A stretch of 64,000 nucleotides of DNA, from contig JADJWH010000001.1 in the NCBI GenBank assembly GCA_016716465.1, positions 685,414 through 749,413 on the forward strand, written 5' to 3'. A program made the position numbers and the translations under genes. Shown one piece after another: positions 1 to 64,000 of this stretch (within the stretch, counting starts at the first letter, position 1; the number at the start of each line of letters is the position of its first letter). This stretch comes from Gammaproteobacteria bacterium. GTDB lineage: Bacteria > Pseudomonadota > Gammaproteobacteria > SZUA-140. The notes beneath the pieces were generated by a model, which was not told the DNA's origin, did not search any database, and saw only the letters and a list, made by a program, of their open reading frames with translations.

Positions 1-591
<591 letters not shown>

Positions 592-1018
592 TTATGACTC
601 GATTTCAGCGGTAGGTCACGCGGCGCACATACGCCTGCCGCGGCTATTATAGGTCATGCCCGTGCACCCCGGACACCCTGTGGGGCGGCTGTCCTGATGT
701 TATGCGGCGAGTCCAGTGCCGCTCGGATGAATCATGCGATGAATATGGTTTCGCCATGGTCGCTCGAAGTTCCCCGGGAGGACAACCCGATGGGCCGCAC
801 TATTTTAAAGCGCCGCGGGATGGTAATGTCGTCTGCTGGTGCGCTTCTTCGGGTTCGTCTCTCGGTTCTATTCGTCGCATGCGGGCATCACAATCGGGAT
901 AATATCTCCTGTTATATCTCATGTTTATCAATTAAGTCATTATTTTAATTTTTATTTGATAATTTTTTTCTGGTTCGGGGATGTAGTGTGTGGCGGTGGA
1001 AATTCTGCCGGGGAAGAG

Positions 1019-1035
1019 TTGGCAATAAACCTGCA
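1019..1035 (+). promoter_or_regulatory. Weak sigma-54-like -24/-12 motif (TGGCAA-N5-CTGCA) at the 5' end of ureD
   Basis: A GG-N10-GC motif with two mismatches to TGGCAC-N5-TTGCA lies directly after a very AT-rich stretch (900-990). If real, the ureD start must be downstream of 1036. Confidence 0.2.
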
Positions 1036-1944
1036 ATGACGTGCAAGCATGGCGAAATCGTGGATGGGGAAGATGTTCTGCGCCCGGAAGGCGGCGCGGT
1101 AAACAGCGTGGCGCTGGATGTGGCCGCTGATGGCTGGGACGCGGCCCTGAGGTTGGTCTTCCGACGCGATGGCGCGCGCACGGTGCTCGCGCGCCGGTCT
1201 TCCTGCGGGCCGCTGCAGGTTCAGCGTCCGTTCTATCCCGGGGATGGCGTCTGCCACGTCTATCTGCTGCACCCGCCGGGAGGCGTGGTCGGCGGCGACC
1301 GGCTGGAGATCCGCGCTGAACTCGACAACGGAGCGCAGGTGCTGCTGACCACGCCGGCCGCAGGCAAGTTCTACCGCAGCGGAGGACGCATGGCGGCGCA
1401 GCTTCAGCACTTCACGGTTGCGGAAGGCGCCGCGCTCGAGTGGCTGCCGCAGGAGACCATCGTGTTCGATGGCGCGCGCGCACGCGGCACGACACGGGTT
1501 GAACTCGCTCACGGGGCGAGCTTCCTCGGCTGGGAGATCGTCTGTCTCGGGCGGCCGGCGGGAGGCGAGCGGTTCACGAATGGAGTGTTCATACAGGGCA
1601 TGGAGGTGTATCGCCAGGGACGGCCCTTATTGCATGAGTGCAGCCGCTTCGACGGTGGCGGCGCCATCCTCGATGCGCCGTGGGGATTGAACGGTTGCCC
1701 GGTCAGCGGCACGCTGGTCTGCACTGGGAGAGACGAGGCCGATCTTGCCGTGGTGCGCGAGTCCTTGGGCGAGGACGGATGCGACGAGATGACCGGGGCC
1801 ACGCTGCTGGAGGATGTGCTGCTGGTGCGTTTTCTCGGTACGCAGGCCGAACGTGCGCGCGAGCGTTTCCTGCGGGTATGGGAGGCGTTGCGGCCCAGGA
1901 CATTCGGCAGGCCGGCATTGCGTCCGAGGATCTGGAATACATGA
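1036..1944 (+). CDS. ureD: Urease accessory protein UreD/UreH (start uncertain; in-frame GTGs at 1060/1105/1117 are possible)
   Basis: Motifs GWDAALRLVFRRDGARTVL...LQVQRPFYPGDGVCHVYLLHPPGGVVGGDRL are typical of UreD. The gene immediately precedes ureABC. Confidence 0.85.
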   Translation: MTCKHGEIVDGEDVLRPEGGAVNSVALDVAADGWDAALRLVFRRDGARTVLARRSSCGPLQVQRPFYPGDGVCHVYLLHPPGGVVGGDRLEIRAELDNGAQVLLTTPAAGKFYRSGGRMAAQLQHFTVAEGAALEWLPQETIVFDGARARGTTRVELAHGASFLGWEIVCLGRPAGGERFTNGVFIQGMEVYRQGRPLLHECSRFDGGGAILDAPWGLNGCPVSGTLVCTGRDEADLAVVRESLGEDGCDEMTGATLLEDVLLVRFLGTQAERARERFLRVWEALRPRTFGRPALRPRIWNT

Positions 1945-1955
1945 GGTTTCGCGAA

Positions 1956-2019
1956 GGGTAATGGGTAAACGGTAACAGGGCAGGGTGTCTGGAGTGGAAA
2001 GTCTCCATCACCCATCGCC
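1956..2019. repeat. Inverted heptamer-array hairpin (GGTAATG/GGTAAAC ... CATCACC/CATCGCC) between ureD and ureA
   Basis: Direct reading: tandem 7-mers are followed by their reverse complements. Confidence 0.35.
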
Positions 2020-2051
2020 AGACGTTCGTCAAACAGCCAGGAGAATGCGAA

Positions 2052-2354
2052 GTGGAGCTGACCCCACGCGAGAAAGACAAGCTGCTGATCTTCACCGCCG
2101 GGCTGCTGGCCGAGCGGCGCAAGGCCCGCGGCCTCAAGCTGAACTATCCCGAGGCGATCGCCTATATCTCGGCGGCTATCCTCGAGGGCGCGCGTGATGG
2201 TTGCAGTGTGGCGGAACTGATGAGCTACGGCGCCACGCTGCTGACGCGCGCGGATGTGATGGACGGGATCGCCGAGATGATCCCGGAGGTTCAGGTCGAG
2301 GCGACCTTCCCCGATGGCACGAAGCTCGTCACCGTGCATAACCCGATCGTCTGA
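2052..2354 (+). CDS. ureA: Urease gamma subunit
   Basis: [43 protein letters not shown] start with an AGGAGA Shine-Dalgarno sequence 8 nt upstream. Confidence 0.95.
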
Positions 2355-2363
2355 AGAACCCGA

Positions 2364-2424
2364 GGATGGTGATGTGAGGCAAGGTTCCGGGATTTCCATC
2401 ACCCATCACTCATTCCCTATCACC
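2364..2424. repeat. Inverted heptamer-array hairpin (GGTGATG family) in the ureA-ureB spacer
   Basis: ggatggtgatgtgagg ... ccatcacccatcactcattccctatcacc. Confidence 0.45.
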
Positions 2425-2455
2425 CCTTGTCATACCGGCTAACGAGGAGACCAGA

Positions 2456-2761
2456 ATGATTCCCGGCGAAATCAGCACCGCGGACGGCGAAATCGAACTC
2501 AACGCCGGGCGCGATACCGTGACACTCAGCATCGCGAACTCCGGTGACCGGCCGATCCAGGTCGGCTCGCATTACCATTTCTACGAGACCAACGCGGCGC
2601 TGGCCTTCGACCGCGAGCAGGCGCGCGGCTTCCGCCTCAATATCCCGGCCGGCACCGCGGTGCGCTTCGAGCCGGGCCAGTCGCGCACGGTCGAACTGGT
2701 GCGCTACGCGGGCGCCGGGCGCGTCTACGGATTCAACGCAAAGATCATGGGGAAGCTCTGA
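2456..2761 (+). CDS. ureB: Urease beta subunit
   Basis: [46 protein letters not shown]. Confidence 0.95.
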
Positions 2762-2762
2762 C

Positions 2763-4466
2763 GTGACTACGATACTGCGGCGCGCGTACGCGGAGATGTA
2801 CGGGCCCACGGTCGGCGACCGTGTCCGGCTGGGGGATACCGAGCTCTGGCTCGAGGTCGAGCAGGACCGCACGGTCTACGGCGAGGAGGTCAAGTTCGGC
2901 GGCGGCAAGGTCATTCGCGACGGCATGGGCCAGAGCCAGGCCAGCGCGAAACAGGTGGTCGATTGCGTCATCACCAACGCGCTGATCGTGGACCACTGGG
3001 GCATCGTCAAGGCGGATATCGGCCTCAAGGACGGGCGCATCGCGGGCATTGGCAAGGCGGGCAACCCCGATGTCCAGCCCGGGATCGATATCGTCATCGG
3101 TCCCGGCACCGAGGTCATCGCCGGCGAGGGCCTGATCGCGACCGCCGGCGGCATCGATGCCCACATCCACTTCATCTGCCCGCAACAGGTGGAGGACGCG
3201 CTGATGTCCGGCGTCACCACCATGATCGGTGGCGGCACCGGACCGGCGGCCGGCACCAACGCCACCACCTGCACGCCGGGGCCGTGGAATATCGCCCGGA
3301 TGCTGCAGGCCGCGGATGTGCTGCCGATGAACCTCGGTTTTCTCGGCAAGGGCAACGCAAGCCTGCCGCAAGCCCTGGAAGAGCAGGTCGCCGCCGGGGC
3401 GATGGGTCTGAAACTGCATGAGGACTGGGGCACGACGCCCGCCGCGATCGACAACTGCCTGGAGGTGGCGGAAAAGTACGACGTGCAGGTCGCCATCCAC
3501 ACCGATACTTTGAACGAGTCGGGTTTCGTCGAGGATACGCTCGCCGCCTTCAAGGGGCGCACCATTCATACCTATCACACCGAAGGCGCCGGCGGTGGCC
3601 ACGCGCCGGACATCATCAAGGCCTGCGGTGAGGCCAATGTGCTGCCGTCGTCCACCAATCCGACGCGCCCCTATACGGTGAACACGGTCGACGAGCACCT
3701 CGACATGCTGATGGTATGCCATCACCTCGATCCGGGCATTCCGGAGGATGTCGCCTTCGCCGAGTCGCGCATCCGGCGCGAGACCATCGCCGCGGAAGAC
3801 ATCCTGCACGACCTCGGCGCCTTCTCGATGATCAGTTCGGATTCGCAGGCCATGGGCCGCGTCGGCGAGGTGATCACGCGCACCTGGCAGACGGCGCACA
3901 AGATGAAGGTCCAGCGCGGCGCGCTCGCGGGCGATCCCGCGCGCCACGATAATGGACGCATCAAACGCTACGTCGCCAAATACACCATCAATCCGGCGAT
4001 CGCCCACGGCGTCGCCGCCGATGTCGGCTCGATCGAGACCGGAAAGCTCGCCGACATCGTGCTGTGGCGCCCGGCCTTCTTCGGCGCCAAACCGTCGCTG
4101 ATCCTCAAGGGCGGCCTGATCGCCGCCGCGCCTATGGGCGACCCCAATGCCTCAATCCCGACGCCGCAACCGGTGCACTATCGACCCATGTTCGCCGCCC
4201 TCGGCGGGGCCTGCGCCGCGACCAGCGTGACTTTCGTGTCGCAGGCCGCGCAGCAGTCGGCGGTCGGCAGTCGCCTGGGCCTCAGGAAGCGCACGGTGCC
4301 GGTGTCCGGGACCCGCAATATCGGCAAGGCCGATATGATCCACAACGATTACCGGCCGCGGATGGAAGTCGATGCGCAGACCTACCAGGTGCGTGCCGAC
4401 GGTGAGTTGCTGGTATGCGATCCGATGAGCGTGCTGCCACTGGCGCAGCGGTATTTTCTGTTTTGA
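2763..4466 (+). CDS. ureC: Urease alpha subunit (GTG start)
   Basis: [29 protein letters not shown]...[13 protein letters not shown]...MVCHHLD. The long upstream frame from 2544 overlaps ureB; GTG 2763 directly follows the ureB stop. Confidence 0.95.
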
Positions 4467-4577
4467 AGATGTGAGGAGTGAGGTGTTCAAGAATAAACGC
4501 TTGCCTTTCGAATCCGTCAATGGGTCTCGCCGATTATTAGGACGTATGTTTCCTTTGCTCCTCACTCCGCACATCTC
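4465..4577. repeat. Inverted heptamer arrays (GTGAGGA/GTGAGGT ... CCTCACTCC) bracketing the ureC-ureE spacer
   Basis: gaagatgtgaggagtgaggtg ... gctcctcactccgcacatctc. Confidence 0.45.
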
Positions 4578-4585
4578 GCCGAACG

Positions 4586-5800
4586 ATGTTGAAACTGACC
4601 GCAATCGTTCAATCCACTGAGGCCCCTGCCGCCATGCTGACGCTGAGCTTCGACCAGCGCCAGCGCAGCCGTCTGCGCGTGACGCTGGACGACGGGCGCG
4701 AGGCCGCGTTGCTGCTCGAGCGCGGCGCCGTACTGCGCGGGGGGTGCTGTCTGCGTTCGGACGACGGGGTCATCGTCCGGGTCATTGCCGCACCGGAGCC
4801 CGTGTCCACGGTCCCGTGTCCGGACCCGTACCTGCTGGCGCGTGCCTGCTACCACCTCGGCAACCGCCACATCCCGCTGCAGATCGGTACCGGCTGGGTG
4901 CGGTATCAGCAGGACCACGTGCTGGACGACCTTGTGCACGGCCTCGGCCTGCGGCCGGTGGCGGAGTCCGCGCCCTTCGAGCCGGAGGCCGGGGCCTATG
5001 GCCATCATGCCCCTGAGACGGGTGGCGGCACGGAACCCTCGCTTGCCCCCGAAGGGCGCGTCAGACCGGAGGAACACGCGGCGCTGCACGAATCCGCCCA
5101 CGCATTCGGTCCGGCGTTGCTGGCGCTGCTGCGCCTGACGAGTTCGTCCCTGCCGGTGGGTTCCTTTGCCTATTCACAGGGCATGGAATACGCCGTGGAA
5201 CACGGCTGGATCAGCGACGAGGCGAGTGCGCGCGCCTGGATCGCGGGCCTGTTGCGGCACAGCCAGGCCCTCCAGGACATGCCGCTGTTGCTGCGCCTGT
5301 GCCGGGCCTGGGAGTCGGATGATGCCGCAGAGGTACAGAGGTGGAATGCGCGCCTGCTGGCCGCGCGCGAATCGCGCGAACTTCGCGCCGAGGAACTCAA
5401 TGTCGGCACGGCCCTGGCGCGCCTGCTCGCCGATCTCGGCGTGGCCAGGGCGGGCATGACGCCGTCGGAACAAGTCCCGAAGACGACAGACGGGATGCCG
5501 CCCTTGGGATATCTCGCGATGTTCGCCCTGGCCTGTGTCGAATGGAAAATTCCGCCGCGGGATGCGGTCTGCGGATACCTGTGGTCCTGGTGCCAGAACC
5601 AGGTTACCGCCGCGATCAAGCTGGTGCCGCTGGGCCAGACCGCGGGTCAGCGCATCCTGCAGACCCTGATCGAGTCGATCCCGGCCGTGGCCGATCAGGC
5701 CTTCGCGCTGGAAGACGAGGATATCGGTTTCACCGCCCCCGGTCTGGCGCTCGCAAGCGCCCGGCACGAGGGGCAGTACACACGGCTGTTTCTGTCTTAG
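4586..5800 (+). CDS. ureEF: UreE-UreF read as one continuous 404-aa ORF: a UreE domain with a His-rich linker, then a UreF domain
   Basis: N-terminus: MLKLTAIVQST...RSRLRVTLDDGREAALLLERG...HIPLQIG (UreE). C-terminus: LLALLRLTSSSLPVGSFAYSQGMEYAVEHGWI...VPLGQTAGQRIL (UreF). No stop codon lies between them in this frame. An internal TTG at 5117 could alternatively start ureF. Confidence 0.75.
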   Translation: MLKLTAIVQSTEAPAAMLTLSFDQRQRSRLRVTLDDGREAALLLERGAVLRGGCCLRSDDGVIVRVIAAPEPVSTVPCPDPYLLARACYHLGNRHIPLQIGTGWVRYQQDHVLDDLVHGLGLRPVAESAPFEPEAGAYGHHAPETGGGTEPSLAPEGRVRPEEHAALHESAHAFGPALLALLRLTSSSLPVGSFAYSQGMEYAVEHGWISDEASARAWIAGLLRHSQALQDMPLLLRLCRAWESDDAAEVQRWNARLLAARESRELRAEELNVGTALARLLADLGVARAGMTPSEQVPKTTDGMPPLGYLAMFALACVEWKIPPRDAVCGYLWSWCQNQVTAAIKLVPLGQTAGQRILQTLIESIPAVADQAFALEDEDIGFTAPGLALASARHEGQYTRLFLS

Positions 5801-5810
5801 AACCGGATGC

Positions 5811-5836
5811 GGGGACAGATTTATAAATCTGTCCCC
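5811..5836. repeat. 25-bp palindromic REP-like element GGGGACAGATTT-N-AAATCTGTCCCC
   Basis: ggggacagatttataaatctgtcccc, in the ureF-ureG spacer. Confidence 0.8.
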
Positions 5837-5875
5837 ATTTACTGAGTCCTTAGTCCTCTCTTTAACGAGGTAATT

Positions 5876-6490
5876 ATGTCCAAACAAACCCTACGTGTCG
5901 GCGTCGGCGGTCCGGTCGGTTCGGGCAAGACCGCCCTGGTGGACGCCCTGTGCAAACGCATGCGGGAGCGCTACAACATCGCCGTGGTGACCAACGACAT
6001 CTACACCCAGGAGGATGCGCAATTCCTCGTGCGCAGCGCGGCGCTGGCGCCGGAGCGCATCATCGGCGTGGAGACCGGCGGCTGTCCCCATACGGCGATC
6101 CGCGAGGACGCCTCCATCAATCTGGTGGCGGTGGACAAGCTGTGCCAGCGTTTTCCGGATCTCGACCTGGTGCTGGTCGAGAGCGGCGGCGACAATCTGA
6201 GCGCGACCTTCAGCCCCGAGCTGTCCGATCTGACCATTTACGTGATCGATGTCGCCGCCGGCGACAAGATCCCGCGCAAGGGCGGACCCGGCATCATGAA
6301 ATCCGACCTGCTGGTGATCAACAAGATCGATCTCGCCCCGTACGTCGGCGCCTCGCTCGAGGTGATGGAGCGCGACGCGCGCAAGATGCGCGGCGCCCGG
6401 CCGTTCGTCTTCACCAACATGAAGACGGGGCACGGCCTCGATATTGTCGAGAACTTCATCCGCGAGGCGGGGCTGCTGGATGTCGCGTGA
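5876..6490 (+). CDS. ureG: Urease accessory GTPase UreG
   Basis: [20 protein letters not shown]...ESGGDNL...[12 protein letters not shown]. Confidence 0.95.
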
Positions 6491-6494
6491 ATGC

Positions 6495-6644
6495 CAGGAC
6501 CAGGGACTAAGCAACAGTAGATCCCGCTGATTACGGAGGGAGGGTTGGCCTAGATACTGCGTGGAGATAGAGAGTGTTAAGTCCCCGGATTCCGCTGCGC
6601 TCCATCCGGGCTACAGTTTAATATTTTAATTAGTCCGGGTCCTG
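6495..6644. repeat. Composite intergenic structure: a GGACTAA-family inverted pair flanking a CCCGGATT...ATCCGGG hairpin repeat (6573-6604)
   Basis: caggaccagggactaagc ... ttagtccgggtcctg; the inner element is ccccggattccgctgcgctccatccgggctac. Confidence 0.4.
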
Positions 6645-6683
6645 TCTATCCGCTTTCCGCGTCCACGCCCGGCGGTGTAATCT

Positions 6684-8996
6684 ATGCGGATGCCCGCGGC
6701 ACCCGTACCGACGCAATATCCCGTCCTCCGCCAACTCAAACGCCCCGCGCTGATCCTGGCGGGGTTGCTGATCATATATGCGCTCGCGGGATTTATCCTC
6801 CTGCCCGCAATCGCGCGCTCGCAGGCCGTGGATATCCTCAAGGAGCGTTACCGTCTCGATCTGGAGATCGGCAAGCTTCGCTTCAACCCGTTCACCTTTT
6901 CCGCGCGTCTCGAAGGCGTGAGCCTGAGCGATCCGGGCGGCGAGCGGCTGCTGGCGTTCGCGGCCTTTGGCGCGGATTTCGAGCTGCGCTCGCTGATCGA
7001 TCGGGCCCTGGTCTTCAAGTCGGTCACCTTGAGCCGGCCCTATGTGCACATTCATCTGCGTGAGGACGGGACGGTGAACCTGGCGCGGGCCTTCGCGTCA
7101 CCGCCGGGCGAGACTGCCGATGACGGACCCGCTTCGGCGCCCCCGGCACTGATCATCGGGGACATCGCGCTGAACGGTGGAGACCTGCACTTCACGGACA
7201 ATTCTCAGGGCCGTGATTTCGATCAGCACTTCACGCCGCTCGACCTGCACGTACAGCGCTTCTCGACGCGGCCGGAGGATCGCTCCGATCTCGTCGGCCT
7301 GAACATCAGTATCGGTGAGAGCGGGCGGCTAACGGTCTCGGGCGATCTGTCGGCCATCCCGACCCGTTTCGATATTCAACTCGCTGCACGCGGCATCCCG
7401 CTGGCCATCTTCCAGCCCTATCTTGAGGATCGCCTGCCGGCACGTATCAGTGACGGGTCGCTCGACTTCGATCTCTCGCTCGCGCAGGGGGAGCCGGGAC
7501 AGACCTCGCGACTGAAGCTGAGCGGCAAGGCCGCCATTCGCGGGCTCGCGGTCAAGCTCAAGGAGCGCGACGATGTGGCGCTGGCCTGGGAAGAGGTGGC
7601 GGCGAACGGCATGACGCTGGATCTGAGCCCCGATCGTCTCGCCATCGGCGAGATCGCCATCCGCGGGCTCGATACCTCGTTCAAGATCTACGCCGACGGC
7701 CGCACGAACGTCAGCGAGATGGCGCGCCAGGCGCGCGGGGAGTCGCCGGAATCCGCGGCGATGGCGCCGGAGGAACCGGCAGCGGCGGGTACGGATTCGA
7801 CGACGTCCGGCTTTCCATACGCAATCGACCGCGTCGTCGTCGCCGGTTCGCACCTGATGTTCAGCGACACACAGATCCAGCCGAACGTGCGGATACGCAT
7901 CGAGGATCTTGCCGGCGAGATACGCGGCATCGCCTCCGCTCCCGAAGCGCAAACGACCATCGCGCTCACCGGCCGCGTCGGCGAATATGGGAAGGCGAAG
8001 ATCGACGGCGCGGCGCGACTCGCGGCGCCCAGGCAGGACCTGAAGGCCAGGGTCACGTTTGATAACGTCGAGCTGACCTCGTTCTCGCCCTACGCGGGCA
8101 AGTTCGCCGGTTACACCATCGACAAGGGCAAGCTGTTCCTCGATCTGGACTACACCCTGGCCGGCAGCCGCATCCGGGGCGAGAATCACGCCGTGTTCGA
8201 TCAGTTCGAACTCGGCGACAGGGTCGACAGCGCGGATGCCCTCAAGCTGCCCATCAAGTTCGCGCTGTCGCTGCTGCGCGACCGCGAAGGCCGCATCGAC
8301 ATCGATCTGCCGGTGGAAGGCGATGTCGACGCGCCCGGTTTCAGGCTGGGTCCGCTGGTCGTCAAGGCGCTGGTCAATCTGGTCACGCGTATCGTCACCG
8401 CGCCTTTCGATTTCATCGCCGGCATGTTCGTTGGCGGGCCGGAGATGGAATACGCCGTATTCGCGCCGGGCGACGGCGCGCTGCCCGGCGCGGAGCGCGA
8501 AAAGATCCTGCCCCTGTCGCGCGCGCTTGCCGAACGGCCGCGCCTCGTGGTCGAGGTCCAGGGCTGGGCGGATCCCGGCGCCGATGCCGTCGCCCTGCGG
8601 CAGGGCAAGTTCGATGCCTTGCTGGCCGCCGCAGGCCCGCCCACGGACGCCGCGCTGGTCACCGCGTACGACGGTTTTTTCGGCGCCGGCGCCGTGGCCG
8701 CGTTGCGCACCGAACTTGCGGCCGGAGCCCGGTCCGATCCGGCGGCGGAGCCTGCCGGAGAGATGCCCGCCGATCCCGAGGCAGCGTTCCGGGCCGAGTT
8801 GAGCAATCGTCTGCTCGCCGCCCAGCCGGTGACCGACGAGGAACTGGCGGCGCTCGCCTATGCCCGCGGCGAACAGGTGATGGGCCTGCTCGTACAGGAC
8901 GGCGGCGTGGAGGCGGAGCGCGTCTTCGTGCGCCGGGGCGAGATTGCCCGCGACGGCGAGGGCACGAGGGCGAAACTGATCCTCGATGCGCGCTAG
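6684..8996 (+). CDS. Large membrane-anchored protein, DUF748/AsmA-like (function unknown)
   Basis: 770-aa ORF. N-terminal TM helix LILAGLLIIYALAGFILLPAI, then a long beta-rich, low-complexity body. The family assignment is from memory only. Confidence 0.55.
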   Translation: MRMPAAPVPTQYPVLRQLKRPALILAGLLIIYALAGFILLPAIARSQAVDILKERYRLDLEIGKLRFNPFTFSARLEGVSLSDPGGERLLAFAAFGADFELRSLIDRALVFKSVTLSRPYVHIHLREDGTVNLARAFASPPGETADDGPASAPPALIIGDIALNGGDLHFTDNSQGRDFDQHFTPLDLHVQRFSTRPEDRSDLVGLNISIGESGRLTVSGDLSAIPTRFDIQLAARGIPLAIFQPYLEDRLPARISDGSLDFDLSLAQGEPGQTSRLKLSGKAAIRGLAVKLKERDDVALAWEEVAANGMTLDLSPDRLAIGEIAIRGLDTSFKIYADGRTNVSEMARQARGESPESAAMAPEEPAAAGTDSTTSGFPYAIDRVVVAGSHLMFSDTQIQPNVRIRIEDLAGEIRGIASAPEAQTTIALTGRVGEYGKAKIDGAARLAAPRQDLKARVTFDNVELTSFSPYAGKFAGYTIDKGKLFLDLDYTLAGSRIRGENHAVFDQFELGDRVDSADALKLPIKFALSLLRDREGRIDIDLPVEGDVDAPGFRLGPLVVKALVNLVTRIVTAPFDFIAGMFVGGPEMEYAVFAPGDGALPGAEREKILPLSRALAERPRLVVEVQGWADPGADAVALRQGKFDALLAAAGPPTDAALVTAYDGFFGAGAVAALRTELAAGARSDPAAEPAGEMPADPEAAFRAELSNRLLAAQPVTDEELAALAYARGEQVMGLLVQDGGVEAERVFVRRGEIARDGEGTRAKLILDAR

Positions 8997-9010
8997 GCGC
9001 ATGACCATTG

Positions 9011-9035
9011 GGGGACAGATTTGAAATCTGTCCCC
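9011..9035. repeat. 25-bp palindromic REP-like element
   Basis: ggggacagatttgaaatctgtcccc. Confidence 0.8.
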
Positions 9036-9050
9036 GTACACTACATCTCC

Positions 9051-10262
9051 CTACACCGCGCGCCGCGCGGCTTGCGAGCCCCAGATGAAAGACGCGTGCC
9101 GCCGCCACGCATCGGCGAGCGCGTGGCGGATATCGTCCGGTCCCAGGGCGGCGAGCCGGGCCAGGCGTTCGTTGAGGGCTGTGACACGGTCCAGGTAGGC
9201 GATCTCGTGCGCGATGCGTTCCATTACGCACTCGGGGTCGTCTTCCTCCAGCGTCCAGCGCGCCTGCAGTTGAGCGAGATGGCGAACCAGCTCCTCGCGC
9301 CCCGGTCCATGCTGGATCAGCGCTTCCATGACGGATTCGACCGCCGTGGCGCAGCGTCCTTCCATGCCGGGTTCGCAGCGCACGCGGATCCACCAGAGAC
9401 CGCAATCGCTATAGAGCTCCAGACGGGACTCGACTGCATATGCGAGCCCGAGCCGTTCGCGCAACTCGTATTGCAGACGTGCGGAGAGCGGCGCCCCGGC
9501 GGCGATCTGTTCCGCGAGCAGCAATGCCGGATAGGCCGGTTCGCCCAAGGTCGGTACCGGCATCAGCCAGAGCAGGTCGGAACCGTCGCCGCCCGCGGGT
9601 CCGTGCAGGGAGCAGGGCGTGAATTCCGCTGGCGGCGCATCGCGCTGATCCCCGGCGGGCAGTTGCTCCAGCGCACGACAGGCCTCCACCAGTTCGTCAT
9701 GACGGACATCGCCCGCCGCCACGACCCAGATCGCGGGACCGCGCAGACGGGACGCGCAATATTCCTGCACTGCCGCGGCATTGGCCCGGGGTCTGTTCCC
9801 GCTCCCCAGGATCGGCCGGGCGAGCGGGTGTCCATCCCAGACGCGCCGGAGCGCGAAGGCCTCCTGCTCGTCCCACAGGGACTGCGAGGCCATCCGGCGC
9901 TCATGCCATACCGCGGGCAGTTCGGCGGCAAGTTCCTTCGCCCCGAGGCGCGGTTCGAGCAGCAGGGCGGCGAACAGGCCTGCCAGCGCGCCCACGCGAT
10001 CACCGGTCACCAGGCCGTGAAAGGCGGTAAGTTCACGCATGGTGCGGGCATTGACATGACCGCCCAGCACCGCGAATTGGTCGGTGTAACGACCGCCGCC
10101 GTGGAACAGCAGATGCTCGAGCAGGTGCGCGTAGCCATCCTGGCCGGGGGTTTCGTGGCGTGAACCGTTGCGCAACCAGAGCCCGAGTGACGCGCTGCGC
10201 CGGCCGGGCAGCGGGCGGCTCAGGACGCGGACACCATTCGCGAGTGTGGTACAGGCCGTCAT
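9051..10262 (-). CDS. M16-family (pitrilysin/PqqF-like) zinc metallopeptidase, last gene of the riboswitch-controlled ABC operon
   Basis: Inverted zinc motif HLLEHLLFHG (HxxEH), then VLGGHVNARTMRELTAF, matching the M16 N-terminal signature. The start overlaps the ATPase stop (ATGA, 10259-10262). Confidence 0.75.
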   Translation of the reverse strand: MTACTTLANGVRVLSRPLPGRRSASLGLWLRNGSRHETPGQDGYAHLLEHLLFHGGGRYTDQFAVLGGHVNARTMRELTAFHGLVTGDRVGALAGLFAALLLEPRLGAKELAAELPAVWHERRMASQSLWDEQEAFALRRVWDGHPLARPILGSGNRPRANAAAVQEYCASRLRGPAIWVVAAGDVRHDELVEACRALEQLPAGDQRDAPPAEFTPCSLHGPAGGDGSDLLWLMPVPTLGEPAYPALLLAEQIAAGAPLSARLQYELRERLGLAYAVESRLELYSDCGLWWIRVRCEPGMEGRCATAVESVMEALIQHGPGREELVRHLAQLQARWTLEEDDPECVMERIAHEIAYLDRVTALNERLARLAALGPDDIRHALADAWRRHASFIWGSQAARRAV

Positions 10263-11070
10263 GCCGGTTCCGCCGTGGGCTTCGGAGAGACGCCGGTGTA
10301 ATAATCCTCCCGCGCCCGCAGCAGGCGCAGCGCGTCGTCCCTCTCGACGTCGCGGCGCGTGAGCGGGATATCAAAGGTGATCGTGGCGCCGAAGCGTTCC
10401 GGCGCCTGCGCATCGCGCCGTACCTTGTCGAATACCAGCAGGCGCGTGCCGAGGGCGAAGGCTTCCTTCAGGTCATGGGTGATCATGAATACCGTCATGT
10501 CGGTCGCGCGCCACAGGCCGAGCAGCAGGCGGTGCATATCGGCCCGGATCCCCGGGTCGAGGGCGCCGAACGGTTCGTCCAGCAGCAGGATCTTCGGACG
10601 CTTGATCAGGGCCTGCGCGATGGCGAGACGTTGCTGCATGCCTCCGGACAGCGCGCTTGGATACTTGGCGGCCGCCCCCTCCAGCCCCACCGACTGCAGG
10701 GTCTCGTCGACACGGGTGAGCGCCTCGCGCCGCGCCGCGCCGAACAGCCGGCCGCTCAGGGGAGAGGCGCCGAGCTCGAGGCCGAGCAGGACGTTGTCGC
10801 GCACCGTCAGGTGCGGAAAGACCGAATAGCGCTGGAACACGATGCCGCGTTCCGGTCCCGGCTCGGCGCGCAGCGGCGCGCCGTCGAGCTCGATTGCGCC
10901 GCGGCTCGGGGATTCCTGGCCGAGCAGCATGCGCAGGAAGGTGGTCTTGCCGCACCCCGAGGCGCCGACGATGGTGCAGAATTCGTGTTCCTGCACGGTC
11001 AGATTGATGCGCTCGAGGACGACCTGCGCCTCGTACTGCTTCCAGACATTGCGGATGACGAGCCGGCTCA
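10259..11070 (-). CDS. ABC transporter ATP-binding protein (NitT/TauT family)
   Basis: MSRLVIRNVWKQY...GASGCGKTTFLRML...LSGGMQQRLAIAQAL...LLLDEPFGALD. The probable start is the ATG reverse-complemented at 11068-11070; the longer ORF reaching 11275 is a GC-rich extension. Confidence 0.85.
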
Positions 11071-11892
11071 TGCGCGCGGCATCTCCGCGTGATACCAGGG
11101 GAACAGTCGCCGCGACAGCCGGCGCAGGAGCAGGTCGAAGGCATAGGCCAGCAGGGTGATCCAGGCGACGTAGGGCAGGATGAGGTCCATGGCCAGATAG
11201 CGCCGCACCAGAAAGATGCGATAGCCGAGTCCGTCGGTCGCCGCGATCGCCTCGGCCGCGATCAGGAACAGCCACGCCGCGCCCAGCGAGAGCCGGACCG
11301 CGTCGAGCAGGCGCGGCAGGATCTGCGGCAGCACCACGCGCAGGATGACCAGCCAGGTCGAGGCGCCCAGGGTCTGGGCCTTGATCAGCTGTTCCGGCGG
11401 GATCTCACCCGTGCGCAGCGCGAGGTCACGGATCAGGAAGGGCGTGATGCCGATGACGATCAGCACGATCTTCGAAACCTCGCCCAGCCCGAACACGATG
11501 AACAGGATGGGCAGGATCGCGAGCGGCGGAATCAGCGAGAGCACCGCCACCAGCGGAGCGAAGGCCGCGCGCAGGCGCGGGATGACGCCGATCAGCACGC
11601 CCGCCGCCAGCCCCAGCAGGGCGCTGATCAGGATGCCCGAGCCCAGACGCAGCAGACTGCTCGCGGTGTCCTTCCACAGCAGGATATCGCCGCTGCGCGC
11701 GTCCGGCTCGAAGGCGACCTGCTGGATGGCCGCGCCGAAGGCGGCGAAGGAGGGCAGCAGCTTGTCATTCGGATTCGACGCGAGACGCAGGTCCGAGCCG
11801 ACGATGTAGGCCGCCACGATCAGCAGGAAGGGCAGCGCGCCCAGGGCGAGCGCGCCGGACCTTCCGGGATGCTGATTGAGCAGGCGGGGCAT
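11068..11892 (-). CDS. ABC transporter permease (NitT/TauT family)
   Basis: Polytopic membrane protein containing an EAA-like loop (AAEAIAATDGLGYRIF). Confidence 0.85.
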   Translation of the reverse strand: MPRLLNQHPGRSGALALGALPFLLIVAAYIVGSDLRLASNPNDKLLPSFAAFGAAIQQVAFEPDARSGDILLWKDTASSLLRLGSGILISALLGLAAGVLIGVIPRLRAAFAPLVAVLSLIPPLAILPILFIVFGLGEVSKIVLIVIGITPFLIRDLALRTGEIPPEQLIKAQTLGASTWLVILRVVLPQILPRLLDAVRLSLGAAWLFLIAAEAIAATDGLGYRIFLVRRYLAMDLILPYVAWITLLAYAFDLLLRRLSRRLFPWYHAEMPRA

Positions 11893-11895
11893 GGA

Positions 11896-12975
11896 CTAGA
11901 GATTGCCGTCCGCCGCCATCTTCATGTAGGCCGAGGTGAAGCGCAGCTTGACGTTGCCCTTGTCGCCGAGCAACTTGTCACCGGGGAAGCTGATCCCGAC
12001 CGCATCGACGCTGCGCGCACCCTCGCCGAGGATCCCGTGGTCGAAGGAAAATGTGCGCACATGGTCCATGGTCTGGATCAGATCCGCACTGTCGGTGAAC
12101 TTCACCGCGTCGGCGGCGGCATAGAACATCTTGGTGGTCTTGAGCTGGCTGTCATAGCCGGCGAGATCGGTGCCGGAGGCCTGGCCCATGTGGGTCCGCG
12201 CCGCGGCGCCCGCCGCATCCTTGGCGGACATCAACGCCATCGTCTCGTACCAGGCGCCGGTGAGCGCCTTGCCGAGGGCCGGATTGGCGCTGAGCGTCGC
12301 GCTGTTCACCACCATCATATCGATGATCTCGCCGGGGATCTGGCTGGAATCGAAGACGGGTTTGGCGCCCGGCATGGCCGTGACTTCGCTCAGCTGCGGG
12401 TTCCAGGTGACCAGGGCGGTGACATCCGGCGAGGAAAAGGCGGCAACGATATCGGCGTCGGAGGTATTGACTACGGTGATGTCCTTCTCCTTCAGACTGA
12501 CCGTATCGAGCGCGCGCGCGAGCAGATAATGCGAGACCGAGAGCTCGACCAGATTGACCTTCCTGCCCTTGATGTCCTTCAGTGCGGCGGCGTTCTTCAG
12601 GATGATGCCGTCGTTGCCGTTGGAGAAGTCGCCGACGATCAGGGCGGTGGAATCGACGCCGCCGGCGGCCGGGATGGTCAGGGCGTCCATGTTGGTCATC
12701 ACGCAGCCGTCGAAGGCGCCGGCGGTGTACTGATTGATGGATTCAATGTAGTCGTTGATCTGCACCACCTCGATATCGATGCCGTACTTGTCGGCCCATT
12801 TCTTCACGATGCCCTGGCTGGCGGCGTATTCCCACGGCATCCACCCGACGTAGATGCTCCATGCGACGCGGAACTTGGTCTTCTCGGCGGCGAGCGCGCC
12901 GGGGGCGGCGCCGAACATCAGGAGGGCGAAGGCGAGCAGCAATGCGGATACGGCGGAAACTCTGGACGTTTTCAT
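11896..12975 (-). CDS. ABC transporter periplasmic substrate-binding protein (NitT/TauT family); candidate guanidine-binding protein
   Basis: Signal peptide MKTSRVSAVSALLLAFALLMFGAAPGALA. AAGGGGA Shine-Dalgarno sequence before the ATG (reverse complement of 12973-12975). It sits downstream of a guanidine-I riboswitch. Confidence 0.85.
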   Translation of the reverse strand: MKTSRVSAVSALLLAFALLMFGAAPGALAAEKTKFRVAWSIYVGWMPWEYAASQGIVKKWADKYGIDIEVVQINDYIESINQYTAGAFDGCVMTNMDALTIPAAGGVDSTALIVGDFSNGNDGIILKNAAALKDIKGRKVNLVELSVSHYLLARALDTVSLKEKDITVVNTSDADIVAAFSSPDVTALVTWNPQLSEVTAMPGAKPVFDSSQIPGEIIDMMVVNSATLSANPALGKALTGAWYETMALMSAKDAAGAAARTHMGQASGTDLAGYDSQLKTTKMFYAAADAVKFTDSADLIQTMDHVRTFSFDHGILGEGARSVDAVGISFPGDKLLGDKGNVKLRFTSAYMKMAADGNL

Positions 12976-13137
12976 ATTTTCCCCTTGAGCTGTCAGTTCT
13001 GTTGCGTCAGACCGAGTGCCGGGGAGGTATGCGCCGAGACGGACCGGAGAAGCCGGCAGGCACCGTCAGGACATCACACATCCGCGGCCTGTGCCTCCCG
13101 GGCTTTTATCCCGCCGTGTATCCGAGCTCTCCGAACC

Positions 13138-13166
13138 GGGGACAGATTTATTTATCCGATCTGTCC
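13138..13166. repeat. Degenerate REP-like palindrome inside riboswitch 2 (P2-region hairpin)
   Basis: ggggacagatttatttatccgatctgtcc. Confidence 0.5.
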
Positions 13167-13216
13167 GCGTGTCGTGCCGCCCGGACTGCATCCCTTGGAC
13201 CAGCCATCCCTGGGAA

Positions 13217-13241
13217 CGGGGACAGATTTAAAATCTGTCCC
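13217..13241. repeat. 25-bp REP-like palindrome forming the P1a-position hairpin of riboswitch 2
   Basis: ggggacagatttaaaatctgtcccc, directly downstream of CUAGGGUUCCGG on the minus strand. Confidence 0.8.
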
Positions 13242-13600
13242 CGGTACAAGAGACCGGAACCCTAGATGCTCTGAACAGGGTTTAGCAATTAGCATGCCGC
13301 GCCCATGGGCAAGGCCTGTGGCGCGAGCTAACAGATTGACTGTTCTTGCATTCGCCTGTGCGATCTTCACCGTGGCTCGCGCATGACTGAGCCCGCGCGA
13401 CAGTCCGTCGCGAATAATTGCCCCATCATGGTGAGGCGACACTTCGAAATGCGCGGAAATGGTGCCTGATAAGCGAGTCAGGGCCGGGCGCACGGCGCGT
13501 GTTCCGCGGGAATCCGTGCCGGCATTCCATCATCGAACTGTTGGCTATTCCATCACTTAGCCGATGGCACGCATTGTCCCGGTTCATGCCTGGTGCAGGA

Positions 13601-13616
13601 TGGTACGCCGCTTGCA
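13601..13616 (+). promoter_or_regulatory. Sigma-54-type promoter candidate (TGGTAC-N5-TTGCA) driving the gdmH leader
   Basis: GG-N10-GC spacing is exact and the -12 TTGCA is perfect, with one mismatch at -24. The predicted transcription start lies ~40 nt before the aptamer. Confidence 0.35.
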
Positions 13617-13666
13617 ATCTCACAGGGCAAGCGGCCATGGCCGCGATAATCAGCCTATCAGGATGA

Positions 13667-13793
13667 CTAGGGTTCCGGTTCCGCGTGGTACGCGGGGACA
13701 GATGTAAATCCGTCCCCGATGGCGATGCGGGGCGACTGGTCCGAGAGTCATCGGCCTCCGGCGCGGAGGTTACACGGCGGGATAAAAGCCCGG
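13667..13793 (+). promoter_or_regulatory. Guanidine-I (ykkC-type) riboswitch aptamer in the gdmH leader
   Basis: CUAGGGUUCCGG ... GGUCCGAGAG ... ACACGGCGGGAUAAAAGCCCGGGAGAG. All three hallmark ykkC blocks are present in the correct order. Confidence 0.8.
13694..13717. repeat. REP-like palindrome (one arm mismatch) embedded in the P1a-position hairpin of riboswitch 1
   Basis: ggggacagatgtaaatccgtcccc. Confidence 0.6.
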
Positions 13794-13817
13794 GAGAGCA
13801 GGCCTCTCTCGACTTTT
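13794..13817 (+). terminator. Riboswitch expression-platform intrinsic terminator
   Basis: gagagcaggcctctctc followed by gacTTTTGTT. The 5' half overlaps the aptamer 3' end (CCCGGGAGAG), the classic ligand-ON arrangement. Confidence 0.5.
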
Positions 13818-13850
13818 GTTCAACGGTAACCGTTCAGACCAGGAGGACAC

Positions 13851-15044
13851 ATGGCCGATTTTTCCCGATACCGTTCCCGTACGCTGAAACCTTCGCTGCG
13901 CAATCCGGCGCACCGGCACCACCCCTCGTTCGACAAGACCCAGCTGCATGGCTGGAAGGCCGCGCACAAAGAGGCCGAACTGTCACATAGCGGCTGGGAC
14001 GCGGAGGAAAGGCGCTGTCTGGAGCTCGGACTGCCGGGTGCGGACAGCATCCAGGACAAATCGATCCCCACCTTCGCCCGCGGCGAGCTGCCGCACTATG
14101 CGGGCATCAACACCTTCATGAAGGCCCCGTACTGCGAGGACATCAAGGATGTCGGCAAGTACGATGCGGCGATCATCGGCGTGCCGTTCGATGGCGGCAC
14201 CACCTACCGGCCCGGCACGCGCTTCGGGCCACAGGGCATCCGGCGCATCTCGGCGCTGTATACGCCCTATAACTACGAACTCGGCGTCGACCTGCGCGAG
14301 CAGATGACCCTGTGCGATACCGGGGACGTGTTCACGATCCCGGCCAATATCGAGAAGACCTTCGACCAGATCAGTCGCGCGGTCGGTTACGTGTTCGCGA
14401 GCGGGGCGCTGCCGATCATCCTGGGCGGCGACCACTCGATCGGATTCGCCACGGTACGCGGCATCGCGCAGCAGACCGACAAAAAGATCGGCATCATCCA
14501 CTTCGACCGCCACGCCGACATCCAGGAAAAGGATCTCGACGAGCGCATGCACACGACGCCGTGGTTCCATGCCACCAATCTGCCCAACGTGCCGGCGTCC
14601 AATCTGGTGCAGATCGGCATCGGCGGCTGGCAGGTGCCACGCCAGGCGGTGAAGGAGGCGCGCAAGCGCGACACCACGATCATCACGATGAACGACGTGG
14701 AGAAGCTCGGCCTCGACAAGGTGGCGGAGATCGCGCTGGAAACCGCCTGGCACGATGCGGACGCGGTCTATCTGAGCTTCGACATCGACAGCGTGGACGC
14801 CGGCTTCGTGCCGGGCACCGGCTGGCCGGAGCCGGGCGGTTTCCTGCCGCGCGAGATCCTCTATCTATTGGGCATGGTCGCGCGCGAGGGCATCTGCGGC
14901 ATGGAGGTCGTGGAGGTCTCGCCACCCTACGACGTCTCTGACATCACCTCGCTGATGGCGATGCGGGGCATCGTCGACGTGCTCGGCACCCTGGTCGCCC
15001 ACGGCAAGATGGGCGCGCACCGGCACATCATTCGTGGCAGGTGA
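13851..15044 (+). CDS. gdmH: Arginase/agmatinase-family ureohydrolase with a long N-terminal extension; candidate Ni-dependent guanidine hydrolase (GdmH-like)
   Basis: Ureohydrolase motifs GGDHSI, DAHAD-like HFDRHADI, SFDIDSVD. 397 aa. AGGAGG Shine-Dalgarno sequence 5 nt before ATG 13851. Directly downstream of a guanidine-I riboswitch. Confidence 0.75.
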   Translation: MADFSRYRSRTLKPSLRNPAHRHHPSFDKTQLHGWKAAHKEAELSHSGWDAEERRCLELGLPGADSIQDKSIPTFARGELPHYAGINTFMKAPYCEDIKDVGKYDAAIIGVPFDGGTTYRPGTRFGPQGIRRISALYTPYNYELGVDLREQMTLCDTGDVFTIPANIEKTFDQISRAVGYVFASGALPIILGGDHSIGFATVRGIAQQTDKKIGIIHFDRHADIQEKDLDERMHTTPWFHATNLPNVPASNLVQIGIGGWQVPRQAVKEARKRDTTIITMNDVEKLGLDKVAEIALETAWHDADAVYLSFDIDSVDAGFVPGTGWPEPGGFLPREILYLLGMVAREGICGMEVVEVSPPYDVSDITSLMAMRGIVDVLGTLVAHGKMGAHRHIIRGR

Positions 15045-15093
15045 GCGGAGGCATGGCATTGAAACTTGATCAGCCGCGCCGTGGGCGTGCTTC

Positions 15094-15121
15094 GGGGACA
15101 GATTTAATCAAATCTGTCCCC
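15094..15121. repeat. REP-like palindrome (28-bp variant)
   Basis: ggggacagatttaatcaaatctgtcccc, 50 bp past the gdmH stop. Confidence 0.8.
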
Positions 15122-15136
15122 GTTCATGCGCAGATG

Positions 15137-15208
15137 GAGCGCAGCGGAATCCGGGGATCAATTGATTGTTCCCCGGATTCCGGCGCGTTGCGCCTTCATC
15201 CGGGCTAC
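15137..15208. repeat. Inverted pair of CCCGGATTCCG(C/G)...ATCCGGGCTAC hairpin repeats
   Basis: gagcgcagcggaatccgggg, then the atcaattgat palindrome, then ccccggattccggcgcgttgcgccttcatccgggctac. Confidence 0.45.
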
Positions 15209-15446
15209 ATGGATAGCGCGCAGAGTGATCTTATTTAACCCGCCCCTGGATTATGAAATGAGCAGACATAGCCGAATGGGAAGTGATTTTTTTACAGGCC
15301 GCAAACATCTCCACGTTAAAAAACTGCGCCATTCGATGGCATTTGCGCGCGAACGTGATGCGTGATGGTGCGATTTTCTTCACTCAGGCGTTGCATAAAA
15401 ACACGGAAAAATTCTATCTCGCTAATCAATAAAGAAAATATTTTTG

Positions 15447-15461
15447 TGGCACAAAGGATGC
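15447..15461 (+). promoter_or_regulatory. Sigma-54-type promoter candidate (TGGCAC-N5-ATGCT) upstream of the OMP/urt genes
   Basis: TGGCACaaaggATGCT in an AT-rich region ~90 nt upstream of the OMP start. Confidence 0.35.
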
Positions 15462-15551
15462 TATTCCCAGTTCGTACTTTGTTCGAACAAAGCACAGGGT
15501 TGGATCAAGGCAGTTTTATCAACGTGAAATAGGTAGAGGGAGACATAGGAA

Positions 15552-16226
15552 ATGCATACGAAAAAAATCAGTCGTTTGATGCTCGCGGCCAGCCTGGCGG
15601 CCCCCGCCATGGTGTTCATGCCGATGAGCGCGCAGGCCGGCGCGACCGCCAATATCGGCGTTGCCAATATGTATCTGTGGCGCGGCATGGATGTGAGTGC
15701 CTCCGATGCACAGGTGAGCGGCACCCTGCAGTACAACGCCGACAGCGGTTTCTACGTCGGCGGCTGGGCCTCCAGCACCTGGGCCGGCGCAGGATATGAG
15801 CTCGACCTGTATGGTGGTTATGGCGGCAGCGCGGGCGATTTCAAGTACGACATCTCGTTTTGGGAGTACCTGTATCCAGAGGCCGGCTTTGTACCGGGTG
15901 ACGATGTCGGTCTCGGCGACACGGATGCCTCCGACTTGGTGCTGAGCGTCGCCTACGACATGTTCTCGGCCGCCGCCTACGTCAACACGGACAGTGATCT
16001 TCCCGATGCGGTCTATTACACCCTTGGTGTTTCCTCGGGCAAATTCGGCGGTACGTTCGGTTTCTGGACCGGCGATGATGATGCCCTGGACTACAGCCAT
16101 ATCACGCTGAGCTACAACCCGATCGAGTCGCTCACCTTCAAGCTGAGCATGGCTTCCTCGGGCGATACGGAAGTGGAAGAGGATCCCCTGGTCCAGGTTT
16201 CCTATACCTGGGGTTTTGATCTGTAA
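15552..16226 (+). CDS. Small outer-membrane beta-barrel protein (porin-like), possibly a urea/guanidine channel
   Basis: Signal peptide MLAASLAAPAMVFMPMSAQA. Alternating G/Y/S/T-rich strands. C-terminal YTWGFDL. Confidence 0.55.
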   Translation: MHTKKISRLMLAASLAAPAMVFMPMSAQAGATANIGVANMYLWRGMDVSASDAQVSGTLQYNADSGFYVGGWASSTWAGAGYELDLYGGYGGSAGDFKYDISFWEYLYPEAGFVPGDDVGLGDTDASDLVLSVAYDMFSAAAYVNTDSDLPDAVYYTLGVSSGKFGGTFGFWTGDDDALDYSHITLSYNPIESLTFKLSMASSGDTEVEEDPLVQVSYTWGFDL

Positions 16227-16338
16227 GTCATGATGTCGATCCACGCTGTCTAGACTTCGGGGGGCGGGGCCCGCGGGCGCCGTCCCCCGATTCATTTCGT
16301 CATTCACCCGCCATATACAAAAGAAGAGGAAGGGGATC

Positions 16339-17637
16339 ATGAAAAATCACAAATTGCTGAGTTGGAGGAATCTGTTTGGCTCGCTGGCTGCCGTTGCCCT
16401 GACCGCGGGGACCCTGACCGCGCAGGCCGCCGACACGATCAAGGTCGGTGTACTGCATTCGCTGTCCGGCACCATGGCGATCAGCGAGACGACGCTGAAG
16501 GACACGGTCCTGATGCTGGTCGATGAGCAGAACAAGAAGGGCGGCCTGCTCGGCAAGAAGCTCGAGGCGGTGGTGGTCGACCCGGCGTCGAACTGGCCGC
16601 TGTTCGCCGAGAAGGCGCGCGAGCTGATCCAGAAGGACAAGGTCGCGGTGGTGTTCGGCTGCTGGACCTCGGTGTCGCGCAAGTCCGTGCTGCCGGTATT
16701 CGAGGAACTGAACGGACTGCTGTTCTATCCGGTGCAGTATGAAGGCGAGGAGTCCTCCAAGAACGTGTTCTACACCGGCGCGGCGCCCAACCAGCAGGCG
16801 ATCCCGGCGGTGGACTACCTGATGAAGGACATCGGCGTGAAACGCTGGGTGCTGGCCGGCACCGACTATGTGTACCCGCGCACCACCAACAAGATCCTCG
16901 AGGCCTATCTGAAGGCGAAGGGCGTCAAGTCCGAGGACATCATGATCAACTACACGCCGTTCGGCCATTCGGACTGGCAGAGCATCGTGTCCGACATCAA
17001 GAAGTTCGGGTCCGAGGGCAAGAAGACGGCGGTGGTCTCGACCATCAACGGCGACGCCAACGTGCCGTTCTACAAGGAACTCGGCAACCAGGGTATCTCG
17101 GCCGAGGACATCCCGGTCGTGGCATTCTCGGTCGGCGAGGAAGAGCTGTCCGGTCTGGATACCGCCCCGCTGGTCGGGCACCTGGCCGCCTGGAACTACT
17201 TCATGAGCATCGATACGCCGGAAAACGCGGCCTTCATCAAGAAATGGCATGACTTCATCAAGAACCCGAAGCGCGTCACCAACGACCCGATGGAGGCGCA
17301 CGTGATCGGTTTCAACATGTGGGTGAAGGCGGTCGAGAAGGCCGGCACGACGGATACCGACGCGGTTGAGAAGGCGATCATCGGTATCGAGACGCCGAAC
17401 ATGACCGGAGGCATGGCGAAGATGCTGCCCAATCACCACATCACCAAGCCGGTCTTCATCGGTGAGATCCAGGATGACGGCCAGTTCGAGGTGGTCTGGA
17501 AGACCGACGGCCTGGTGCCTGGAGACGCCTGGTCCGACTTCCTGCCCGGCAGCAAGGATATCGAGGCCGACTGGGTGACGCTGAAGTGCGGTAACTACAA
17601 CACCAAGACCAAGAAGTGCTCCGGACAGAATTACTGA
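16339..17637 (+). CDS. urtA: Urea ABC transporter substrate-binding protein
   Basis: 432 aa, Liv-type binding-protein fold: IKVGVLHSLSGTMAISE...VVFGCWTSVSRKSVLPVFEE. Confidence 0.85.
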   Translation: MKNHKLLSWRNLFGSLAAVALTAGTLTAQAADTIKVGVLHSLSGTMAISETTLKDTVLMLVDEQNKKGGLLGKKLEAVVVDPASNWPLFAEKARELIQKDKVAVVFGCWTSVSRKSVLPVFEELNGLLFYPVQYEGEESSKNVFYTGAAPNQQAIPAVDYLMKDIGVKRWVLAGTDYVYPRTTNKILEAYLKAKGVKSEDIMINYTPFGHSDWQSIVSDIKKFGSEGKKTAVVSTINGDANVPFYKELGNQGISAEDIPVVAFSVGEEELSGLDTAPLVGHLAAWNYFMSIDTPENAAFIKKWHDFIKNPKRVTNDPMEAHVIGFNMWVKAVEKAGTTDTDAVEKAIIGIETPNMTGGMAKMLPNHHITKPVFIGEIQDDGQFEVVWKTDGLVPGDAWSDFLPGSKDIEADWVTLKCGNYNTKTKKCSGQNY

Positions 17638-17839
17638 CCGGTGGGGACGCCGGCACCGGGAATACCGGTGCCGGCGCCTCGATTTTCGAACAGTTTTCCA
17701 GATCGGTTGCATGGGCCATCCCCGCGTAGACGGGGGGCGGACACCGGGCGGCCCTGGCCGGGCGCACACCCCCTCAGACGGGGATGACGCAGCGGACGGG
17801 GCGGTTTCTCACCGCAAATTATCGAATTAGGGGCACGGC

Positions 17840-19495
17840 ATGAAGCGATTCTCCGTCGATCCGCGTGTATTGTGCCTGGGCGTGCTGTTGTTGCTGGCCA
17901 CGCTGACGCCGCCTCCGGCGCTGGCGCAGGCCCCGGCGAGTGACGAGGCCCTGAGCGAAGCGGTCGCCGGTTTCACGGCCACCGATTTCGCCGCCAAACA
18001 GTCCGTCGTGGAACGGCTGGCGCAGATGCCGCACCGCCGTACGGTCGTCATTCTGACGGCGATGCTGAATGGCGATCTGTATTATCGCAAGGACGATGAG
18101 CGTGTGGTTATCGCGCAGACCGGCGATGGGGAACTCGCGTTGTTCGATCCCGTCACCGGAGAGGCGCTGGGTGCCGCCGCCAAATCCGACCTCAAGAAGG
18201 TCACGGTCAACAATCCGCTGCGCGGCCTGCTGCGCAACGTCATCGGGCAGTTGAGCCTCTCGAGCCCTGAGCCGGTCGACCGCCTGGCCGCGGTGCGCGA
18301 GATCATGAAGGATCTGTCACCCGACGCGATCGATCAGCTGCGCGCGGCGGAGAGTCGTGAACAGGATTCCCGCGTACTGGAGCAGATCCGTGACGCGCTC
18401 GCACTCGCCGATCTGCAGGGCCAGGATAGGGCGCTGCGTCTGGCCGCCATCGAGCGCCTGGGCGCCAGCCTGGAGCCTGAGGTACGCAATCGCCTGGCGG
18501 TGCTGGCCGAACCGGACGCCGGCGGCAATATCGCCGGGGCCGACGCCGAGTTGCGCCAGGCCGCGCGAGCCGCGCTCGCGCGCATCGACAGCCGCGTGCA
18601 GTTCTATCACCTGCTGGAGACGGTATTCTTCGGCATCAGCCTGGGCTCGGTGCTGCTGCTGGCGGCGATCGGGCTGGCCATCACCTTCGGCGTCATGGGC
18701 GTGATCAACATGGCGCATGGCGAATTGATGATGATCGGCGCCTACACGACCTATGTCGTTCAGCTGCTGATGCCGCAACACATCGACCTGTCGCTGTTCG
18801 TCGCCGTGCCGCTGGCCTTCATCGTGGCAGGCCTGTTCGGGATCCTGATCGAACGCGGGGTGATCCGCTTTCTCTACGGGCGTCCGCTGGAGACCCTGCT
18901 CGCCACCTTCGGTATCAGCCTGGTATTGCAGCAACTGGTGCGTTCGATCTTCTCGCCGCTCAACCGCTCGGTCGCCACGCCATCCTGGATGAGCGGGTCG
19001 CTGGAGATCAACAGCGTGCTCTCGCTGACCTACAACCGGCTGTACATCGTCCTGTTCAGCCTGCTGGTGTTCGCCGCATTGCTGTTGATCCTGAAGAAGA
19101 GCCGGCTTGGCCTGCAGGTGCGCGCGGTGGCCCAGAACCGCGCCATGGCGCGCGCGATGGGCGTGCGCTCGGACTGGGTCGATGCGCTCACCTTCGGGCT
19201 GGGCTCCGGCATCGCCGGCGTCGCCGGGGTCGCGCTCAGCCAGCTCACCAATGTCGGTCCCAATCTCGGCCAGGCGTACATCATCGACTCCTTCATGGTG
19301 GTGGTGTTCGGCGGGGTGGGCAATCTGTGGGGAACCCTGGTCGGCGCGCTCTCGCTCGGCGTCGTGAACAAGTTCCTCGAGCCCTGGTCGGGCGCGGTGC
19401 TGGCCAAGATCTTCGTGCTGGTGGCGATCATCCTGTTCATCCAGAAGCGCCCGCGCGGACTCTTCCCGCAGAAGGGCCGGGCGGCGGAGGACTGA
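17840..19495 (+). CDS. urtB: Urea ABC transporter permease UrtB with a ~260-aa N-terminal periplasmic extension
   Basis: Signal peptide plus a HEAT-like, Ala/Leu-rich N-terminal domain, then the LivH-type permease core (GVINMAHGELMMIGAY). Confidence 0.8.
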   Translation: MKRFSVDPRVLCLGVLLLLATLTPPPALAQAPASDEALSEAVAGFTATDFAAKQSVVERLAQMPHRRTVVILTAMLNGDLYYRKDDERVVIAQTGDGELALFDPVTGEALGAAAKSDLKKVTVNNPLRGLLRNVIGQLSLSSPEPVDRLAAVREIMKDLSPDAIDQLRAAESREQDSRVLEQIRDALALADLQGQDRALRLAAIERLGASLEPEVRNRLAVLAEPDAGGNIAGADAELRQAARAALARIDSRVQFYHLLETVFFGISLGSVLLLAAIGLAITFGVMGVINMAHGELMMIGAYTTYVVQLLMPQHIDLSLFVAVPLAFIVAGLFGILIERGVIRFLYGRPLETLLATFGISLVLQQLVRSIFSPLNRSVATPSWMSGSLEINSVLSLTYNRLYIVLFSLLVFAALLLILKKSRLGLQVRAVAQNRAMARAMGVRSDWVDALTFGLGSGIAGVAGVALSQLTNVGPNLGQAYIIDSFMVVVFGGVGNLWGTLVGALSLGVVNKFLEPWSGAVLAKIFVLVAIILFIQKRPRGLFPQKGRAAED

Positions 19496-19498
19496 GCC

Positions 19499-20629
19499 AT
19501 GCTGTCACGCGGACTCGTACGCAGCCTGCTCGAAAGCGATCGCGGCGGACAGATATTCCTGCTCATCCTGGCCGCCGTCGCGGTGGCGATCCCGGTGGCC
19601 AACCTGCTGATCCCGGAGGGCTCGCCGCTGCATCTCTCCGCCTACACGGTCACGCTGTTCGGGAAATACCTGTGCTATGCGCTGCTGGCGCTGGCGCTCG
19701 ACCTGATCTGGGGCTATTGCGGCATCCTGAGCCTGGGGCACGGCGCCTTCTTCGCCCTGGGCGGCTACGCCATGGGCATGTACCTGATGCGCCAGATCGG
19801 CGACCGCGGCGTGTACGGCGATCCGGTGCTGCCGGATTTCATGGTGTTCCTCAACTGGCAGGAACTGCCGTGGTACTGGTTCGGCTTCGACCAGTTCTGG
19901 TTCGCGCTGGCCATGATCGTGCTGGTGCCGGGCCTGCTGGCCTTCGTGTTCGGCTGGTTCGCCTTCCGGTCGCGGGTCACCGGCGTCTATCTGTCGATCA
20001 TCACCCAGGCGCTGACCTTCGCGCTGATGCTCGCCTTCTTCCGCAACGACATGGGCTTCGGCGGCAACAACGGCCTGACCGACTTCAAGGACATCCTCGG
20101 CTTCAATCTCCAGTCGGACGCGACCCGCGTGGTCCTGTTCCTGGCCTCGGCGCTGGCGCTCGCGGCCGGTTATCTGGCCTGCCGCTATATCGTGAACTCC
20201 AAGCTTGGGCGCGTGGTGGTGGCGGTGCGCGACGCCGAAAGCCGCGCGCGCTTCATCGGTTACCGGGTCGAGCACTACAAGCTGTGGGTATTCGTGTTCT
20301 CGGCGATACTGGCGGGCATCGCGGGCGCGCTCTACGTGCCGCAGGTCGGCATCATCAACCCGAGCGAATTCTCGCCGCTGAACTCGATCGAACTGGTGGT
20401 GTGGGTCGCCGTTGGCGGGCGCGGCACGCTCTATGGGGCGGTGCTCGGCGCCGTGCTGGTGAATTACGCTAAGACCTGGTTCACCACCGAGTTCCCGGAG
20501 GTGTGGCTGTTCGCGCTCGGCGGCCTGTTCGTGTTGGTGACCATCCTGATGCCGCGCGGGATCGTCGGCCTGTTCGCGAAGCTGCGCGGCGGAAAAGGCG
20601 CGGTGCGCAAGGCGAAGGAGGCGACATGA
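19499..20629 (+). CDS. urtC: Urea ABC transporter permease
   Basis: LivM-type permease: ILSLGHGAFFALGGYAMGMYLM. Confidence 0.85.
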   Translation: MLSRGLVRSLLESDRGGQIFLLILAAVAVAIPVANLLIPEGSPLHLSAYTVTLFGKYLCYALLALALDLIWGYCGILSLGHGAFFALGGYAMGMYLMRQIGDRGVYGDPVLPDFMVFLNWQELPWYWFGFDQFWFALAMIVLVPGLLAFVFGWFAFRSRVTGVYLSIITQALTFALMLAFFRNDMGFGGNNGLTDFKDILGFNLQSDATRVVLFLASALALAAGYLACRYIVNSKLGRVVVAVRDAESRARFIGYRVEHYKLWVFVFSAILAGIAGALYVPQVGIINPSEFSPLNSIELVVWVAVGGRGTLYGAVLGAVLVNYAKTWFTTEFPEVWLFALGGLFVLVTILMPRGIVGLFAKLRGGKGAVRKAKEAT

Positions 20630-21438
20630 GCGTCGGACCCGACGCGATGGACGGCGATGGCATGGCGCACGCCACCCCCGAGGATGCGGTGGATACCAGC
20701 CACGGCCCGATTCTGTACCTGGAGAACGTCTCCGTCAGCTTCGACGGGTTCAAGGCGCTGAACGAGCTGACGCTGTACGTCGACGACGGCGAGCTGCGCT
20801 GTATCATCGGCCCCAACGGCGCCGGCAAGACGACGATGATGGACGTCATCACCGGCAAGACGCGGCCGGATTCGGGTACGGTGTTCTTTGGCCAGACGCT
20901 CGATCTGACCCGGATGTCAGAGCCTGATATCGCGAGCGCCGGCATCGGGCGCAAGTTCCAGAAGCCGACCATCTTCCCCGCCCATACCGTGTTCGAGAAC
21001 CTGGAACTCGCCATGCAGGCCGACAAGCGCGTCTGGGCCTCGCTGTGGGCGCGCCTCTCCGCCGAGCAGCGTGACCGCATCGAGGAGGTGCTGGCGCTGA
21101 TCGGGCTCAAGGACCAGCGCGGCCTGCGCGCCCAGTCGCTGTCGCACGGCCAGAAGCAGTGGCTGGAGATCGGCATGCTGCTGATGCAGAACCCGCGCCT
21201 GCTGCTGGTGGACGAGCCGGTGGCGGGCATGACGCACCAGGAGATGGACCGCACCGCTGAACTGCTGACCGGACTGGCCGGGCGCCACTCGGTGGTCGTG
21301 GTCGAGCACGACATGGACTTCGTGCGCTCCATCGCGCGCAAGGTCACCGTGCTGCACGAAGGCCGCGTGCTCGCCGAGGGCGGCATGGACCAGGTGCAGA
21401 ACGATCCCCGCGTCATCGAAGTCTATCTGGGGGCCTGA
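20626..21438 (+). CDS. urtD: Urea ABC transporter ATP-binding protein
   Basis: GPNGAGKTTMMDVITGKTRPDSG...LSHGQKQWLEIGMLL; ATGA overlap with the urtC stop. Confidence 0.85.
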   Translation: MSVGPDAMDGDGMAHATPEDAVDTSHGPILYLENVSVSFDGFKALNELTLYVDDGELRCIIGPNGAGKTTMMDVITGKTRPDSGTVFFGQTLDLTRMSEPDIASAGIGRKFQKPTIFPAHTVFENLELAMQADKRVWASLWARLSAEQRDRIEEVLALIGLKDQRGLRAQSLSHGQKQWLEIGMLLMQNPRLLLVDEPVAGMTHQEMDRTAELLTGLAGRHSVVVVEHDMDFVRSIARKVTVLHEGRVLAEGGMDQVQNDPRVIEVYLGA

Positions 21439-21439
21439 C

Positions 21440-22138
21440 ATGCTGGAGATACGCGCGCTCAACCAGTTCTACGGTGAGAGCCATACCCTGTGGGACGTCG
21501 ATCTCAGCCTGCCGCAAGGCGGCTGCCTGTGCCTGATGGGGCGCAACGGCGTCGGCAAGACGACCCTGCTGCGCTCCATCATGGGCCTGCAGGCCATCGC
21601 CTCCGGGACCCTCCGTTTCGACGGCCAGGACCTGCATGCACGCGCCGCCGAGGGGCGCGCGCCGCTCGGCATCGGCTACGTCCCGCAGGGACGCGAGATC
21701 TTCCCGCTGCTGACAGTGGAGGAGAACCTGCGCATCGGCCTGCCGGCGCGGCGCGACGGCAACCGGCGCGATATCCCGGAGCGCATCTTCGACCTGTTCC
21801 CGGTGCTGAAGCAGATGCTGAGGCGGCGGGGCGGTGATCTCTCCGGCGGCCAGCAGCAACAGCTTGCGATCGGCCGCGCGCTCGTCCTGGAACCCACGCT
21901 GCTGATCCTGGACGAACCCACGGAAGGTATCCAGCCCAATATCGTGCAGGAGATCGGCGACATCATCCGCCGCCTGAACGAGGAACAGAACCTCAGCATC
22001 CTGCTGGTCGAACAGAAACTCCCGTTCGCGCGCCGCGTGGCGAAGGAGTTCTGCCTGATGGATCGGGGGAGGGTGGTGGCGACAGGGGATATTGGGCAGC
22101 TCAGTGAGGGATTGATCGATCAGTATTTGAAGGTATAG
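21440..22138 (+). CDS. urtE: Urea ABC transporter ATP-binding protein
   Basis: GRNGVGKTTLLRSIMGL...LSGGQQQQLAIGRALV. Confidence 0.85.
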   Translation: MLEIRALNQFYGESHTLWDVDLSLPQGGCLCLMGRNGVGKTTLLRSIMGLQAIASGTLRFDGQDLHARAAEGRAPLGIGYVPQGREIFPLLTVEENLRIGLPARRDGNRRDIPERIFDLFPVLKQMLRRRGGDLSGGQQQQLAIGRALVLEPTLLILDEPTEGIQPNIVQEIGDIIRRLNEEQNLSILLVEQKLPFARRVAKEFCLMDRGRVVATGDIGQLSEGLIDQYLKV

Positions 22139-22227
22139 TCCGTAGGTTGGGCAGAGCAACGCGAAGCCCAACAATTTTCAATCCTAGTCATGTTGGGTTT
22201 CATTCCATTCAATCCAACCTATGGATA

Positions 22228-22713
22228 CTAGCCACGCACTACCAGCCATGCGATAAGTAAAGGTAAACCATACAGTACCGATGCGATGAAATAACCTGAT
22301 ACGGAACCCCTAAATCTACGCGTGGTTATTATCTCTTTCCATTCCTCTTCGGAGTAGAGAGACTCGTGAAACACGGTCAATATTAAGTGGTAAATTCGGT
22401 ACGCAGAATATACTGACAACGCAGACATTGCCACTAATAGCGCTAGACCAAAACCCAACGCTCCATCGATGGCCGAGAAGATCTGGTACCCAATTGCAAA
22501 TAGTATGAAAGGAATAATATTTATTACAATGATCGAGATAAACAAACGTGCTAATAGACGCTGCTGTTCTTTTCGCTCAGGTTCTTGCCACAGGCCCCAT
22601 GGAAATGCTCGAAATGAACTCATGCCCGATAGCAACGCACCATACAAAACTGCGTAAAACACAGAGAAAAGTGTTTGGGCCTCAGTCATCTTTTGTGACA
22701 CTGGGCATAACAA
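22228..22713 (-). CDS. Hypothetical small polytopic membrane protein encoded on a low-GC insert
   Basis: 161 aa with 4 predicted TM helices. The surrounding 22140-22860 is ~42% GC against ~65% elsewhere. Confidence 0.45.
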   Translation of the reverse strand: MLCPVSQKMTEAQTLFSVFYAVLYGALLSGMSSFRAFPWGLWQEPERKEQQRLLARLFISIIVINIIPFILFAIGYQIFSAIDGALGFGLALLVAMSALSVYSAYRIYHLILTVFHESLYSEEEWKEIITTRRFRGSVSGYFIASVLYGLPLLIAWLVVRG

Positions 22714-22855
22714 GAATTCATGATCAAAAATGATATATAAACCGGGCTACACGACGTATAGTATCGCAGCTCCATCAATAATTCGTTGTGTGGCATGGTA
22801 GCGACTGTGAGAAGCGCATCGGCGAAATCCGCTAACACAACAAACATCGAACCAG

Positions 22856-23677
22856 CTATTTATCTCGCAACAGTTCGTTGATCCCCACCTTAGACCGCGT
22901 CTTCTCGTCCACCTGCTTGATGATAACGGCGCAGTACAGGCTGTGGCTGCCGTCCTTGGCGGGCAGGCTGCCGGGGACGACGACGGCGCCGGGCGGCACC
23001 TTGCCGTAGACGACCTCGCCGGTCAGGCGGTTGTAGATCTTGGTGCTCTGGCCGATGTAGACGCCCATCGAGATCACCGCGCCCTCGCCGACGATGACGC
23101 CCTCGACGACTTCGGAGCGCGCGCCGATGAAGCAGTTGTCCTCGATGATGGTCGGGCTGGCCTGCACCGGTTCCAGCACGCCGCCGATGCCGACGCCGCC
23201 GGACAGGTGCACGTTCTTGCCGATCTGGGCGCAGGAGCCGACGGTGGCCCAGGTGTCGACCATGGTGCCGCTGTCGACGTAGGCGCCGATGTTGACGTAA
23301 GAGGGCATCAGCACGACGCCGGAGGCGATGTAGGCGCCCTTGCGCGCGCTCGCCGGCGGCACCACGCGCACGCCGGCGTCACGGAATTCGCGCGGGTTGT
23401 AGGCGGCATACTTGGGCTGCACCTTGTCGTAGTAGTTGGTGAAGCCGCCCTTCATGAAGCTGTTGTCCTCGATGCGGAACGACAGCAGCACGGCCTTCTT
23501 CAGCCACTGGTTGACGACCCATTCGCCGCCCTGCTTCTCGGCGACGCGCAGCTTGCCCTGGTCGAGCAGGTCGATCACCGTGTTGACCGCCTCCTTGACG
23601 TGGGTCTCCACGCTGCGCGGGGTGATGTCGGCGCGGCGCTCGAAGGCTTCATCGATGATGCGTTGCAGGTCGTTCAT
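22856..23677 (-). CDS. dapD: 2,3,4,5-tetrahydropyridine-2,6-dicarboxylate N-succinyltransferase
   Basis: [20 protein letters not shown]...hexapeptide repeats. The longer ORF reaching 23716 reads through the REP element; the GGAGA Shine-Dalgarno sequence supports the ATG at 23677. Confidence 0.9.
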
Positions 23678-23701
23678 GGTGCATTCTCCGTATCTGCTGA
23701 A

Positions 23702-23727
23702 GGGGACAGATTTCAAAATCTGTCCCC
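23702..23727. repeat. 25-bp REP-like palindrome
   Basis: ggggacagatttcaaaatctgtcccc. Confidence 0.8.
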
Positions 23728-23743
23728 GGGGGTTACCCGGGGG

Positions 23744-24940
23744 TTACGTTCGTTCAATGTAGTTTCGGATCCGCCATGCCGCCTCCATGCAGTCCTCCAG
23801 CGGCGGCACCAGGGCCATGCGCACGCGGCCGCGGCCCGGGTCGATGCCATGGGCGGGGCGCGACAGGTAGCTGCCCGGCAGCACGGTGACATTTTCCGCC
23901 GCGAACAGGCCACGCGCAAATTCCGCGTCATCACCCGGTGTCTGCGGCCACAGATAGAAGCTGGCGGGCGGGCGCTGAACCTCGAGCACCGGCGTGAGGA
24001 TCTCCAGCACGGCGTCGAATTTCGCGCGGTACAGCGCGCGGTTCCGGATCACGTGTTCCTCGTCGCCCCAGGCCTTCAGACTCGCGGCCTGCGTGTGCGG
24101 CGGCATCGCGCTGCCGTGGTAGGTGCGGTAACGATGGAAGGCCTCGATGATCGCGGCGTCGCCGGCGACGAAGCCCGAGCGCAGGCCCGGCACGTTCGAA
24201 CGCTTCGACAGGCTCTGGAAGATGATGCAGCGCTTGTATTCGGTGTTGCCCAGCGCGGCGGCGGCCGCGAGCAGGCCGGGCGGCGGATCGAGTTCATCGT
24301 CGTACAGCTCCGAGTAGCATTCGTCAGCGGCGATGATGAAATCGAAGCGCTCCGCGAGCTCCAGCACCGCGCGCATCCCGTTCAGGCCGATCACCGCGCC
24401 GGAGGGATTGCCGGGCGAACAGAGATAGAGCAACTGGCAGCGTTGCCAGGCCTCGGCCGGGACCGAGGCGAAATCGGGCAGCCAGTGCGTTTCGGCAGTG
24501 GTGTTGATATACCAGGGCTCCGCGCCGGCGAGCAGGGCGGCGCCCTCGTAGATCTGATAGAACGGATTGGGCATCATGACCCGCGGCGAGCGCGCGCGAT
24601 CGACCACCGTCTGCGCGATGGCGAACAACGCCTCGCGCGTGCCGTTCACCGGCAGGATATGGCGCTCCGGGTCGAGGCTCGCGGCGGGCAGGCCGTAGCG
24701 CCGCTGCAGCCAGCGCGCGATCGCCGCGCGCAGCTCCGCCGTCCCGCGCGTCAGCGGATACTGTTCGAGGCCGTGCAGGTGGGTAATGAGTTCCTCGGCG
24801 ATGAAGCCGGGCGGCGGGTGTTTGGGTTCGCCCATGGCCAGGCTGAGCACGGATTTATCCGCTGCCGGCTGTACCCCATGCTTGAGGCGAGCCAGCCGCT
24901 CGAACGGGTAGGGTTGCAATCGGGCGAGATCAGGATTCAT
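23744..24940 (-). CDS. dapC: Succinyldiaminopimelate transaminase (class I aminotransferase)
   Basis: MNPDLARLQPYPFERL...SLSKRSNVPGLRSGF. Confidence 0.85.
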   Translation of the reverse strand: MNPDLARLQPYPFERLARLKHGVQPAADKSVLSLAMGEPKHPPPGFIAEELITHLHGLEQYPLTRGTAELRAAIARWLQRRYGLPAASLDPERHILPVNGTREALFAIAQTVVDRARSPRVMMPNPFYQIYEGAALLAGAEPWYINTTAETHWLPDFASVPAEAWQRCQLLYLCSPGNPSGAVIGLNGMRAVLELAERFDFIIAADECYSELYDDELDPPPGLLAAAAALGNTEYKRCIIFQSLSKRSNVPGLRSGFVAGDAAIIEAFHRYRTYHGSAMPPHTQAASLKAWGDEEHVIRNRALYRAKFDAVLEILTPVLEVQRPPASFYLWPQTPGDDAEFARGLFAAENVTVLPGSYLSRPAHGIDPGRGRVRMALVPPLEDCMEAAWRIRNYIERT

Positions 24941-25021
24941 GTAATTTAATTTATGAAGTTATAGCTGTAACCATATAAAGAAATTAAAATTCAGTCGATT
25001 TATTATGGCCGAGTTAAAAAT

Positions 25022-25095
25022 GGGGACAGATTTAATTTTTGCTCGGGATTCCGCATTTTACACGGGGCACATCTTCAAAAATAAAATCTGTCCCC
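25022..25095. repeat. 74-bp long-loop variant of the REP-like element (the same terminal inverted arms around a ~45-bp core)
   Basis: aaatggggacagatttaatttttg...caaaaataaaatctgtccccattt. Confidence 0.7.
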
Positions 25096-25246
25096 ATTTT
25101 TTGGCCGCCTTCTTTGCATCCCGTCATATTAATAGGCCGAGCACTGGACACTCAAAGCACGAGCCTGCCCGTTGCGGTAAGATGGCGGCCTTTCGGCCCG
25201 GAAGGGCCTGGCTGAATCGAAGTCGCACAGTATAAGACAAGCATCC

Positions 25247-26131
25247 ATGCCATCCAAACCCGTCGTGGCCGCCATGCTGCCGCTTGCCGCCCTGTTGTTC
25301 GGCGCCGCCTTCTGGGGGGTGTCGTGGTTTCCGCTGCGGGAACTCGAGGCGCGCGGCCTGGTCGGGCTGTGGTCCACCCTGATCATCTACGGCACGGCGC
25401 TCGCCATCGGGCTGGTCGTTCTGGCGCTGCGGCGTGAGCGGCCGCGGTGGAGCCTGTGGATACTGTGGCTGCTGCTCTCCAGCGGATGGTGCAACGTGGC
25501 CTTCATCCTCGCCGTGCTCGAGGGCAACGTGGTGCGCGTGTTGCTGTTGTTCTACCTGTCACCGCTGTGGACCGTGCTGCTGGGGTGGCTGATACTGAAG
25601 GAGACGCCGTCGCCGGCGGCGCGGCTGACCCTGGCGGTGGCGATGATCGGCGCCGTGGTGATGCTGTGGGACGCATCGACCGGGGCGCCCTGGCCGCGCA
25701 GCGGCGCCGACTGGCTGGCCATCACCTCCGGCATGGCCTTCGCGCTCAACAACGTGGTCGTGCGCCGGCTGCAGGATGTCCCGCTATGGAGCAAGACCAC
25801 GATTGCCTGGGCGGGGGTGGTCCTGCTCGCGGCCGGCTGGATCGCTCTGGACGGCGTTGCGTTCCCCCCGGTGAGTAGCGGGATCATCGGCGGCGCGATC
25901 GCGCTCGGCGCCTTCGGCATGGCGGCCATGACACTCGCCGTGGTGTACGGCATGACGCATATGCCGGCGCATCGCGCGGCGGTGGTGCTGCTGTTCGAAC
26001 TGGTGGTCGGCGCGGCCTCGGCGCAATGGCTGACGGATGAGATCGTCAAGCCCCAGGAGTGGGCGGGCGGCGCCCTGATCCTGCTCGCCGGCTGGTTCGC
26101 CGCGCGCGCCCAGATGCGAAGTTCTCATTAA
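25247..26131 (+). CDS. DMT-superfamily (EamA-like) transporter
   Basis: 294 aa with 10 predicted TM helices and EamA-like repeats. Confidence 0.7.
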   Translation: MPSKPVVAAMLPLAALLFGAAFWGVSWFPLRELEARGLVGLWSTLIIYGTALAIGLVVLALRRERPRWSLWILWLLLSSGWCNVAFILAVLEGNVVRVLLLFYLSPLWTVLLGWLILKETPSPAARLTLAVAMIGAVVMLWDASTGAPWPRSGADWLAITSGMAFALNNVVVRRLQDVPLWSKTTIAWAGVVLLAAGWIALDGVAFPPVSSGIIGGAIALGAFGMAAMTLAVVYGMTHMPAHRAAVVLLFELVVGAASAQWLTDEIVKPQEWAGGALILLAGWFAARAQMRSSH

Positions 26132-26294
26132 TTATCCCAGTGGAGACATGGGGGTGCGGGAGGAATCGAGAAAGCCCCTGAATTGCCGCGCCGCGGGGGA
26201 TCTGCGGCGGTCGGACTGCGCGTTGTTTCACCGACTGCCCAGCCCATCCCGCGGTCTTGAGCGGGGATTTCCCGCCTGACCCGTGGCCTTGAGC

Positions 26295-26319
26295 GGGGAC
26301 AGATTTGAAATCTGTCCCC
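26295..26319. repeat. 25-bp REP-like palindrome
   Basis: ggggacagatttgaaatctgtcccc, preceded by the short direct repeat g(c/t)gg(t/c)cttgagcgggga. Confidence 0.8.
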
Positions 26320-26358
26320 GGCCTTAGATTGATTGAGGTATCAGGGGCATTCTGGTAA

Positions 26359-28053
<1,695 letters not shown>

Positions 28054-28058
28054 CCGCC

Positions 28059-28892
28059 ATGAAGCTGTGCGGTTTCGAGGCCGGGATCGACCGGCCGATC
28101 TTTCTCATCGCCGGCCCGTGCGTGATCGAGAGCCGGGCGCTGGCGCTCGAGACCGCCCAGGCGCTGAAGGAGCTGACCCAGCGCGTCGGCATCCCGTTCA
28201 TCTACAAATCCTCTTTCGACAAGGCCAACCGCACCTCCAGCAAGAGCTACCGCGGTCCCGGCCTGGAGGAGGGGCTGCGCATCCTGGAAGAGGTGAAGAG
28301 CCGCATCGGGGTGCCCGTGCTGACCGACGTGCACGAGGACACGCCGCTGGACGAGGTCGCCGCCGTGGTCGACGTGCTGCAGACCCCGGCCTTCCTGTGC
28401 CGCCAGACCACCTTCATCCGGAACGTCGCCCGCCAGGGCAAGCCGGTCAACATCAAGAAGGGTCAGTTCCTCGCCCCCTGGGACATGAAGAACGTGGTGG
28501 AGAAGGCGCGCGAGACCGGCAATGAACAGATCCTGGTGTGCGAACGCGGCGTCTCCTTCGGCTACAACACCCTGATCTCCGACATGCGCGGCCTGGCCGT
28601 CATGCGCGAGACCGGCTGCCCGGTCGTGTTCGACGCCACCCATTCGGTGCAGCAGCCGGGCGGGCGGGGCGCCTCCTCGGGCGGCCAGCGCGAGTTCGTG
28701 CCGGTGCTGGCCCGGGCGGCGGTGGCGGCGGGGGTCAGCGGCCTGTTCATGGAGACCCATCCCGATCCCGACCGCGCCCTGAGCGACGGCCCCAACGCCT
28801 GGCCGCTGGGCCGCATGGAGGAACTCCTGCGCACCCTGCGCGACCTGGACGCGGTGGTCAAACGCGCCGGCTTCATCGAAGCCGATTTTTGA
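28059..28892 (+). CDS. kdsA: 2-dehydro-3-deoxyphosphooctonate aldolase (KDO8P synthase)
   Basis: [12 protein letters not shown]...[11 protein letters not shown]. Confidence 0.95.
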
Positions 28893-28947
28893 AATTCCCC
28901 CGGAAAAGCGTAAACTGTGCGCCGTGAAACCGGCACCATTAAAAAAT

Positions 28948-29071
28948 GGGGACAGATTTATTTTTAACGGAATGCTCTCAAAAAAATGGCAGGAAATGGG
29001 GACAGATTTAATTTTTGACCGGAGACTGTTCACTGAACGGAGGTCATCTCACAAAGATAAAATCTGTCCCC
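28948..29071. repeat. Nested cluster of REP-like elements: a partial left arm with core (28948-28997) plus a complete 74-bp long-loop copy (28998-29071)
   Basis: Two aaatggggacagattta left arms and one aaaatctgtccccatttt right arm. The core is ~60% identical to the 25022 copy. Confidence 0.7.
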
Positions 29072-29124
29072 ATTTTCTTACCCGCCCCCATTTTTATCCA
29101 CTGTTATTACCCAACCTGCTTTGA

Positions 29125-30426
<1,302 letters not shown>

Positions 30427-30435
30427 GAAACGTAC

Positions 30436-30825
30436 TTGGCGACCGGGGCCCTGACCAGAAGACGAGGCGGCGCGGCGCCGCGGTCGGCGCGCAAGGGCCA
30501 GCGTACGCCATTCTATCTGCGCCTGTTCGCGGGAAATCACAGCCGTCTGGTTTCGCGCGCCACCCTCGCGGTACTGCTGTTCCTGCTGGTCGCCCTGCAG
30601 ATCCGCCTGTGGTCTCACGACGGCGGCATCGCCAACATCTGGCGCCTCAATTATGAGATCGCGCACCAGAAACAGGAAAATGAAGGATTGCGCGAGCGTA
30701 ACGAAGGCCTCGAGGCCGAGGTCGCCGATCTCAAGCAGGGGGCGGCGGCCGTGGAGGAGCGCGCGCGCGCCGAACTCGGCATGATCCGCAAGGGCGAGAC
30801 CTTCTTCCAGACCGTGGAACCCTGA
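30436..30825 (+). CDS. ftsB: Cell division protein FtsB (start uncertain; TTG at 30436)
   Basis: TM helix, then coiled coil ...LEAEVADLKQGAAAVEERARAELGMIRKGETFFQ. Confidence 0.6.
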   Translation: MATGALTRRRGGAAPRSARKGQRTPFYLRLFAGNHSRLVSRATLAVLLFLLVALQIRLWSHDGGIANIWRLNYEIAHQKQENEGLRERNEGLEAEVADLKQGAAAVEERARAELGMIRKGETFFQTVEP

Positions 30826-30834
30826 GGGCGCGGC

Positions 30835-31563
30835 ATGACGGGCGCCGCCGCCGATCAGGGCCCGGCCTACTGGGTGGTGATCCCCGCCGCGGGCGCCGGC
30901 AACCGCATGGGCGCCGCCACTCCCAAGCAATATCTCGAGATCGCCGGCCGCACCGTCATCGAACATACCCTGGCGCTGTTTTCCACTCATCCGCTGGTTT
31001 CCGGCATCGTCGTGGCGCTGGCGCCCGGCGATGACGCCTGGGCGCGCCTGGCGCCGAGCGCCACCTGCCCGCTGCACACGGTAACGGGCGGGGCGGACCG
31101 ACACCACTCCGTATTGAACGCCCTGCGCCGCCTCAGCGAGCTGGGACGGCCGCACGACTGGGTGCTGGTGCACGATGCCGCCCGGCCCTGCCTGCGTCGC
31201 TCCGATCTTGACCGCCTGATCGCCATGCTGCAGGAGCATCCGGTCGGCGGGCTGCTCGGCGTGCCGGTCCCCGATACCCTGAAGCGCGTCGACGCGAAGG
31301 GCAACGTGGTCGAGACGCTGACGCGCGACGGCGTGTGGCGCGCGCTGACGCCGCAGATGTTCCGCCTCGATGCGTTGCGGACCGCCCTCGAGGCGGCGGT
31401 CGTCGGTGGACGCCGGGTGACGGACGAGGCAGGCGCGATGGAGCATGCCGGCCATGCCGTGCGCATGGTGGAAGGTCATGCCGACAACATAAAGATCACC
31501 GCGCCGGGGGACCTCGCGCTGGCCGAGGTGTTCCTGCGCCGGCAACGGGAGGAGACCGAATGA
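30835..31563 (+). CDS. ispD: 2-C-methyl-D-erythritol 4-phosphate cytidylyltransferase
   Basis: [21 protein letters not shown]. Confidence 0.9.
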
Positions 31564-32162
31564 TCCGTATCGGCTGCGGCTATGACGCCCACCGTTTCGC
31601 GCCGGACCGTCCGCTGATCATCGGCGGGGTCGAGATCCCGTATGACCTCGGCATGCTCGCGCACTCCGATGGCGACGTGCTGATCCACGCCCTGTGCGAC
31701 GCCCTGCTCGGCGCCGCGGGGCTCGGCGACATCGGCCGCCACTTTCCGGACAGCGCCGCCGAGTACGCCGGCATCGACAGCCGGATCCTGCTGCGGCGCG
31801 TGCTTGAAGAGATCCGCAAGCGCGGCTACGGCATCGTCAACGTCGACGCCACCCTGATCGCGCAGAAGCCCAAGTTCGCGCCCTACATCGAGTCGATGAC
31901 CGCCATCCTCGCCGCCGACCTCGGCATTCCCATCGACGGCGTCAACGTCAAGGCGACCACCACCGAAGGCATGGGCTTCACCGGCCGCGCCGAACGTTGG
32001 TCTGCGCCAGCTTCACCCGGTTCTCGTACGCCTCCCGCGCGATGCGCACGTCTTCGAGGAAATAGGGCAGTTCCTTCAACAGCAGGGCCTGCGGGCCATC
32101 GACCAGGGCCTTGCTCGGCTCGGGGTGGAAGTCGACCAGGATCATGTTGGCACCGGCGATGA
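31560..32162 (+). CDS. ispF: 2-C-methyl-D-erythritol 2,4-cyclodiphosphate synthase with an atypical 55-aa C-terminal tail
   Basis: [13 protein letters not shown]...[19 protein letters not shown] is canonical. Homology ends where the convergent DAHP synthase gene ends. The frame stays open to 32162, antisense to that gene. Confidence 0.7.
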
Positions 32163-33102
32163 CGCCCTGGGCGGTGACATGCAGCATGTCGAGGATGCCG
32201 TCCGGGCAGCGGGCGCGCGAGCCGACCGAGTGCGACGGGTCGATGCACACCGGCATGCGCGTCAGGCGCTTGATGACCGGCACGTGGGCGAAGTCGACGA
32301 AGTTGCGGTGCGGGTCGCCCATGTTGGTCTTCATGCCGCGCAGGCCGAAGATCACCTTGCGATTGCCCTCGCTGGCGAGATATTCCGCCGCATTGAGCGA
32401 TTCCTCCAGCGTGATGCCGAAACCGCGCTTGAGCAGCACCGGGAACTCGTGCTGGCGCCCGGTGAACTTGAGCAGCTCGAAGTTCTGCGTGTTGCGCGTG
32501 CCGATCTGCAGCAGGATGCCGGTCGGATTTCCGGTCTGCTCCAATGCCGCCTTGATCTCCATGATGTGCGCCTCGTGCGTCACCTCCATGGCGATGCACT
32601 TGATGCCGTACTTGCCCGCCAGCTCGAACACATAGGGCAGGCAGTTCTTGCCGTGGCCCTGGAAGGAATACGGGTTGGTGCGCGGCTTGTAGGCGCCCAT
32701 GCGCGTGCACACCTGGCCGTTCTCCTGCAGCGCCTTCATCATGCGCTCGACGTGCTCGGGATTGTCGACGGCGCACAGGCCGGCGAACACGTGCAGGGTA
32801 TCCTGGCCGAAGCGCAGTCCGTTGTATTCAAAGGACGTAGGACGGTTGTCGCCCTTGTGCCGTCCGAGCACGCGGTACTCCTCCGACACGCGCACCACGC
32901 GCTCCACGCAGGGCAGTTCCGCCATCTCCGCCTCGTTGAGCGCGAGGGTGTCGCCGATCAGATAGATCTCGGTCAGGGTCTGCTTGGTGCCGACCTCCTG
33001 ATGGATGCGCGCCTGAATGTTCCGCAGATGTTCCAGATGAGTCATCAGCTGGCGGAATTCGGCGCCGTTGCGGTCGGTGTTGGGGGAGAGGATCAGGATC
33101 AT
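31978..33102 (-). CDS. 3-deoxy-7-phosphoheptulonate synthase (type I-beta with an N-terminal regulatory domain), paralogue 1
   Basis: [14 protein letters not shown]...[15 protein letters not shown]...CIDPSHS. Confidence 0.85.
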
Positions 33103-33160
33103 GGTGGTGGTTACCTGTTATATGATTGGGTAGTTTCTTCTGTATAGGCTTACTGTGCGT

Positions 33161-33294
33161 TCAGTGAGGCGTGAGGCGTTAGGTGTTAGGTGTGAGGAGG
33201 AAAAGCCAACAAAACTATTTAAAAAAGTACTTGCCAGGAAAAATGCAGCGATCATGCTCTTGTTGCCTCACGCCTCACGCCTCACGCCTCACGC
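33161..33294. repeat. Long inverted heptamer-array hairpin (GTGAGGC x4-5 ... GCCTCAC x4) around an AT-rich spacer
   Basis: agtgaggcgtgaggcgttaggtgttaggtgtgagg ... cctcacgcctcacgcctcacgcctcacgcc. Confidence 0.6.
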
Positions 33295-34185
33295 CTAGTC
33301 TCTGAACCTCCGCGTCAGATCTCCGTACGCATCGATGCGCCGATCGCGCAGATAGGGCCACATCCGCCGCACGGCCTCGCCGTGCGCGCGGTCGATCTCG
33401 ACGACCAGCACCTCGGGTTCGGCCGCGGCTTCGGCGAGGATCTCGCCCTGCGGTCCGCAGATGAAACTGTCGCCCCAGAATTCGATGCCCTTCGACTGGC
33501 CGGAGGGGTCGGGCTCGCGGCCGACGCGGTTGCAGGCGGCGACCGGGATGCCGTTGGCGATGGCATGGGCGCGCTGGATGGTGCGCCAGGCATCGCGCTG
33601 GCGTTCGCGTTCGGGCTGCTCGTCGCGCGGGTCCCAGCCGATGGCGGTGGGGTAGAGCAGGATCTCGGCGCCGGCCAGCGCCATCAGGCGCGCGGCCTCG
33701 GGATACCACTGGTCCCAGCACACCAGCACGCCGAGGCGTCCGGCTGAGGTGTCGATCGGCGTGAAGCCGAGGTCGCCCGGCGTGAAGTAGAATTTCTCGT
33801 AATAGCCGGGATCGTCCGGGATGTGCATCTTGCGATAGGTGCCGGCCAGCGACCCGTCGCGCTCGAAGACGACGGCGGTGTTGTGGTAGAGCCCGCTGGC
33901 GCGGCGCTCGAACACCGAGCCGACGATCACGATGCGCAGCTCGGCGGCGAGCGCGGCGAGCGCGCGGGAGGTCGGACCCGACGGGATCGGCTCGGCCAGG
34001 TCGAAGACGGCGGGATCCTCGGTCTGGCAGAAATACGGTCCGGCATGCAGTTCCTGCAGCAGGACCAGCCCGGCGCCGCGCGCCGCCGCCGCGCGGATGC
34101 CGGCCACGCTGCGCGCGAGGTTATCGTCGCGGTCGGCGCCGCAGGCCTGCTGTACCAGTCCGAGTTTGATCGCGGTCGTGCTCAT
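33295..34185 (-). CDS. aguB: N-carbamoylputrescine amidase (nitrilase superfamily)
   Basis: MSTTAIKLGLVQ...catalytic cysteine in VLVCWDQWYPE. Confidence 0.85.
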   Translation of the reverse strand: MSTTAIKLGLVQQACGADRDDNLARSVAGIRAAAARGAGLVLLQELHAGPYFCQTEDPAVFDLAEPIPSGPTSRALAALAAELRIVIVGSVFERRASGLYHNTAVVFERDGSLAGTYRKMHIPDDPGYYEKFYFTPGDLGFTPIDTSAGRLGVLVCWDQWYPEAARLMALAGAEILLYPTAIGWDPRDEQPERERQRDAWRTIQRAHAIANGIPVAACNRVGREPDPSGQSKGIEFWGDSFICGPQGEILAEAAAEPEVLVVEIDRAHGEAVRRMWPYLRDRRIDAYGDLTRRFRD

Positions 34186-34198
34186 TGGGCCGGGTTCG

Positions 34199-35275
34199 TT
34201 ACGGGATCGATGCCGGCATGCCTGGCAGCACCCCGGCGGGAATCTGCATGGTAGCACAGTGCAGGCTGCCGTTCTGCGAGATCAGCGGCAGGCATGGGAT
34301 ATCGATGATGGCGCGGCCCGGAAAGCAGGCGGCGATGCGGTCGAGGGCGATCCGGTCGGCGGGATCGCTGTACACCGGGACCAGCACCGCGCCGTTGATG
34401 ACGAGGAAATTGGCGTAGCTCGCCGCCAGGCGACGCCCGTCGCGATCCCGCTTGGGCTGCGGCAACGGCAGCGGCACCAGTGTGTAGGGCCGGCCGTCGG
34501 CATCACGCAGGGCCGCAAGTTCCGCCGCCATCGCCCGCAGCGCGGGATGATGTTCGTCAGCCGCATCCTCGCAGGAGGCATAGGCGATAGTACGCTCGTC
34601 ACAGAAGCGCGCCAGTTGATCGACATGGCTGTCGGTGTCGTCGCCGGCCAGCCAGCCGTGCTCCAGCCACAGCACGCGGGCGATGCCGAGTTCGGCATGG
34701 AGAAATTCCTCGATTCGCGCGCGTGACCACCCGGGATTGCGCGTGGGCGCGAGCAGGCACTGGGTGGTGGTGAGCAAGGTACCCCGGCCGTCGCAGTCGA
34801 AGCTGCCGCCCTCCAGCACGAAGTCGGAACGGCGCAGCGGCGTGTCGCCGAAGGCGCCCTGGGCGTGCAGGCGGCGCGTGATTTCGTTGTCGTTGCCGGC
34901 CTCGAACTTGCCGCCCCAGCCGTTGAAGGTGAAGTCGCACAGTATCGGCCGGCCGTCCTCGATGAGGGTGATCGGTCCGTGGTCGCGCACCCAGACATCG
35001 TTCGACGGGGCGGTGAAGAACTGCGTGGCATCCATGTGCGCGCGGGCGCGCTCGAGCATTCCGGCGATGTGGTCCCGGTGCCCCTCGTCCTGGCAGGTGA
35101 TGATGAGCTGCTGATGGCGACTGATCGCGGAAGCGATGGCGGCGAACACCGGTTCTACGCCCGGCAGCTCGTCCCGCCAGTCGCTGTCCGCGCGCGGCCA
35201 GGTGAGCATGACCGCATCCTGGGGCTCCCATTCTGCCGGCAGGCGGCGCGGGCATGCGGGAATCGAAGGGGACAT
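34199..35275 (-). CDS. aguA: Agmatine deiminase
   Basis: PAEWEPQDAVMLTWP...SLHCATMQIPAG. Confidence 0.85.
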   Translation of the reverse strand: MSPSIPACPRRLPAEWEPQDAVMLTWPRADSDWRDELPGVEPVFAAIASAISRHQQLIITCQDEGHRDHIAGMLERARAHMDATQFFTAPSNDVWVRDHGPITLIEDGRPILCDFTFNGWGGKFEAGNDNEITRRLHAQGAFGDTPLRRSDFVLEGGSFDCDGRGTLLTTTQCLLAPTRNPGWSRARIEEFLHAELGIARVLWLEHGWLAGDDTDSHVDQLARFCDERTIAYASCEDAADEHHPALRAMAAELAALRDADGRPYTLVPLPLPQPKRDRDGRRLAASYANFLVINGAVLVPVYSDPADRIALDRIAACFPGRAIIDIPCLPLISQNGSLHCATMQIPAGVLPGMPASIP

Positions 35276-35350
35276 CGTATGGCCTCATCTGCGGCATTGG
35301 AGGAAGCCGCATATGATGCCATCAAATTCCCGGCCGTGGTATGGGCCGGC

Positions 35351-35638
35351 TCAGGGGGTTGCGGGGCTGGACACGCCGGTGACGCTGTGGATGACGTACT
35401 GACGTTCGAAATACACGGTAAAGTCCGGGTAGATCCAGCGCGTGATCGGGGGATTGCCGACCGCGGGCAGGATCTTGTCGGGTTTGCCGAAGGCCTGTTC
35501 GACCGTGCCCATGGTGGTGGCGCGGGCGGGCGCTGGCGCGGCGACGGGATCCGTGGCGGGCGCCGCCCGGGCCGCGGTCGCCGTCAGCAGCAATGCCGTG
35601 GCGAGCGCGATGGACATGTGACGGGCGGGAAGTTTCAT
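35351..35638 (-). CDS. Small secreted hypothetical protein
   Basis: Signal peptide MSIALATALLLTATAARA; 95 aa. Confidence 0.4.
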   Translation of the reverse strand: MKLPARHMSIALATALLLTATAARAAPATDPVAAPAPARATTMGTVEQAFGKPDKILPAVGNPPITRWIYPDFTVYFERQYVIHSVTGVSSPATP

Positions 35639-35728
35639 GGCTGGTCGCTTCCAGTGTGTAACGGGCTCACAGGGAAGCGGCGGCGGGAGAAAAGTCTTTA
35701 AGGGTTCGGTACGGGGACCTGAACCCCG

Positions 35729-36679
35729 TCACAGATTTCGCGTGGACTCAAGCGAATCTGAATGCTTGACGCAGTTGCGACCAGCCGCCTTGGCGGCGTA
35801 GAGCGCGCTGTCGGCCTTCTCAAACAGACTCTCGCTGTTGTCGCCCTTGCTGTAGCAGGACACGCCGAGGCTGACCGTGACGGGAATCCTGTGATCGCCA
35901 TAGATGAGCTCATTGGTTTCGACCGCGGTGCGGATGCGCTCGGCGAGGCGCATCGCGCCCTGCTTGTTGGTATTGCTGAGCAGAATCAGGAATTCCTCGC
36001 CGCCGCAGCGAAACAGGATATCGGTGCGACGCGTGCAATCGGTGAAGATTTCCGCCACGGCCTTGAGGACGTAATCTCCTGCGAGGTGGCCGTGGCTGTC
36101 ATTGATCTGCTTGAAGTGATCGAGGTCCGCCGCGATGAGCGACAGTGCATTGCCGTGCCGCCGGGCAAGCTCCGTTTCGCGGATCAGGGCGCTGTTCATG
36201 GCGCTGCGGTTGTTGATACCGGTCAGCGGGTCGGTCAGCGCCGCGGTCAGCGCGTGCCGGTACATGATGGCGTTGCGCAGCGGATAGACCAGGCAGCACA
36301 GCAGGTGTTCGAGCAGATGGGTCTCGTTGGCGCTGAACTTCTTTCGGCGCGTGAAGACGAGCTGGCCGAGCGTCTGTGCCGCCACCACCAGCTGGTAGGA
36401 GCAGGAGTGCTTTTCCGGTTTGCCGTTCGCAACCGCGATCTGCAGCGGCTGGTACTCATAGCTCACGCTGTCGTGGGGGACCAGGCCGTGGATCTGCTGG
36501 GAAAAGACTTGGATCAGTTGGTCGAACTCGAGCGTGGTCTGCAGCATGCCGGCGATCTGCAGGGCCTTCGCGGTTCCTTCGGGCAGGCCGGTGTCAGTCT
36601 CGATGGCGCTGGACATCAGGGCCAGGTTGCCTAACTCGTAGGCCGGCTCGCTGCCTTTCTGTTTTTTCGTTTGCGGCAT
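35729..36679 (-). CDS. GGDEF-domain diguanylate cyclase with an N-terminal sensory (GAF-like) domain
   Basis: RHGNALSLIAADLDHFKQIND...RCGGEEFLILL (GGEEF active site). Confidence 0.85.
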   Translation of the reverse strand: MPQTKKQKGSEPAYELGNLALMSSAIETDTGLPEGTAKALQIAGMLQTTLEFDQLIQVFSQQIHGLVPHDSVSYEYQPLQIAVANGKPEKHSCSYQLVVAAQTLGQLVFTRRKKFSANETHLLEHLLCCLVYPLRNAIMYRHALTAALTDPLTGINNRSAMNSALIRETELARRHGNALSLIAADLDHFKQINDSHGHLAGDYVLKAVAEIFTDCTRRTDILFRCGGEEFLILLSNTNKQGAMRLAERIRTAVETNELIYGDHRIPVTVSLGVSCYSKGDNSESLFEKADSALYAAKAAGRNCVKHSDSLESTRNL

Positions 36680-37061
36680 AGCTTGAGCGCTTCCCCAGTG
36701 CCCGCCATGAATCCTGCCCCAGAAAACAGCAACTTCCGTGCCACAGGCAGCCCGGATGAATTCTTTCTTGAATTTTAAAATGTTAGAGCAGGAGCTTTGT
36801 CATTCTTAACATACTCTTCCGGCGAAGAAAATAGGCCCGCGGTGAGTGGCCGCCAACAATACGGCGCGCGGGCGCGGGTCTTCCTCATCAGACGTCTACA
36901 AAGATGCCAATAATTTGTTGATTTGAAAATCGAGTTTTTCCCGTATGCATGAGCGCTACCGTGAGGCGGGCTTTGCCGGGCTTGCCGATAGACGCATCCG
37001 TGCGCATGATGGGACGGTCCACGGAATGTCAACGTCGCCATCGGCGCCAGGGAAGGTGCGC

Positions 37062-38807
37062 ATGGAAAAGACTCTGCTTCATTCAACGGAGGAATTGTTG
37101 CGGCTGGTGGAGGAGCGCAGTCCGCCGCCCGACCGGCCGCTCGGGCGCATCCTGCTCGAATCCCGTCTGATCGAGCCGGCGCAATTGGAACTGGCCCTGG
37201 CCCGGCAGCGCCGGGAGCGCAGCAAACACCTCGGGCGCATCCTGATCGAAAGCGGCCTGCTGAGCGCGGGACAGATCCATGAAGCGCTCGCCGCCAAGTT
37301 CGGCATCCCCTGCGTCACACTGGAACACCTGCCACTGGATGCCGCCGTGCTGGCGCGACTGCCGGCCGAATTCGCCGCCCAGCACACGGTGCTGCCCCTC
37401 GCCGAGTGCGGTGAACGGCTGATTGTCGCGCTGGAGAACCCGCTCGACGCCGCCATACTGGAGCTGATCCGCTTCAACACCGGCGCCAGCGTGGTCCCGG
37501 TGCTGGCCTCGGCGCAGGATATCGCGCTCGCCCACAATCGCTGCTATGCGCAGGCTGATGAAGACGAGGCGCTGGAGGTGGTGCGCCCGGAAACGCCGCG
37601 CAACGGCGAGGTCACGGAGACGCCCGAGGATCCGGTCGCGCGCGAGGCGACGCGCAAACCCATCGTCCGTCTGCTGAACGCAATTCTTGCGCAGGGCATT
37701 ATGCGGCGCGCCTCCGACATCAATATTCGGCCGGATCGCGAGCGCGTCGGTGTCTATTACCGGGTCGACGGCGCCCTGCAGTTCTCCCGCTCGCTGCACA
37801 AATCGCTGCTGCCCGCGCTGGTGAGCCGGCTCAAGATCATCGGCCACATGAATATCGCGGAACGCCGCCTGCCGCAGGAGGGCAATACCCGGTTGCAGCG
37901 CGGCGGACGCGATATCGATCTGCGCATCTCGGTGATTCCGACCGTAAACGGGGAGAGCGTCGTGATCCGCATCCTCGACAAGGAGGTCGGCCTCAAGCCG
38001 TTCACCGGACTCGGCCTGCCACAGCACGAGGCGGGTGAGATGTTGCGCATCCTGCAGCGTCCGCACGGACTCCTGCTGGTCACCGGACCGACCGGCTCGG
38101 GAAAATCGACCACGCTCTACGCGCTGCTGAACGAGATCCGCGCCACCGGCGCCCATATCCTGAGCGTGGAGGATCCGGTGGAATACGGCATGGAGGATGT
38201 CGAGCAGGTGCAGATCGCGGAAAAGATCGGCCTCGGATTCGCCCAGGTGCTGCGCCGTTTCCTGCGCCACGATCCGGATGTGATCATGGTCGGGGAGATC
38301 CGCGACGGCGAGACCGCCGCCATCGCCTGCCAGGCCGCGCTCACCGGCCACCTGGTCATGAGCACGCTGCACACCAACAGTGCTCCCGATACCGTCGCGC
38401 GACTGATCGACATGGGCGTCGAGCCGTACATCCTGGCCTCGATCCTGCTCGGGGTGATGTCCCAGCGGCTGATCCGCCTGAATTGTCCGCAGTGCAGCCG
38501 GCAGGATACGGCCAGTGTCGCGACGCGATATGCGAAGACCGGCGCGGGAGAAGGAGGGACCGGATTCCGCCGCGGCGCCGGTTGTGCCGGCTGCAATCTC
38601 ACCGGCTACCGCGGCCGCGGGCTGATCTGCGAGGTGCTGCCGGTCACGCCTGAGGTCGCATCCCTGATCAGCGCCGGCGCTCCGGCCGCTGCGCTGGCCA
38701 AACTTGCCCGGGAACAGGGCATGACCTCGCTGCTGGACCAGGCGCTGCAGCTGGCCCGGGAGGGCAGGACCTCGCTGGAAGAGGCGCTGGCGGTCGCCGG
38801 CGCCTGA
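37062..38807 (+). CDS. Orphan GspE/PilB-family secretion ATPase with two N-terminal MshEN-type c-di-GMP-binding motifs
   Basis: Tandem RLGxxLLxxxLIxxxQLxxALxxQ-like motifs: PLGRILLESRLIEPAQLELALARQ and HLGRILIESGLLSAGQIHEALAAKFG. Walker A GPTGSGKST, a tetracysteine CPQC...CAGC, and Walker B/His boxes. Confidence 0.8.
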   Translation: MEKTLLHSTEELLRLVEERSPPPDRPLGRILLESRLIEPAQLELALARQRRERSKHLGRILIESGLLSAGQIHEALAAKFGIPCVTLEHLPLDAAVLARLPAEFAAQHTVLPLAECGERLIVALENPLDAAILELIRFNTGASVVPVLASAQDIALAHNRCYAQADEDEALEVVRPETPRNGEVTETPEDPVAREATRKPIVRLLNAILAQGIMRRASDINIRPDRERVGVYYRVDGALQFSRSLHKSLLPALVSRLKIIGHMNIAERRLPQEGNTRLQRGGRDIDLRISVIPTVNGESVVIRILDKEVGLKPFTGLGLPQHEAGEMLRILQRPHGLLLVTGPTGSGKSTTLYALLNEIRATGAHILSVEDPVEYGMEDVEQVQIAEKIGLGFAQVLRRFLRHDPDVIMVGEIRDGETAAIACQAALTGHLVMSTLHTNSAPDTVARLIDMGVEPYILASILLGVMSQRLIRLNCPQCSRQDTASVATRYAKTGAGEGGTGFRRGAGCAGCNLTGYRGRGLICEVLPVTPEVASLISAGAPAAALAKLAREQGMTSLLDQALQLAREGRTSLEEALAVAGA

Positions 38808-38886
38808 GGCATGGAGGAGGAACGAGGCCTTAGCGCTTATAATGGGGTCATTGCACCCGGACTGTGCCTTGACCAGGAGTTTCTTC

Positions 38887-40035
38887 ATGCCGCGCCTGTC
38901 CCATCATAACTGGATCGTTCCGCTGGTCTTCGGATTTACCCTGGCCGGCTGCGGGACCGGCAGCGGCGGAGGCGGCAGCGCGACCACGGCGACCGGTGTC
39001 CTCAAGGACGCCAATGTCGCCGGCCTGAGCTATCGGTCGGGACAGGAGGAAGGTGAGACCGGCGCGGACGGGAGTTTCACCTACGAAGTGGGAAACGATG
39101 TCACGTTTTCCATCGGCGATCTGGTGGTGGGCACCGCCCCCGGGCAACCCGTGATCACGCCGCTGGATTTCGTTCCGGCCAGCGGAGTCAATACGACCGC
39201 GGTGCAGAACATCGTCCGCTTTCTGCTGTGGCTGGACACGGACGCGATTCCTTCGAATGGCATCGAGATCAGCCAGGCGTTGCGTGAGCACGCGGAGGCC
39301 ACGCCGTCGATCTGGAAGCCGATCGCTTTCAATGTCAGCGAAGATTTCAATCGGAACTGGACCTGCTCTTCACGCTCGCTGCCGACGGCACTCGATGCAC
39401 GGGATCATCTGACAAATACCCTGTTATGCCTGCGGTCGGGGGCCTTCCGCGGGACGCTGGCGGGCGGCGATACAGGCAATCTCGGGCTGATGGTCGACGC
39501 GCAAACGAACGAGTTGCGCGGTTTCGTCGCCCGTAACGGCAGCCCGGCCATGCTCGAACTGGAGGGAAGTTCCGCCGTCAGCCTGGATCAACAGGCCTTT
39601 TTCATCAGCACGGCCACGCCCGCCGGTACGACTTTCATGGGGCGGCTGACTGATCCGGATACCGCCACCGGCTCCTGGACGATTCCGCTCGCGCAGCCGC
39701 TCAACGGGACCTTCCAGGGCGAGCGAATCGGAGGCCAGGGCAATGCCCGTTATCGTTTCACCGCCACCTACAAGAACGGCACTAACGACCTGGCCGGACT
39801 GTATACCTTCGATATCGATGCGGCCAGCGGCGTGACCGGCGTTGCCTACGGCGTCGATTCCGATGAGTCGACGACCCTGTCGGGGGTCTACGACAGTCAA
39901 TTTCAGACACTCATTGCCGTCACCCCGGGTCAGCTTGTCAGGGTTGACGCCGCTGTGGACCTGACCGCGGGCACCCTGAACGGCAGCGATAGCCTGGGAA
40001 ACACCGTCACCGGCAGCGGCTGCCGCCTGAACTAG
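38887..40035 (+). CDS. Hypothetical lipoprotein (lipobox LAGC)
   Basis: MPRLSHHNWIVPLVFGFTLAGCGTGSGGGGS; Thr/Gly/Ser-rich body. Confidence 0.6.
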   Translation: MPRLSHHNWIVPLVFGFTLAGCGTGSGGGGSATTATGVLKDANVAGLSYRSGQEEGETGADGSFTYEVGNDVTFSIGDLVVGTAPGQPVITPLDFVPASGVNTTAVQNIVRFLLWLDTDAIPSNGIEISQALREHAEATPSIWKPIAFNVSEDFNRNWTCSSRSLPTALDARDHLTNTLLCLRSGAFRGTLAGGDTGNLGLMVDAQTNELRGFVARNGSPAMLELEGSSAVSLDQQAFFISTATPAGTTFMGRLTDPDTATGSWTIPLAQPLNGTFQGERIGGQGNARYRFTATYKNGTNDLAGLYTFDIDAASGVTGVAYGVDSDESTTLSGVYDSQFQTLIAVTPGQLVRVDAAVDLTAGTLNGSDSLGNTVTGSGCRLN

Positions 40036-40238
40036 CGAAGCCCGTCCAGCATCACTGAATCCCATCGGCACGGGGATGACCTCCGCGCTCTGCCGTAACC
40101 GACTCCGGCTGGATTCAGGGGCATTCGTCCGTGTGAAAAATATTTTTTCCGCCTCCTTGACTCCCCCCTGCGTCCGGTTTGATCCTAATACCGGTTTTCG
40201 GGGTGCGGCCGGAGCCCGCATAACACGGAACGCGACGA

Positions 40239-40769
40239 TTGATACGATTGATGATGGGCACATCGCAAGAATCCGACATCAGGATCAGGTCGGCGACGCG
40301 GCAGGATGCGCGGGCGCTCGCGCAGATCGAGCAACGTTGCTTCGACCCGGCGATTTACGGCCACATCCTGCTCAGTGAGAGCGAGTTTCACCACATGATC
40401 GGTCGCGCGCGCGCGCAGGTGATCGTGGCCGAAACGGCCGGACGTGTGATCGGCTACGCCGCGGTATTTTATCTGCGCGCAAAACGCCTGACATGGTTCT
40501 ATTCGCACGCCGTCGAGCGCGAATACCGCGGCCTCGGGGTCGGCACGCGCCTGTTTCAGGGCGTCGAGGCGCTGGCGGTCGCCAACGAGTGTCCCTGCAT
40601 GATTCTGGAGATCCGCGGGAAACGGGAACTGTACGAACGTTACCTGCGTTACGGTTACCAGGTGATTCGCGAGATCCCGAGGTTCTATCCCGACGGCAGC
40701 GCCGCGACCCGCATGGGCAGGCTGATCGCGGAAAACGCATCTGCTTCGCCGCGGAGAATCCTTGTCTAA
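40239..40769 (+). CDS. GNAT-family N-acetyltransferase
   Basis: RQDARALAQIEQRCF...YRGLGVGTRLFQG. Confidence 0.7.
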   Translation: MIRLMMGTSQESDIRIRSATRQDARALAQIEQRCFDPAIYGHILLSESEFHHMIGRARAQVIVAETAGRVIGYAAVFYLRAKRLTWFYSHAVEREYRGLGVGTRLFQGVEALAVANECPCMILEIRGKRELYERYLRYGYQVIREIPRFYPDGSAATRMGRLIAENASASPRRILV

Positions 40770-40781
40770 GACTAGGATCGT

Positions 40782-41099
40782 CTACTCGGAGTGCTCCAGC
40801 ATGTACTCAAGCGCGGAACGCAATTCGTCGTCGCTGCAAGCGGCGCAGCCGCCGCGCGCCGGCATACGGTTGAGACCGCTCAGGGTGCTATCCAGCAATG
40901 CGTCCTTGCCCCTGGCGATGCGGGGTGCCCACGCGTCCCGATCGCCAAGGCGGGGGGCGTTCATCATTCCCGGACCATGACACATCTTGCAGGCCTTGCT
41001 GTAAATATCTGCGCCGATCTCTGAAGACCCGGCAGGCTGCGCCGCGGCGGCGGTGGCGAAGATGCCAGACAGCAGGATGCATAGAGTAGATCGTTTCAT
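40782..41099 (-). CDS. Cytochrome c5-type monohaem cytochrome
   Basis: Signal peptide and CKMCHG haem-binding motif. Confidence 0.8.
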   Translation of the reverse strand: MKRSTLCILLSGIFATAAAAQPAGSSEIGADIYSKACKMCHGPGMMNAPRLGDRDAWAPRIARGKDALLDSTLSGLNRMPARGGCAACSDDELRSALEYMLEHSE

Positions 41100-41165
41100 G
41101 GCCGGCTCCTGTGGTTCATCGTCTGATGATTGCTGTTCGCATGGATCTGCTCCTGCGAGCGCTCC

Positions 41166-42488
41166 TTACGCGGGTTGCGCCGATTGTGCCATGATCCGGC
41201 GTGCGCATTCCAACCCGCTGCGCACCGCGCCCTCCAGCGTCGAGGGATAACCCGTCGCGACCGCATCGCCGGCCAGCCAGCAGGCTTCCAGCGGCGTATC
41301 CACCCCGGGGCGCAGGGCATTGATGCCCTGGCGGCTGAGGAACGTCGCGCGTTTCTCGCACAAGGTGAAGATTTCATCCGGTGCGGGCCAGTGCGGGAAA
41401 CAGGCCGCGAACTCGGCGGCGACGCGCTGCTGCAGGACGCCGCGTTCCAGGTCCATGTGTTCTCCCGGACCGCTGATGACCGCCGCGATCAGTCCGGGTT
41501 CCCCGCTCGCCCCCAGGTCGAATGCCCATTGGGCAAGCATGCCGTGCAGGCCGACCATAGGACAGTCGAGCCGGACCGCGGCGGGATAATGCAGGTACAC
41601 GGTACAGATCGGCGAATATTCGAATGCCGCGAGGCGTCGCGCCAGCACCTGCATGGGGGCGCAGTCATTGATGAGGTGCAGGCAGGCCGACGGCGGCAGG
41701 GCCAGGATGACGTGATCGGCCTCCAGGCGCGTGCCGTCGGCCAGCACGACGCCGGTGATCCTGCCGCGCGAGACCTCGAGCCCGGTGGCGCGACGGTTGA
41801 GCAGGACGCGGCCGCCGCGCCCGGCGATGAATTTCCGCGCCGGTTCCGGAAAGGTGTCGGCCAGGCCGCGGCGCGGCAGCAGCAGGTCACTGTCGCGGCG
41901 GTCATAGGCGAAGGCGTCGCGCAACACACGCAGGAACACTTCTGCCGAGGCCTCGTGCAGCGGCGTATTGAGCGCCGCGAGGCAGATCGGCTCCCACAGT
42001 CGCGCGACCGCTTGCGGCGACTGTCCGTGACGGTACATCAGTTCCTGCACGGAATAGTCTTCGCGCAGATCCCTCGAACGCGCGGCGGCGAGACAGAATC
42101 TCAGCGCGCCCCATTTGTCCGCCCGGCTCAATCCCTCGGCGCCGTACAGCCCGCCGAGCAGATGGAATGGCGCCGGCAGGGCGGCGAGCCTGAGGCGCAA
42201 TGAGCGGGAAGGCGAGGTGGACAGCGAGCGCAGTTCGAACGGGCGGCGATCGAACACGGCATCCTCCGGGACGCCCATCGCGGCGAGCAGGCCGAGGATG
42301 CCGTGATAGGCCCCGATCACCAGGTGCTGCCCGCTGTCATACTCGCGTCCGCGGTGCCGGATGCGGGCGGCGCGGCCGCCGAGGCGTCCCGCGGCCTCGA
42401 TCAGCGTGACCTCGGTCTGGTGCCGGCACAGTTCCACGGCGGCGGCAAGGCCGGACCACCCGCCCCCGACGATGAGCACGCGGGTCAT
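41166..42488 (-). CDS. hpnE: Hydroxysqualene dehydroxylase (FAD-dependent amine-oxidase family)
   Basis: MTRVLIVGGGWSGLAAAVEL; positioned with hpnC/hpnD. Confidence 0.7.
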   Translation of the reverse strand: MTRVLIVGGGWSGLAAAVELCRHQTEVTLIEAAGRLGGRAARIRHRGREYDSGQHLVIGAYHGILGLLAAMGVPEDAVFDRRPFELRSLSTSPSRSLRLRLAALPAPFHLLGGLYGAEGLSRADKWGALRFCLAAARSRDLREDYSVQELMYRHGQSPQAVARLWEPICLAALNTPLHEASAEVFLRVLRDAFAYDRRDSDLLLPRRGLADTFPEPARKFIAGRGGRVLLNRRATGLEVSRGRITGVVLADGTRLEADHVILALPPSACLHLINDCAPMQVLARRLAAFEYSPICTVYLHYPAAVRLDCPMVGLHGMLAQWAFDLGASGEPGLIAAVISGPGEHMDLERGVLQQRVAAEFAACFPHWPAPDEIFTLCEKRATFLSRQGINALRPGVDTPLEACWLAGDAVATGYPSTLEGAVRSGLECARRIMAQSAQPA

Positions 42489-42489
42489 G

Positions 42490-43362
42490 TCAGTCGGCGG
42501 TTTCCGCCAACCGTTTTTTCTGTTGCCGCTTTTCCTGTTGCACGGTCTTCCAGGCCAGCCACAGCTTGCGCACGGGGGTGAGGCTGATGCGGTGCTCGAG
42601 GACCTTGTAATCGTCGGCGGCGATCTCCTTCAGCGTCTCGAGATAGATCGCGGCCATGGCCAGGCCGCCGCGCTGGGCATGGCGATCCGCGGCGGGGAGC
42701 AGCTCGAAGGCCTTGCGGTAATAGGAGCGGGCGCGGTCGGCCTGGAAGCGCAGCAGGGCGCGGATCCGATCGGTGGTCTGGTTTCCCATGATTTCATTGA
42801 GACCCACCCCGAAGCGGCGCAGCTCCTCGAGCGGGATATAGACCCGGCCGCGCAGGCTGTCCTCGCGCACATCGCGCAGGATGTTGGTGAGCTGAAACGC
42901 GGTGCCGAGATTGTGGGCGTATTTCAGGGTCGCACGGTCGGTATAACCGAAGATCTCCGCCGACATCAGGCCGACCATGCTGGCGACACGGTGGCAATAC
43001 AGCGAGAGATCCTTGAAGCTCTCGTAGGTATCGTGGTCGAGGTCCATCTCCATGCCGTCGATGACCTCCAGGAAATGCTCGGCCGGCAGGTTGAAGCGCT
43101 GGATCGGGATGGCGAGGGCGCGCGTGACCGGGTGTTGCGGCGAGCCCGCGAACAGGCGCCCGATCTCCTCGCGCCACCAGGCCAGCTTGGCGCGCGCCAC
43201 CGCCGGGTCGAGGTTCGCGTCGACCACATCGTCCACCTCGCGGCAGAAGGCGTACAGGGCGATGATCGCGCGCCGCTGATCCGGTGGCAGGAACAGGAAG
43301 CCGTAGTAAAAACTCGAGCCGCTGCGCGCGGCCTTCTGCTGACAATACTGATCCGGGGTCAT
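42490..43362 (-). CDS. hpnD: Presqualene diphosphate synthase (squalene/phytoene synthase family)
   Basis: YCQQKAARSGSSFYYGFLFLP...Asp-rich motifs. Confidence 0.75.
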   Translation of the reverse strand: MTPDQYCQQKAARSGSSFYYGFLFLPPDQRRAIIALYAFCREVDDVVDANLDPAVARAKLAWWREEIGRLFAGSPQHPVTRALAIPIQRFNLPAEHFLEVIDGMEMDLDHDTYESFKDLSLYCHRVASMVGLMSAEIFGYTDRATLKYAHNLGTAFQLTNILRDVREDSLRGRVYIPLEELRRFGVGLNEIMGNQTTDRIRALLRFQADRARSYYRKAFELLPAADRHAQRGGLAMAAIYLETLKEIAADDYKVLEHRISLTPVRKLWLAWKTVQQEKRQQKKRLAETAD

Positions 43363-43442
43363 GCCGGAAAAGATACAGGAAAACCCGCTGAAAACACAGG
43401 ACCGAGGGATGAACAAAATGCCGCCCGAATACAGGCGCGGAG

Positions 43443-43502
43443 CGCCGGAATCCGGGGGCCGTGGACCTGATCCCGGATTTCGCTGCGCTGCATCCGGGCT
43501 AC
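43443..43502. repeat. Inverted pair of CCCGGATT...ATCCGGGCTAC hairpin repeats
   Basis: cgccggaatccggggg ... tcccggatttcgctgcgctgcatccgggctac. Confidence 0.45.
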
Positions 43503-43519
43503 GATTGCGACATGTTTTT

Positions 43520-44419
43520 TTATTGACCTGGTCCCTGGCCCTGAGTCGATAGTCCTGTTTTTGTAATGGACATCCACAGCAATCCCATCCGGTCCATTCG
43601 CGTCAGCCGCGGCCGGCGGAAGACATCCTCCCGCTGTTTTGCGAGGCGGTCGAGCACGCGGCGGGCACCGAACAGAATCATGCGCAGTTCGAGTCCGAGG
43701 CGGCCGCGCAACTGCCAGCCGAGCGGGGCGCCGGTGACCAGGAGCGCGCGGATGCGGTCGAGCTGAAGATCGACCAGGCGGAGCATCGCGGGATCGGTGC
43801 GGCCCGCGGCAATCGCATCCTCACTGACACCGCATTCGCGCATATCCTGTTGCGGAAGATAGATGCGGCCGTGTTCGTGATAATCCTGACGGATATCCTG
43901 CAGGAAATTGATCAACTGCAGGGCGCTGCAGATCGCATCGGAGAGGGAGAGCTTGCCGGGTTCGGCCTCGCCGTACAGGTGCAGCAGCAGCCGGCCGACG
44001 GGATTGGCCGAACGGCGGCAGTAATCCAGCACCTCGGCGAAATCCTCATAGCGCTTCCGCGTCACGTCCTGGCTGAAGGCGTCGAGCAGGTCGTGAAACA
44101 GCGGCAGCGGGAGCCGGAAGCGCCGCCGGCAGTCGTCCAGCGCGATGAAGACCGGGTCGTTGCCCGGGTCGCCCGCGGCCATTTCGTCCAGGCGACGCGC
44201 AAAGTCGCGCAACAGGGCGATCCGGGTCTCGGGCGCGCGCGCCTCCTCGTCGGCGAAATCGTCCGCCGTGCGGGCATAGGCATAGATGGCCGCGACCGGG
44301 CCGCGCAGGCGCGCGGGGACGGCGAGCGAAGCGACCGGAAAATTTTCGTAATGGCGGCGTGCCAGGCCGAGGCAGTAGTGATAGGCGTCGCGCACCTGCG
44401 CGGCGGACGGGGCGGACAT
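43520..44419 (-). CDS. hpnC: Squalene synthase HpnC
   Basis: YCLGLARRHYENFPVAS...YARTADDFADE. Confidence 0.75.
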   Translation of the reverse strand: MSAPSAAQVRDAYHYCLGLARRHYENFPVASLAVPARLRGPVAAIYAYARTADDFADEEARAPETRIALLRDFARRLDEMAAGDPGNDPVFIALDDCRRRFRLPLPLFHDLLDAFSQDVTRKRYEDFAEVLDYCRRSANPVGRLLLHLYGEAEPGKLSLSDAICSALQLINFLQDIRQDYHEHGRIYLPQQDMRECGVSEDAIAAGRTDPAMLRLVDLQLDRIRALLVTGAPLGWQLRGRLGLELRMILFGARRVLDRLAKQREDVFRRPRLTRMDRMGLLWMSITKTGLSTQGQGPGQ

Positions 44420-45690
44420 CAGCCCTCCGGTGTGTCGTCAGTCATGCGCCGCACATCCTGCTCGATCTGTTCCGGTGCGTCGAGCGGCTTCGCGCCGCTG
44501 ATGCCAAGCTCGGTGAACTTGCGCGCGCCGCTCATCACCTGGCGCTCGTAGGAGCCGACAGCCTTGTTGTAGGTCTCTACACTCCCCTTGAGCTGGCGCC
44601 CGATCTTGTCGAGGTGCTCGCCGAAGGTGGCGAGGCGCTTGTAGAGGTCTTCGCCGAGATCGCGTATGCGTTCGGCGTTTTCGGTGATGGCCTCCTGGTT
44701 CCAGCCGAAGGCGATCGCGCGCAGCAGGGCGACCAGGCTGGTCGGCGTGGCGAGGATGACCTTGCGGGCGAGCGCATCCTCGAGCAGGGCCGGATCGTGA
44801 TCGAGCGCGGCGCTCAGGAAGTGTTCGCCGGGGATGAACAGCACGACGAAGTCCGGGCTGTGCTTGAACTGGCTCCAGTAGGCCTTGCCGGCCAGTTCCT
44901 GCACGCGCTCGCGCACCTTGCGGCTGTGGCGTTCCAGGTGCTGGCGTCGCGTCGCGTCATCGGCCGCCTCGACCGCGCTGAGGTAGGCGTCGAGCGGTGT
45001 CTTCACGTCAACCACGATCTCGCGCCCGCCCGGCATGCGCACGATCATGTCGGGTCGGATCGCACCCTCCGTGGTGCCGGTGTGCTCCTGTTCGTAGAAG
45101 TCGCAATGCTGCACCATGCCGGCAAGCTCGACCAGCCGGCGCAGCGTCAGTTCGCCCCACTGTCCGCGCACCTCGGGACGGCGCAGGGCCTGCACCAGAT
45201 TGCGCGTCTCGCCGTGCAGCAGCTGCTGGGTCTGGGCCAGTGACTCCAGGTGCTTGCTGATCGAACCGTAGGCCTCCTTGCGCTCGTGCTCGATCTCGCG
45301 GATCTGGCTGCGGGTCTTTTCCAGCAGTTCCTTGATCGGCGCCACGAGGTGCTCGATCGCCTGTTCCTTCTTGGCCAGATCACCCTCGGCCTGGATGTGG
45401 AATTGCCTGAGCTTTTCCTGCGCCAGGCGCAGGAATTCGGCATTGTTGTTCTTCAGCGCTTCCAGCGAAAGCGCCGCGAAGGTATCACCGAGTTGTGAAC
45501 GCGCCTGTTCCAGCGCCTGCAGCTTCTCCTGCGCCGACCGGCGTTCGAGTTCGAGCGTGGTGTTCAGCTCGGCGAGGCGCAGCTCGAGCGCGAGCTGGCG
45601 GCGCTGGGCGTGCAGGCGCGCCAGGATGAAGCCGGCGAGGAAGGCGGCAAGGACCGCGACGCCCGCGAGGATCAGTCCTTCCGCTGTCAT
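44419..45690 (-). CDS. rmuC: DNA recombination protein RmuC
   Basis: N-terminal TM helix, a long coiled coil, and a C-terminal RmuC nuclease-like domain. Confidence 0.8.
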   Translation of the reverse strand: MTAEGLILAGVAVLAAFLAGFILARLHAQRRQLALELRLAELNTTLELERRSAQEKLQALEQARSQLGDTFAALSLEALKNNNAEFLRLAQEKLRQFHIQAEGDLAKKEQAIEHLVAPIKELLEKTRSQIREIEHERKEAYGSISKHLESLAQTQQLLHGETRNLVQALRRPEVRGQWGELTLRRLVELAGMVQHCDFYEQEHTGTTEGAIRPDMIVRMPGGREIVVDVKTPLDAYLSAVEAADDATRRQHLERHSRKVRERVQELAGKAYWSQFKHSPDFVVLFIPGEHFLSAALDHDPALLEDALARKVILATPTSLVALLRAIAFGWNQEAITENAERIRDLGEDLYKRLATFGEHLDKIGRQLKGSVETYNKAVGSYERQVMSGARKFTELGISGAKPLDAPEQIEQDVRRMTDDTPEG

Positions 45691-45702
45691 GCGCGCGCGC
45701 GC

Positions 45703-46383
45703 TCAGGCATGGGCGTTCAGCCAGTCGAGAATGTCGAGCGGGGTGTCGATCATCCCGTCCGCGTCCCATTCATGCGGGCGGTCATCCTGTCCCAGGTACC
45801 CGAACAGCGCCACCAGGGTCTTCATGCCGGCGGCGCGTCCGGCCTCGATGTCGCGCCGGGCGTCACCGATGTAGAGACATTGTTCCGGCGCCACGCCGAC
45901 CAGTGCGCTGGCGTGCAGCAGCGGTTCGGGGTGGGGCTTGCGGTTGCGCGTGCTGTCGCCGCTGATGACGCAGGCCGCGCGCGGCGCCAGGCCAAGGTCC
46001 TTCAGCAGAGGTTCCGTCAGCCAGGCGGGCTTGTTGGTCACGACACCCCACTTCACGCCGCGGTTCTCCAGCGTGGCGAGGACCTCATCCATGCCGTCGA
46101 ACAGACGCGAATCCTGCATCAGCCGCTCGCGGTACAGGTCCAGGAAACGCTGGCGCAAGGCCGCGAAACTCGCGTCCTGCTCATCGATCCCGAATCCGAC
46201 CTGGACCATGGCGCGGGCGCCGTGCGAGACATGCGGACGGATGACGTCAAACGGCAACGGCTCCAGCCCCCGCTCCGCGCGCAGGACATTCAGTGTCGCG
46301 GCGAGATCGGGCGCGGTGTCCACCAGCGTGCCGTCAAGATCGAACAGGAAGCAATGGGGAATCTGGTTGGTATTGGAGGTCAT
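45703..46383 (-). CDS. gph: Phosphoglycolate phosphatase (HAD family)
   Basis: CFLFDLDGTLVDTAPDL. Confidence 0.85.
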   Translation of the reverse strand: MTSNTNQIPHCFLFDLDGTLVDTAPDLAATLNVLRAERGLEPLPFDVIRPHVSHGARAMVQVGFGIDEQDASFAALRQRFLDLYRERLMQDSRLFDGMDEVLATLENRGVKWGVVTNKPAWLTEPLLKDLGLAPRAACVISGDSTRNRKPHPEPLLHASALVGVAPEQCLYIGDARRDIEAGRAAGMKTLVALFGYLGQDDRPHEWDADGMIDTPLDILDWLNAHA

Positions 46384-46391
46384 GAATAAAG

Positions 46392-46529
46392 AACTCAGGA
46401 CTCAGGACTCAGGACTCAGGACCGGGGACTGAGAAAAACAATACGGTTCTGTTTTTGGCATCGAGCCTGGATAACCATCTACGAAAAAAAATGTTTTCAC
46501 TTGGCCCTTAGTCCTGAGACCTCAGTCCC
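46392..46529. repeat. Inverted GGACTCA heptamer arrays ((AGGACTC)x4 ... CTTAGTCCTGAGACCTCAGTCC) between ubiG and gph
   Basis: The right array supplies the last two codons and the TGA stop of ubiG; the left array abuts the gph start. Confidence 0.6.
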
Positions 46530-47259
46530 GTGTCTTGACGGCATGCACCAGATAATTCACATCCACGTCATGTCCCAGCGCGTAGCGCCGCGTGAGCGGA
46601 TTGTAGCTGAGGCCGGCAAGTTCACGCACTTCAAGTCCGGCGGCGCGCAGCCAGCGGCCGAGTTCCGAGGGGCGGATGAAGCGGGCATAATCATGCGTGC
46701 CCTGGGGCAGCATGCGCAGCACGTATTCCGCGCCGACAATGGCGAGCAGATAGGCCTTGGGGGTGCGGTTCAACGTCGAGAAGAACAGGTGCGCGCCCGG
46801 ACGCGCAAGGTCCGCGCAGGACTGGACCAGTGCGGCCGGATCGGGCACATGCTCGAGCAGTTCCATGCAGGTGACGACGTCCGCCGTGGCGGGCGACTGC
46901 GCCGCCAGTTCCTCGGCGCCGATGCAGCGATAGTCGACCTGTCGCCCGGTTTCGAGCAGGTGCAGGCGCGCAACCGAGAGCGCGGACGCCGCCAGATCGA
47001 TGCCGGTGACGCTGGCGCCGAGCCCGGCCATACCTTCGGCGAGAAGTCCGCCGCCACAACCGACATCGATGACCGCCTTCCCCGCGATCCGCGCGCGCGC
47101 GTCGATGAAACCCAGGCGCAACGGATTGATGTCGTGCAGCGTCTTGAACTGTCCCTGGGGATCCCACCAGCGCGCCGCCAGGGCGTCGAACTTGGCGACT
47201 TCGGCGGGGTCGACATTGGTCCTGGTTTCGCTCATATCGATCAATGTGTCATGCCTCAC
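46522..47259 (-). CDS. ubiG: Ubiquinone biosynthesis O-methyltransferase
   Basis: [19 protein letters not shown]-binding motif. Confidence 0.9.
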
Positions 47260-47337
47260 GTCTCAACTCATCGCTCTTCCCGATCTTCTCCCGCCACATC
47301 TCGGCATTCACCAGGATGGCATCCTCGTCCAGGGTCG

Positions 47338-48585
47338 TCAGGCGACGATCCTGAGCAGATGGCGGCCGGCGACCCAGACGTCGCTGACCTGCTGGCGCCC
47401 GCAGGCGTAGACCAGTTGCGAGATGGGGTGATAGACGGGACGGGATTCGATGTCACCCAGGCGAACCGCGACGACGTCGGCGGATTTTCCGCGCCGCAGG
47501 GAACCGATCTCATCATCGAGGCCGAGGGCGCGCGCGCCGTTGAGCGTGGCCATGCGCAGGGCCGTAGCGGCGGGCAGCGCGCTGGCATCGCCGGCCACGG
47601 CCTTGGCGAGCAGGGCGGCGGTGCGCATCTCGCCGAACATGTCGAGATCGTTGTTGCTGGCGGCGCCGTCGGTGCCGAGCGCGACGTTGACGCCGGCCCG
47701 CAGCAGCTTGTGCACCGGACAGAAGCCGCTGGCGAGCTTGAGGTTGGATTCGGGACAGTGGATCACCTGCGCGCCGGTGTGCGCGAGACGCGCGATCTCG
47801 GCGTCGTCGAGCTGTGTCATGTGTACGGCAAGCAGGCGCGGGGACAGCAGGCCGAGCTGTTCCAGGCGCGCGATGGGCCGCTGTCCGTGGTGTTCGAGGC
47901 TGCCGTTGATCTCATCCGCCGTCTCGTGCACGTGCATGTGGACGGGGATATCCAGCTCGTCGGCCAGGGTGCGGATCTTGTGCAACGGCTCGTCCGAGAC
48001 GGTGTACGGCGCGTGGGGGGCGAACACGGTGCGGATGAGGGGATCGCCGCGATAGCGGTCGTGCAGTTCGAGACCCTTGGACAGATATTCCGCCGCGTCC
48101 GCCGCCCAGGCGGTGGGGAAGTCGATCATGATCAGGCCGATCGCCGCGCGTATGCCGGCATGGCTGGCCGCGCGCGCCGTTTCGTCCGGGAAGAAATACA
48201 TGTCGTTGAAACAGGTGGTGCCGCCGCGCAGCATCTCCGCGATGGCGTGCTGCGAGCCCTGGAAGACGAACTCGGGGCCGACCCAGGCCGCCTCAGCGGG
48301 CCAGATGTGATCGCGCAGCCATTGCATCAGCGGCAGATCATCGGACAGACCGCGGAACAGGCACATCGCGGCATGGGTATGCGCGTTGACCAGTCCAGGG
48401 ATCAGCGCATGTTCGTCCAGGCGCAGTTCCTGCGCGGCGCCGTAGCGGCGCACCGCCTCGGATGAAGGCAGGATCTCGGTGATACGCCCGCCCTGGATCG
48501 CGAGGGCGTGGTGTTCGTATACCGCGCCTTCCGGCTCGACCGGGATGATCCAGCGCGCGTGAATGAGGGTGTCGACCGTCGTCAT
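47338..48585 (-). CDS. mtaD: 5-methylthioadenosine/S-adenosylhomocysteine deaminase (amidohydrolase)
   Basis: MTTVDTLIHARWIIPV...LIPGLVNAHTHAAM. The longer ORF to 49029 is an upstream extension. Confidence 0.8.
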   Translation of the reverse strand: MTTVDTLIHARWIIPVEPEGAVYEHHALAIQGGRITEILPSSEAVRRYGAAQELRLDEHALIPGLVNAHTHAAMCLFRGLSDDLPLMQWLRDHIWPAEAAWVGPEFVFQGSQHAIAEMLRGGTTCFNDMYFFPDETARAASHAGIRAAIGLIMIDFPTAWAADAAEYLSKGLELHDRYRGDPLIRTVFAPHAPYTVSDEPLHKIRTLADELDIPVHMHVHETADEINGSLEHHGQRPIARLEQLGLLSPRLLAVHMTQLDDAEIARLAHTGAQVIHCPESNLKLASGFCPVHKLLRAGVNVALGTDGAASNNDLDMFGEMRTAALLAKAVAGDASALPAATALRMATLNGARALGLDDEIGSLRRGKSADVVAVRLGDIESRPVYHPISQLVYACGRQQVSDVWVAGRHLLRIVA

Positions 48586-48661
48586 GGAAAGGCCTGCCGG
48601 AATCGGGGTCCCGCTAGTATAGCGGGAAGCCGCGCCGGAAATCACCCGCGCGGGAGCAGGC

Positions 48662-49156
48662 CTACTCGGTGTGGCGGACGATGTAGATCTCGACGCGGCG
48701 GTTGCGTGCGCGTCCTTCGCGCGTCCAGTTCTCGTCGATGGGGGTATGCTCGCCCAGTCCGCCGAGGCGGACCAGCTCGGCTGCGATCCCCTGGCCGAGC
48801 AGATAATCGCGCACGGCGTTCGAACGGCGGTCGGACAGGAGGTCGTTGTAATTCTCACCGGCGGTATAGTCGGCATGCCCCTGGATGATGACGCGATCCA
48901 CGCCCGTCGCGTGCCGGAGATATAGCGCCGCGTCGTCCAGGACGTTGCGCGCCTGCTCGTCCAGCAGGTCCTGGTCATGCGCAAAGAAGACATGGCGCAG
49001 GGGAATGAATTCGAACCGGACGCCGACACCGGTCGCGGATCCTGTGGTATCCGCTGCCAATACCGGCGTCGCGCCCTCGTCGGCGGCGGAGCTGACGCCT
49101 GTGACCAGCAGGGCGGCGGCCATGGCGTACGGAAGCGAATGCGAACGGGATCTCAT
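48662..49156 (-). CDS. OmpA-family peptidoglycan-associated protein
   Basis: Signal peptide and an OmpA-like C-terminal domain (NRRVEIYIV). Confidence 0.7.
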   Translation of the reverse strand: MRSRSHSLPYAMAAALLVTGVSSAADEGATPVLAADTTGSATGVGVRFEFIPLRHVFFAHDQDLLDEQARNVLDDAALYLRHATGVDRVIIQGHADYTAGENYNDLLSDRRSNAVRDYLLGQGIAAELVRLGGLGEHTPIDENWTREGRARNRRVEIYIVRHTE

Positions 49157-49298
49157 CCTGGGAATTATCGGCCGCGACGAGCGTCTCTTAACTGCGCCGC
49201 ACGGGTCCGGAGTGGTAGAATATGGCCCTGCCTGCCCCCCGGGCGGCGGTGCCGCCTCCAGACGGCATCCATGACCAACTGACACGGAATTACCCGCG

Positions 49299-50345
49299 AT
49301 GAACCTCGATACCCATGACAGTGTTCGGCCCATACTCTGGCGCGACGGAAGCCTGTGGTTGATTGATCAGCGGTTGCTGCCCCAGCGCAAGGAGCAGGTC
49401 ATCTGCCGGGATGTTGCGGCGGTAGCGGAAGCGATCCGTAACATGACCGTGCGCGGCGCGCCGGCGATCGGCATCACGGCCGCCTACGGCGTGGTGCTGG
49501 CGGCGCGCGACCGCTTCGATACCGCGCCCGGGTCATGGCGTGAGGCGATCGAAGAGGACCTGCAGCTCCTCGCCGGCACGCGGCCCACCGCGGTGAACCT
49601 GTTCTGGGCGATCGACCGCATGCGCGCGGCGATCGCCGACTGCGACGGCGGCCCGGGCGTGCGCCTGCTGGAAGAGGCGCGCGCGATCCACGAGGCGGAT
49701 ATCGCCGACAACCGCAGGATGGGTCAGATCGGCGCCGCGCTGATCGAGACGCCCTGCGCGGTGCTGACCCACTGCAACGCGGGTTCGCTGGCGACCGGCG
49801 GATTCGGTACCGCGCTCGGCGTGATTCGCGCCGGCTACGTCACCGACCGTATCCGGCGCGTCTATGCCGACGAGACCCGCCCCTGGCTCCAGGGCGCGCG
49901 GCTGACGGCCTGGGAACTGCTCGAGGACCGCATCCCGGTGACCCTGATCGCGGAGGGCGCGGGCGCCCACCTGATGAAGCAGGGCGAGGTCGGCTGGCTG
50001 ATCGTGGGCTCGGACCGCATCGCCGCCAATGGCGATGTGGCGAACAAGATCGGGACCTATGGGGCGGCGATTGCCGCGCGCCATCATGGGGTCAAGGTCA
50101 TGGTGGTCGCGCCGACCTCGACCATCGACATGAACACGCCGGGCGGCGGGGCGATCCCGATCGAGACGCGGCGCGAGGAGGAACTGCTCGCGCTCGCCGG
50201 GCAGGGGATCGCTGCCGCCGGGGCGCGCGCCTGGAACCCGGTGTTCGACGTGACTCCGGCCGGACTGGTCGATGCAATCGTCACCGAAAAGGGCGTGGTG
50301 CTGGCGCCCGACGCGGCCAAGATGGCCGCGCTGATGAAGCCCTGA
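49299..50345 (+). CDS. mtnA: S-methyl-5-thioribose-1-phosphate isomerase
   Basis: eIF2B-like fold: [17 protein letters not shown]. Confidence 0.85.
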
Positions 50346-50407
50346 GCCCGCCCGGCCCAGGGCGGCGCCTCACCCGTTAGGAGAAGGTGCGGCGACCGTA
50401 TGCCTTG

Positions 50408-50416
50408 TGCTAGAAT
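50408..50416 (+). promoter_or_regulatory. Extended -10 promoter element (TGcTAGAAT) upstream of gyrA
   Basis: TGnTAGAAT lies ~105 nt before the gyrA ATG. Confidence 0.35.
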
Positions 50417-50522
50417 CCGCCTTTTAAAACGCCCCCGTAAACGGGAAAAATAAATTCAAGGGATCAGGAAGACATGAGTCGGTTGCCGCGCCAGGCGGCG
50501 AGCCGACACCTCGAACCATTCC

Positions 50523-53066
50523 ATGACAGATTCCGCTAAAGAGATTCTCCTCACCAACATCGAAGAGGAGATGAAACAGTCCTATATGGACTACGCCATG
50601 AGCGTGATCGTCGGGCGCGCGCTGCCCGATGTGCGCGACGGCCTCAAACCCGTGCATCGCCGCGTCCTGTACGCGATGCACGGCCTCAACAACGACTGGA
50701 ACAAGCCCTACAAGAAATCCGCCCGCGTGGTCGGTGACGTGATCGGTAAATACCATCCGCACGGCGACACCGCGGTGTACGATTCGATCGTGCGCATGGC
50801 CCAGCCGTTTTCCCTGCGTTACATGCTGGTCGACGGCCAGGGCAACTTCGGCTCGGTCGACGGCGACGCCCCGGCGGCGATGCGCTACACCGAGGTGCGC
50901 ATGTCGCGCATCGCCCATGAGATGCTGGCCGACCTGGAAAAGGAAACCGTCGATTTCGTCCCCAACTACGACGAATCCGAGCAGGAACCTTCGGTGCTGC
51001 CCGCGCGCATCCCGAACCTGCTCATCAACGGTTCCGCGGGCATCGCGGTGGGTCTCGCCACCAATGTGCCGCCGCACAATCTGAACGAGATCGTCAATGC
51101 CTGCATTGCGCTGATCGACAACCCGGCGATCGACATCCAGGGCCTGATGGAACATGTTCCGGGCCCGGATTTCCCCACCGGCGCGATTATCAACGGCGTC
51201 CGCGGCATCCACGAGGCCTACCGCACCGGGCGCGGGCGCATCTACCTGCGCGCGCGCGCCCACTTCGAGACCGACGAGGCGGGTCGCGAGCGCATCATCG
51301 TCACCGAACTGCCGTACCAGGTGAACAAGGCGCTGCTGCTGGAGAAGATCGCGCAGCTGGTGAGGGAGAAGCGGCTCGAGGGCATTTCCGAGCTGCGTGA
51401 TGAGTCCGACAAGGACGGCATGCGCATGGTCATCGAGCTGAAGCGCGGCGAGATGGGCGAGGTGGTGCTGAACAATCTGTATCTGCACACCCAGATGCAG
51501 AACGTGTTCGGTATCAACATGGTCGCGCTGTCCGAAGGACAGCCGCGCCTGCTCAACCTCAAGCAGTCGCTGGAAGCCTTCCTGCAGCACCGGCGCGAAG
51601 TCGTCACGCGGCGGACCATCTTCGACCTGCGCAAGGCGCGCGAACGGGCCCATGTATTGGAGGGACTGACCGTCGCGCTGGCGAACATCGACGAGATCAT
51701 CGCCCTGATCAAGGCGGCCCCCGGCCCGGCCGAGGCCAAGGCCGGATTGATGGCGCGGAGCTGGCCACCCGGCGTGCTGACCGAGATGCTGGCCCAGGGC
51801 GATGCGGGCCTGGCGCGGCCCGAGGGACTGGCGTCGGAGTTCGGTCTGCTCGCGGACGGATACCGCCTGTCGGACGTTCAGGCGCAGGCGATCCTGGATC
51901 TGCGCCTGCACCGCCTGACCGGTCTGGAGCAAGAAAAAATCCGCTCAGAATTTAGAGAGATAATCGAGGCAATTAAAGAGCTAATTGAAATACTGTCGAA
52001 TCCGGGACGCCTGATGCAGGTCATCCGTGACGAACTCCTCGCGGTGCGTGAGCAGTTCGGCGACGCGCGTCGGACCGAGATACAGCACGACCAGACCGAT
52101 CTCTCGATGGAAGACCTGATCCCGCCGGAGGACGTCGTCGTCACGATTTCCCACGGCGGCTACGTCAAATCGCAGCCGGTCGAGATGTACCAGGCTCAGC
52201 GGCGCGGCGGTCGCGGCAAATCGGCCACTTCGATGAAGGAAGCCGACTTTATTGATAAACTCTTCGTGGCCAACACGCACGACGCCATCCTGTGCTTTTC
52301 CAGCCATGGCAAGGTCTACTGGCTGAAGGTCTACGAACTGCCGCAGGCGAGCCGGAACGCCCGCGGCAAGCCGTTCGTGAACATACTGCCGCTGGAAGAG
52401 CACGAACGCATCAACGCCGTGCTTCCGGTGCGCGAGTACGCGGATGACAAGTTCATCTTCATGGCCACCAGCAACGGGACCGTGAAGAAGACGCCGCTGA
52501 CGGATTTTTCGCGTCCCCGCTCGAACGGCATCATCGCCATCGAGCTGGAGGAGGGAAATCACCTCATCGGGGTGGACATCACGGACGGCAGCAAGGATAT
52601 CCTGCTGGTATCCAGCAGCGGCAAGGCGGCGCGTTTCACGGAGAGCGACGTGCGGCCGATGGGCCGGGTCTCGCGCGGCGTGCGCGGCATCAAGCTGGCG
52701 GAGGATCAGCGCGTGATCTCGCTGCTGATCGTGGACGACAAGGGCTATGTGCTGACCGCGACCGAGCACGGTTACGGCAAGCGCACCTCCATCGGTGAGT
52801 ACCCGGTGCACGGGCGTGGCGGGCAGGGCGTCATTTCCATCCAGACCTCCGAGCGCAATGGCCAGGTGGTGGGCGCGGAGCTGGTGTTCGATGGCGATGA
52901 GATCATGCTGATCACGGCGGGCGGCACGCTGGTGCGGACCCATGTGGACGAGATATCGGTACAGGGACGCAATACCCAGGGCGTGCGCCTGATGCGTCTC
53001 GATGAGGGTGAACGTCTGGTCGGCATCGACCGGTTCGAGAGTCTGGAAGAAGAAGAGTCGGAGTAA
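50523..53066 (+). CDS. gyrA: DNA gyrase subunit A
   Basis: [26 protein letters not shown]...[17 protein letters not shown]. Confidence 0.97.
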
Positions 53067-53074
53067 GCACAGAC

Positions 53075-54157
53075 ATGACACGCGTCTACAATTTCAGCGC
53101 CGGCCCGGCCATGCTGCCGGAGGAAGTGCTCAAGCGCGCCAGCGAGGAGATGCTCGACTGGCACGGCAGCGGCATGTCGGTGATGGAGATGAGCCATCGC
53201 GGCAAGGCCTACCTGTCGATCGCGCGACAGGCCGAAGCCGACCTGCGCGAGCTGCTGGCCATCCCGTCCAATTACAAGGTCCTGTTCCTGCAGGGCGGCG
53301 CCAGCCTGCAGTTTTCCATGGTGCCGATCAACCTGCTGCGCGGCAAGCGCACGGCGGACTATATCAATACCGGCGCCTGGTCGAAGAAGGCGATCGAGGA
53401 GGCGCAGCGCTTCTGCGAGGTGAACGTCGCGGCGAGTTCGTCCGCCAGCAAGTTCACCACCGTACCGCCGCGCGCCGAGTGGAAGCTGAATCCGGACGCC
53501 GCCTATGTGCATTACACGCCCAACGAGACGATCGGCGGCGTGGAATTCCCGTTCATCCCGGACACCGGCGCCGTACCGCTGGTCGCCGACATGTCGTCCA
53601 CGCTGCTGTCGCGGCCGATCGACGTAACCCGGTTCGGCGTGATCTATGCCGGCGCCCAGAAGAATATCGGCCCCGCCGGCCTGGTCATCGTCATCGTGCG
53701 TGAGGACCTCATCGGCGCGGCGCTGCCCGGCATGCCGGTCATGCTCGACTACAAGACCCATGCCGAGAACGAATCGATGTACAACACCCCGCCGACCTAC
53801 AGCTGGTACATCGCCGGCCTGGTGTTCGACTGGCTGAAGCGCCTCGGCGGCCTGGCCGCGATGGCGAAGATCAACCAGCGCAAGGCGGCCAAGCTGTACG
53901 ACTACATCGATGCCTCCGGTTTTTATCGCAATCCGGTCGACAAACCCAGCCGCTCGTGGATGAACGTACCCTTCACGCTGCCGAACGAGGCGCTCGACGC
54001 GGTCTTCCTGAAGGAGGCCGATGCGCAGGGGCTCACCACACTGCAGGGCCACCGCTCCGTCGGCGGGATGCGCGCCAGCATCTACAACTCCGTGCCCGAG
54101 GCCGGGGTGGACGCGCTGGTGGAATTCATGAAGGGTTTTGCCAAGCGGAACGGGTAA
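53075..54157 (+). CDS. serC: Phosphoserine aminotransferase
   Basis: MTRVYNFSAGPAMLPEEVL. Confidence 0.95.
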   Translation: MTRVYNFSAGPAMLPEEVLKRASEEMLDWHGSGMSVMEMSHRGKAYLSIARQAEADLRELLAIPSNYKVLFLQGGASLQFSMVPINLLRGKRTADYINTGAWSKKAIEEAQRFCEVNVAASSSASKFTTVPPRAEWKLNPDAAYVHYTPNETIGGVEFPFIPDTGAVPLVADMSSTLLSRPIDVTRFGVIYAGAQKNIGPAGLVIVIVREDLIGAALPGMPVMLDYKTHAENESMYNTPPTYSWYIAGLVFDWLKRLGGLAAMAKINQRKAAKLYDYIDASGFYRNPVDKPSRSWMNVPFTLPNEALDAVFLKEADAQGLTTLQGHRSVGGMRASIYNSVPEAGVDALVEFMKGFAKRNG

Positions 54158-54160
54158 ATA

Positions 54161-54189
54161 CCTCAGGACCGAGGACTTAGGACTGAGTA
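54161..54189. repeat. GGACTNA heptamer array directly after the serC stop
   Basis: cctcaggaccgaggacttaggactgag. Confidence 0.5.
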
Positions 54190-54233
54190 GGCAACACCAT
54201 TCACCCATCACCTGTTGTGATTGCTGAGGTGTC

Positions 54234-55400
54234 ATGTACAAGATTCTGACCCTGAATAACATATCCGTCGTCGGGCTCGAGCGGTTTCCGCGCGAATCGT
54301 ACGAGATCGCATCCGAGATCCAGCATCCGGACGCGATCCTGCTGCGTTCGTTCAAGATGCACGGCATGGCGCTTCCCGAAACGCTGAAGGCGGTCGGACG
54401 GGCGGGAGCGGGTGTGAACAATATTCCCGTTCCTGAGCTGAGCAAGCGCGGCATACCCGTGTTCAACGCCCCGGGGGCGAACGCCAATGCGGTGAAGGAA
54501 CTGGTCGTCGCCGGCATGCTGCTCGCCTGCCGCAACATCTGCCAGGCCTGGGATTTCGCCCGCAACCTGGAAGGCGACGATGAATCCATCGGAAAGCAGG
54601 CCGAGGCGGGCAAGAAGGACTACGTCGGTTTCGAGTTGCCGGGCCGCACCCTCGGGGTGATCGGACTCGGCGCGATCGGCATCAAGGTCGCCAATGTCGC
54701 CATCGATCTCGGCATGCGCGTGATCGGTTATGACCCCAAGATCACGGTGCAGAGCGCCTGGCGGCTGTCTTCCGAGGTACAGCAGGCCGCAAGCCTCGAC
54801 GACATGCTCACGAAGGTCGATTTCGTCACCTTCCACGTGCCGCTGAACGACGAGACCCGCGGCATGATCAATACGGACCGCCTCAAGCGCATGAAGAATG
54901 GCGCGGTGATCCTGAACTTTGCCCGCGAAGGCATCGTCGACACCGCCGCGGTACGCGCGGCCATCGACGCCGGCAAGATCTATTCCTATGTGTGTGATTT
55001 CCCCAGCCATGAACTGAAGGGCCACAAGCGAGTGATCGCCTTGCCGCACCTTGGCGCCTCCACCGATGAGGCGGAAGAGAACTGCGCCGTCATGGTGGCG
55101 GATCAGGTGCGCGACTACCTCGAGAACGGCAACATCTTCAACGCGGTCAATTTCCCGGAGGTGCAGATGCCGCGCACCGAGGGTTACCGGATCGGCATCG
55201 CCAACGCCAATGTACCCAATATGGTCGGCCAGATTTCGACCGTGATGGCGCAGGCGGGCCTGAACATCATCGACCTGCTCAACAAATCACGCGGCGAAAT
55301 CGCCTACACCCTGGCCGACGTCGACCGCAAGATCCCCATCGAAGTCATCGAAGGCATCCGCAAGATCGACGGGGTGCTGAATGTGCGGGTCATTGATTAA
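54234..55400 (+). CDS. serA: D-3-phosphoglycerate dehydrogenase-like 2-hydroxyacid dehydrogenase with a C-terminal ACT domain
   Basis: GVIGLGAIGIKVA NAD-binding motif; ACT-like C-terminus. Confidence 0.75.
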   Translation: MYKILTLNNISVVGLERFPRESYEIASEIQHPDAILLRSFKMHGMALPETLKAVGRAGAGVNNIPVPELSKRGIPVFNAPGANANAVKELVVAGMLLACRNICQAWDFARNLEGDDESIGKQAEAGKKDYVGFELPGRTLGVIGLGAIGIKVANVAIDLGMRVIGYDPKITVQSAWRLSSEVQQAASLDDMLTKVDFVTFHVPLNDETRGMINTDRLKRMKNGAVILNFAREGIVDTAAVRAAIDAGKIYSYVCDFPSHELKGHKRVIALPHLGASTDEAEENCAVMVADQVRDYLENGNIFNAVNFPEVQMPRTEGYRIGIANANVPNMVGQISTVMAQAGLNIIDLLNKSRGEIAYTLADVDRKIPIEVIEGIRKIDGVLNVRVID

Positions 55401-55405
55401 AAAAT

Positions 55406-55547
55406 CAGGACTTAGGACTCAGGACTAAGGACTAAGTTAAATGCCAATAATAAAAAATAAATCCAAAGCAGCCGAGCGATTTGTTTCAGGCGCTAAATTT
55501 AGCCTGCGTGTTTTCACTCAGTCCTTAGTCCTGAGTCCTTAGTCCTG
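55406..55547. repeat. Inverted GGACTNA heptamer arrays bracketing the serA-pheA spacer (which holds the inner palindrome gctaaatttagc)
   Basis: caggacttaggactcaggactaaggactaag ... cactcagtccttagtcctgagtccttagtcctg. Confidence 0.65.
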
Positions 55548-55557
55548 TATTTTGATC

Positions 55558-56640
55558 ATGTCCGACGAAGACCTGCTGAAAACCATCCGCGCCCGCATCG
55601 ATCAGATCGACGGGAAGCTGCAGGAGCTGATCACCGAGCGGGCGCGATGCGCGCTCGAGGTGGCGCGGCTCAAGCATGCCTCCGGCGATATGGATTACTA
55701 TCGGCCGGAGCGCGAGGCGCAGGTGCTGCAGACGGTGCTCGGTCGCAACCAGGGGCCGCTCGACGACGAAGTGGTGGTGCGCCTGTTCCGCGAGATCATG
55801 TCTGCCTGCCTGGCGCTGCAGCGCCCGATCGCCGTGGCCTATCTCGGACCGGAAGGCACCTTCACCGAGGCCGCGGTATTCAAGCATTTTGGCCAGGCGG
55901 TGAGCGCGCGCCCGCTGGCCGCCATCGACGAGGTCTTCCGCGACGTCGAAGCAGGCGCCGTGGATTACGGTGTGGTTCCGATCGAAAACTCCTCCGAGGG
56001 GGCGGTCGATCACACGCTCGACATGTTCATGAGTTCTCCGCTGAAGATCTGCAGCGAGATCGAGTTGCGTATTCATCACAATCTGATGGGCAAGGCGGAC
56101 GCGACGGGCGGGATCAATCGTGTCTATGCGCACCAGATGGCCCTGGCGCAGTGCCGCGAATGGCTCAACGCGCACCTCTCCGGCGTCGAATGCATCCCGG
56201 TCAGCAGCAACGCCGAGGCCGCGCGTCGGGCGCAGGAGGAAGCGGGCGCGGCCGCGATCGCCGGCACCAACGCGGCCGCCATCTACGGCCTGGAGATTCT
56301 CTCGTCCAATATCGAGGACAAGCCGGACAACACGACCCGCTTCCTGGTGATCGGTCGCAAAATCCCCGCGCCGAGCGGACGCGACAAGACTTCCCTGCTG
56401 GTCTCCACGTCCAACAAGCCCGGCGCGCTTTATCGCCTGCTGAAACCCCTGGCTGAACACGGGATTTCCATGAGCCGTATCGAATCGCGGCCTTCCCGGC
56501 GCGAGATGTGGGAATATGTCTTTTTCATCGACATCGAGGGCCATGCCCAGGACGAGAAGGTGGCGGCGGTCATCCGGATCCTGGAAAATGAGGCGGCTGT
56601 GCTCAAGGTGCTGGGTTCGTACCCCTGCGCCGTGTTGTAG
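55558..56640 (+). CDS. pheA: Bifunctional chorismate mutase / prephenate dehydratase
   Basis: MSDEDLLKTIRARIDQIDGKLQELI (chorismate mutase domain)...prephenate dehydratase domain...ACT domain. Confidence 0.9.
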   Translation: MSDEDLLKTIRARIDQIDGKLQELITERARCALEVARLKHASGDMDYYRPEREAQVLQTVLGRNQGPLDDEVVVRLFREIMSACLALQRPIAVAYLGPEGTFTEAAVFKHFGQAVSARPLAAIDEVFRDVEAGAVDYGVVPIENSSEGAVDHTLDMFMSSPLKICSEIELRIHHNLMGKADATGGINRVYAHQMALAQCREWLNAHLSGVECIPVSSNAEAARRAQEEAGAAAIAGTNAAAIYGLEILSSNIEDKPDNTTRFLVIGRKIPAPSGRDKTSLLVSTSNKPGALYRLLKPLAEHGISMSRIESRPSRREMWEYVFFIDIEGHAQDEKVAAVIRILENEAAVLKVLGSYPCAVL

Positions 56641-56710
56641 GGGACGGACTGAAGTCCGTCCCCATGAACGCTCATAAACTGAGTCGGGGACGGATTTGAG
56701 ATCCGTCCCC
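56640..56710. repeat. Two REP-like palindromes carrying compensatory arm substitutions (GGGGACGGA...TCCGTCCCC)
   Basis: ggggacggactgaagtccgtcccc and ggggacggatttgagatccgtcccc. An A-to-G change in the left arm is matched by a T-to-C change in the right arm. Confidence 0.75.
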
Positions 56711-56730
56711 GACACCTAAATTACACCTGA

Positions 56731-57768
56731 ATGAAACAGGCGCAACAAATGATCATCATCATGAAAGCCAGTTCGACCGAGCCGCAGATCGAGGCGGTGG
56801 AGAATCATCTGCGTTCGCTTGGACTGCAACCACACACTTCCCGCGGCATGCAGCGCACCGTCATCGGTGCGATCGGCGACGAACGTGAGATCGACCTGGA
56901 CCGGATCGGTGTACAGGACGGGGTGGAACGCGTCGTGCGGGTGATGAAGCCCTATAAGTTCGTGTCGCGCGAATCGCACGAACAGGACACCGTCATCGAC
57001 GTCAAGGGGATCCCGATCGGCGGCAAGACGATACAGATCATCGGCGGGCCCTGCTCGGTGGAGACGCCGGAACAGATGGAGGCCGCCGCCGCCGGAGTCG
57101 CCGCCGCCGGTTGCCGCCTGATGCGGGGCGGAGCATTCAAGCCGCGCACCAGCCCGTATTCCTTCCAGGGCAAGGGGGTCGACGGACTGGCCATGTTCCG
57201 CACGGCCGCGGCCCGTCACCAGCTGCCCATCGTCACCGAGCTGATGGACGTGCGCATGCTGGATACCTTTCTCGAGCAGAAGGTCGATGTCATCCAGATC
57301 GGCACCCGCAACATGCAGAACTTCGACCTGCTCAAGGAGGTCGGGCGCAGCACCCATACGCCGGTGATCCTCAAGCGCGGCCTGTGCGCCACGATATCGG
57401 AATGGCTGATGGCCGCGGAGTACATCGCCGCCGGCGGCAACCATAACATCATCTTCTGTGAACGCGGCGTCCGGTCTTTCGAGGATGCCTACCGCAACAT
57501 GCTCGACGTCACCGCGGTGCCGGTGCTCAAGCGCGAGACCCATCTGCCGGTACTGATCGACCCCAGCCATGCGGGCGGCAAGGCCTGGATGGTGCCGGCG
57601 TTGTCGCGCGCGGCGATCGCCGCCGGCGCCGACGGCCTCCTGGTGGAGATGCATCCCAACCCGCCGGCGGCCTGGTCGGACGCCGACCAGGCCCTCAGTC
57701 CGCGCGAGTTGGCGGATTTGATGGTCGAGCTGCGCGGCATCGCCCGGGTGCTGGGGCGCGATCTCTAG
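56731..57768 (+). CDS. 3-deoxy-7-phosphoheptulonate synthase (type I-beta), paralogue 2, in the aromatic amino acid operon
   Basis: GGPCSVE...GAFKPRTSPYSFQG...IDPSHAGG. Confidence 0.85.
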   Translation: MKQAQQMIIIMKASSTEPQIEAVENHLRSLGLQPHTSRGMQRTVIGAIGDEREIDLDRIGVQDGVERVVRVMKPYKFVSRESHEQDTVIDVKGIPIGGKTIQIIGGPCSVETPEQMEAAAAGVAAAGCRLMRGGAFKPRTSPYSFQGKGVDGLAMFRTAAARHQLPIVTELMDVRMLDTFLEQKVDVIQIGTRNMQNFDLLKEVGRSTHTPVILKRGLCATISEWLMAAEYIAAGGNHNIIFCERGVRSFEDAYRNMLDVTAVPVLKRETHLPVLIDPSHAGGKAWMVPALSRAAIAAGADGLLVEMHPNPPAAWSDADQALSPRELADLMVELRGIARVLGRDL

Positions 57769-57792
57769 CGCGTCGACCCGCGCCGCCCCGAC

Positions 57793-58689
57793 ATGTCCCT
57801 TGCCGCTCCCGCACAACGACTGACCATCATCGGCGTCGGCCTCATCGGGGGTTCCCTCGCGCGGGCGCTTCGACGCGAGCATCCGGGTATCGAGGTCATC
57901 GGTTGCGGCCGGCATTTGCCCAATCTGGAGCGCGCGCGGGAACTGGGCGTCATCGATCGTTACGAGACCGACCCGGGACGCGCCGTTGAAGGTTCAGACC
58001 TGGTTGTGGTGGCCGTGCCGGTCGGCGCCATCGGACCGATATTCGCGGCGATCGCCGGCCATCTCGCCGACGGCGCCGTCGTCACCGACGTCGGCAGCAC
58101 CAAGGGGAACATCGTGGATGCCGCGCGCCGCAGCCTGGGCGTGCGGCTGGCGGATTTCGTCCCTGGACACCCCATCGCGGGCACGGAACGCAGCGGCGTC
58201 GAGGCCTCGTTCGCGGAACTGTTTCAAGGCTGCCGGGTAATCCTGACACCGCTTGCGGAGACGCGCCGAACGGCGCTCGAACGCGTGCGCGCGCTGTGGT
58301 CACTCGCGGGCGCGCGCGTAAGCGACATGGACGTGCGGCACCATGATGAAGTCCTGGCCGCCACCAGTCACCTGCCGCACCTGCTCGCCTATACACTGGT
58401 GGACACCCTGGCTCGCATGGACGACAGCGAGGAGATCTTCGACTACGCCGCGGGTGGCTTCCGGGATTTCACCCGCATCGCATCCTCCGATCCGGCCCTG
58501 TGGCGCGATATCAGCATCGCCAACCGCGACGCGATGCTCGATACGGTCCAACGCTTCACGGATAACCTTGCCGCCGTCACAGAGGCGCTGCAGCGCAACG
58601 ATGGCGATACGCTGATGAAGGTGTTCGCGCGCGCGAAGGAGGTGAGGGATCGGTTCGCGGAAAAGGGCAAAGTGAAGAGCGAGGAATGA
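57793..58689 (+). CDS. tyrA: Prephenate/arogenate dehydrogenase
   Basis: LTIIGVGLIGGSLARAL. Confidence 0.85.
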   Translation: MSLAAPAQRLTIIGVGLIGGSLARALRREHPGIEVIGCGRHLPNLERARELGVIDRYETDPGRAVEGSDLVVVAVPVGAIGPIFAAIAGHLADGAVVTDVGSTKGNIVDAARRSLGVRLADFVPGHPIAGTERSGVEASFAELFQGCRVILTPLAETRRTALERVRALWSLAGARVSDMDVRHHDEVLAATSHLPHLLAYTLVDTLARMDDSEEIFDYAAGGFRDFTRIASSDPALWRDISIANRDAMLDTVQRFTDNLAAVTEALQRNDGDTLMKVFARAKEVRDRFAEKGKVKSEE

Positions 58690-58693
58690 AACG

Positions 58694-58764
58694 TTAGGTG
58701 ATGAGTGAAGGGTGATGGGTGATCATAACCAGTTCATTGACCCATCACCCATCACCCATAACCA
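58694..58764. repeat. GGTGATG heptamer-array hairpin between tyrA and aroA
   Basis: ttaggtgatgagtgaagggtgatgggtgatcataacc ... gacccatcacccatcacccataacc. Confidence 0.65.
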
Positions 58765-58778
58765 TCTTCAAAGTTGCA

Positions 58779-60188
58779 ATGACGACTAAAGAACATATCT
58801 TCGACATCACCCCCGGCGGCCGCCTGAGCGGTGAAATCCGCGTTCCCGGCGACAAGTCGATTTCGCACCGCTCCATCATGTTCGGCTCGCTGGCCGAGGG
58901 AGTCACCGAGGTGGAGGGGTTCCTGGAGGGTGAGGACAGCCTGGCGACACTGGCGGCGTTCCGCCGCATGGGTGTCGCCATCGACGGGCCGGCACAGGGG
59001 CGGGTCACCATTCGCGGCGCAGGCATGCGCGGGCTGAGTGCGCCCGACGGCCCGCTCGATCTGGGCAATTCCGGGACCTCGATGCGCCTGATGGCCGGGC
59101 TGTTGTCCGCGCAGTCCTTCGATACTGAACTGACCGGCGACGCCTCGCTGTCGCGCCGGCCGATGCGCCGGGTGACACAACCGCTGGCATCGATGGGCGC
59201 GCGTATCGAGACGGAGGCCGCGGGCACGCCGCCGCTGCGCATTCGCGGCGGATCGCCGCTGCGCGGCATACGCTACGACATGCCGGTCGCAAGCGCCCAG
59301 GTCAAATCCGCGCTGCTGCTGGCCGGGCTCTATGCCGACGGCGAGACCTGCGTGACCGAGCCCGCGCCCACGCGCGATCACACCGAACGCATGCTGACCG
59401 CCTTCGGTTATCTGGTCACGCGCCACCACAACACCGTCTGCGTGAAGGGCGGAGGGCGGCTCAATCCGACCCGCATTGCGATCCCGGCGGATATTTCCTC
59501 GGCGGCGTTCTTCCTGGTCGGAGCCGCGATTGCGCCGGGGTCCGACGCGACGCTGACCGATGTCGGCATCAATCCGACGCGCATCGGCGTGATCAACATC
59601 CTGCAGCAGATGGGCGCGCGCATCGATATCCTCAACAAGCGCATGTTCGGCGGCGAACCGGTGGCCGACCTGCGCGTGCGCGCGGGCATGCTCAAGGGCA
59701 TCGACATCCCGATCGAGCAGGTCCCGCTGGCGATCGATGAATTTCCCGCACTCTTCATCGCCGCGGCCTGCGCCGAAGGCCGGACGGTGCTGACCGGCGC
59801 GGAGGAACTGCGCGTCAAGGAAAGCGACCGCATCCAGGTCATGGCCGACGGCCTGCGGCGGCTGGGCGTCATGGCCGAGCCGACGCCGGACGGGATTGTC
59901 ATCGAAGGGAAGGGCGTAGCCGGTGCCAAGGGGACAGATTTAAAATCTGTCCCCAATGGCGCAACTTCTGTCCCCGAACATCAGGCGGTATTTTCCGGTG
60001 GTGAGGTCGAGAGCCACGGCGATCACCGCATCGCGATGGCCTTCGCGGTGGCCGGCTTTCGTGCCGCAGGCCCGATTCGCATCCGCGACTGCAAGAATGT
60101 GGATACCTCGTTCCCGGGGTTCGTGGGACTGGCGCGGAAATCCGGATTAAAAATCAAAACACAGGACTTAGGACTCGGGACTGAGTGA
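58779..60188 (+). CDS. aroA: 3-phosphoshikimate 1-carboxyvinyltransferase (EPSP synthase) carrying an in-frame ~24-aa repeat-derived insertion
   Basis: ITPGGRLSGEIRVPGDKSISHRSIMFGSLA...SHGDHRIAMAF. The insertion KGTDLKSVPNGATSVP is encoded by a REP copy. The last 8 codons and the stop are encoded by a heptamer array. Confidence 0.9.
   Translation: MTTKEHIFDITPGGRLSGEIRVPGDKSISHRSIMFGSLAEGVTEVEGFLEGEDSLATLAAFRRMGVAIDGPAQGRVTIRGAGMRGLSAPDGPLDLGNSGTSMRLMAGLLSAQSFDTELTGDASLSRRPMRRVTQPLASMGARIETEAAGTPPLRIRGGSPLRGIRYDMPVASAQVKSALLLAGLYADGETCVTEPAPTRDHTERMLTAFGYLVTRHHNTVCVKGGGRLNPTRIAIPADISSAAFFLVGAAIAPGSDATLTDVGINPTRIGVINILQQMGARIDILNKRMFGGEPVADLRVRAGMLKGIDIPIEQVPLAIDEFPALFIAAACAEGRTVLTGAEELRVKESDRIQVMADGLRRLGVMAEPTPDGIVIEGKGVAGAKGTDLKSVPNGATSVPEHQAVFSGGEVESHGDHRIAMAFAVAGFRAAGPIRIRDCKNVDTSFPGFVGLARKSGLKIKTQDLGLGTE
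59930..59975. repeat. REP-like palindrome plus a duplicated right arm, inserted in-frame within aroA
   Basis: ggggacagatttaaaatctgtcccc aatggcgcaa cttctgtcccc. Confidence 0.8.
60162..60187. repeat. GGACTNA heptamer array encoding the aroA C-terminus and stop
   Basis: caggacttaggactcgggactgagtga reads Q D L G L G T E stop. Confidence 0.6.
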
Positions 60189-60305
60189 AAATACAAAAAT
60201 TCAAAGGATCGAAGAAAGGCGGGTCACCTTCAGGCCGTGATTCCCATCGCGAGTTCTTCATAAACTTAATCCTTATCTCAAATCCCTAACGTCTTGTTTG
60301 CAGTT

Positions 60306-60986
60306 ATGGTTGATTCAGTTCCAGTCATCACCGTCGACGGCCCCGGGGGAGTGGGGAAGGGGACGGTCAGCCGCATCGTTGCGGCGCGGCTGGGCTGGCA
60401 CCTGCTGGACAGCGGGGCCCTGTATCGTCTGGTCGGGCTGAGCGCCCTGAAACGGGGCGTCGCGCTGGATGACGAGGCGGCCGTGGCCGCGCTTAGCACC
60501 CACCTGGACGCGCAATTCACCGGTAACAGCGGCGATAATACCGTCATCACACTCGATAATGTCGACGTGAGCGACAAAATTCGTACGGAAAGCGTCGGTT
60601 CGGCAGCGTCCCGGGTAGCTGCTCTGCCCGCCGTGCGCGAGGCCCTGCTGGAACGTCAGCGTCGGTTTTGCCGCCCGCCGGGCCTGGTGGCCGATGGCCG
60701 TGACATGGGGACGGTGGTGTTTCCGGGCGCCCAACTCAAGGTCTTTCTGCAGGCCAGTCGGGAAGAACGGGCATCAAGGCGTTATAAACAGTTGAAGGAC
60801 AAGGGAATCAGTGTTAGTCTTGATGCCCTTCTGAGGGAGATTGAGGAACGCGACGCGCGGGACAGCACCCGTCAGGTCGCACCGATGAGGCCGGCGGAAG
60901 GCGCGGTGATTATCGACACCACGCATATGGGTATCGCGGGCGTGGTGGAAAACATCCTGCGCGCCTGGAATGGGCGCCCGAATTGA
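60306..60986 (+). CDS. cmk: Cytidylate kinase
   Basis: VITVDGPGGVGKGTVSRIVAARLGWHLLDSGALYR. Confidence 0.9.
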   Translation: MVDSVPVITVDGPGGVGKGTVSRIVAARLGWHLLDSGALYRLVGLSALKRGVALDDEAAVAALSTHLDAQFTGNSGDNTVITLDNVDVSDKIRTESVGSAASRVAALPAVREALLERQRRFCRPPGLVADGRDMGTVVFPGAQLKVFLQASREERASRRYKQLKDKGISVSLDALLREIEERDARDSTRQVAPMRPAEGAVIIDTTHMGIAGVVENILRAWNGRPN

Positions 60987-61166
60987 TTCACCGTCGGCCT
61001 ATTCTTCAGCCGTTCCCGCAGTTTAAGGTGGTAAAGGCAGTCAGGTAAAAGGTGCCCGCCGTCGGGACACAGGTCTCGTGGCGCGGCTGACATTAAATCG
61101 TCTGCACACGCAGACACAACCAAGGGAATTGCCCGGCGCAGGCCGCGGCAAGGAAACGTAACCCCA

Positions 61167-62837
61167 ATGAGTGAAAGCTTCGCAGAACTTTTTGAACAGA
61201 CACAGATAGACAAGCAGATGCGTCCCGGCTCCATCGTCATCGGGACCGTCGTCATGGTCGGCTCCGACGTCGTCGTCGTGAACGCCGGCCTCAAGTCCGA
61301 GGGCATCATCCCCATCGAGCAGTTCATGACCGACGGCCGCGTCGCTGACGTGCGCGTCGGTGACGTGATCGAAGTCGCGCTCGATGCCGTCGAGGACGGC
61401 TCCGGGGAAACCCGCCTCTCCCGCGAGAAGGCCCGCCGCATCAAGCAGTGGGACCTGCTCGACCAGGTCATGGAGAAGGGCGACAAGGTCGTCGGACGGA
61501 TCAGCGGCAAGGTCAAGGGCGGCTTCACCGTCGACATCGGCGACATCCGCGCGTTCCTGCCCGGCTCGCTGGTCGACATTCGGCCGGTGCGCGATCTCAC
61601 TCATCTGGAAGGCAAGGATCTCGAATTCAAGATCGTCAAGATCGACCGCAAGCGCAACAACGTTGTCGTGTCCCGCCGCGCCGTGGTCGAGAGCGAAGGC
61701 AGCGCCGAGCGCGAGGCCCTGCTCTCCAACCTGGAGGAAGGCCAGGTGGTCAAGGGCGTGGTCAAGAACCTCACCGATTACGGCGCGTTCATCGACCTCG
61801 GCGGCATCGACGGCCTGCTGCACATTACCGATATGGCGTGGAAGCGCATCAAGCAACCGTCCGACATCGTCAATATCGGCGACGAGATCGATGTCAAGGT
61901 GCTCAAGTTCGACCGCGAGCGCAACCGCGTCTCGCTGGGCCTCAAGCAGCTGGGCGAGGATCCGTGGGAGAATCTCACCCGGCGTTACCCGGTGGGCGCC
62001 AAGGTCTTCGGCAAGGTCACCAACATCGCCGACTACGGCTGCTTCGTCGAGATCGAAGAGGGCGTGGAAGGCCTGGTGCACGTTTCCGAGATGGACTGGA
62101 CCAACAAGAACATCCATCCCTCCAAGGTTGTTCACCTGGGCGACGAGATCGAAGTCATGGTGCTCGACATCGACGTCGATCGCCGCCGCATTTCGCTCGG
62201 CATCAAGCAGTGCCAGTCGAACCCGTGGGAGGATTTTGCCAGCCGCCACAACAAGGGCGACAAGATCTCGGGCGTGATCAAGTCGATCACGGATTTCGGC
62301 ATCTTTGTCGGCCTGGAAGGCGGTATCGACGGCCTGCTGCATCTGTCGGACCTGTCCTGGAACGCCGCGGGCGAAGAGGCGGTGCACAATTACAAGAAGG
62401 GCGACGAGATCGAGACCGTGATTCTGGCGATCGATCCCGAGCGCGAACGCATCTCGCTCGGCATCAAGCAGCTCGAGCGCGACCCCTTCGAGCTCTATGT
62501 CGCTGAACACCCCAAGGGCAGCATCGTGACCGGCAAGGTCACCACGATCGACGCCAAGGGTGTGACCGTGCAGCTGGCGGACAGCGTGGAGGGCTACATC
62601 CGCTCGGCCGACCTGTCGCGTGAGCGTATCGACGATCCCCATACCGTGGTCAGCGTCGGCCATGAGGTGGAGGCGAAGTTCACCGGCGTGAACCGCAAGA
62701 ACCACACCATCATGCTCTCGATCAAGGCGAAGGACGAGCATGAAGAAGCTGAAGCGGTCAGGGAATACAGCCGTTCCGCATCCGAATCCGGCGGCGCGAC
62801 GCTGGGGGATCTGATCAAGGAACAGCTCGACAAATAA
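61167..62837 (+). CDS. rpsA: 30S ribosomal protein S1
   Basis: Six S1 repeats; [11 protein letters not shown]. Confidence 0.97.
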
Positions 62838-62946
62838 AAAAACAGTGCGACGATCCCACAGGGATGTGGGCATCGGCACGCGAATGTAACGGGTTTCGTT
62901 GGATAACGGGTAGTTAGGGATAATTCCGGTATTGGGGGCCACTGTA

Positions 62947-63285
62947 ATGACGAAATCGGAACTAATAGAAATAATCGCGCAACGACAGAAGCATCTTTCC
63001 TATAAGGACATCGAGTTCGCGGTAAAAACAATGATCGAACAGATGGCGCAGTCGCTGGCCAGCGGCGAACGCATCGAGATTCGCGGCTTCGGCAGCTTTT
63101 CCCTGCATTACCGCCCCCCCAGGATGGGACGCAACCCCAAGACCGGTGAGGCCGTTCCTCTGGAGGGCAAACACGTGCCCCATTTCAAACCCGGCAAGGA
63201 ACTGCGCGAACGCGTCAACAGCGGACCGGCGCAGGAGAAATCCAGACCAGGCGATCCGCAGATGATGTCGAGAGAGATGCAGTAA
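62947..63285 (+). CDS. ihfB: Integration host factor beta subunit
   Basis: [27 protein letters not shown]...[23 protein letters not shown]. Confidence 0.9.
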
Positions 63286-63341
63286 GGCCTAGTCCGCCGC
63301 CGGCCCGCGCGCCGCTCGCAACCCTGCGTCATTGAGGACGG

Positions 63342-63635
63342 ATGAAGCGCATTATCAGTCTGGTATTCTTCCTGGTCGTTCTGATCTGCGGCCTGTTCTT
63401 CGGGTTGTTGAACGCCGATCCAGTCAGGATCGACTATTATTTCGGCGCGCGTGAACTCCCTCTCGCACTGGTTCTGGTCATCACGCTGCTCGCGGGCGCC
63501 GTGTGCGGGGTGCTGGCCGCGCTGGGTGTGATCTTCAGGAAGAACCGCGAAATCGGGCGGTTGCGCAAGGAGATCAGGATCGCCGGCAAAGAACTGAGCA
63601 ATCTCCGCGCGCTTCCCTATCAAGACGAACACTGA
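63342..63635 (+). CDS. lapA: Lipopolysaccharide assembly protein A (DUF1049)
   Basis: Two TM helices, then a coiled-coil C-terminus; ATGA overlap with lapB. Confidence 0.7.
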   Translation: MKRIISLVFFLVVLICGLFFGLLNADPVRIDYYFGARELPLALVLVITLLAGAVCGVLAALGVIFRKNREIGRLRKEIRIAGKELSNLRALPYQDEH

Positions 63636-64000
63636 TGCCGCAGGAACTGTTGTGGCTGCTGTTGCCCGTGGCCGCCGCCTCGGGCTGGTTCGCCGCATAT
63701 CGATACCTGACCCGGGGGCGCACTCCGGGGATCCGCATCGAACCCGAGTACTTCAAGGGCATCAATTACCTCATCAACGAGCGCCCGGACAAGGCGATCG
63801 AGGTGCTGGTACAACTCGTCGAGATCGACAGCGAGACGGTCGAGCCGCATTTCGCCCTCGGTAACCTGTTTCGCCGCCAGGGGGAGGTCGATCGCGCAAT
63901 CCGCATTCACCAGAACCTCGTCGCGCGTCCGCAGTTGACCCGTGCGCAATCCAGTCGCGCCCTGTTCGAACTCGGCCGTGACTACTATCAGGCCGGGCTG
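63635..64000 (+). CDS. lapB: Lipopolysaccharide assembly protein B (partial; the TPR protein continues past the window)
   Basis: MPQELLWLLLPVAAASGWFAA, then TPR repeats ...ALGNLFRRQGEVDRAIRIHQNL. Confidence 0.7.
   Translation, partial: MPQELLWLLLPVAAASGWFAAYRYLTRGRTPGIRIEPEYFKGINYLINERPDKAIEVLVQLVEIDSETVEPHFALGNLFRRQGEVDRAIRIHQNLVARPQLTRAQSSRALFELGRDYYQAGL

Follow-up and report, generated by a model that had tools for sequence, protein, structure and literature searches.

Palindromic repeats at the helix tips of two guanidine-I riboswitches as probable insertions of a short multi-copy element

Two guanidine-I riboswitches in a gammaproteobacterial genome contain three copies of a short palindrome that recurs throughout the surrounding DNA. 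These copies are probably derived insertions of a short multi-copy selfish element, which were tolerated as extensions of existing helices and whose pairing was then kept. Riboswitch aptamers are usually seen as compact and tightly constrained; here two of them took up three hairpins of ~31-51 nt and were conserved afterwards. An earlier note on this DNA had suggested that the palindrome is a mobile or recombining module and had left two explanations side by side, namely that it was captured as a structural element of a functional RNA or that riboswitch hairpins merely tolerate its insertion. The mobile character is supported by copies of the palindrome in unrelated contexts, including the aroA gene, and the element can be called a genome-wide proliferating module. 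Tolerated insertion turns out to be the better fit of the two explanations, and capture applies at most in the weak sense that the pairing of the inserts has been kept.

Two guanidine-I riboswitches with extended hairpins

The window, by which we mean the whole stretch of 64,000 nucleotides that was analyzed, contains an 875-nt intergenic region (12976-13850) between two divergent genes, and this region holds one guanidine-I (ykkC) aptamer on each strand (Table 1). Both aptamers score above the RF00442 gathering score of 63 bits and span model positions 1-107 of 107 with no truncation in the Rfam cmscan search; a covariance model of our own (R1) gives 90.1 bits for the plus aptamer and 75.0 bits for the minus aptamer. 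The conserved blocks CUAGGGUUCCG, GGUCCGAGAG and ACACGGCGGGAUAAAAGCCCGGGAG are all present in the window aptamers, and the minus copy reads GGUCCAAGGG. Because the scores exceed the gathering threshold, all conserved blocks are kept and the gene context is typical, both aptamers are, as judged by sequence, bona fide members of RF00442. The product of the gene downstream of the plus riboswitch is named 'agmatinase family protein' in the source records. Behind the gene on the other side of the region come genes for a permease, an ATPase and an M16 peptidase, and this gene order is identical in L202, a syntenic locus of a related genome described below. The plus riboswitch is predicted to control the arginase-family gene, and the minus riboswitch the ABC-transporter operon; linkage of the aptamer to guanidine-related genes is also seen in about 75 related loci. 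The terminator-like hairpin that overlaps the end of the plus aptamer is likely its expression platform.

Both aptamers are unusually long: the plus copy measures 143 nt and the minus copy 184 nt, whereas 68 of 76 aptamers surveyed with our own covariance model measure 98-128 nt, and the aptamers of the window and of its closest relative, L001, are outliers. The cmscan alignment leaves three inserts unaligned: the plus aptamer has one at its P1b tip, with a length of 42 nt, and the minus aptamer has two, measuring 35 nt (P1b tip) and 49 nt (P2 tip). The palindromes at 13694-13717, 13218-13242 and 13138-13168 all fall within these three inserts. The earlier note had placed the palindromes in the variable hairpins of the riboswitches, with a P1b copy between CUAGGGUUCCGG and the GGUCC block in both aptamers and a degenerate copy in P2 of the minus-strand riboswitch, and all of these placements hold, the apical loops of P1b and P2 being the sites concerned. 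If copies were placed uniformly over the ~8.2 kb of non-coding DNA, at least three of 12 would fall within the 210 nt of aptamer with P ~0.003, in a test that is post hoc and indicative only. All three palindromes of the 875-nt region lie at hairpin apices (3/3), and the fast-evolving spacer of 379 nt that separates the aptamers contains no copy.

Related crystal structures show a single unbroken coaxial stack made up of P1, P1a, P1b and P2, with the loop of P3 docked into P1a (PMC6031431). Given this geometry, the loops of P1b and P2 would be at the opposite extremes of the stack, so that their extension should spare the ligand pocket. The case can be regarded as a natural experiment on the free positions of the guanidine-I fold, which would be both ends of the P1-P1a-P1b-P2 stack, and knowledge of such free ends is of use in engineering and in the adjustment of covariance models, where inserts of this kind are penalised.

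Table 1. Riboswitch components, neighboring genes and palindrome copies in the window
Feature	Position	Strand	Details
Intergenic palindrome copy	5811-5836	.	
Palindrome copy between convergent genes	9011-9035	.	Internal deletion in L001
NMT1-like periplasmic binding protein, first gene of ABC-transporter operon	11896-12975	-	Pfam PF13379/PF09084
Guanidine-I (ykkC) aptamer, minus copy	13093-13276	-	RF00442, cmscan 70.6 bits
Degenerate palindrome lengthening P2 of minus aptamer	13138-13168	.	11-nt loop, one arm mismatch, within 49-nt insert
Perfect palindrome at P1b apex of minus aptamer	13218-13242	.	Within 35-nt insert
Guanidine-I (ykkC) aptamer, plus copy	13656-13798	+	RF00442, cmscan 84.9 bits
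Palindrome at P1b apex of plus aptamer	13694-13717	.	GGGGACAGATGTAAATCCGTCCCC, one A.C mismatch, within 42-nt insert
Terminator-like hairpin and T-run	13791-13811	+	Overlaps 3' strand of P3; 8-bp stem, then ACTTTTGTTC (consensus scan)
Arginase-family gene, downstream of plus riboswitch	13851-15044	+	Pfam PF00491, E = 4.8e-78
Palindrome copy directly downstream of arginase-family gene	15094-15121	.	Absent or decayed in L001
Intergenic palindrome copy	23702-23727	.	
Long variant, same ~20-nt termini around 54-nt core	25022-25095	.	
Intergenic palindrome copy, exact 25-mer	26295-26319	.	
Second long variant, 54-nt core	28998-29071	.	Lone half-site at 28948
Two adjacent variant copies	56640-56710	.	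Starts 56640 and 56686; both with compensated ACGG/CCGT change
Palindrome and further half-copy in-frame in aroA (EPSP synthase)	59930-59975	+	Palindrome proper 59930-59954

Origin and later evolution of the inserts

We compared the window with 80 loci from GTDB species representatives, for which the arginase-family protein served as the anchor, and with three more loci obtained via exact-protein matches. The closest relative, L001, shares 85% nucleotide identity with the window over 9 kb and is the only one among the orthologous loci compared that has all three inserts at the same loops. Its P1b(+) copy is a perfect 24-mer, its P1b(-) copy is a compensated variant, GGCGACAGATTT..AAATCTGTCGCC, with one G-C to C-G flip, and its P2(-) insert is a degenerate copy of the palindrome; its aptamers, like those of the window, measure 143 and 184-186 nt. 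The outgroup to the window and L001 is L202, which is syntenic over 21 kb at 79-86% nucleotide identity and whose arginase-family protein is 97% identical at the amino acid level. The aptamers of L202 are 110 and 101 nt long, with plain loops at all three insert sites: P1b(-) ends in a 5-nt loop where the window has the perfect palindrome, and P2 reads UCCGG-UUUU-CCGGA where P2 of the window has about 51 nt extra. No intact palindrome was found across the 21 kb of L202.

Insert-free aptamers of 99-117 nt are present in L202 and at least eight other orthologous loci, among which are L002, L003, L004, L007, L008, L203 and L204; the first five of these lack the P1b(+) palindrome, as does L202, and no copy of the palindrome occurs in 955 kb of L002-L080. 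Since the loops are empty in L202 and other orthologues and are filled only in L001, the palindromes of the riboswitches are derived, and their insertion postdates the split from L202 and predates the split between the window and L001. The comparison of orthologous leaders, which the earlier note had put forward as a check, thus shows a palindrome that is neither ancestral nor specific to the riboswitch, with empty sites in L202 and elsewhere. Clean pairs of empty and filled sites are exposed here because the flanks of the aptamers are conserved, while other insertion sites are too diverged to align: for the copies at 5811, 9011, 15094 and 23702, the spacers are too diverged from those of L202 to define boundaries. 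The riboswitch sites are therefore a good entry point to study the spread of the palindrome. In one of the loci compared, Denitrobaculum (L045), the same P1b tip carries an unrelated insert of ~115 nt, of which no second copy was found in the sequence searched.

As the inserts predate the split between the window and L001, later divergence between the two reports on selection with the inserts in place. The aptamer cores are 90-100% identical and the leaders, which hold the expression platforms, are 94% identical, whereas identity drops to only 69% in the 379-nt inter-aptamer spacer; within the stem of the hairpin at 13791-13811 a single base differs. From this conservation of cores and leaders relative to the spacer after insertion we infer that both riboswitches still work with the inserts and continue to respond to ligand. 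The inserts themselves range more widely, with identities of 69% for P1b(-), 76% for P2 and 91% for P1b(+).

Folding predictions are largely in keeping with this picture. For five of the six aptamers of the window, L001 and L202, the MFE structure is the canonical P1/P1a/P1b/P2/P3 fold, and the inserted palindromes are stacked on the tips of the helices. When the 184-nt minus aptamer of the window is folded in isolation, the canonical fold lies 0.9 kcal/mol above a non-canonical MFE structure and P(P1) is ~0.35; within a 307-nt context the canonical fold of this aptamer is the MFE structure. The P1b stems covary, and the L001 P1b(-) copy has the compensatory pair flip. In L001 two comparable copies outside the riboswitches (9011 and 15094) have decayed and the three riboswitch copies remain good hairpins, in a comparison of only five sites; this contrast goes further than pure neutrality and is in line with selection against misfolding after an insert has become integrated in a helix.

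The palindrome in the window and beyond

The core of the element is cGGGGACAGATTT-N-AAATCTGTCCCCg, and its consensus extends to 27 nt. A search of the window for the 25-mer with up to three mismatches gives five matches (0.00 expected), and a looser search gives 13 paired copies, whose starts are those of the palindrome rows in Table 1, and two lone half-sites at 28948 and 59964, with about 0 expected by chance; a chance pair at 19545 was left out of the 13. Twelve-mer half-sites with up to two mismatches number 28 against 2.9 expected. The count of ~16 copies given in the earlier note was therefore a slight overcount, although the copies are indeed many and far above chance. Exact matches to the 25-mer are limited to four window copies; the loop of the palindrome is usually 5 nt, and the loops of the remaining copies measure 4-11 nt or 54 nt. 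According to the gene map all window copies are intergenic except the one in aroA.

The aroA open reading frame (58719-60188) matches PF00275 with E = 5.7e-118. Compared to PDB 5buf, the insert amounts to 17 residues and lies within a loop (phmmer alignment AKGTDLKSVPNGATSVP). AroA homologues at 84-95% identity have GTD.KSVP at the same spot, decaying in some of them, and homologues at 76% identity or less, including those of Thioalkalivibrio and Sulfurivermis, have no insert. Since it is shared by homologues down to 84% identity, the aroA insertion is old in its own right. In metagenome contigs the palindrome is found in-frame in Pfam-confirmed SMC, DnaE, RecC, HdrA-like, GlmS-like and DUF362 open reading frames, and also in a ParB-like open reading frame recognized by sequence only; ten open reading frames beyond aroA carry the insert with Pfam support on both sides. 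The element can be read through in any of the three frames, subject to the identity of its central base, and each frame is in fact used (GTDFKSVP, GDRFxICP and GQISNLSP).

The identical 25-mer is present in at least 120 JGI metagenome stretches, with a GC content of 37.5-69.6% among the matches listed; for one 37.5%-GC contig the nearest named homologue is a Desulfobulbaceae MAG protein. A Marinobacter plasmid and 12 IMG/VR contigs carry the palindrome as well. One of these IMG/VR contigs, which is lambda-like (IMGVR_UViG_3300033489_000011), has at least 12 copies interspersed with genes for portal, protease and tail proteins; no match was found in cultured phage genomes. An Rfam scan of the 20 densest palindrome-bearing metagenome loci matched tRNA and SRP RNA only, and 0 of ~71 palindromes in these loci overlap an Rfam family. 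The guanidine-I model found no aptamers in 100 palindrome-bearing metagenome loci, and a metagenome scan for CTAGGGTTCCGG followed by the palindrome within 30 nt gave no matches. Given the lack of Rfam overlap and of guanidine-I aptamers in the metagenome loci, residence in riboswitches is not a general habit of the element.

We also examined the surroundings of the copies for signs of how the element moves. Motif scanning and clustering of neighbor proteins over about 0.8 Mb around copies revealed neither a transposase nor a recurrent neighboring gene, and a crude scan of the window and 120 loci, which covers 64 kb of the source genome, gave no candidate for a RAYT-like motif. There is no target-site duplication across 186 copies: the longest k-mer common to left and right flanks has a mean length of 2.87, compared to 2.80 +/- 0.11 for shuffled pairs. 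As a transposase, a RAYT-like motif, a recurrent neighbor and a target-site duplication were all missing from these searches, the case for mobility is drawn from the distribution of the copies only. A GTAC flank was considered as a target motif of the IS200/IS605 style and was rejected, being found at only 3 of 12 window copies and missing from the P1b(-) copy of L001. In the flanks of the 186 copies complementarity is modestly raised, in a copy-specific manner, as far as ~7 nt beyond the core (34-46% vs 26%, z = 2-6).

Alternative explanations and known repeat families

According to the explanation that we favor, the element would have gone into the P1b apical loop of each riboswitch and, in the minus riboswitch, into that of P2 as well; in the RNA each insert would fold on itself and lengthen its host helix. 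A hairpin added at the tip of P1b or P2 would point into solvent and leave the guanidine pocket and the P3/terminator switch untouched. Because the insert-bearing tips face away from the ligand pocket, the riboswitches appear still functional; they would have kept working, and the inserts would persist as tolerated, near-neutral passengers. Pairing within the insert stems would be kept since an insert that no longer pairs could cause misfolding of the aptamer. We regard tolerance as the most economical reading, as orthologues work without inserts and two of the three inserts evolve at approximately the spacer rate, and we found no evidence that the riboswitch needs an insert. Some observations sit less comfortably with this explanation: the plus copy of the window has an A.C mismatch, the isolated minus aptamer has a non-canonical MFE structure, and random insertion followed by selection does not fully explain why three of three inserts are at hairpin tips. 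The latter would be expected if integration machinery, or a template switch, preferred the single-stranded apex of existing hairpins, an idea that we consider possible but less likely than not. It is consistent with the position of all three copies of the intergenic region at apical loops and of none in the 379-nt spacer, with the modest excess of flank complementarity across the 186 copies, and with the unrelated insert at the P1b tip in Denitrobaculum; however, many copies lie in-frame in protein genes, where no hairpin is expected, 0 of ~71 metagenome copies lie in an Rfam structured RNA, the complementarity of the flanks could reflect subfamilies with longer arms, and the enrichment test is post hoc. 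A broader version of this idea, in which an undescribed broad-host-range selfish element of 25-27 nt, partly phage-borne, aims its integration at single-stranded hairpin apices, is likewise possible, if doubtful. Such an element would survive wherever a stem-loop or a peptide loop of ~9-17 residues is harmless, and would thereby remodel riboswitches and essential enzymes; if this were true, the riboswitch sites would be the first clean filled-versus-empty footprints for working out how it moves.

Selection for the inserts themselves is an improbable alternative to tolerated insertion; the inserts might by now serve as clamps that nucleate the folding of P1b or P2 in the course of transcription, cause pausing, protect against RNase or bind a host factor. 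The three riboswitch copies are well formed in both the window and L001 while the copies at 9011 and 15094 have decayed in L001, the P1b(-) copy of L001 shows a compensatory flip, and the identity of the P1b(+) insert (91%) exceeds that of the spacer (69%), all of which speaks for such exaptation. Yet L202 and at least eight orthologous loci use plain aptamers of 99-117 nt, the P2 and P1b(-) inserts (76% and 69%) diverge at nearly the spacer rate, and the comparison of intact and decayed copies comprises only five sites. Moreover, compensated variants are also found outside riboswitches, at 56640-56710, which makes stem maintenance a property of the element. It is very improbable that the palindrome is a transcription-factor operator that co-regulates the guanidine genes and overlaps the riboswitch hairpins by chance: although a perfect 12+12 inverted repeat has the typical shape of a dimeric operator and three copies cluster in one divergent promoter region, these copies are inside transcribed aptamers and not at promoters, orthologous regulons lack the palindrome, and copies elsewhere are situated between genes of unrelated function, downstream of genes, within the reading frames of aroA, SMC and DnaE, in unrelated taxa and in a phage. 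We give virtually no credence to the palindrome being the ancestral P1b/P2 of this riboswitch lineage, from which the other copies would have descended. Its presence in both paralogous aptamers is the sole point in favor of this descent, which is contradicted by the empty sites in L202 and all more distant orthologues, by the independent age of the aroA insertion and by the identical 25-mer in unrelated organisms.

Several families of repeats resemble the window element. Like REP and BIME sequences and REPINs, which RAYT (Y1/HUH) transposases mobilise, it is a short, GC-clamped, imperfect palindrome that is repeated many times, chiefly between genes and frequently right behind a stop codon, and compensated stem variants are seen in both REPs and the window element. 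Unlike REPs, it is not strictly extragenic, being in-frame in aroA, SMC, DnaE, RecC and others, and its 25-mer is identical across very different genomes, whereas REPs are normally species-specific; the element is not a classical REP. With MITEs (Correia/NEMIS, ERIC, RUP and BOX) it shares a non-autonomous nature, inverted termini, the formation of RNA hairpins and the capacity to alter transcripts, and the two 74-bp window variants (25022-25095 and 28998-29071) look MITE-like; however, it has no target-site duplication in 186 copies and its core is far shorter than typical MITEs. In a 1997 paper that PMC2858038 cites, Vioque reportedly described STRR repeats within the gene for RNase P RNA in heterocyst-forming cyanobacteria. 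This would likewise be a genome-wide short repeat in a variable helix of a functional structured RNA that is not destroyed by it, but STRRs are tandem heptamers and their host is a trans-acting ribozyme, whereas the window element is a palindrome in a cis-regulatory aptamer.

In our literature search we came across no riboswitch aptamer described as containing a repeat of the REP, MITE or Rickettsia palindromic element (RPE) type; a 2024 review of MITEs treats riboswitch involvement only as a conceivable outcome and reports no aptamer insertion. String searches of the literature with the sequence of the element and its peptide translations returned nothing relevant. Selfish palindromes that colonise permissive loops of proteins and RNAs are already known, and what is new here is the riboswitch as host, the very small size of the element and its wide distribution.

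The closest analogy is provided by the RPEs of Rickettsia: besides intergenic DNA, they occupy 53 genes in-frame and the R. bellii gene for tmRNA (PMC1458961). Both RPEs and the window element are selfish palindromes that reside in intergenic DNA, in-frame in housekeeping genes and in genes for structured RNA, and for neither is a transposase or a mechanism known. The window element shows in-frame insertions in housekeeping genes and three insertions in two structured RNAs, and it resembles the RPEs in behavior, not by membership; its sequence presumably differs from theirs. RPEs are about 100-150 bp long and are confined to Rickettsia, whereas the window element has a core of 25-27 nt, forms inserts of ~31-51 nt and occurs in contigs of 37-70% GC as well as in a phage contig; its host RNA is a riboswitch aptamer, and was hit three times. 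The presence of the same 25-mer in aroA, SMC, DnaE and RecC, in contigs of such different GC content and in a phage contig is a side finding that may outweigh the riboswitch case, and this distribution points by analogy to an RPE-like phenomenon well outside Rickettsia.

The palindrome within genes, metagenomes and phage

The 25-bp palindromic element of the riboswitch hairpins also occurs within protein-coding sequence. In the EPSP synthase encoded by aroA, the palindrome and a half-copy lie in frame (see table) and together add 17 residues, the alignment reading AKGTDLKSVPNGATSVP. At the insertion spot GTD.KSVP is present in homologues down to 84% identity and absent from those at 76% or less. 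An inverted repeat of GGGTGAT-like heptamers (GGTGATGAGTGAAGGGTGATGGGT / ACCCATCACCCATCACCCATAACC; 58697-58763) separates aroA from the prephenate dehydrogenase gene.

The identical 25-mer is found in at least 120 JGI metagenome stretches (L081-L200), whose GC content ranges from 37.5 to 69.6%. In these contigs it is carried in frame within SMC, DnaE, RecC, HdrA-like, GlmS-like and ParB (sequence only) genes, and the in-frame copies use all three reading frames. This behavior is like that of the Rickettsia palindromic elements, which also occur in frame in genes, but the 25-mer is distributed far beyond Rickettsia. At least 12 exact copies are present in a 54-kb lambda-like (pro)phage contig, IMGVR_UViG_3300033489_000011 (stretches L207, L208 and L214), both between and within structural genes (portal, S49 protease/scaffold and tail). 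A search of cultured phage genomes for the palindrome gave no match. The palindrome could have spread between hosts via phage.

Variant copies and a second repeat family

Two 74-bp variants in the window share termini of approximately 20 nt (ATGGGGACAGATTTAATTTTTG ... AAAATAAAATCTGTCCCCAT) and differ in the 30-nt cores between them; they possibly represent the palindromic element at full length or in a MITE-like form. Elsewhere, the same compensated ACGG/CCGT variant is found in both of two adjacent copies, a pattern more suggestive of duplication or conversion within this region than of two separate insertions. A second palindromic family (CGGAATCCGGGGA ... TCCCCGGATTCCG), unrelated to the 25-mer, occupies a few sites, and its copy 3' of the arginase-family gene is kept in L001, the locus of the closest relative.

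Repeat features of the window and related sequences
Feature	Location	Remarks
74-bp palindrome variant	window 25022-25095	
74-bp palindrome variant	window 28998-29071	lone half at 28948
Two neighboring copies, ACGG/CCGT variant	window 56640-56710	
Palindrome and half-copy in EPSP synthase	window 59930-59975	aroA ORF 58719-60188
Second palindromic family	window 15140-15187, 43437-43491, 6582-6594; L001 7197-7292	
Metagenome examples with the 25-mer	L110, L172, L134, L163, L122, L154, L098, L183, L091	

Riboswitch arrangement in relatives

In most of the relatives' loci L012-L080 one aptamer lies about 3 kb 5' of the arginase-family gene, and the gene order is presumably riboswitch, transporter, arginase. 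In the clade of the window (with L001, L002, L007, L008 and L202-L204) the transporter operon is inverted and a second, paralogous aptamer is present, which leaves both divergent units with a riboswitch of their own.

The 223-nt guanidine-I aptamer of Denitrobaculum tricleocarpae (L045, 2779-3001) carries a structured insert of about 115 nt, unrelated to the palindrome, at the same P1b tip, and is an independent instance of a large insertion there. Another guanidine-I aptamer (L005, 3113-3269; 38.6 bits) keeps P2/P3, has lost the 5' CUAGGGUUCCGG half, and is probably a disrupted riboswitch.

Within the urease structural-gene region, an Rfam 5_ureB_sRNA match (2912-3198, minus strand; 111.9 bits) recurs in two relatives' loci, L004 and L010; the probable source of the match is conserved coding sequence of urease and not an sRNA.

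Follow-up and report, generated by a model that had tools for sequence, protein, structure and literature searches.

The closest described counterpart of the locus studied here is the guanidine module of Synechocystis sp. PCC 6803 (gdmH-ghaAB plus gimABC), in which GimA binds guanidine and experiments show gdmH to be under the control of NtcA and a guanidine-I riboswitch, and gimABC under that of NtcA (PMC12704784). There, gdmH and the NitT/TauT-type importer each have a promoter of their own that is linked to nitrogen limitation, NtcA acts at -42, and the urea product goes to urease. In Gammaproteobacteria, a comparative reconstruction has placed ureABC and urtABCDE in an NtrC/sigma-54 regulon with -24/-12 promoters and upstream sites of the TGCACC-N5-GGTGCA type; the predicted NtrC regulons of Alteromonadales and Oceanospirillales include ure and urt, and the text has no occurrence of 'porin' and mentions no barrel gene of the kind described below (PMC5343134).

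At the outer membrane, small monomeric 12-stranded specific porins of the KdgM/NanC type are encoded beside genes for the uptake or catabolism of their substrates, which for KdgM are acidic oligosaccharides. FmdC of Methylophilus methylotrophus is a short-chain amide/urea porin (TCDB SAP family 1.B.16) whose gene lies with those for formamidase and a urea/amide ABC transporter and is induced by these substrates; FmdC is a larger porin, by description of a different family from the 224-residue TorF-type barrel considered here. Shewanella TorF, the namesake of TIGR02001, is linked to the TMAO reductase system; in the literature searched its function is essentially uncharacterised, with no tie to urt, amtB or sigma-54.

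We analysed a 64,000-nucleotide stretch of DNA (the window) from the MAG of an uncultured gammaproteobacterium. It holds, in contiguous order, gdmH (13851-15044), REP hairpins, an outer-membrane barrel gene (15552-16226) and urtABCDE (16339-22138), with gene order and coordinates as the initial annotation had given them. The nitrogen-scavenging block proposed there was borne out and proved larger: the urease cluster ureD-(ureAB)-ureC-ureE/F-ureG (988-6490, plus strand; UreD by PF01774, UreC, UreE and UreG by NCBIfam models, with synteny in the related locus L001) and a gimABC-like importer with its own riboswitch also belong to it. The block is real and coherent. What the sequences show are the gene identities, the riboswitches, the terminator, the conservation of the motifs and the family-wide association of the barrel gene with sigma-54/NtrC-like sites and with urt, amtB or fmdA operons; the regulation, the co-transcription of the barrel gene with urt and the channel function are inferred from them.

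The gdmH gene (plus strand) encodes a homologue of the Ni-dependent guanidine hydrolase of the arginase family. Its product matches Pfam Arginase at 262.9 bits and the Synechocystis enzyme Sll1077 (7esr/7oi1) with E 1.6e-167 and 68% identity over 354 columns, and the copies in L001 and L004 are 95-97% identical to it. The GenBank label 'agmatinase family protein' and the top NCBIfam matches, which are agmatinase models, every one under its cut-off, would fit an agmatinase or another guanidino-acid hydrolase. Such an assignment is very improbable: other ureohydrolases reach only 1e-50 or weaker, a guanidine-I riboswitch of its own precedes the gene, a gimABC-like importer operon diverges from it, and metagenome homologues of 72-83% identity come after a riboswitch and homologues of gimA and gimB. 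Unlike in the cyanobacterium, no genes for the nickel chaperones GhaA/GhaB were found near gdmH in the window of this gammaproteobacterial host, and comammox guanidinase loci likewise lack them (PMC11410670).

The importer is encoded on the minus strand, where the genes for a substrate-binding protein of the NitT/TauT family (11896-12975; TIGR03427, 579.8 bits against a cut-off of 333.9), a permease with TauC/NitT-type matches (11068-11892) and an ATPase (10259-11071; ABC ATPase matches, same gene in L001) follow one another, the ATPase start ATG at 11071 overlapping the permease stop. These genes (10259-12975) probably specify a guanidine ABC importer resembling GimABC. Both units carry guanidine-I aptamers above the RF00442 gathering score of 63. 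The aptamer of the importer operon (13093-13276, minus strand, 70.6 bits) contains two REP hairpins (13138-13168 and 13218-13242) in its terminal loops, as insertions of 35 and 49 nt, and the terminator scan gave no clear expression platform for it. The riboswitch of gdmH (13656-13821, plus strand; aptamer 13656-13798, 84.9 bits) has one REP hairpin inside the P1b loop and ends in an intrinsic terminator with a stem at 13791-13811 followed by a T-run; the ligand-free minimum-energy fold of this leader has the terminator formed (z = -4.45).

Three sigma-54 -24/-12 motifs were found by scanning. The first, TGGTACGCCGCTTGCA, precedes the gdmH riboswitch at 13601-13616 (plus strand), exactly where it had been annotated; the second, TGGCACAAAGGATGCT, precedes the barrel gene and urtABCDE at 15447-15462 (plus strand), the earlier end of 15461 having been one base short. 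The third, CGGCATGCTAATTGCT, had been overlooked and lies at 13284-13299 (minus strand, scan score 13) ahead of the importer operon and its riboswitch. Allowing one mismatch or fewer, the window has 3 matches to TGGCACNNNNNTTGCW where 1.85 +/- 1.25 would be expected, and 30/100 shuffles reach 3. The motif count taken alone is thus not above chance; position and conservation are. Among syntenic MAG loci, TGGTACG-N4-TTGCAAT at the gdmH promoter is invariant in the window, L001, L004 and L005 amid diverging flanks, and CGGCAY-N5-TTGCW at the importer promoter is kept in the same three relatives (alignment A3). At the barrel promoter, TGTGGCAC..AAG..TGC is invariant in seven sequences (the window, L001-L005 and L007). 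Two metagenome contigs, L116 and L123, carry a very similar motif, TGGTACGCCAATTGCA, at the same 50-nt spacing to the aptamer core as in the gdmH promoter.

The barrel promoter motif also recurs across the family. Of 84 sequences (the window and 83 fetched loci that have a homologue), 66 carry a sigma-54 motif scoring at least 13/15 within 300 nt upstream of the barrel gene, 30-200 nt before the start codon. The background rate is 0.022 per 200 nt, and 2.47 Mb holds only 67 sites with a score of 14 or more. Where 150 nt or more of upstream sequence is available, our tally gives such a motif in 24 of 25 urt-linked barrel loci. Chance matches, with transcription from undetected sigma-70 promoters, would explain the unremarkable window count; this explanation is already disfavoured, and is the least probable of those weighed here, given motifs that stay invariant across orthologous intergenic regions while the flanks diverge, the enrichment of about 20-fold or more in the barrel family, the failure to find any sigma-70-like promoter in 12900-16500, and the fixed sigma-54-aptamer spacing in metagenomes described next. 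In their footprints among the relatives, the two motifs first annotated behave as real promoters, with conserved NtrC-like sites upstream.

A tandem of promoter and riboswitch is likewise not confined to the window. The arrangement TGGYAY-N5-TTGCW 20-50 nt before a guanidine-I core, mostly with a gap of 20-25 nt, occurs in at least 120 metagenome contigs, against an estimated chance rate of about 6e-5 per riboswitch. The most frequent downstream gene is a gimA-like binding protein of the TIGR03427 type, and several of these contigs run on as gimA-gimB-...-gdmH. The order of sigma-54 promoter, aptamer and intrinsic terminator in front of gdmH supports the logic first proposed for it, in which expression would call for nitrogen limitation and guanidine together; in Synechocystis this logic is established experimentally, with NtcA taking the part of NtrC/sigma-54 (PMC12704784).

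Candidate enhancer sites were scored by matches out of 14 to the enteric-type NtrC consensus TGCACCA-N3-TGGTGCA. Site A, TGCCCCATCATGGTGAG (13419-13435, 11/14, core invariant in four genomes), and site B, TGCGCGGAAATGGTGCC (13450-13466, 10/14, conserved in four genomes), are 31 bp apart, halfway between the divergent importer and gdmH promoters. A further NtrC-like site, TGATGCGTGATGGTGCG (15356-15372, 9/14), begins 91 nt ahead of the -24 motif of the barrel promoter; its TGGTGC core is invariant in seven sequences, and its counterparts in L004 and L007 score 10/14 at unchanged distance. Across the family, 53 of 65 distinct barrel loci have NtrC-like 17-mers of 10/14 or better in the 250 nt upstream, against 0.157 expected; most of these sites lie 80-135 nt upstream. 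Enteric-type sites upstream of the metagenome tandems are only modestly enriched (22/75 contigs against roughly 12% expected), so that many lineages could use another enhancer-binding protein as the activator. That modest enrichment, and the 9/14 fit ahead of the barrel promoter, leave some room for sigma-54-dependent promoters that answer to an activator other than NtrC and to a signal other than general nitrogen limitation. We consider this unlikely: sites A and B match the consensus at 11/14 and 10/14 and are conserved, and the block yielded no activator gene; the family-wide sites stand at classical distances, and urt, amtB-glnK and ure are classical NtrC targets (PMC5343134).

Between gdmH and the barrel promoter lie two REP-type palindromes (15094-15208). 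The hairpin GGGGACAGATTTAATCAAATCTGTCCCC at 15094-15121 is one of a family for which the window has 30 half-site matches where 4.2 would be expected, a count reached in 0/100 shuffles, and the second type, ending at 15208, has a 15-base core with four window matches against 0.1 expected. The terminator scan found no T-run terminator after gdmH at 15094-15208, and transcription could therefore run on into the barrel-urt unit. The spacer between the barrel gene and urtA holds a GC-rich hairpin (16259-16288, plus strand) that the terminator scan did not call and that sits in a weak overall fold (whole-spacer z = -1.77); it may act as a partial terminator or stabilise the RNA.

The barrel gene (plus strand) encodes a 224-residue protein that passes TIGR02001, 'TorF family putative porin' (65 bits, cut-off 47.15), and PF09694 (Gcw_chp), and that has a signal peptide with cleavage probably after residue 29, as judged from an AQA motif. 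The AlphaFold2 model (pLDDT 80.7) has 12 strands with residues 1-27 disordered, and its only Foldseek matches are outer-membrane barrels. Among them are KdgM/NanC-type porins (4fqe, 4pr7, 8xua; TM 0.43-0.62), which are similar in size, at an identity of 8-11% and with no sequence-family match, since Pfam gives PF09694 only. OMPLA and intimin/invasin beta-domains match equally well (TM 0.44-0.57), and the predicted 12-stranded fold is therefore not proof of an open pore. These non-open barrels, and the lack of experimental data on the family in the literature searched, would suit an anchor, enzyme or receptor that is merely co-regulated with nitrogen uptake genes. A role outside transport is nonetheless improbable: the gene comes consistently first in three different operons for uptake or assimilation of small nitrogen solutes, monomeric KdgM-type porins fit the structure no less well, and the NCBI curators named the family 'putative porin'. 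Downstream, all five urt products pass their own NCBIfam models: urtA, the urea-binding protein (16339-17637; TIGR03407, 577.7 bits, cut-off 492.75), the permeases urtB (17840-19495; TIGR03409, 436.9 bits) and urtC (19499-20629; TIGR03408, 465 bits), and the ATPases urtD (about 20626-21438, start as in the L001 gene call; TIGR03411, 397.5 bits) and urtE (21440-22138; TIGR03410, 324.7 bits), all on the plus strand.

Barrel genes head urtABCDE in 27 sequences, glnK-amtB in 28 and formamidase in two. Most of the 27 lack gdmH, and the barrel-urt pairing is older than the insertion of the guanidine module. These placements favour a channel that serves under nitrogen starvation and passes urea or comparable small nitrogen solutes. 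The initial annotation had offered urea or guanidine as the solute; conserved synteny before urtA speaks for urea, and nothing links the barrel to guanidine. It had also made the barrel a dedicated channel for Urt, of which the urea link is supported and the dedication is unproven in view of the glnK-amtB and formamidase clades; with other clades heading amtB operons, urea specificity is uncertain. It is possible, though the less probable reading, that the barrel is a general nitrogen-starvation channel for ammonia/ammonium, urea and short amides, with its placement before urt one of several interchangeable ones. The glnK-amtB and formamidase homologues have the same sigma-54/NtrC-like promoter, L007 has the barrel gene with its promoter but no urtABCDE, and four loci show urtABCDE followed by barrel-glnK-amtB. 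Against this, in a rough NJ tree the urt-linked barrel genes, including that of the window, mostly form one clade apart from the amtB-linked ones, which suggests orthologous specialisation. In locus L049 the order is barrel-formamidase followed by a UrtA-like binding protein, a logic like that of the FmdC system.

Altogether, with a probability of about 0.72, we read the region as a nitrogen-starvation island of three sigma-54-dependent units with NtrC-type activation, a guanidine AND gate and a barrel feeding UrtA. When nitrogen is limiting, all three promoters would be switched on by phosphorylated NtrC or by an enhancer-binding protein closely related to it. The leftward transcript (from 13299-13284) would pass through its riboswitch into the importer genes and the rightward one (from 13601-13616) through riboswitch and terminator into gdmH, the two divergent units having the enhancer pair midway in common, and both would be finished only with guanidine on the aptamers. 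The third promoter (15447-15462), behind its own NtrC-like site, would drive the barrel gene together with urtABCDE. GdmH would convert guanidine to urea and ammonium, the barrel would pass urea or similar small polar nitrogen solutes through the outer membrane to UrtA, and urea from either source would be hydrolysed by the adjacent urease.

The window thus resembles the Synechocystis module in its enzyme, its importer type, the guanidine-I riboswitch ahead of gdmH, the passage of urea to urease and separate promoters that would both respond to nitrogen limitation. Unlike that module, it would use sigma-54 and NtrC-like enhancer sites rather than NtcA, its importer has a riboswitch of its own, and its units are divergent around one common enhancer. 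With the gammaproteobacterial NtrC/sigma-54 regulon it has in common a promoter that fronts a urea ABC transporter beside urease genes; it differs in having a TorF-family outer-membrane barrel gene at the head of that unit. The genes of the block are ordinary; what the comparison adds is a suggested role for an outer-membrane protein family that has been poorly characterised.

The interval 13851-22138 opens with the first base of gdmH, which belongs to the arginase family, and closes with the stop codon of urtE, and its gene content is as the initial annotation had it: gdmH, a REP element, a sigma-54 motif, the gene for a 224-aa outer-membrane protein (15552-16226, plus strand; hereafter the barrel) and urtABCDE. 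The five urt genes (16339-22138) lie in operon order and match TIGR03407, TIGR03409, TIGR03408, TIGR03411 and TIGR03410, all above cut-offs. As the next genes, dapD and dapC, are on the opposite strand, we placed the end of the block at urtE. The block is contiguous as described, but in reality larger, since it also takes in a urease cluster upstream of the guanidine genes (ureD at 988-1944, then ureC, ureE/F and ureG to 6490, plus strand) and a gimABC-like ABC importer with a second riboswitch, encoded divergently on the minus strand, whose binding protein matches TIGR03427 with 579.8 bits. Between ureG and the importer lie a DUF748/YhdP-like gene (770 aa) and an M16 peptidase pair (6684-10262); this arrangement is kept in L001, a syntenic 102-kb metagenome contig, and we saw no obvious connection between it and nitrogen scavenging. 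Within ureC, in antisense orientation, there is an Rfam '5_ureB_sRNA' match (111.9 bits, 2912-3198, minus strand). Since this Rfam family is based on an antisense RNA of Helicobacter whose locus overlaps urease coding sequence, we judged the match most likely to be a by-product of coding-sequence conservation rather than a real sRNA.

The gdmH product (397 aa, 13851-15044) belongs to the arginase/ureohydrolase fold (Pfam Arginase PF00491, 262.9 bits, residues 105-376). Its closest solved relatives are Synechocystis Sll1077 (7esr/7oi1, E = 1.6e-167), with 68% identity over 354 aligned columns, and a second putative guanidinase (9fek, 1.4e-163), whereas the next ureohydrolase family reaches only 4.9e-50; GdmH is far nearer to the characterised guanidinases than to other ureohydrolases. 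A guanidine-responsive RNA (RF00442) lies directly upstream of the gene and the TIGR03427-type importer is divergent from it. On sequence grounds, the gene is predicted to encode a Ni-dependent guanidine hydrolase converting free guanidine to urea and ammonium, and its GenBank label, 'agmatinase family protein', is probably a mis-annotation. No GhaA/GhaB (HypA/HypB-like) nickel chaperones were found within 10 kb of gdmH in the window or in L001, the nearest nickel chaperones being ureE/F/G. Guanidinase loci of comammox Nitrospira are likewise without GhaAB near gdmH, so this adjacency is not universal (PMC11410670).

Each arm of the guanidine module carries its own Guanidine-I aptamer (RF00442, gathering score 63), one directly upstream of gdmH (13656-13798, plus strand, 84.9 bits) and one before the importer (13093-13276, minus strand, 70.6 bits). 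The plus-strand copy has an expression platform: an intrinsic terminator (stem 13791-13811, followed by a T-run) overlaps the 3' side of the aptamer and is present in the ligand-free minimum-energy fold. The terminator scan found neither a terminator or expression platform for the minus-strand riboswitch nor a terminator after gdmH, and we therefore infer the unit boundaries at these two places. Downstream of gdmH lies a REP hairpin (GGGGACAGAT...ATCTGTCCCC, 15094-15121) whose family accounts for 30 half-site matches across the window (4.2 expected), together with a second palindrome type that ends in CTTCATCCGGGCTAC at 15208 (4 matches in the window versus 0.1 expected). Hairpins of the first family also sit inside terminal loops (P1b, P2) of both guanidine-I aptamers, at 13138-13168 and 13218-13242 in the minus-strand copy and at 13694-13717 in the plus-strand copy; such inserts occur in the MAG contig L004 as well and are absent from L001 and the MAG contig L005. 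With Rfam scores that remain above threshold, the aptamers appear to tolerate the mobile palindrome as a stem extension.

Sigma-54 motifs had initially been noted before the gdmH riboswitch and before the barrel gene. We found GG-N10-GC in a TGGCAC-N5-TTGCW-like context at both places (TGGTACGCCGCTTGCA, 13601-13616, and TGGCACAAAGGATGCT, 15447-15462, both plus strand) and, using a weighted scan and alignment, also at 13299-13284 on the minus strand (CGGCATGCTAATTGCT), ending eight bases before the minus-strand aptamer. The number of matches in the window with at most one mismatch (3 versus 1.85 expected) is unpersuasive, so it was dropped as evidence for sigma-54 promoters and conservation was used in its place. 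In alignments of the window with its relatives, among them L001, L004, L005 and a further MAG contig, L007 (4 to 7 sequences per region), the -24 and -12 elements are conserved in the orthologous regions. The gdmH-riboswitch motif is unchanged as TGGTACG-N4-TTGCAAT in 4/4 genomes, including L005 with its rearranged flanks; the minus-strand motif is kept as CGGCAY-N5-TTGCW, again in 4/4; and the barrel-gene motif (TGTGGCAC..AAG..TGC) shows no change across the seven sequences aligned, in contrast to most of its spacer. This comparative conservation decided us to regard the motifs as real, and they are predicted to act as sigma-54 (RpoN)-dependent promoters. Both of the sigma-54 units first proposed are therefore upheld, although the second motif ends at 15462, one base further than noted, and the minus-strand unit, which makes three, had been missed. 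No sigma-70 promoter was found in a scan of 12900-16500. A further sigma-54-like motif (TGGCAATAAACCTGCA, 1020-1035, plus strand), with an AT-rich stretch before it, lies at the very start of ureD and may represent a fourth promoter under nitrogen control, serving the urease operon; that it abuts candidate start codons counts against this reading. A perfect TGGCACNNNNNTTGCW match occurs just once in the window, at 36728-36743 (minus strand), and is the third of the three matches counted above; it lies ~50 nt ahead of a gene for a GGDEF diguanylate cyclase (35729-36679, minus strand) and adjoins a REP-like motif (36747-36761). As it precedes an unrelated gene, it was not taken as part of the block.

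The two divergent promoters are ~300 bp apart, and midway between them lie two conserved NtrC-like sites at a distance of 31 bp from each other, site A (TGCCCCATCATGGTGAG, 13419-13435) matching TGCACCA-N3-TGGTGCA at 11 of 14 positions and site B (TGCGCGGAAATGGTGCC, 13450-13466) at 10 of 14. Another NtrC-like site (15356-15372), with an invariant TGGTGC core, starts 91 nt upstream of the -24 motif of the barrel gene. Upstream enhancer elements are thus present in the form of conserved NtrC-like sites, and the similarity of the sites suggests that the protein binding them would be of the NtrC type.

In Synechocystis, NtcA activates gdmH-ghaAB and gimABC while the guanidine-I riboswitch adds control by guanidine, so that AND logic is established there; GimABC, of the NitT/TauT type, binds and imports guanidine (PMC12704784). 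The importer in the window is of the same type, although it was matched through TIGR03427 rather than to GimA itself. For several gammaproteobacterial orders, comparative genomics predicts that ure and urt are under NtrC control (PMC5343134). We propose that, under nitrogen limitation, an NtrC-type activator at 13419-13466 would drive both divergent sigma-54 promoters and that the leaders would terminate, or stay closed, unless guanidine is bound, such that importer and GdmH would be made only if nitrogen is scarce and guanidine is present. GdmH would then release urea and ammonium, and the neighbouring urease would complete the breakdown. The promoter at 15447-15462 would independently drive the barrel gene and, probably in one transcript, urtABCDE; the spacers in this unit are 112 and 202 nt, and a GC-rich hairpin (16259-16288) may modulate read-through. 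As no terminator follows gdmH, transcription from gdmH into the barrel-urt unit is possible as well. For the barrel, we propose a role in letting urea or similar small nitrogen solutes through the outer membrane. Joint control by nitrogen limitation and guanidine, as originally suggested for this locus, is supported, and the same logic has been proven in Synechocystis with NtcA (PMC12704784).

To look at this arrangement elsewhere, JGI metagenomes were scanned for TGGYAY-N5-TTGCW located 20-50 nt before the invariant aptamer core CTAGGGTTCCG. At least 120 contigs carry such a tandem and, because the chance rate is ~6e-5 per riboswitch by our own estimate, we consider these to be real associations. 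Among the 80 of these contigs that were examined, the gap between motif and aptamer is mostly 20-25 nt, so that transcription is predicted to start at the foot of stem P1. Where an ORF was called downstream (58 cases), a gimA-like binding protein is the commonest product (28). Several contigs among the matches listed run gimA-gimB-...-gdmH, with GdmH homologues 72-83% identical to that of the window. Enteric-type NtrC sites precede 22 of 75 tandems among the matches listed, versus roughly 12% expected, and a few strong ones lie ~98 nt upstream. As this enrichment is only modest, the activator may differ between lineages, and we rejected an extension of the NtrC identity to all of them. On guanidine riboswitches in combination with sigma-54, NtrC or RpoN, a search of the open-access literature turned up the cyanobacterial work on NtcA and nothing else, and a 2025 review of guanidine physiology makes no mention of sigma factors or NtrC.

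The barrel is a member of the TorF/Gcw_chp family (TIGR02001 'TorF family putative porin', 65 bits versus a cut-off of 47.15; PF09694 Gcw_chp, 61.8 bits versus 24), and its GenBank label 'histidine kinase' (MBK9130657.1) is probably a mis-annotation. AlphaFold2, run with a 34-sequence alignment, gave a model with 12 beta-strands (pLDDT 80.7, pTM 0.74), in which residues 1-27 are disordered, in agreement with the signal peptide that was read here from the sequence. In Foldseek, the best PDB matches of the model are outer-membrane barrels with 8-14% identity, as are, without exception, all matches with E < 0.001; these are generic barrels, with no close solved relative found in the PDB. The nearest by TM-score are all 12-stranded, namely intimin/invasin beta-domains (0.57), KdgM (0.50/0.62) and OMPLA (~0.45). 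The Foldseek matches and the 12-strand prediction therefore support the assignment of the protein as a secreted outer-membrane beta-barrel, and an open channel, as in KdgM/NanC, is plausible. Its resemblance to these specific porins is in fold only, and it lies outside the KdgM/NanC sequence family (PF09694 is the only Pfam match; Foldseek identity 8-11%). The segment NMYLWRG (residues 39-45; window 15590-15700), between the first two predicted barrel strands, shows little or no variation among 34 homologues that are 38-89% identical to the window protein; it may serve to constrict the pore or in assembly. The open-access literature yielded nothing relevant connecting TorF/Gcw_chp, TIGR02001 or PF09694 with urea, ammonium, porin, Urt/urtA, AmtB or NtrC, which is weak evidence of novelty, and no experimental evidence of TorF/Gcw_chp pore activity was found there.

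The alignment of 34 barrel homologues was used to fetch 80 loci from one-genome-per-species contigs, and promoters were tallied in 84 sequences with a barrel homologue (83 fetched loci and the window). A sigma-54 motif scoring at least 13/15 is found within 300 nt upstream of the barrel gene in 66 of the 84, typically 40-130 nt before the ATG, against a background of 0.022 per 200 nt; sites scoring at least 14 number only 67 in 2.47 Mb (both strands) and are mostly barrel-gene sites. Of 65 distinct loci, 53 have an NtrC-like 17-mer (at least 10/14) no more than 250 nt upstream of the motif, versus 0.157 expected per locus; these sites mostly lie 80-135 nt upstream, the classical enhancer distance. 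Since the loci are phylogenetically related, these numbers are descriptive and are not to be read as probabilities.

The barrel gene is directly upstream of urtA in 27 sequences, 16 of which have the order ureG-barrel-urtABCDE without gdmH; it precedes glnK-amtB in 28 and a formamidase gene in 2. In a rough NJ tree, the urt-linked proteins, including that of the window, fall mostly in one clade. Insertion of the guanidine module between ureG and the barrel gene is confined to the window, L001-L003, L004 and L005, so the pairing of the barrel gene with urt predates the gdmH neighbourhood. In the close relative L007 (5088-13479; barrel 80% identical), ureG and the DUF748 gene are followed by the barrel gene, which retains its sigma-54 promoter, and then by dapD. 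Both the guanidine module and urtABCDE are missing; the barrel gene is thus kept without Urt. The channel for urea or guanidine suggested at the outset is accordingly tied by synteny to urea and small nitrogen solutes, but nothing ties it to guanidine. In a Thioalkalivibrio MAG locus (L049, 10001-13673), as in one other fetched locus (L031), a formamidase gene (PF03069, 632 bits) comes after a TorF-type barrel gene that has a sigma-54 motif, and L049 encodes a UrtA-like binding protein (48% identity) further downstream. This layout mirrors the logic of fmdC-fmdA/fmdDEF in methylotrophs, although the barrel family differs. FmdC of Methylophilus, a urea or amide porin, is the closest functional analogue of the barrel, a likeness to the FmdC/SAP amide-urea porins that is drawn from genomic logic only.

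The gene identities, riboswitches, terminator, motif conservation and family-wide associations are direct observations, and we regard the finding as real. The initial interpretation is supported, subject to three corrections: the sigma-54 units number three instead of two, the barrel is not tied to guanidine, and the regulatory logic has a cyanobacterial precedent. A bolder and tentative reading, with a joint probability of roughly 0.45, is that PF09694 (TorF/Gcw_chp) proteins would be hitherto unrecognised outer-membrane parts of gammaproteobacterial high-affinity nitrogen scavenging, i.e., NtrC/sigma-54-induced 12-stranded channels with subclades for urea (Urt), ammonia/ammonium (AmtB) and short amides (formamidase), and that, separately, the succession of sigma-54 promoter and guanidine-I riboswitch would be a widespread hard-wired AND gate, the proteobacterial counterpart of NtcA plus riboswitch. 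The components are all of known kinds and no paradigm is changed; the novelty appears to lie in a guanidine gate that uses sigma-54, found here to be widespread, and in a testable role for an uncharacterised outer-membrane family.

The GenBank names of both the barrel and gdmH could be corrected, and the tandem provides a compact two-input genetic switch. As nitrogen currencies, urea, ammonium and guanidine are of key importance in soils, sediments and the ocean, and their passage through the outer membrane at nanomolar to micromolar concentrations is usually left out of account; a role for the TorF/Gcw_chp family would fill the outer-membrane step of Urt and Amt systems. The tandem of sigma-54 promoter and guanidine-I riboswitch suggests that nitrogen status gates guanidine assimilation beyond the cyanobacteria, a form of control that bears on the ecological role of guanidine.

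Follow-up and report, generated by a model that had tools for sequence, protein, structure and literature searches.

The aroA gene and its palindromic insert

The window, by which we mean the whole 64-kb stretch of DNA analysed here, contains on its plus strand an aroA gene whose ATG at 58779 is also the start of database protein P0001 (100% match). The open reading frame matches the A. baumannii EPSP synthase AroA (5buf) with a phmmer E-value of 1.8e-172, PF00275 was found on all AroA homologues, and the full-length sequence, the fold and the active-site motifs, including the D-H-R motif, place the protein among class II-type EPSP synthases. Its AlphaFold model (pLDDT 92.1) superimposes on 5buf with Foldseek TM-scores of 0.91/0.96 and an rmsd of 1.7. 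This agreement with solved EPSP synthases indicates that the modelled fold is otherwise normal despite the insert. The relevant features of the gene are as follows.

58779..60188, plus strand: aroA, class II-type EPSP synthase of 469 aa, assigned by sequence and fold match
59913..59990, plus strand: expanded surface loop, residues 379–404, flanked by strands 372–378 and 408–411
59930..59954, plus strand: core palindromic repeat GGGGACAGATTT-A-AAATCTGTCCCC with 12-bp arms, a perfect palindrome (full 25-mer GGGGACAGATTTAAAATCTGTCCCC)
59955..59975, plus strand: 21-nt secondary unit AATGGCGCAACT + TCTGTCCCC (spacer and extra right arm), encoding N393 G A T S V P399
60012..60038, plus strand: active-site motif SHGDHRIAM, residues 412–420, with the loop directly 5' of it and invariant columns S412–M420

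The core repeat is translated as G385-TDLKSV-P392, 20 residues N-terminal to SHGDHRIAM, and matches an intergenic copy at 13218–13242 in 25 of 25 nucleotides. The frame of the long open reading frame across the insert reads ...AKGTDLKSVPNGATSVPEHQAVFSGGEVESHGDHRIAMAF, the second right arm (TCTGTCCCC) occupying positions 59967–59975. The 25-nt core is not itself a multiple of three, and the recognisably repeat-derived sequence amounts to 46 nt, or about 15 residues (385–399). Several codons of the insert are rare within their own synonymous families in the gene (TTA 1%, TCT 2%, ACA 7%). Five of the six reading frames are open for a G/C-centred palindrome, and four of the six for the A/T-centred form present in aroA. 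As RNA the hairpin folds at -17.2 kcal/mol (z -5.5), or -24.7 kcal/mol with its flanks, and it is followed directly by AATGGC, with no T-run. Within the AlphaFold model the mean pLDDT of the loop falls to 49 for residues 381–390 and 59 for residues 391–400, so that the repeat segment is predicted to form a low-confidence coil or disordered loop between two β-strands.

Copies of the repeat in the window

The repeat unit consists of the 12-nt arms GGGGACAGATTT and AAATCTGTCCCC around a centre of 1–2 nt. Allowing up to three mismatches, the 25-mer occurs at four loci in the window against 0.00 expected from 100 shuffles; for its 9-nt arm there are 22 occurrences where 0.48 would be expected. With a looser scan the number of full hairpins reaches 12, one in aroA, two in riboswitch aptamers and the others intergenic, mostly just 3' of stop codons. 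Outside aroA, family members were located at these positions.

5811..5836: copy in the gap between ureE/F and ureG
9011..9035: copy between convergent DUF748 and peptidase M16 genes
13138..13168: degenerate copy in a terminal loop of the minus-strand guanidine-I riboswitch
13218..13242: copy identical to that of aroA, in a terminal loop of the minus-strand guanidine-I riboswitch
13694..13717: degenerate copy in a terminal loop of the plus-strand guanidine-I riboswitch
15094..15121: copy 50 nt past the stop codon of an arginase-family gene
23702..23727: copy just past the stop codon of a minus-strand aminotransferase gene
25022..25095: 74-nt long-loop member with the same 12-nt arms, in a divergent intergenic region (-35.7 kcal/mol)
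26295..26319: copy in the gap between an EamA-family gene and pyrG
28948..29071: solo left arm (28948) and 74-nt long-loop member (28998–29071), 3' of kdsA
56640..56710: two hairpins of the ACGG..CCGT subfamily (56640–56663 and 56686–56710), directly 3' of the pheA stop codon

Three of these copies thus occupy terminal loops of stems in two guanidine-I riboswitches, and relatives carry orthologous copies of the post-pheA hairpins. At the Rfam gathering threshold no family corresponds to the repeat, the only matches being guanidine-I (twice) and 5_ureB_sRNA. A role as intrinsic terminator was rejected because the short copies have no T-tail; none of the seven family copies in the scanned stretch 5000–24999 was called as a terminator. 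Both 74-nt members, which lie outside that stretch, are followed directly by ATTTT.

Origin of the aroA insertion

The loop between the DGxxI and SHGDHR motifs spans 36 residues in the window protein, compared with a modal 11–12 in orthologues, the latter length being found in 99 of 116 proteins and 54 of 65 loci; members of the carrier clade have 22–36. The scan for aroA loci in genomes yielded relatives at ≤69% identity. Ten AroA relatives at 84–95% identity share the site, codon and frame of the insert, form a single clade and have in common the flanking residues GKG...AK / VF.GGE. At the DNA level the hairpin lies at the same codon and in the same frame in nine of the ten; in P0007 the left arm is gone and aroA is still intact. 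Carriers are monophyletic in 100 of 100 bootstraps, their sisters P0013, P0014 and P0017 have no insert, and the insert is present in ten independent assemblies (NCBI, ENA, JGI, Logan), in all of which the gene is intact and conserved. Because the hairpin-bearing relatives fall in one clade and the sister lineages are without it, we read the insert as one old event, in frame, in the ancestor shared by the clade; this is the most parsimonious reading of the sequences. Loop-length variants fit the gene tree sensibly. The 29-residue form occurs in both subclades and is probably the ancestral inserted state, and the 21-nt secondary unit is confined to the window and its closest relative, P0002. 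Before the insertion the loop could already have measured 16–18 residues, as in P0066 or 5buf. The search found no empty allele inside the carrier clade, and no empty-site aroA allele near enough to fix the junctions.

Palindrome-free orthologues with a longer loop of similar frame do exist (5buf, GKGKSGDWSPIFAGGEIE; P0066, QGKGNSEGQAVFSGGEVE), raising the question of whether the segment could be a native loop with only a superficial likeness to the repeat, or else an assembly artefact. However, these proteins and L073 share only the GKG...VF.GG frame and are without the GTDLKSVP/ATSVP core. Distant orthologues with the same segment but no palindrome, named in the initial annotation as contrary evidence, thus did not turn up among those compared, and neither idea fits the 25/25 match to an intergenic copy, the rare codons, or the restriction of the insert to one clade in which ten independent assemblies carry it. 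Intergenic identity, the clade DNA data and the orthologue loops effectively refute this explanation, which we give next to no weight. The same observations bear out the initial annotation, which had recognised a palindromic repeat in frame inside aroA just upstream of SHGDHRIAM: alignment with AroA orthologues leaves the segment without a counterpart outside one clade, and its position 20 residues before the motif is a tolerated one, mapping to a predicted surface loop between two strands of a confident EPSP synthase model. The accompanying estimate of some 24 added residues stands as the total excess of the loop over the modal orthologue, but only 15 residues are demonstrably derived from the repeat.

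The repeat family in other genomes

The same 24 specified bases recur in Thioalkalivibrio and other Gammaproteobacteria, in Syntrophales and Desulfobacterales, and in one tailed phage; judged by these matches, the hosts appear to span at least two phyla, comprising Gammaproteobacteria and several Desulfobacterota orders. In-frame copies were found in SMC, RecC, cytochrome b, an HdrA-like protein, a Pyr_redox protein, GATase/SIS proteins and a phage head protease, and among unrelated proteins the palindrome is read in all three frames. The two arms covary across the family: most copies carry the arm pair ACAG..CTGT (180 copies), the alternatives being ACGG..CCGT (8) and mixed pairs (2). A 43–50-nt layout of hairpin, spacer and extra arm, like that of aroA, is seen again in many unrelated copies; L131, L189 and L204 have symmetrically nested forms, and there are tandem pairs as well. 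An 85-nt perfect palindrome at a contig start (L145) is probably an assembly fold-back and was left out of the evidence. In 22% of copies, compared with an expected 1.6%, the flanks continue the palindrome for 3 nt or more, and the flank consensus is rich in A to the left and in T to the right. Literature searches with the verbatim repeat DNA and its encoded peptides brought up no relevant paper.

Filled and empty alleles were compared for two host genes. Presence of the repeat varies among SMC alleles that are 94–96% identical, with relatives at 94% identity having no insert, and the same filled SMC allele occurs in lineages that are 76% identical to each other; for cytochrome b, P0242 (78% identity) is empty and P0243 (69%) is filled. 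Filled alleles differ from empty ones by a net +15 nt in SMC and +18 nt in cytochrome b, and the flanks have been remodelled. At the empty SMC site, GGGTCTTTCCC, the sequence looks like the element's ends after collapse, and the extra unit of the L230 SMC allele repeats its own flank in inverted orientation (CACGG..CCGTG). Since filled alleles of both genes appear in non-sister lineages, recurrent insertion or recombination is possible, and a single event in aroA is therefore merely the most parsimonious account. Extended to aroA, the same pattern could mean that the site is a hotspot, repeatedly hit or re-converted, at which the clade's copies are partly independent or refreshed from copies elsewhere in the genome. 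Besides the SMC and cytochrome b alleles and the collapsed appearance of the empty SMC site, the aroA hairpin of P0006 points this way, carrying the ACGG..CCGT pair that is a subfamily variant elsewhere in relatives' genomes. Against it, the ten aroA relatives share the exact codon, frame and flanking residues, the carrier clade has no empty allele and the loop variants follow the tree, making a hotspot decidedly unlikely.

The means of spread was sought in flanking duplications and neighbouring genes. Direct repeats at k=3 flank 1.7% of copies against 1.6% expected, so that the family shows no target-site duplication; at k=2 the figures are 13.7% and 6.3%. All ORFs from 136 repeat-bearing sources were clustered and the recurrent clusters assigned by Pfam, and no recurrent transposase-like ORF emerged from 877 kb of repeat-bearing loci, the recurrent clusters near repeats belonging to common families only (ABC transporters, histidine kinases, sigma-54 activators, an aminotransferase). 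The 64-kb window has no RAYT gene, the expected density of such genes being about one per several hundred repeat copies. These data also bear on the notion that the repeat could be a MITE, of minimal size, derived from a DDE insertion sequence, with the arms as terminal inverted repeats and the extra aroA arm as an excision or insertion footprint. The perfect inverted repeats of the arms, the MITE-like 74-nt members at 25022 and 28998, with inverted ends of ~20 nt, and the A-rich left and T-rich right flanks are in keeping with it. The missing target-site duplication, the net changes and remodelled flanks of SMC and cytochrome b, and the failure of a transposase to recur across the 877 kb are not, and a 25-nt element is too short to accommodate the two transposase-bound ends of a DDE synaptic complex. 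Nor does the extra arm fit, being younger than the insertion, and the MITE explanation is considered highly improbable. The duplicated arm can no longer be taken for an insertion footprint, as the initial annotation had suggested: the 21-nt gain is found only in the window and P0002 and postdates the insertion, the layout of hairpin and extra arm recurs in unrelated copies, and the family is without target-site duplication.

Conservation of the hairpin within aroA

Codons of the aroA hairpin are kept in relatives more often than the same codons elsewhere in the gene, as seen for GGG (8/8, against 0.51), GAT (8/8, 0.52), AAA (7/7, 0.25) and ACA (5/7, 0.12); overall, ~49 of 56 are kept against ~24 expected, with relatives counted without phylogenetic correction. 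Identity within the hairpin is 0.86 for nucleotides and 0.82 for amino acids, compared with 0.52–0.66 and 0.32–0.42, respectively, for adjacent loop codons. Set against 8-codon windows of aroA there is no excess in nucleotide identity (0.86, against a gene average of 0.85), so the signal exists only relative to the neighbouring loop codons and to the same rare codons elsewhere, and the constraint could be ordinary purifying selection on a peptide with an acquired role. Most clade members have 1–3 stem mismatches, and the hairpin is therefore not strictly maintained. A pair of changes in P0006 (ACA>ACG and TCT>TCC), considered as a sign of compensatory stem selection, was down-weighted: each is a synonymous third-position change of the AT>GC type, one-sided versions are seen in P0004, P0009 and P0010, and ACGG..CCGT is an existing subfamily variant. 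We infer that constraint on the protein alone does not account for how closely the hairpin's nucleotides are conserved; self-correction of the palindrome, or short-patch conversion from the many other copies, is the likeliest cause.

Conservation of the hairpin amid changing neighbours would also follow from co-option, whether of the hairpin as mRNA structure (ribosome pausing, transcript protection, factor binding) or of the octapeptide as a loop contributing to the enzyme. The identity contrast just described argues for it, together with the retention of rare codons well above the gene background, the stability of the RNA hairpin with and without flanks, and the orthologous post-pheA intergenic copies, which stay paired despite changes on both arms. 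Yet the aroA stems have decayed in most lineages (8–11 of 12 pairs) and the stem is lost in P0007 with the gene intact. A specific role for the peptide is made less likely by the fact that unrelated proteins contain the palindrome in each of the three frames, the insert is predicted to be disordered (pLDDT 49–59), and conversion from other copies accounts for the same data. Co-option is accordingly viewed as unlikely.

Proposed mechanism and implications

The explanation that we consider likely, and hold with good confidence, is that a copy of a REP-like repeat, apparently dispersed through this genome, was inserted once in an ancestral aroA, was later remodelled and persists as a tolerated passenger, the family itself perhaps spreading in trans. 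The copy entered aroA, on the most parsimonious reading, in the common ancestor of an uncultured gammaproteobacterial clade, and it lies in a surface loop between two β-strands ~20 residues before SHGDHRIAM, in the one frame that gives GTDLKSVP. The loop would later have been remodelled around the retained hairpin, with a gain of 21 nt in the window/P0002 lineage, loss of flanking codons in other lineages and loss of the left arm in P0007. Being in frame, stop-free and on a disordered loop, the insert may have survived for these reasons as a passenger and not as an enzyme adaptation. The least certain step is the spread, which might proceed through a trans-acting process on DNA hairpins, candidate routes being a RAYT-like single-strand transposase or replication template switching; such a route would leave imprecise junctions, unlike clean cut-and-paste. 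In-frame repeat insertion is an event type already known, and it is the repeat family that appears undescribed. A bolder and more doubtful reading, offered tentatively, is that of a hitherto undescribed element, an untagged perfect palindrome of 25 nt, that would still be active today and pass from phylum to phylum by hairpin-templated replication or repair, or by an unfamiliar enzyme, and not by RAYT or DDE. Its targets look like the tips of existing hairpins, protein loops and the element itself, through self-nesting, and its junctions look imprecise and template-switch-like.

An essential and well-studied enzyme, the target of glyphosate, tolerates a repeat-encoded loop of 15–25 residues beside an active-site motif, which marks the aroA loop as a permissive site for loop engineering and calls for caution in annotation and alignment pipelines. 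The family offers an unusually clean system, with a tiny, exactly conserved unit, copies in riboswitch stem tips and phage DNA, hosts in two phyla, and filled and empty alleles of essential genes in near-identical strains. Complete genomes could show how REP-like hairpins move and what keeps them palindromic, notably in untagged REP families. Should the element prove to be a long-standing REP family whose RAYT went undetected, there would be nothing out of the ordinary in the finding.

Comparison with known systems

Quasi-palindrome template-switch mutagenesis, or Ripley-type fold-back copying, similarly turns flanks into palindrome extensions and produces paired changes on both arms, and the extra unit of the L230 SMC allele inverts its own flank in this manner. 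It covers the correction and growth of copies, but not new copies at distant sites.

As a short palindrome whose numerous scattered copies lie mostly outside genes, close to their 3' ends, the present repeat corresponds to a REP. With REPs and REPINs it shares a length of 20–40 nt, a stem foot rich in G+C, a high copy number per genome, a location mostly directly after stop codons or in gaps separating convergent genes, and occasional in-frame copies in genes for known proteins; some REP families, too, are reported from evolutionarily distant organisms. Units are also paired or nested into larger hairpins, but the analogy with REPIN doublets is loose, since each unit forms a full palindrome by itself. 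Intragenic GTAG- and CGTC-tagged REPs have been surveyed (Di Nocera et al. 2013, PMC3733652) and reported within recBCD-type repair genes, as the present repeat is in RecC. In contrast to the imperfect stem and unpaired tag of a REP, this repeat is a perfect 12+12 palindrome with a 1-nt centre and no tag, GTAG and CGTC each standing beside the stem in 1 of 180 copies. It also differs in its range (Gammaproteobacteria, several Desulfobacterota orders, phage), in its imprecise junctions (SMC, cytochrome b) and in that no RAYT gene was seen in the window and the repeat-bearing loci looked at.

Bacterial MITEs such as Correia/NEMIS, Nezha and ERIC also extend or interrupt reading frames (PMC3184786, PMC10969869). 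Like the present repeat they are non-autonomous, have terminal inverted repeats and can be co-translated, and the 74-nt members of the window resemble small MITEs. The repeat is nevertheless distinguished by the lack of target-site duplication and of any parent insertion sequence found, and its 25-nt core is far shorter than the 70–300 bp of MITEs (PMC3733652). With its insertion in frame in intact genes (aroA, SMC, cytochrome b) whose orthologues lack the segment, it behaves like RPE, supporting the likeness to in-frame palindromic-element insertions in Rickettsia suggested at the outset. RPE-1 elements are ~100–150 bp long and, to our knowledge, confined to Rickettsia, whereas the present repeat measures 25 nt (46 nt with the second unit) and inhabits free-living, G+C-rich and G+C-poor bacteria of two phyla; there appears to be no sequence similarity between the two. 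According to Ogata et al. 2000, as relayed in PMC3733652, RPE too is a palindromic repeat in frame within genes that stay functional, adding a peptide segment at a structurally permissive place that is inherited by related species. The present repeat works in the manner of an RPE while being no member of RPE.

Insertion of a dispersed repeat in aroA

The long + strand ORF opening with the ATG at 58779 encodes a 469-residue EPSP synthase (phmmer E-values of 1.8e-172 against the A. baumannii AroA structure 5buf and 4.5e-149 against the Coxiella structure 3tr1), and a 100% identical protein from a gammaproteobacterial MAG exists in the database. Both a palindrome and a second copy of its right arm lie within this ORF (GCC AAG GGG ACA GAT TTA AAA TCT GTC CCC AAT GGC GCA ACT TCT GTC CCC GAA CAT), translated as ...AKGTDLKSVPNGATSVPEHQAVFSGGEVESHGDHRIAMAF...

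Repeat elements in aroA
59930-59954, in the + strand ORF: perfect palindrome GGGGACAGATTT-A-AAATCTGTCCCC
59967-59975, in the + strand ORF: second right arm TCTGTCCCC

A chance match is excluded as the origin of the palindrome, since four loci in the window match the 25-mer with at most three mismatches (0.00 expected), its 9-nt arm occurs 22 times (0.48 expected), a looser scan of the 64 kb recovers 12 full hairpins, and the aroA copy is identical to another at 13218-13242.

Alignment with solved structures leaves 17 window residues unpaired against 5buf, and residues 380-404 unpaired against 3tr1. Measured between the anchors DGxxI and SHGDHR, the corresponding loop has 36 residues in the window; among homologues, 99 of 116 proteins and 54 of 65 genomic loci (other Gammaproteobacteria) have a loop of 11-12. 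Long loops (22-36 residues) containing GTDLKSVP-like peptides are confined to the ten or eleven closest relatives (83-95% identity). DNA from nine relatives, all from independent assemblies, contains GGG ACA GAT TTA AAA TCT GTC CCC or a near variant in eight cases, matching the window in both codon position and frame and making nine of ten clade members with the window; the exception, P0007, has kept the right arm alone. In a neighbour-joining tree (432 ungapped columns, 100 bootstraps) all carriers form one clade in 100/100 replicates, and the sister lineages P0013, P0014 and P0017 have a plain short loop. The hairpin codons are also foreign to the gene, TTA accounting for 1% of its Leu codons, TCT for 2% of Ser and ACA for 7% of Thr. 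Taken together, loop lengths, relatives' DNA, tree and codon usage show that a repeat copy entered the gene once, in frame, in the clade ancestor; the initial annotation was correct in reading this segment as a palindromic repeat inserted in frame. Distant orthologues were also searched for the same segment devoid of a palindrome, and the palindrome-encoded core is absent from them; those with a somewhat longer native loop (5buf, GKGKSGDWSPIFAGGEIE; the database protein P0066, QGKGNSEGQAVFSGGEVE; the genomic stretch L073) have only the loop frame in common with the window.

Two of the homologues have peculiarities of their own. P0066 (750 aa) is a tyrA-aroA fusion joining AroA to prephenate dehydrogenase (PF02153, PF20463, PF00275), and its native loop resembles the non-repeat part of the window loop. 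Within P0012 (500 aa) some 60 residues covering the MASAQVKS region are duplicated in tandem (columns 164-223 of the AroA alignment), which could be either real or an assembly error.

Subsequent history of the loop

A 29-residue form (GKGGxxAK-GTDLKSVP-ExxAVFSGGE) is present in both subclades and is probably ancestral. In four relatives (P0005, P0006, P0008, P0010) codons beside the hairpin are gone, on one flank or on both, and the hairpin itself is retained. The duplicated arm had initially been taken for an insertion footprint; however, the extra AAT GGC GCA ACT TCT GTC CCC (21 nt, NGATSVP) is restricted to the window and P0002 (95% identity), and the arm is thus a later local gain. This second unit may have arisen by the same hairpin-associated process that makes extra arms in other copies of the family. 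An aroA empty allele close enough to set the junctions was sought and not found, so it is uncertain how much was first inserted: 17-18 residues for an ancestral loop of modal length, fewer for one that already comprised 16-18.

Location in the protein

An AlphaFold model of the window AroA, built on a 70-sequence alignment and of high confidence (pLDDT 92.1, pTM 0.90), superimposes on 5buf with TM 0.91/0.96 and an rmsd of 1.7 Å. In this model residues 379-404 form a coil between strands 372-378 and 408-411, with block mean pLDDT values of 49 (381-390) and 59 (391-400), and the invariant S412-HGDHRIAM-420 directly follows the insert-bearing loop. The insert is therefore modelled on a loop whose length varies across the family, beside the active-site motif and not inside it, and its low model confidence and lack of secondary structure suggest exposure to solvent. 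In aroA a dispersed hairpin repeat has left an in-frame copy that is inherited vertically and resides on a disordered loop of an intact enzyme, presumably as a tolerated passenger.

Conservation of the hairpin

Pairwise nucleotide identity of the hairpin (0.86) shows no excess over typical 8-codon windows of the gene (0.85). Adjacent loop codons reach only 0.52 upstream and 0.66 downstream, with amino-acid identities of 0.32 and 0.42, respectively, against 0.82 for the hairpin, which is thus clearly more conserved than its neighbours in the loop, though not than the gene overall. Its rare codons are kept far more often than their counterparts in the rest of the gene, in total about 49 of 56 against some 24 expected by a test that ignores shared ancestry.

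Codon retention in the hairpin and elsewhere in aroA
GGG: hairpin 8/8; elsewhere 0.51
GAT: hairpin 8/8; elsewhere 0.52
AAA: hairpin 7/7; elsewhere 0.25
CCC: hairpin 8/8; elsewhere 0.62
ACA: hairpin 5/7; elsewhere 0.12

Across the family position 7 covaries with its partner (ACAG..CTGT in 180 copies, ACGG..CCGT in 8, mixed in only 2). We read these data as suggesting that the hairpin is maintained at the nucleotide level, most likely because the palindrome corrects itself or is converted by other copies; that the hairpin has been co-opted for a role as RNA or peptide is a less likely alternative. The RNA folding energy of the 25-mer is -17.2 kcal/mol (z -5.5), or -24.7 with its flanks GCCA/UGGC. 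Stems in most relatives are nevertheless imperfect, with 8-11 of 12 pairs.

Other copies in the window

Further copies lie in a variety of settings.

Repeat copies and associated features in the window
between ureE/F and ureG: one copy
between the convergent DUF748 and M16 peptidase genes: one copy
after the arginase-family, aminotransferase, EamA-family and kdsA genes: copies
13093-13276 (-): guanidine-I riboswitch aptamer (Rfam RF00442), 70.6 bits
13656-13798 (+): guanidine-I riboswitch aptamer (RF00442), 84.9 bits, the two facing outward
25022-25095 and 28998-29071: 74-nt members, with a solo arm at 28948
56640-56663 and 56686-56710: two hairpins of the ACGG..CCGT subfamily, directly after the pheA stop codon

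Three copies occupy terminal stem loops of the aptamers, one directed at an NMT1-like binding-protein gene and the other at an arginase-family gene, expanding these loops from 3 to 42, 3 to 35 and 4 to 49 nt; both aptamers nevertheless remain above the Rfam gathering threshold. The 74-nt members, whose 12-nt arms are the same, resemble each other in their AT-rich subterminal parts and have diverged at the centre; their folding energies are -35.7 and -41.3 kcal/mol, and they represent a long form seen in the window and in none of the metagenome or viral loci inspected. Orthologues of the pheA-downstream hairpins in relatives (L081:7757 and 7794, L082:7616, L093:6329) show paired changes on both arms (GGAC/GTCC vs GGAT/ATCC), and these intergenic copies are thus as old as that in aroA. 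Intrinsic terminator calls in the scanned stretch 5000-24999, which includes seven copies, did not coincide with any of them. Separately, the urease gene region contains a full-length antisense match to 5_ureB_sRNA (Rfam RF02514, 111.9 bits; 2912-3198, -).

In-frame copies in other genes

Pfam-confirmed in-frame hosts include SMC, RecC, an HdrA-like protein, a Pyr_redox_2 oxidoreductase, GATase/SIS proteins, cytochrome b and a phage head protease; in a CheB-CheR-PAS protein the copy lies upstream of the first domain matched by Pfam, where it is uncertain which start codon is the true one. Each of the three reading frames is used (GDRF[EQK]ICP, GQISNLSP, GTD[LF]KSVP), and a G/C-centred palindrome has five of six frames free of stop codons.

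SMC genes of Syntrophales-like bacteria
L125:4421-8023 (-)
L229:3001-6576 (+)
L230:184-3792 (+)
L193:7878-11678 (-)

SMC alleles that are 94-96% identical differ in whether they carry the palindrome. The site is empty, reading GSGRPGLSRELF, in most relatives at 94% identity; L125 and P0121 are filled with GDRF[EK]ICP, P0122 and P0125 contain an additional left-arm unit, and a filled allele recurs in a lineage of only 76% identity. In the DNA the net change is +15 nt and the flanks have been remodelled, the sequence of the empty site, GGGTCTTTCCC, is similar to collapsed element ends, and the extra unit in L230 includes an inverted copy of its own flank (CACGG..CCGTG). Cytochrome b from a deltaproteobacterial contig of 43% G+C (L188:6260-7378, +) carries LGTDLKSVPTE just past the N-terminal domain, near residue 240, as do P0241 and P0243; a short IEGxE takes its place in P0242 and in over 30 further orthologues. 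The insert adds a net 6 residues, and its distribution is patchy, as in SMC. These cases indicate that insertion is imprecise and that only in-frame outcomes survive in genes. The GATase/SIS (GlmS-like) gene (L204:108-1931, +; L113:9744-13673, -) has accumulated several copies in one frame, four in L204, and both loci share a 46-nt 'arm + spacer + hairpin' unit, GGGGACAGATTTCGCCGTGCGGGGGACAGATTTGAAATCTGTCCCC.

Distribution and copy structure

An exact-pattern scan of metagenome contigs found the palindrome in at least 120 stretches with unrelated flanks, on contigs of 38% to 70% G+C; it also occurs in 15 viral stretches. A 54-kb tailed-phage contig (IMGVR_UViG_3300033489_000011; L216, L217, L223), encoding portal, head protease, decoration and major head proteins, contains at least 12 copies, two inside the head-protease ORF.

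Hosts identified by close homologues or identical proteins
Thioalkalivibrio: L106, L126
Desulfobulbaceae/Desulfobacterales: L210
other 'Deltaproteobacteria' MAGs: L197, L188
Syntrophales: L125

Among 175 distinct copies no target-site duplication was found, in 22% the palindrome continues into the flanks for 3 nt or more (1.6% expected), and roughly one copy in four has an extra arm no more than 40 nt away. This extra part is often a second copy truncated at its 5' end; many unrelated copies share a 'hairpin + spacer + extra arm' unit of 43-50 nt (46 nt in aroA, L113, L174, L189 and L201), and fully symmetric nested forms occur. GTAG and CGTC tags are each present in 1 of 180 copies, and so absent as a family feature, and no recurring transposase-like gene was found near copies in the repeat-bearing loci. 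One 1.2-kb contig begins with an 85-nt perfect palindrome (L145:48-132; the repeat lies between inverted flanks of 30 nt), which probably reflects a fold-back at the hairpin during assembly, cautioning that the repeat can induce chimeric contig ends.

Mode of spread and relation to known systems

New copies might arise, in what is the least certain part of our proposal, by a process acting on extruded or single-stranded hairpins. The absence of tag and target duplication and the variable net length fit such a process, as do microhomology at the one readable empty site, palindromic flanks and stem-tip locations; the agent could be a RAYT-like HUH enzyme that forms relaxed junctions, or else template switching in replication or repair. 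A DDE-type MITE as the source of the repeat fits poorly. That a hairpin element should cross phyla and propagate with neither RAYT nor DDE transposase seems to us rather unlikely. The family is noteworthy for how exactly it is conserved in two phyla and a phage, for its recent activity in essential genes and for its mode of spread.

The searchable literature (subscription journals lying outside its coverage) holds no description of the repeat sequence or its peptides, and the family is probably undescribed. The kind of event seen in aroA is already known from other systems: palindromic elements (RPEs) are inserted in frame in Rickettsia, intragenic GTAG/CGTC REPs occur in Opitutus, Thauera, Thioalkalivibrio and others, with recBCD and uvr genes as frequent sites, and both untagged families and REP families shared by distant organisms are on record (PMC3733652). 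From RPEs the present family differs in size, sequence and host; it behaves like intragenic REPs, but lacks the GTAG/CGTC tag by which these are defined.
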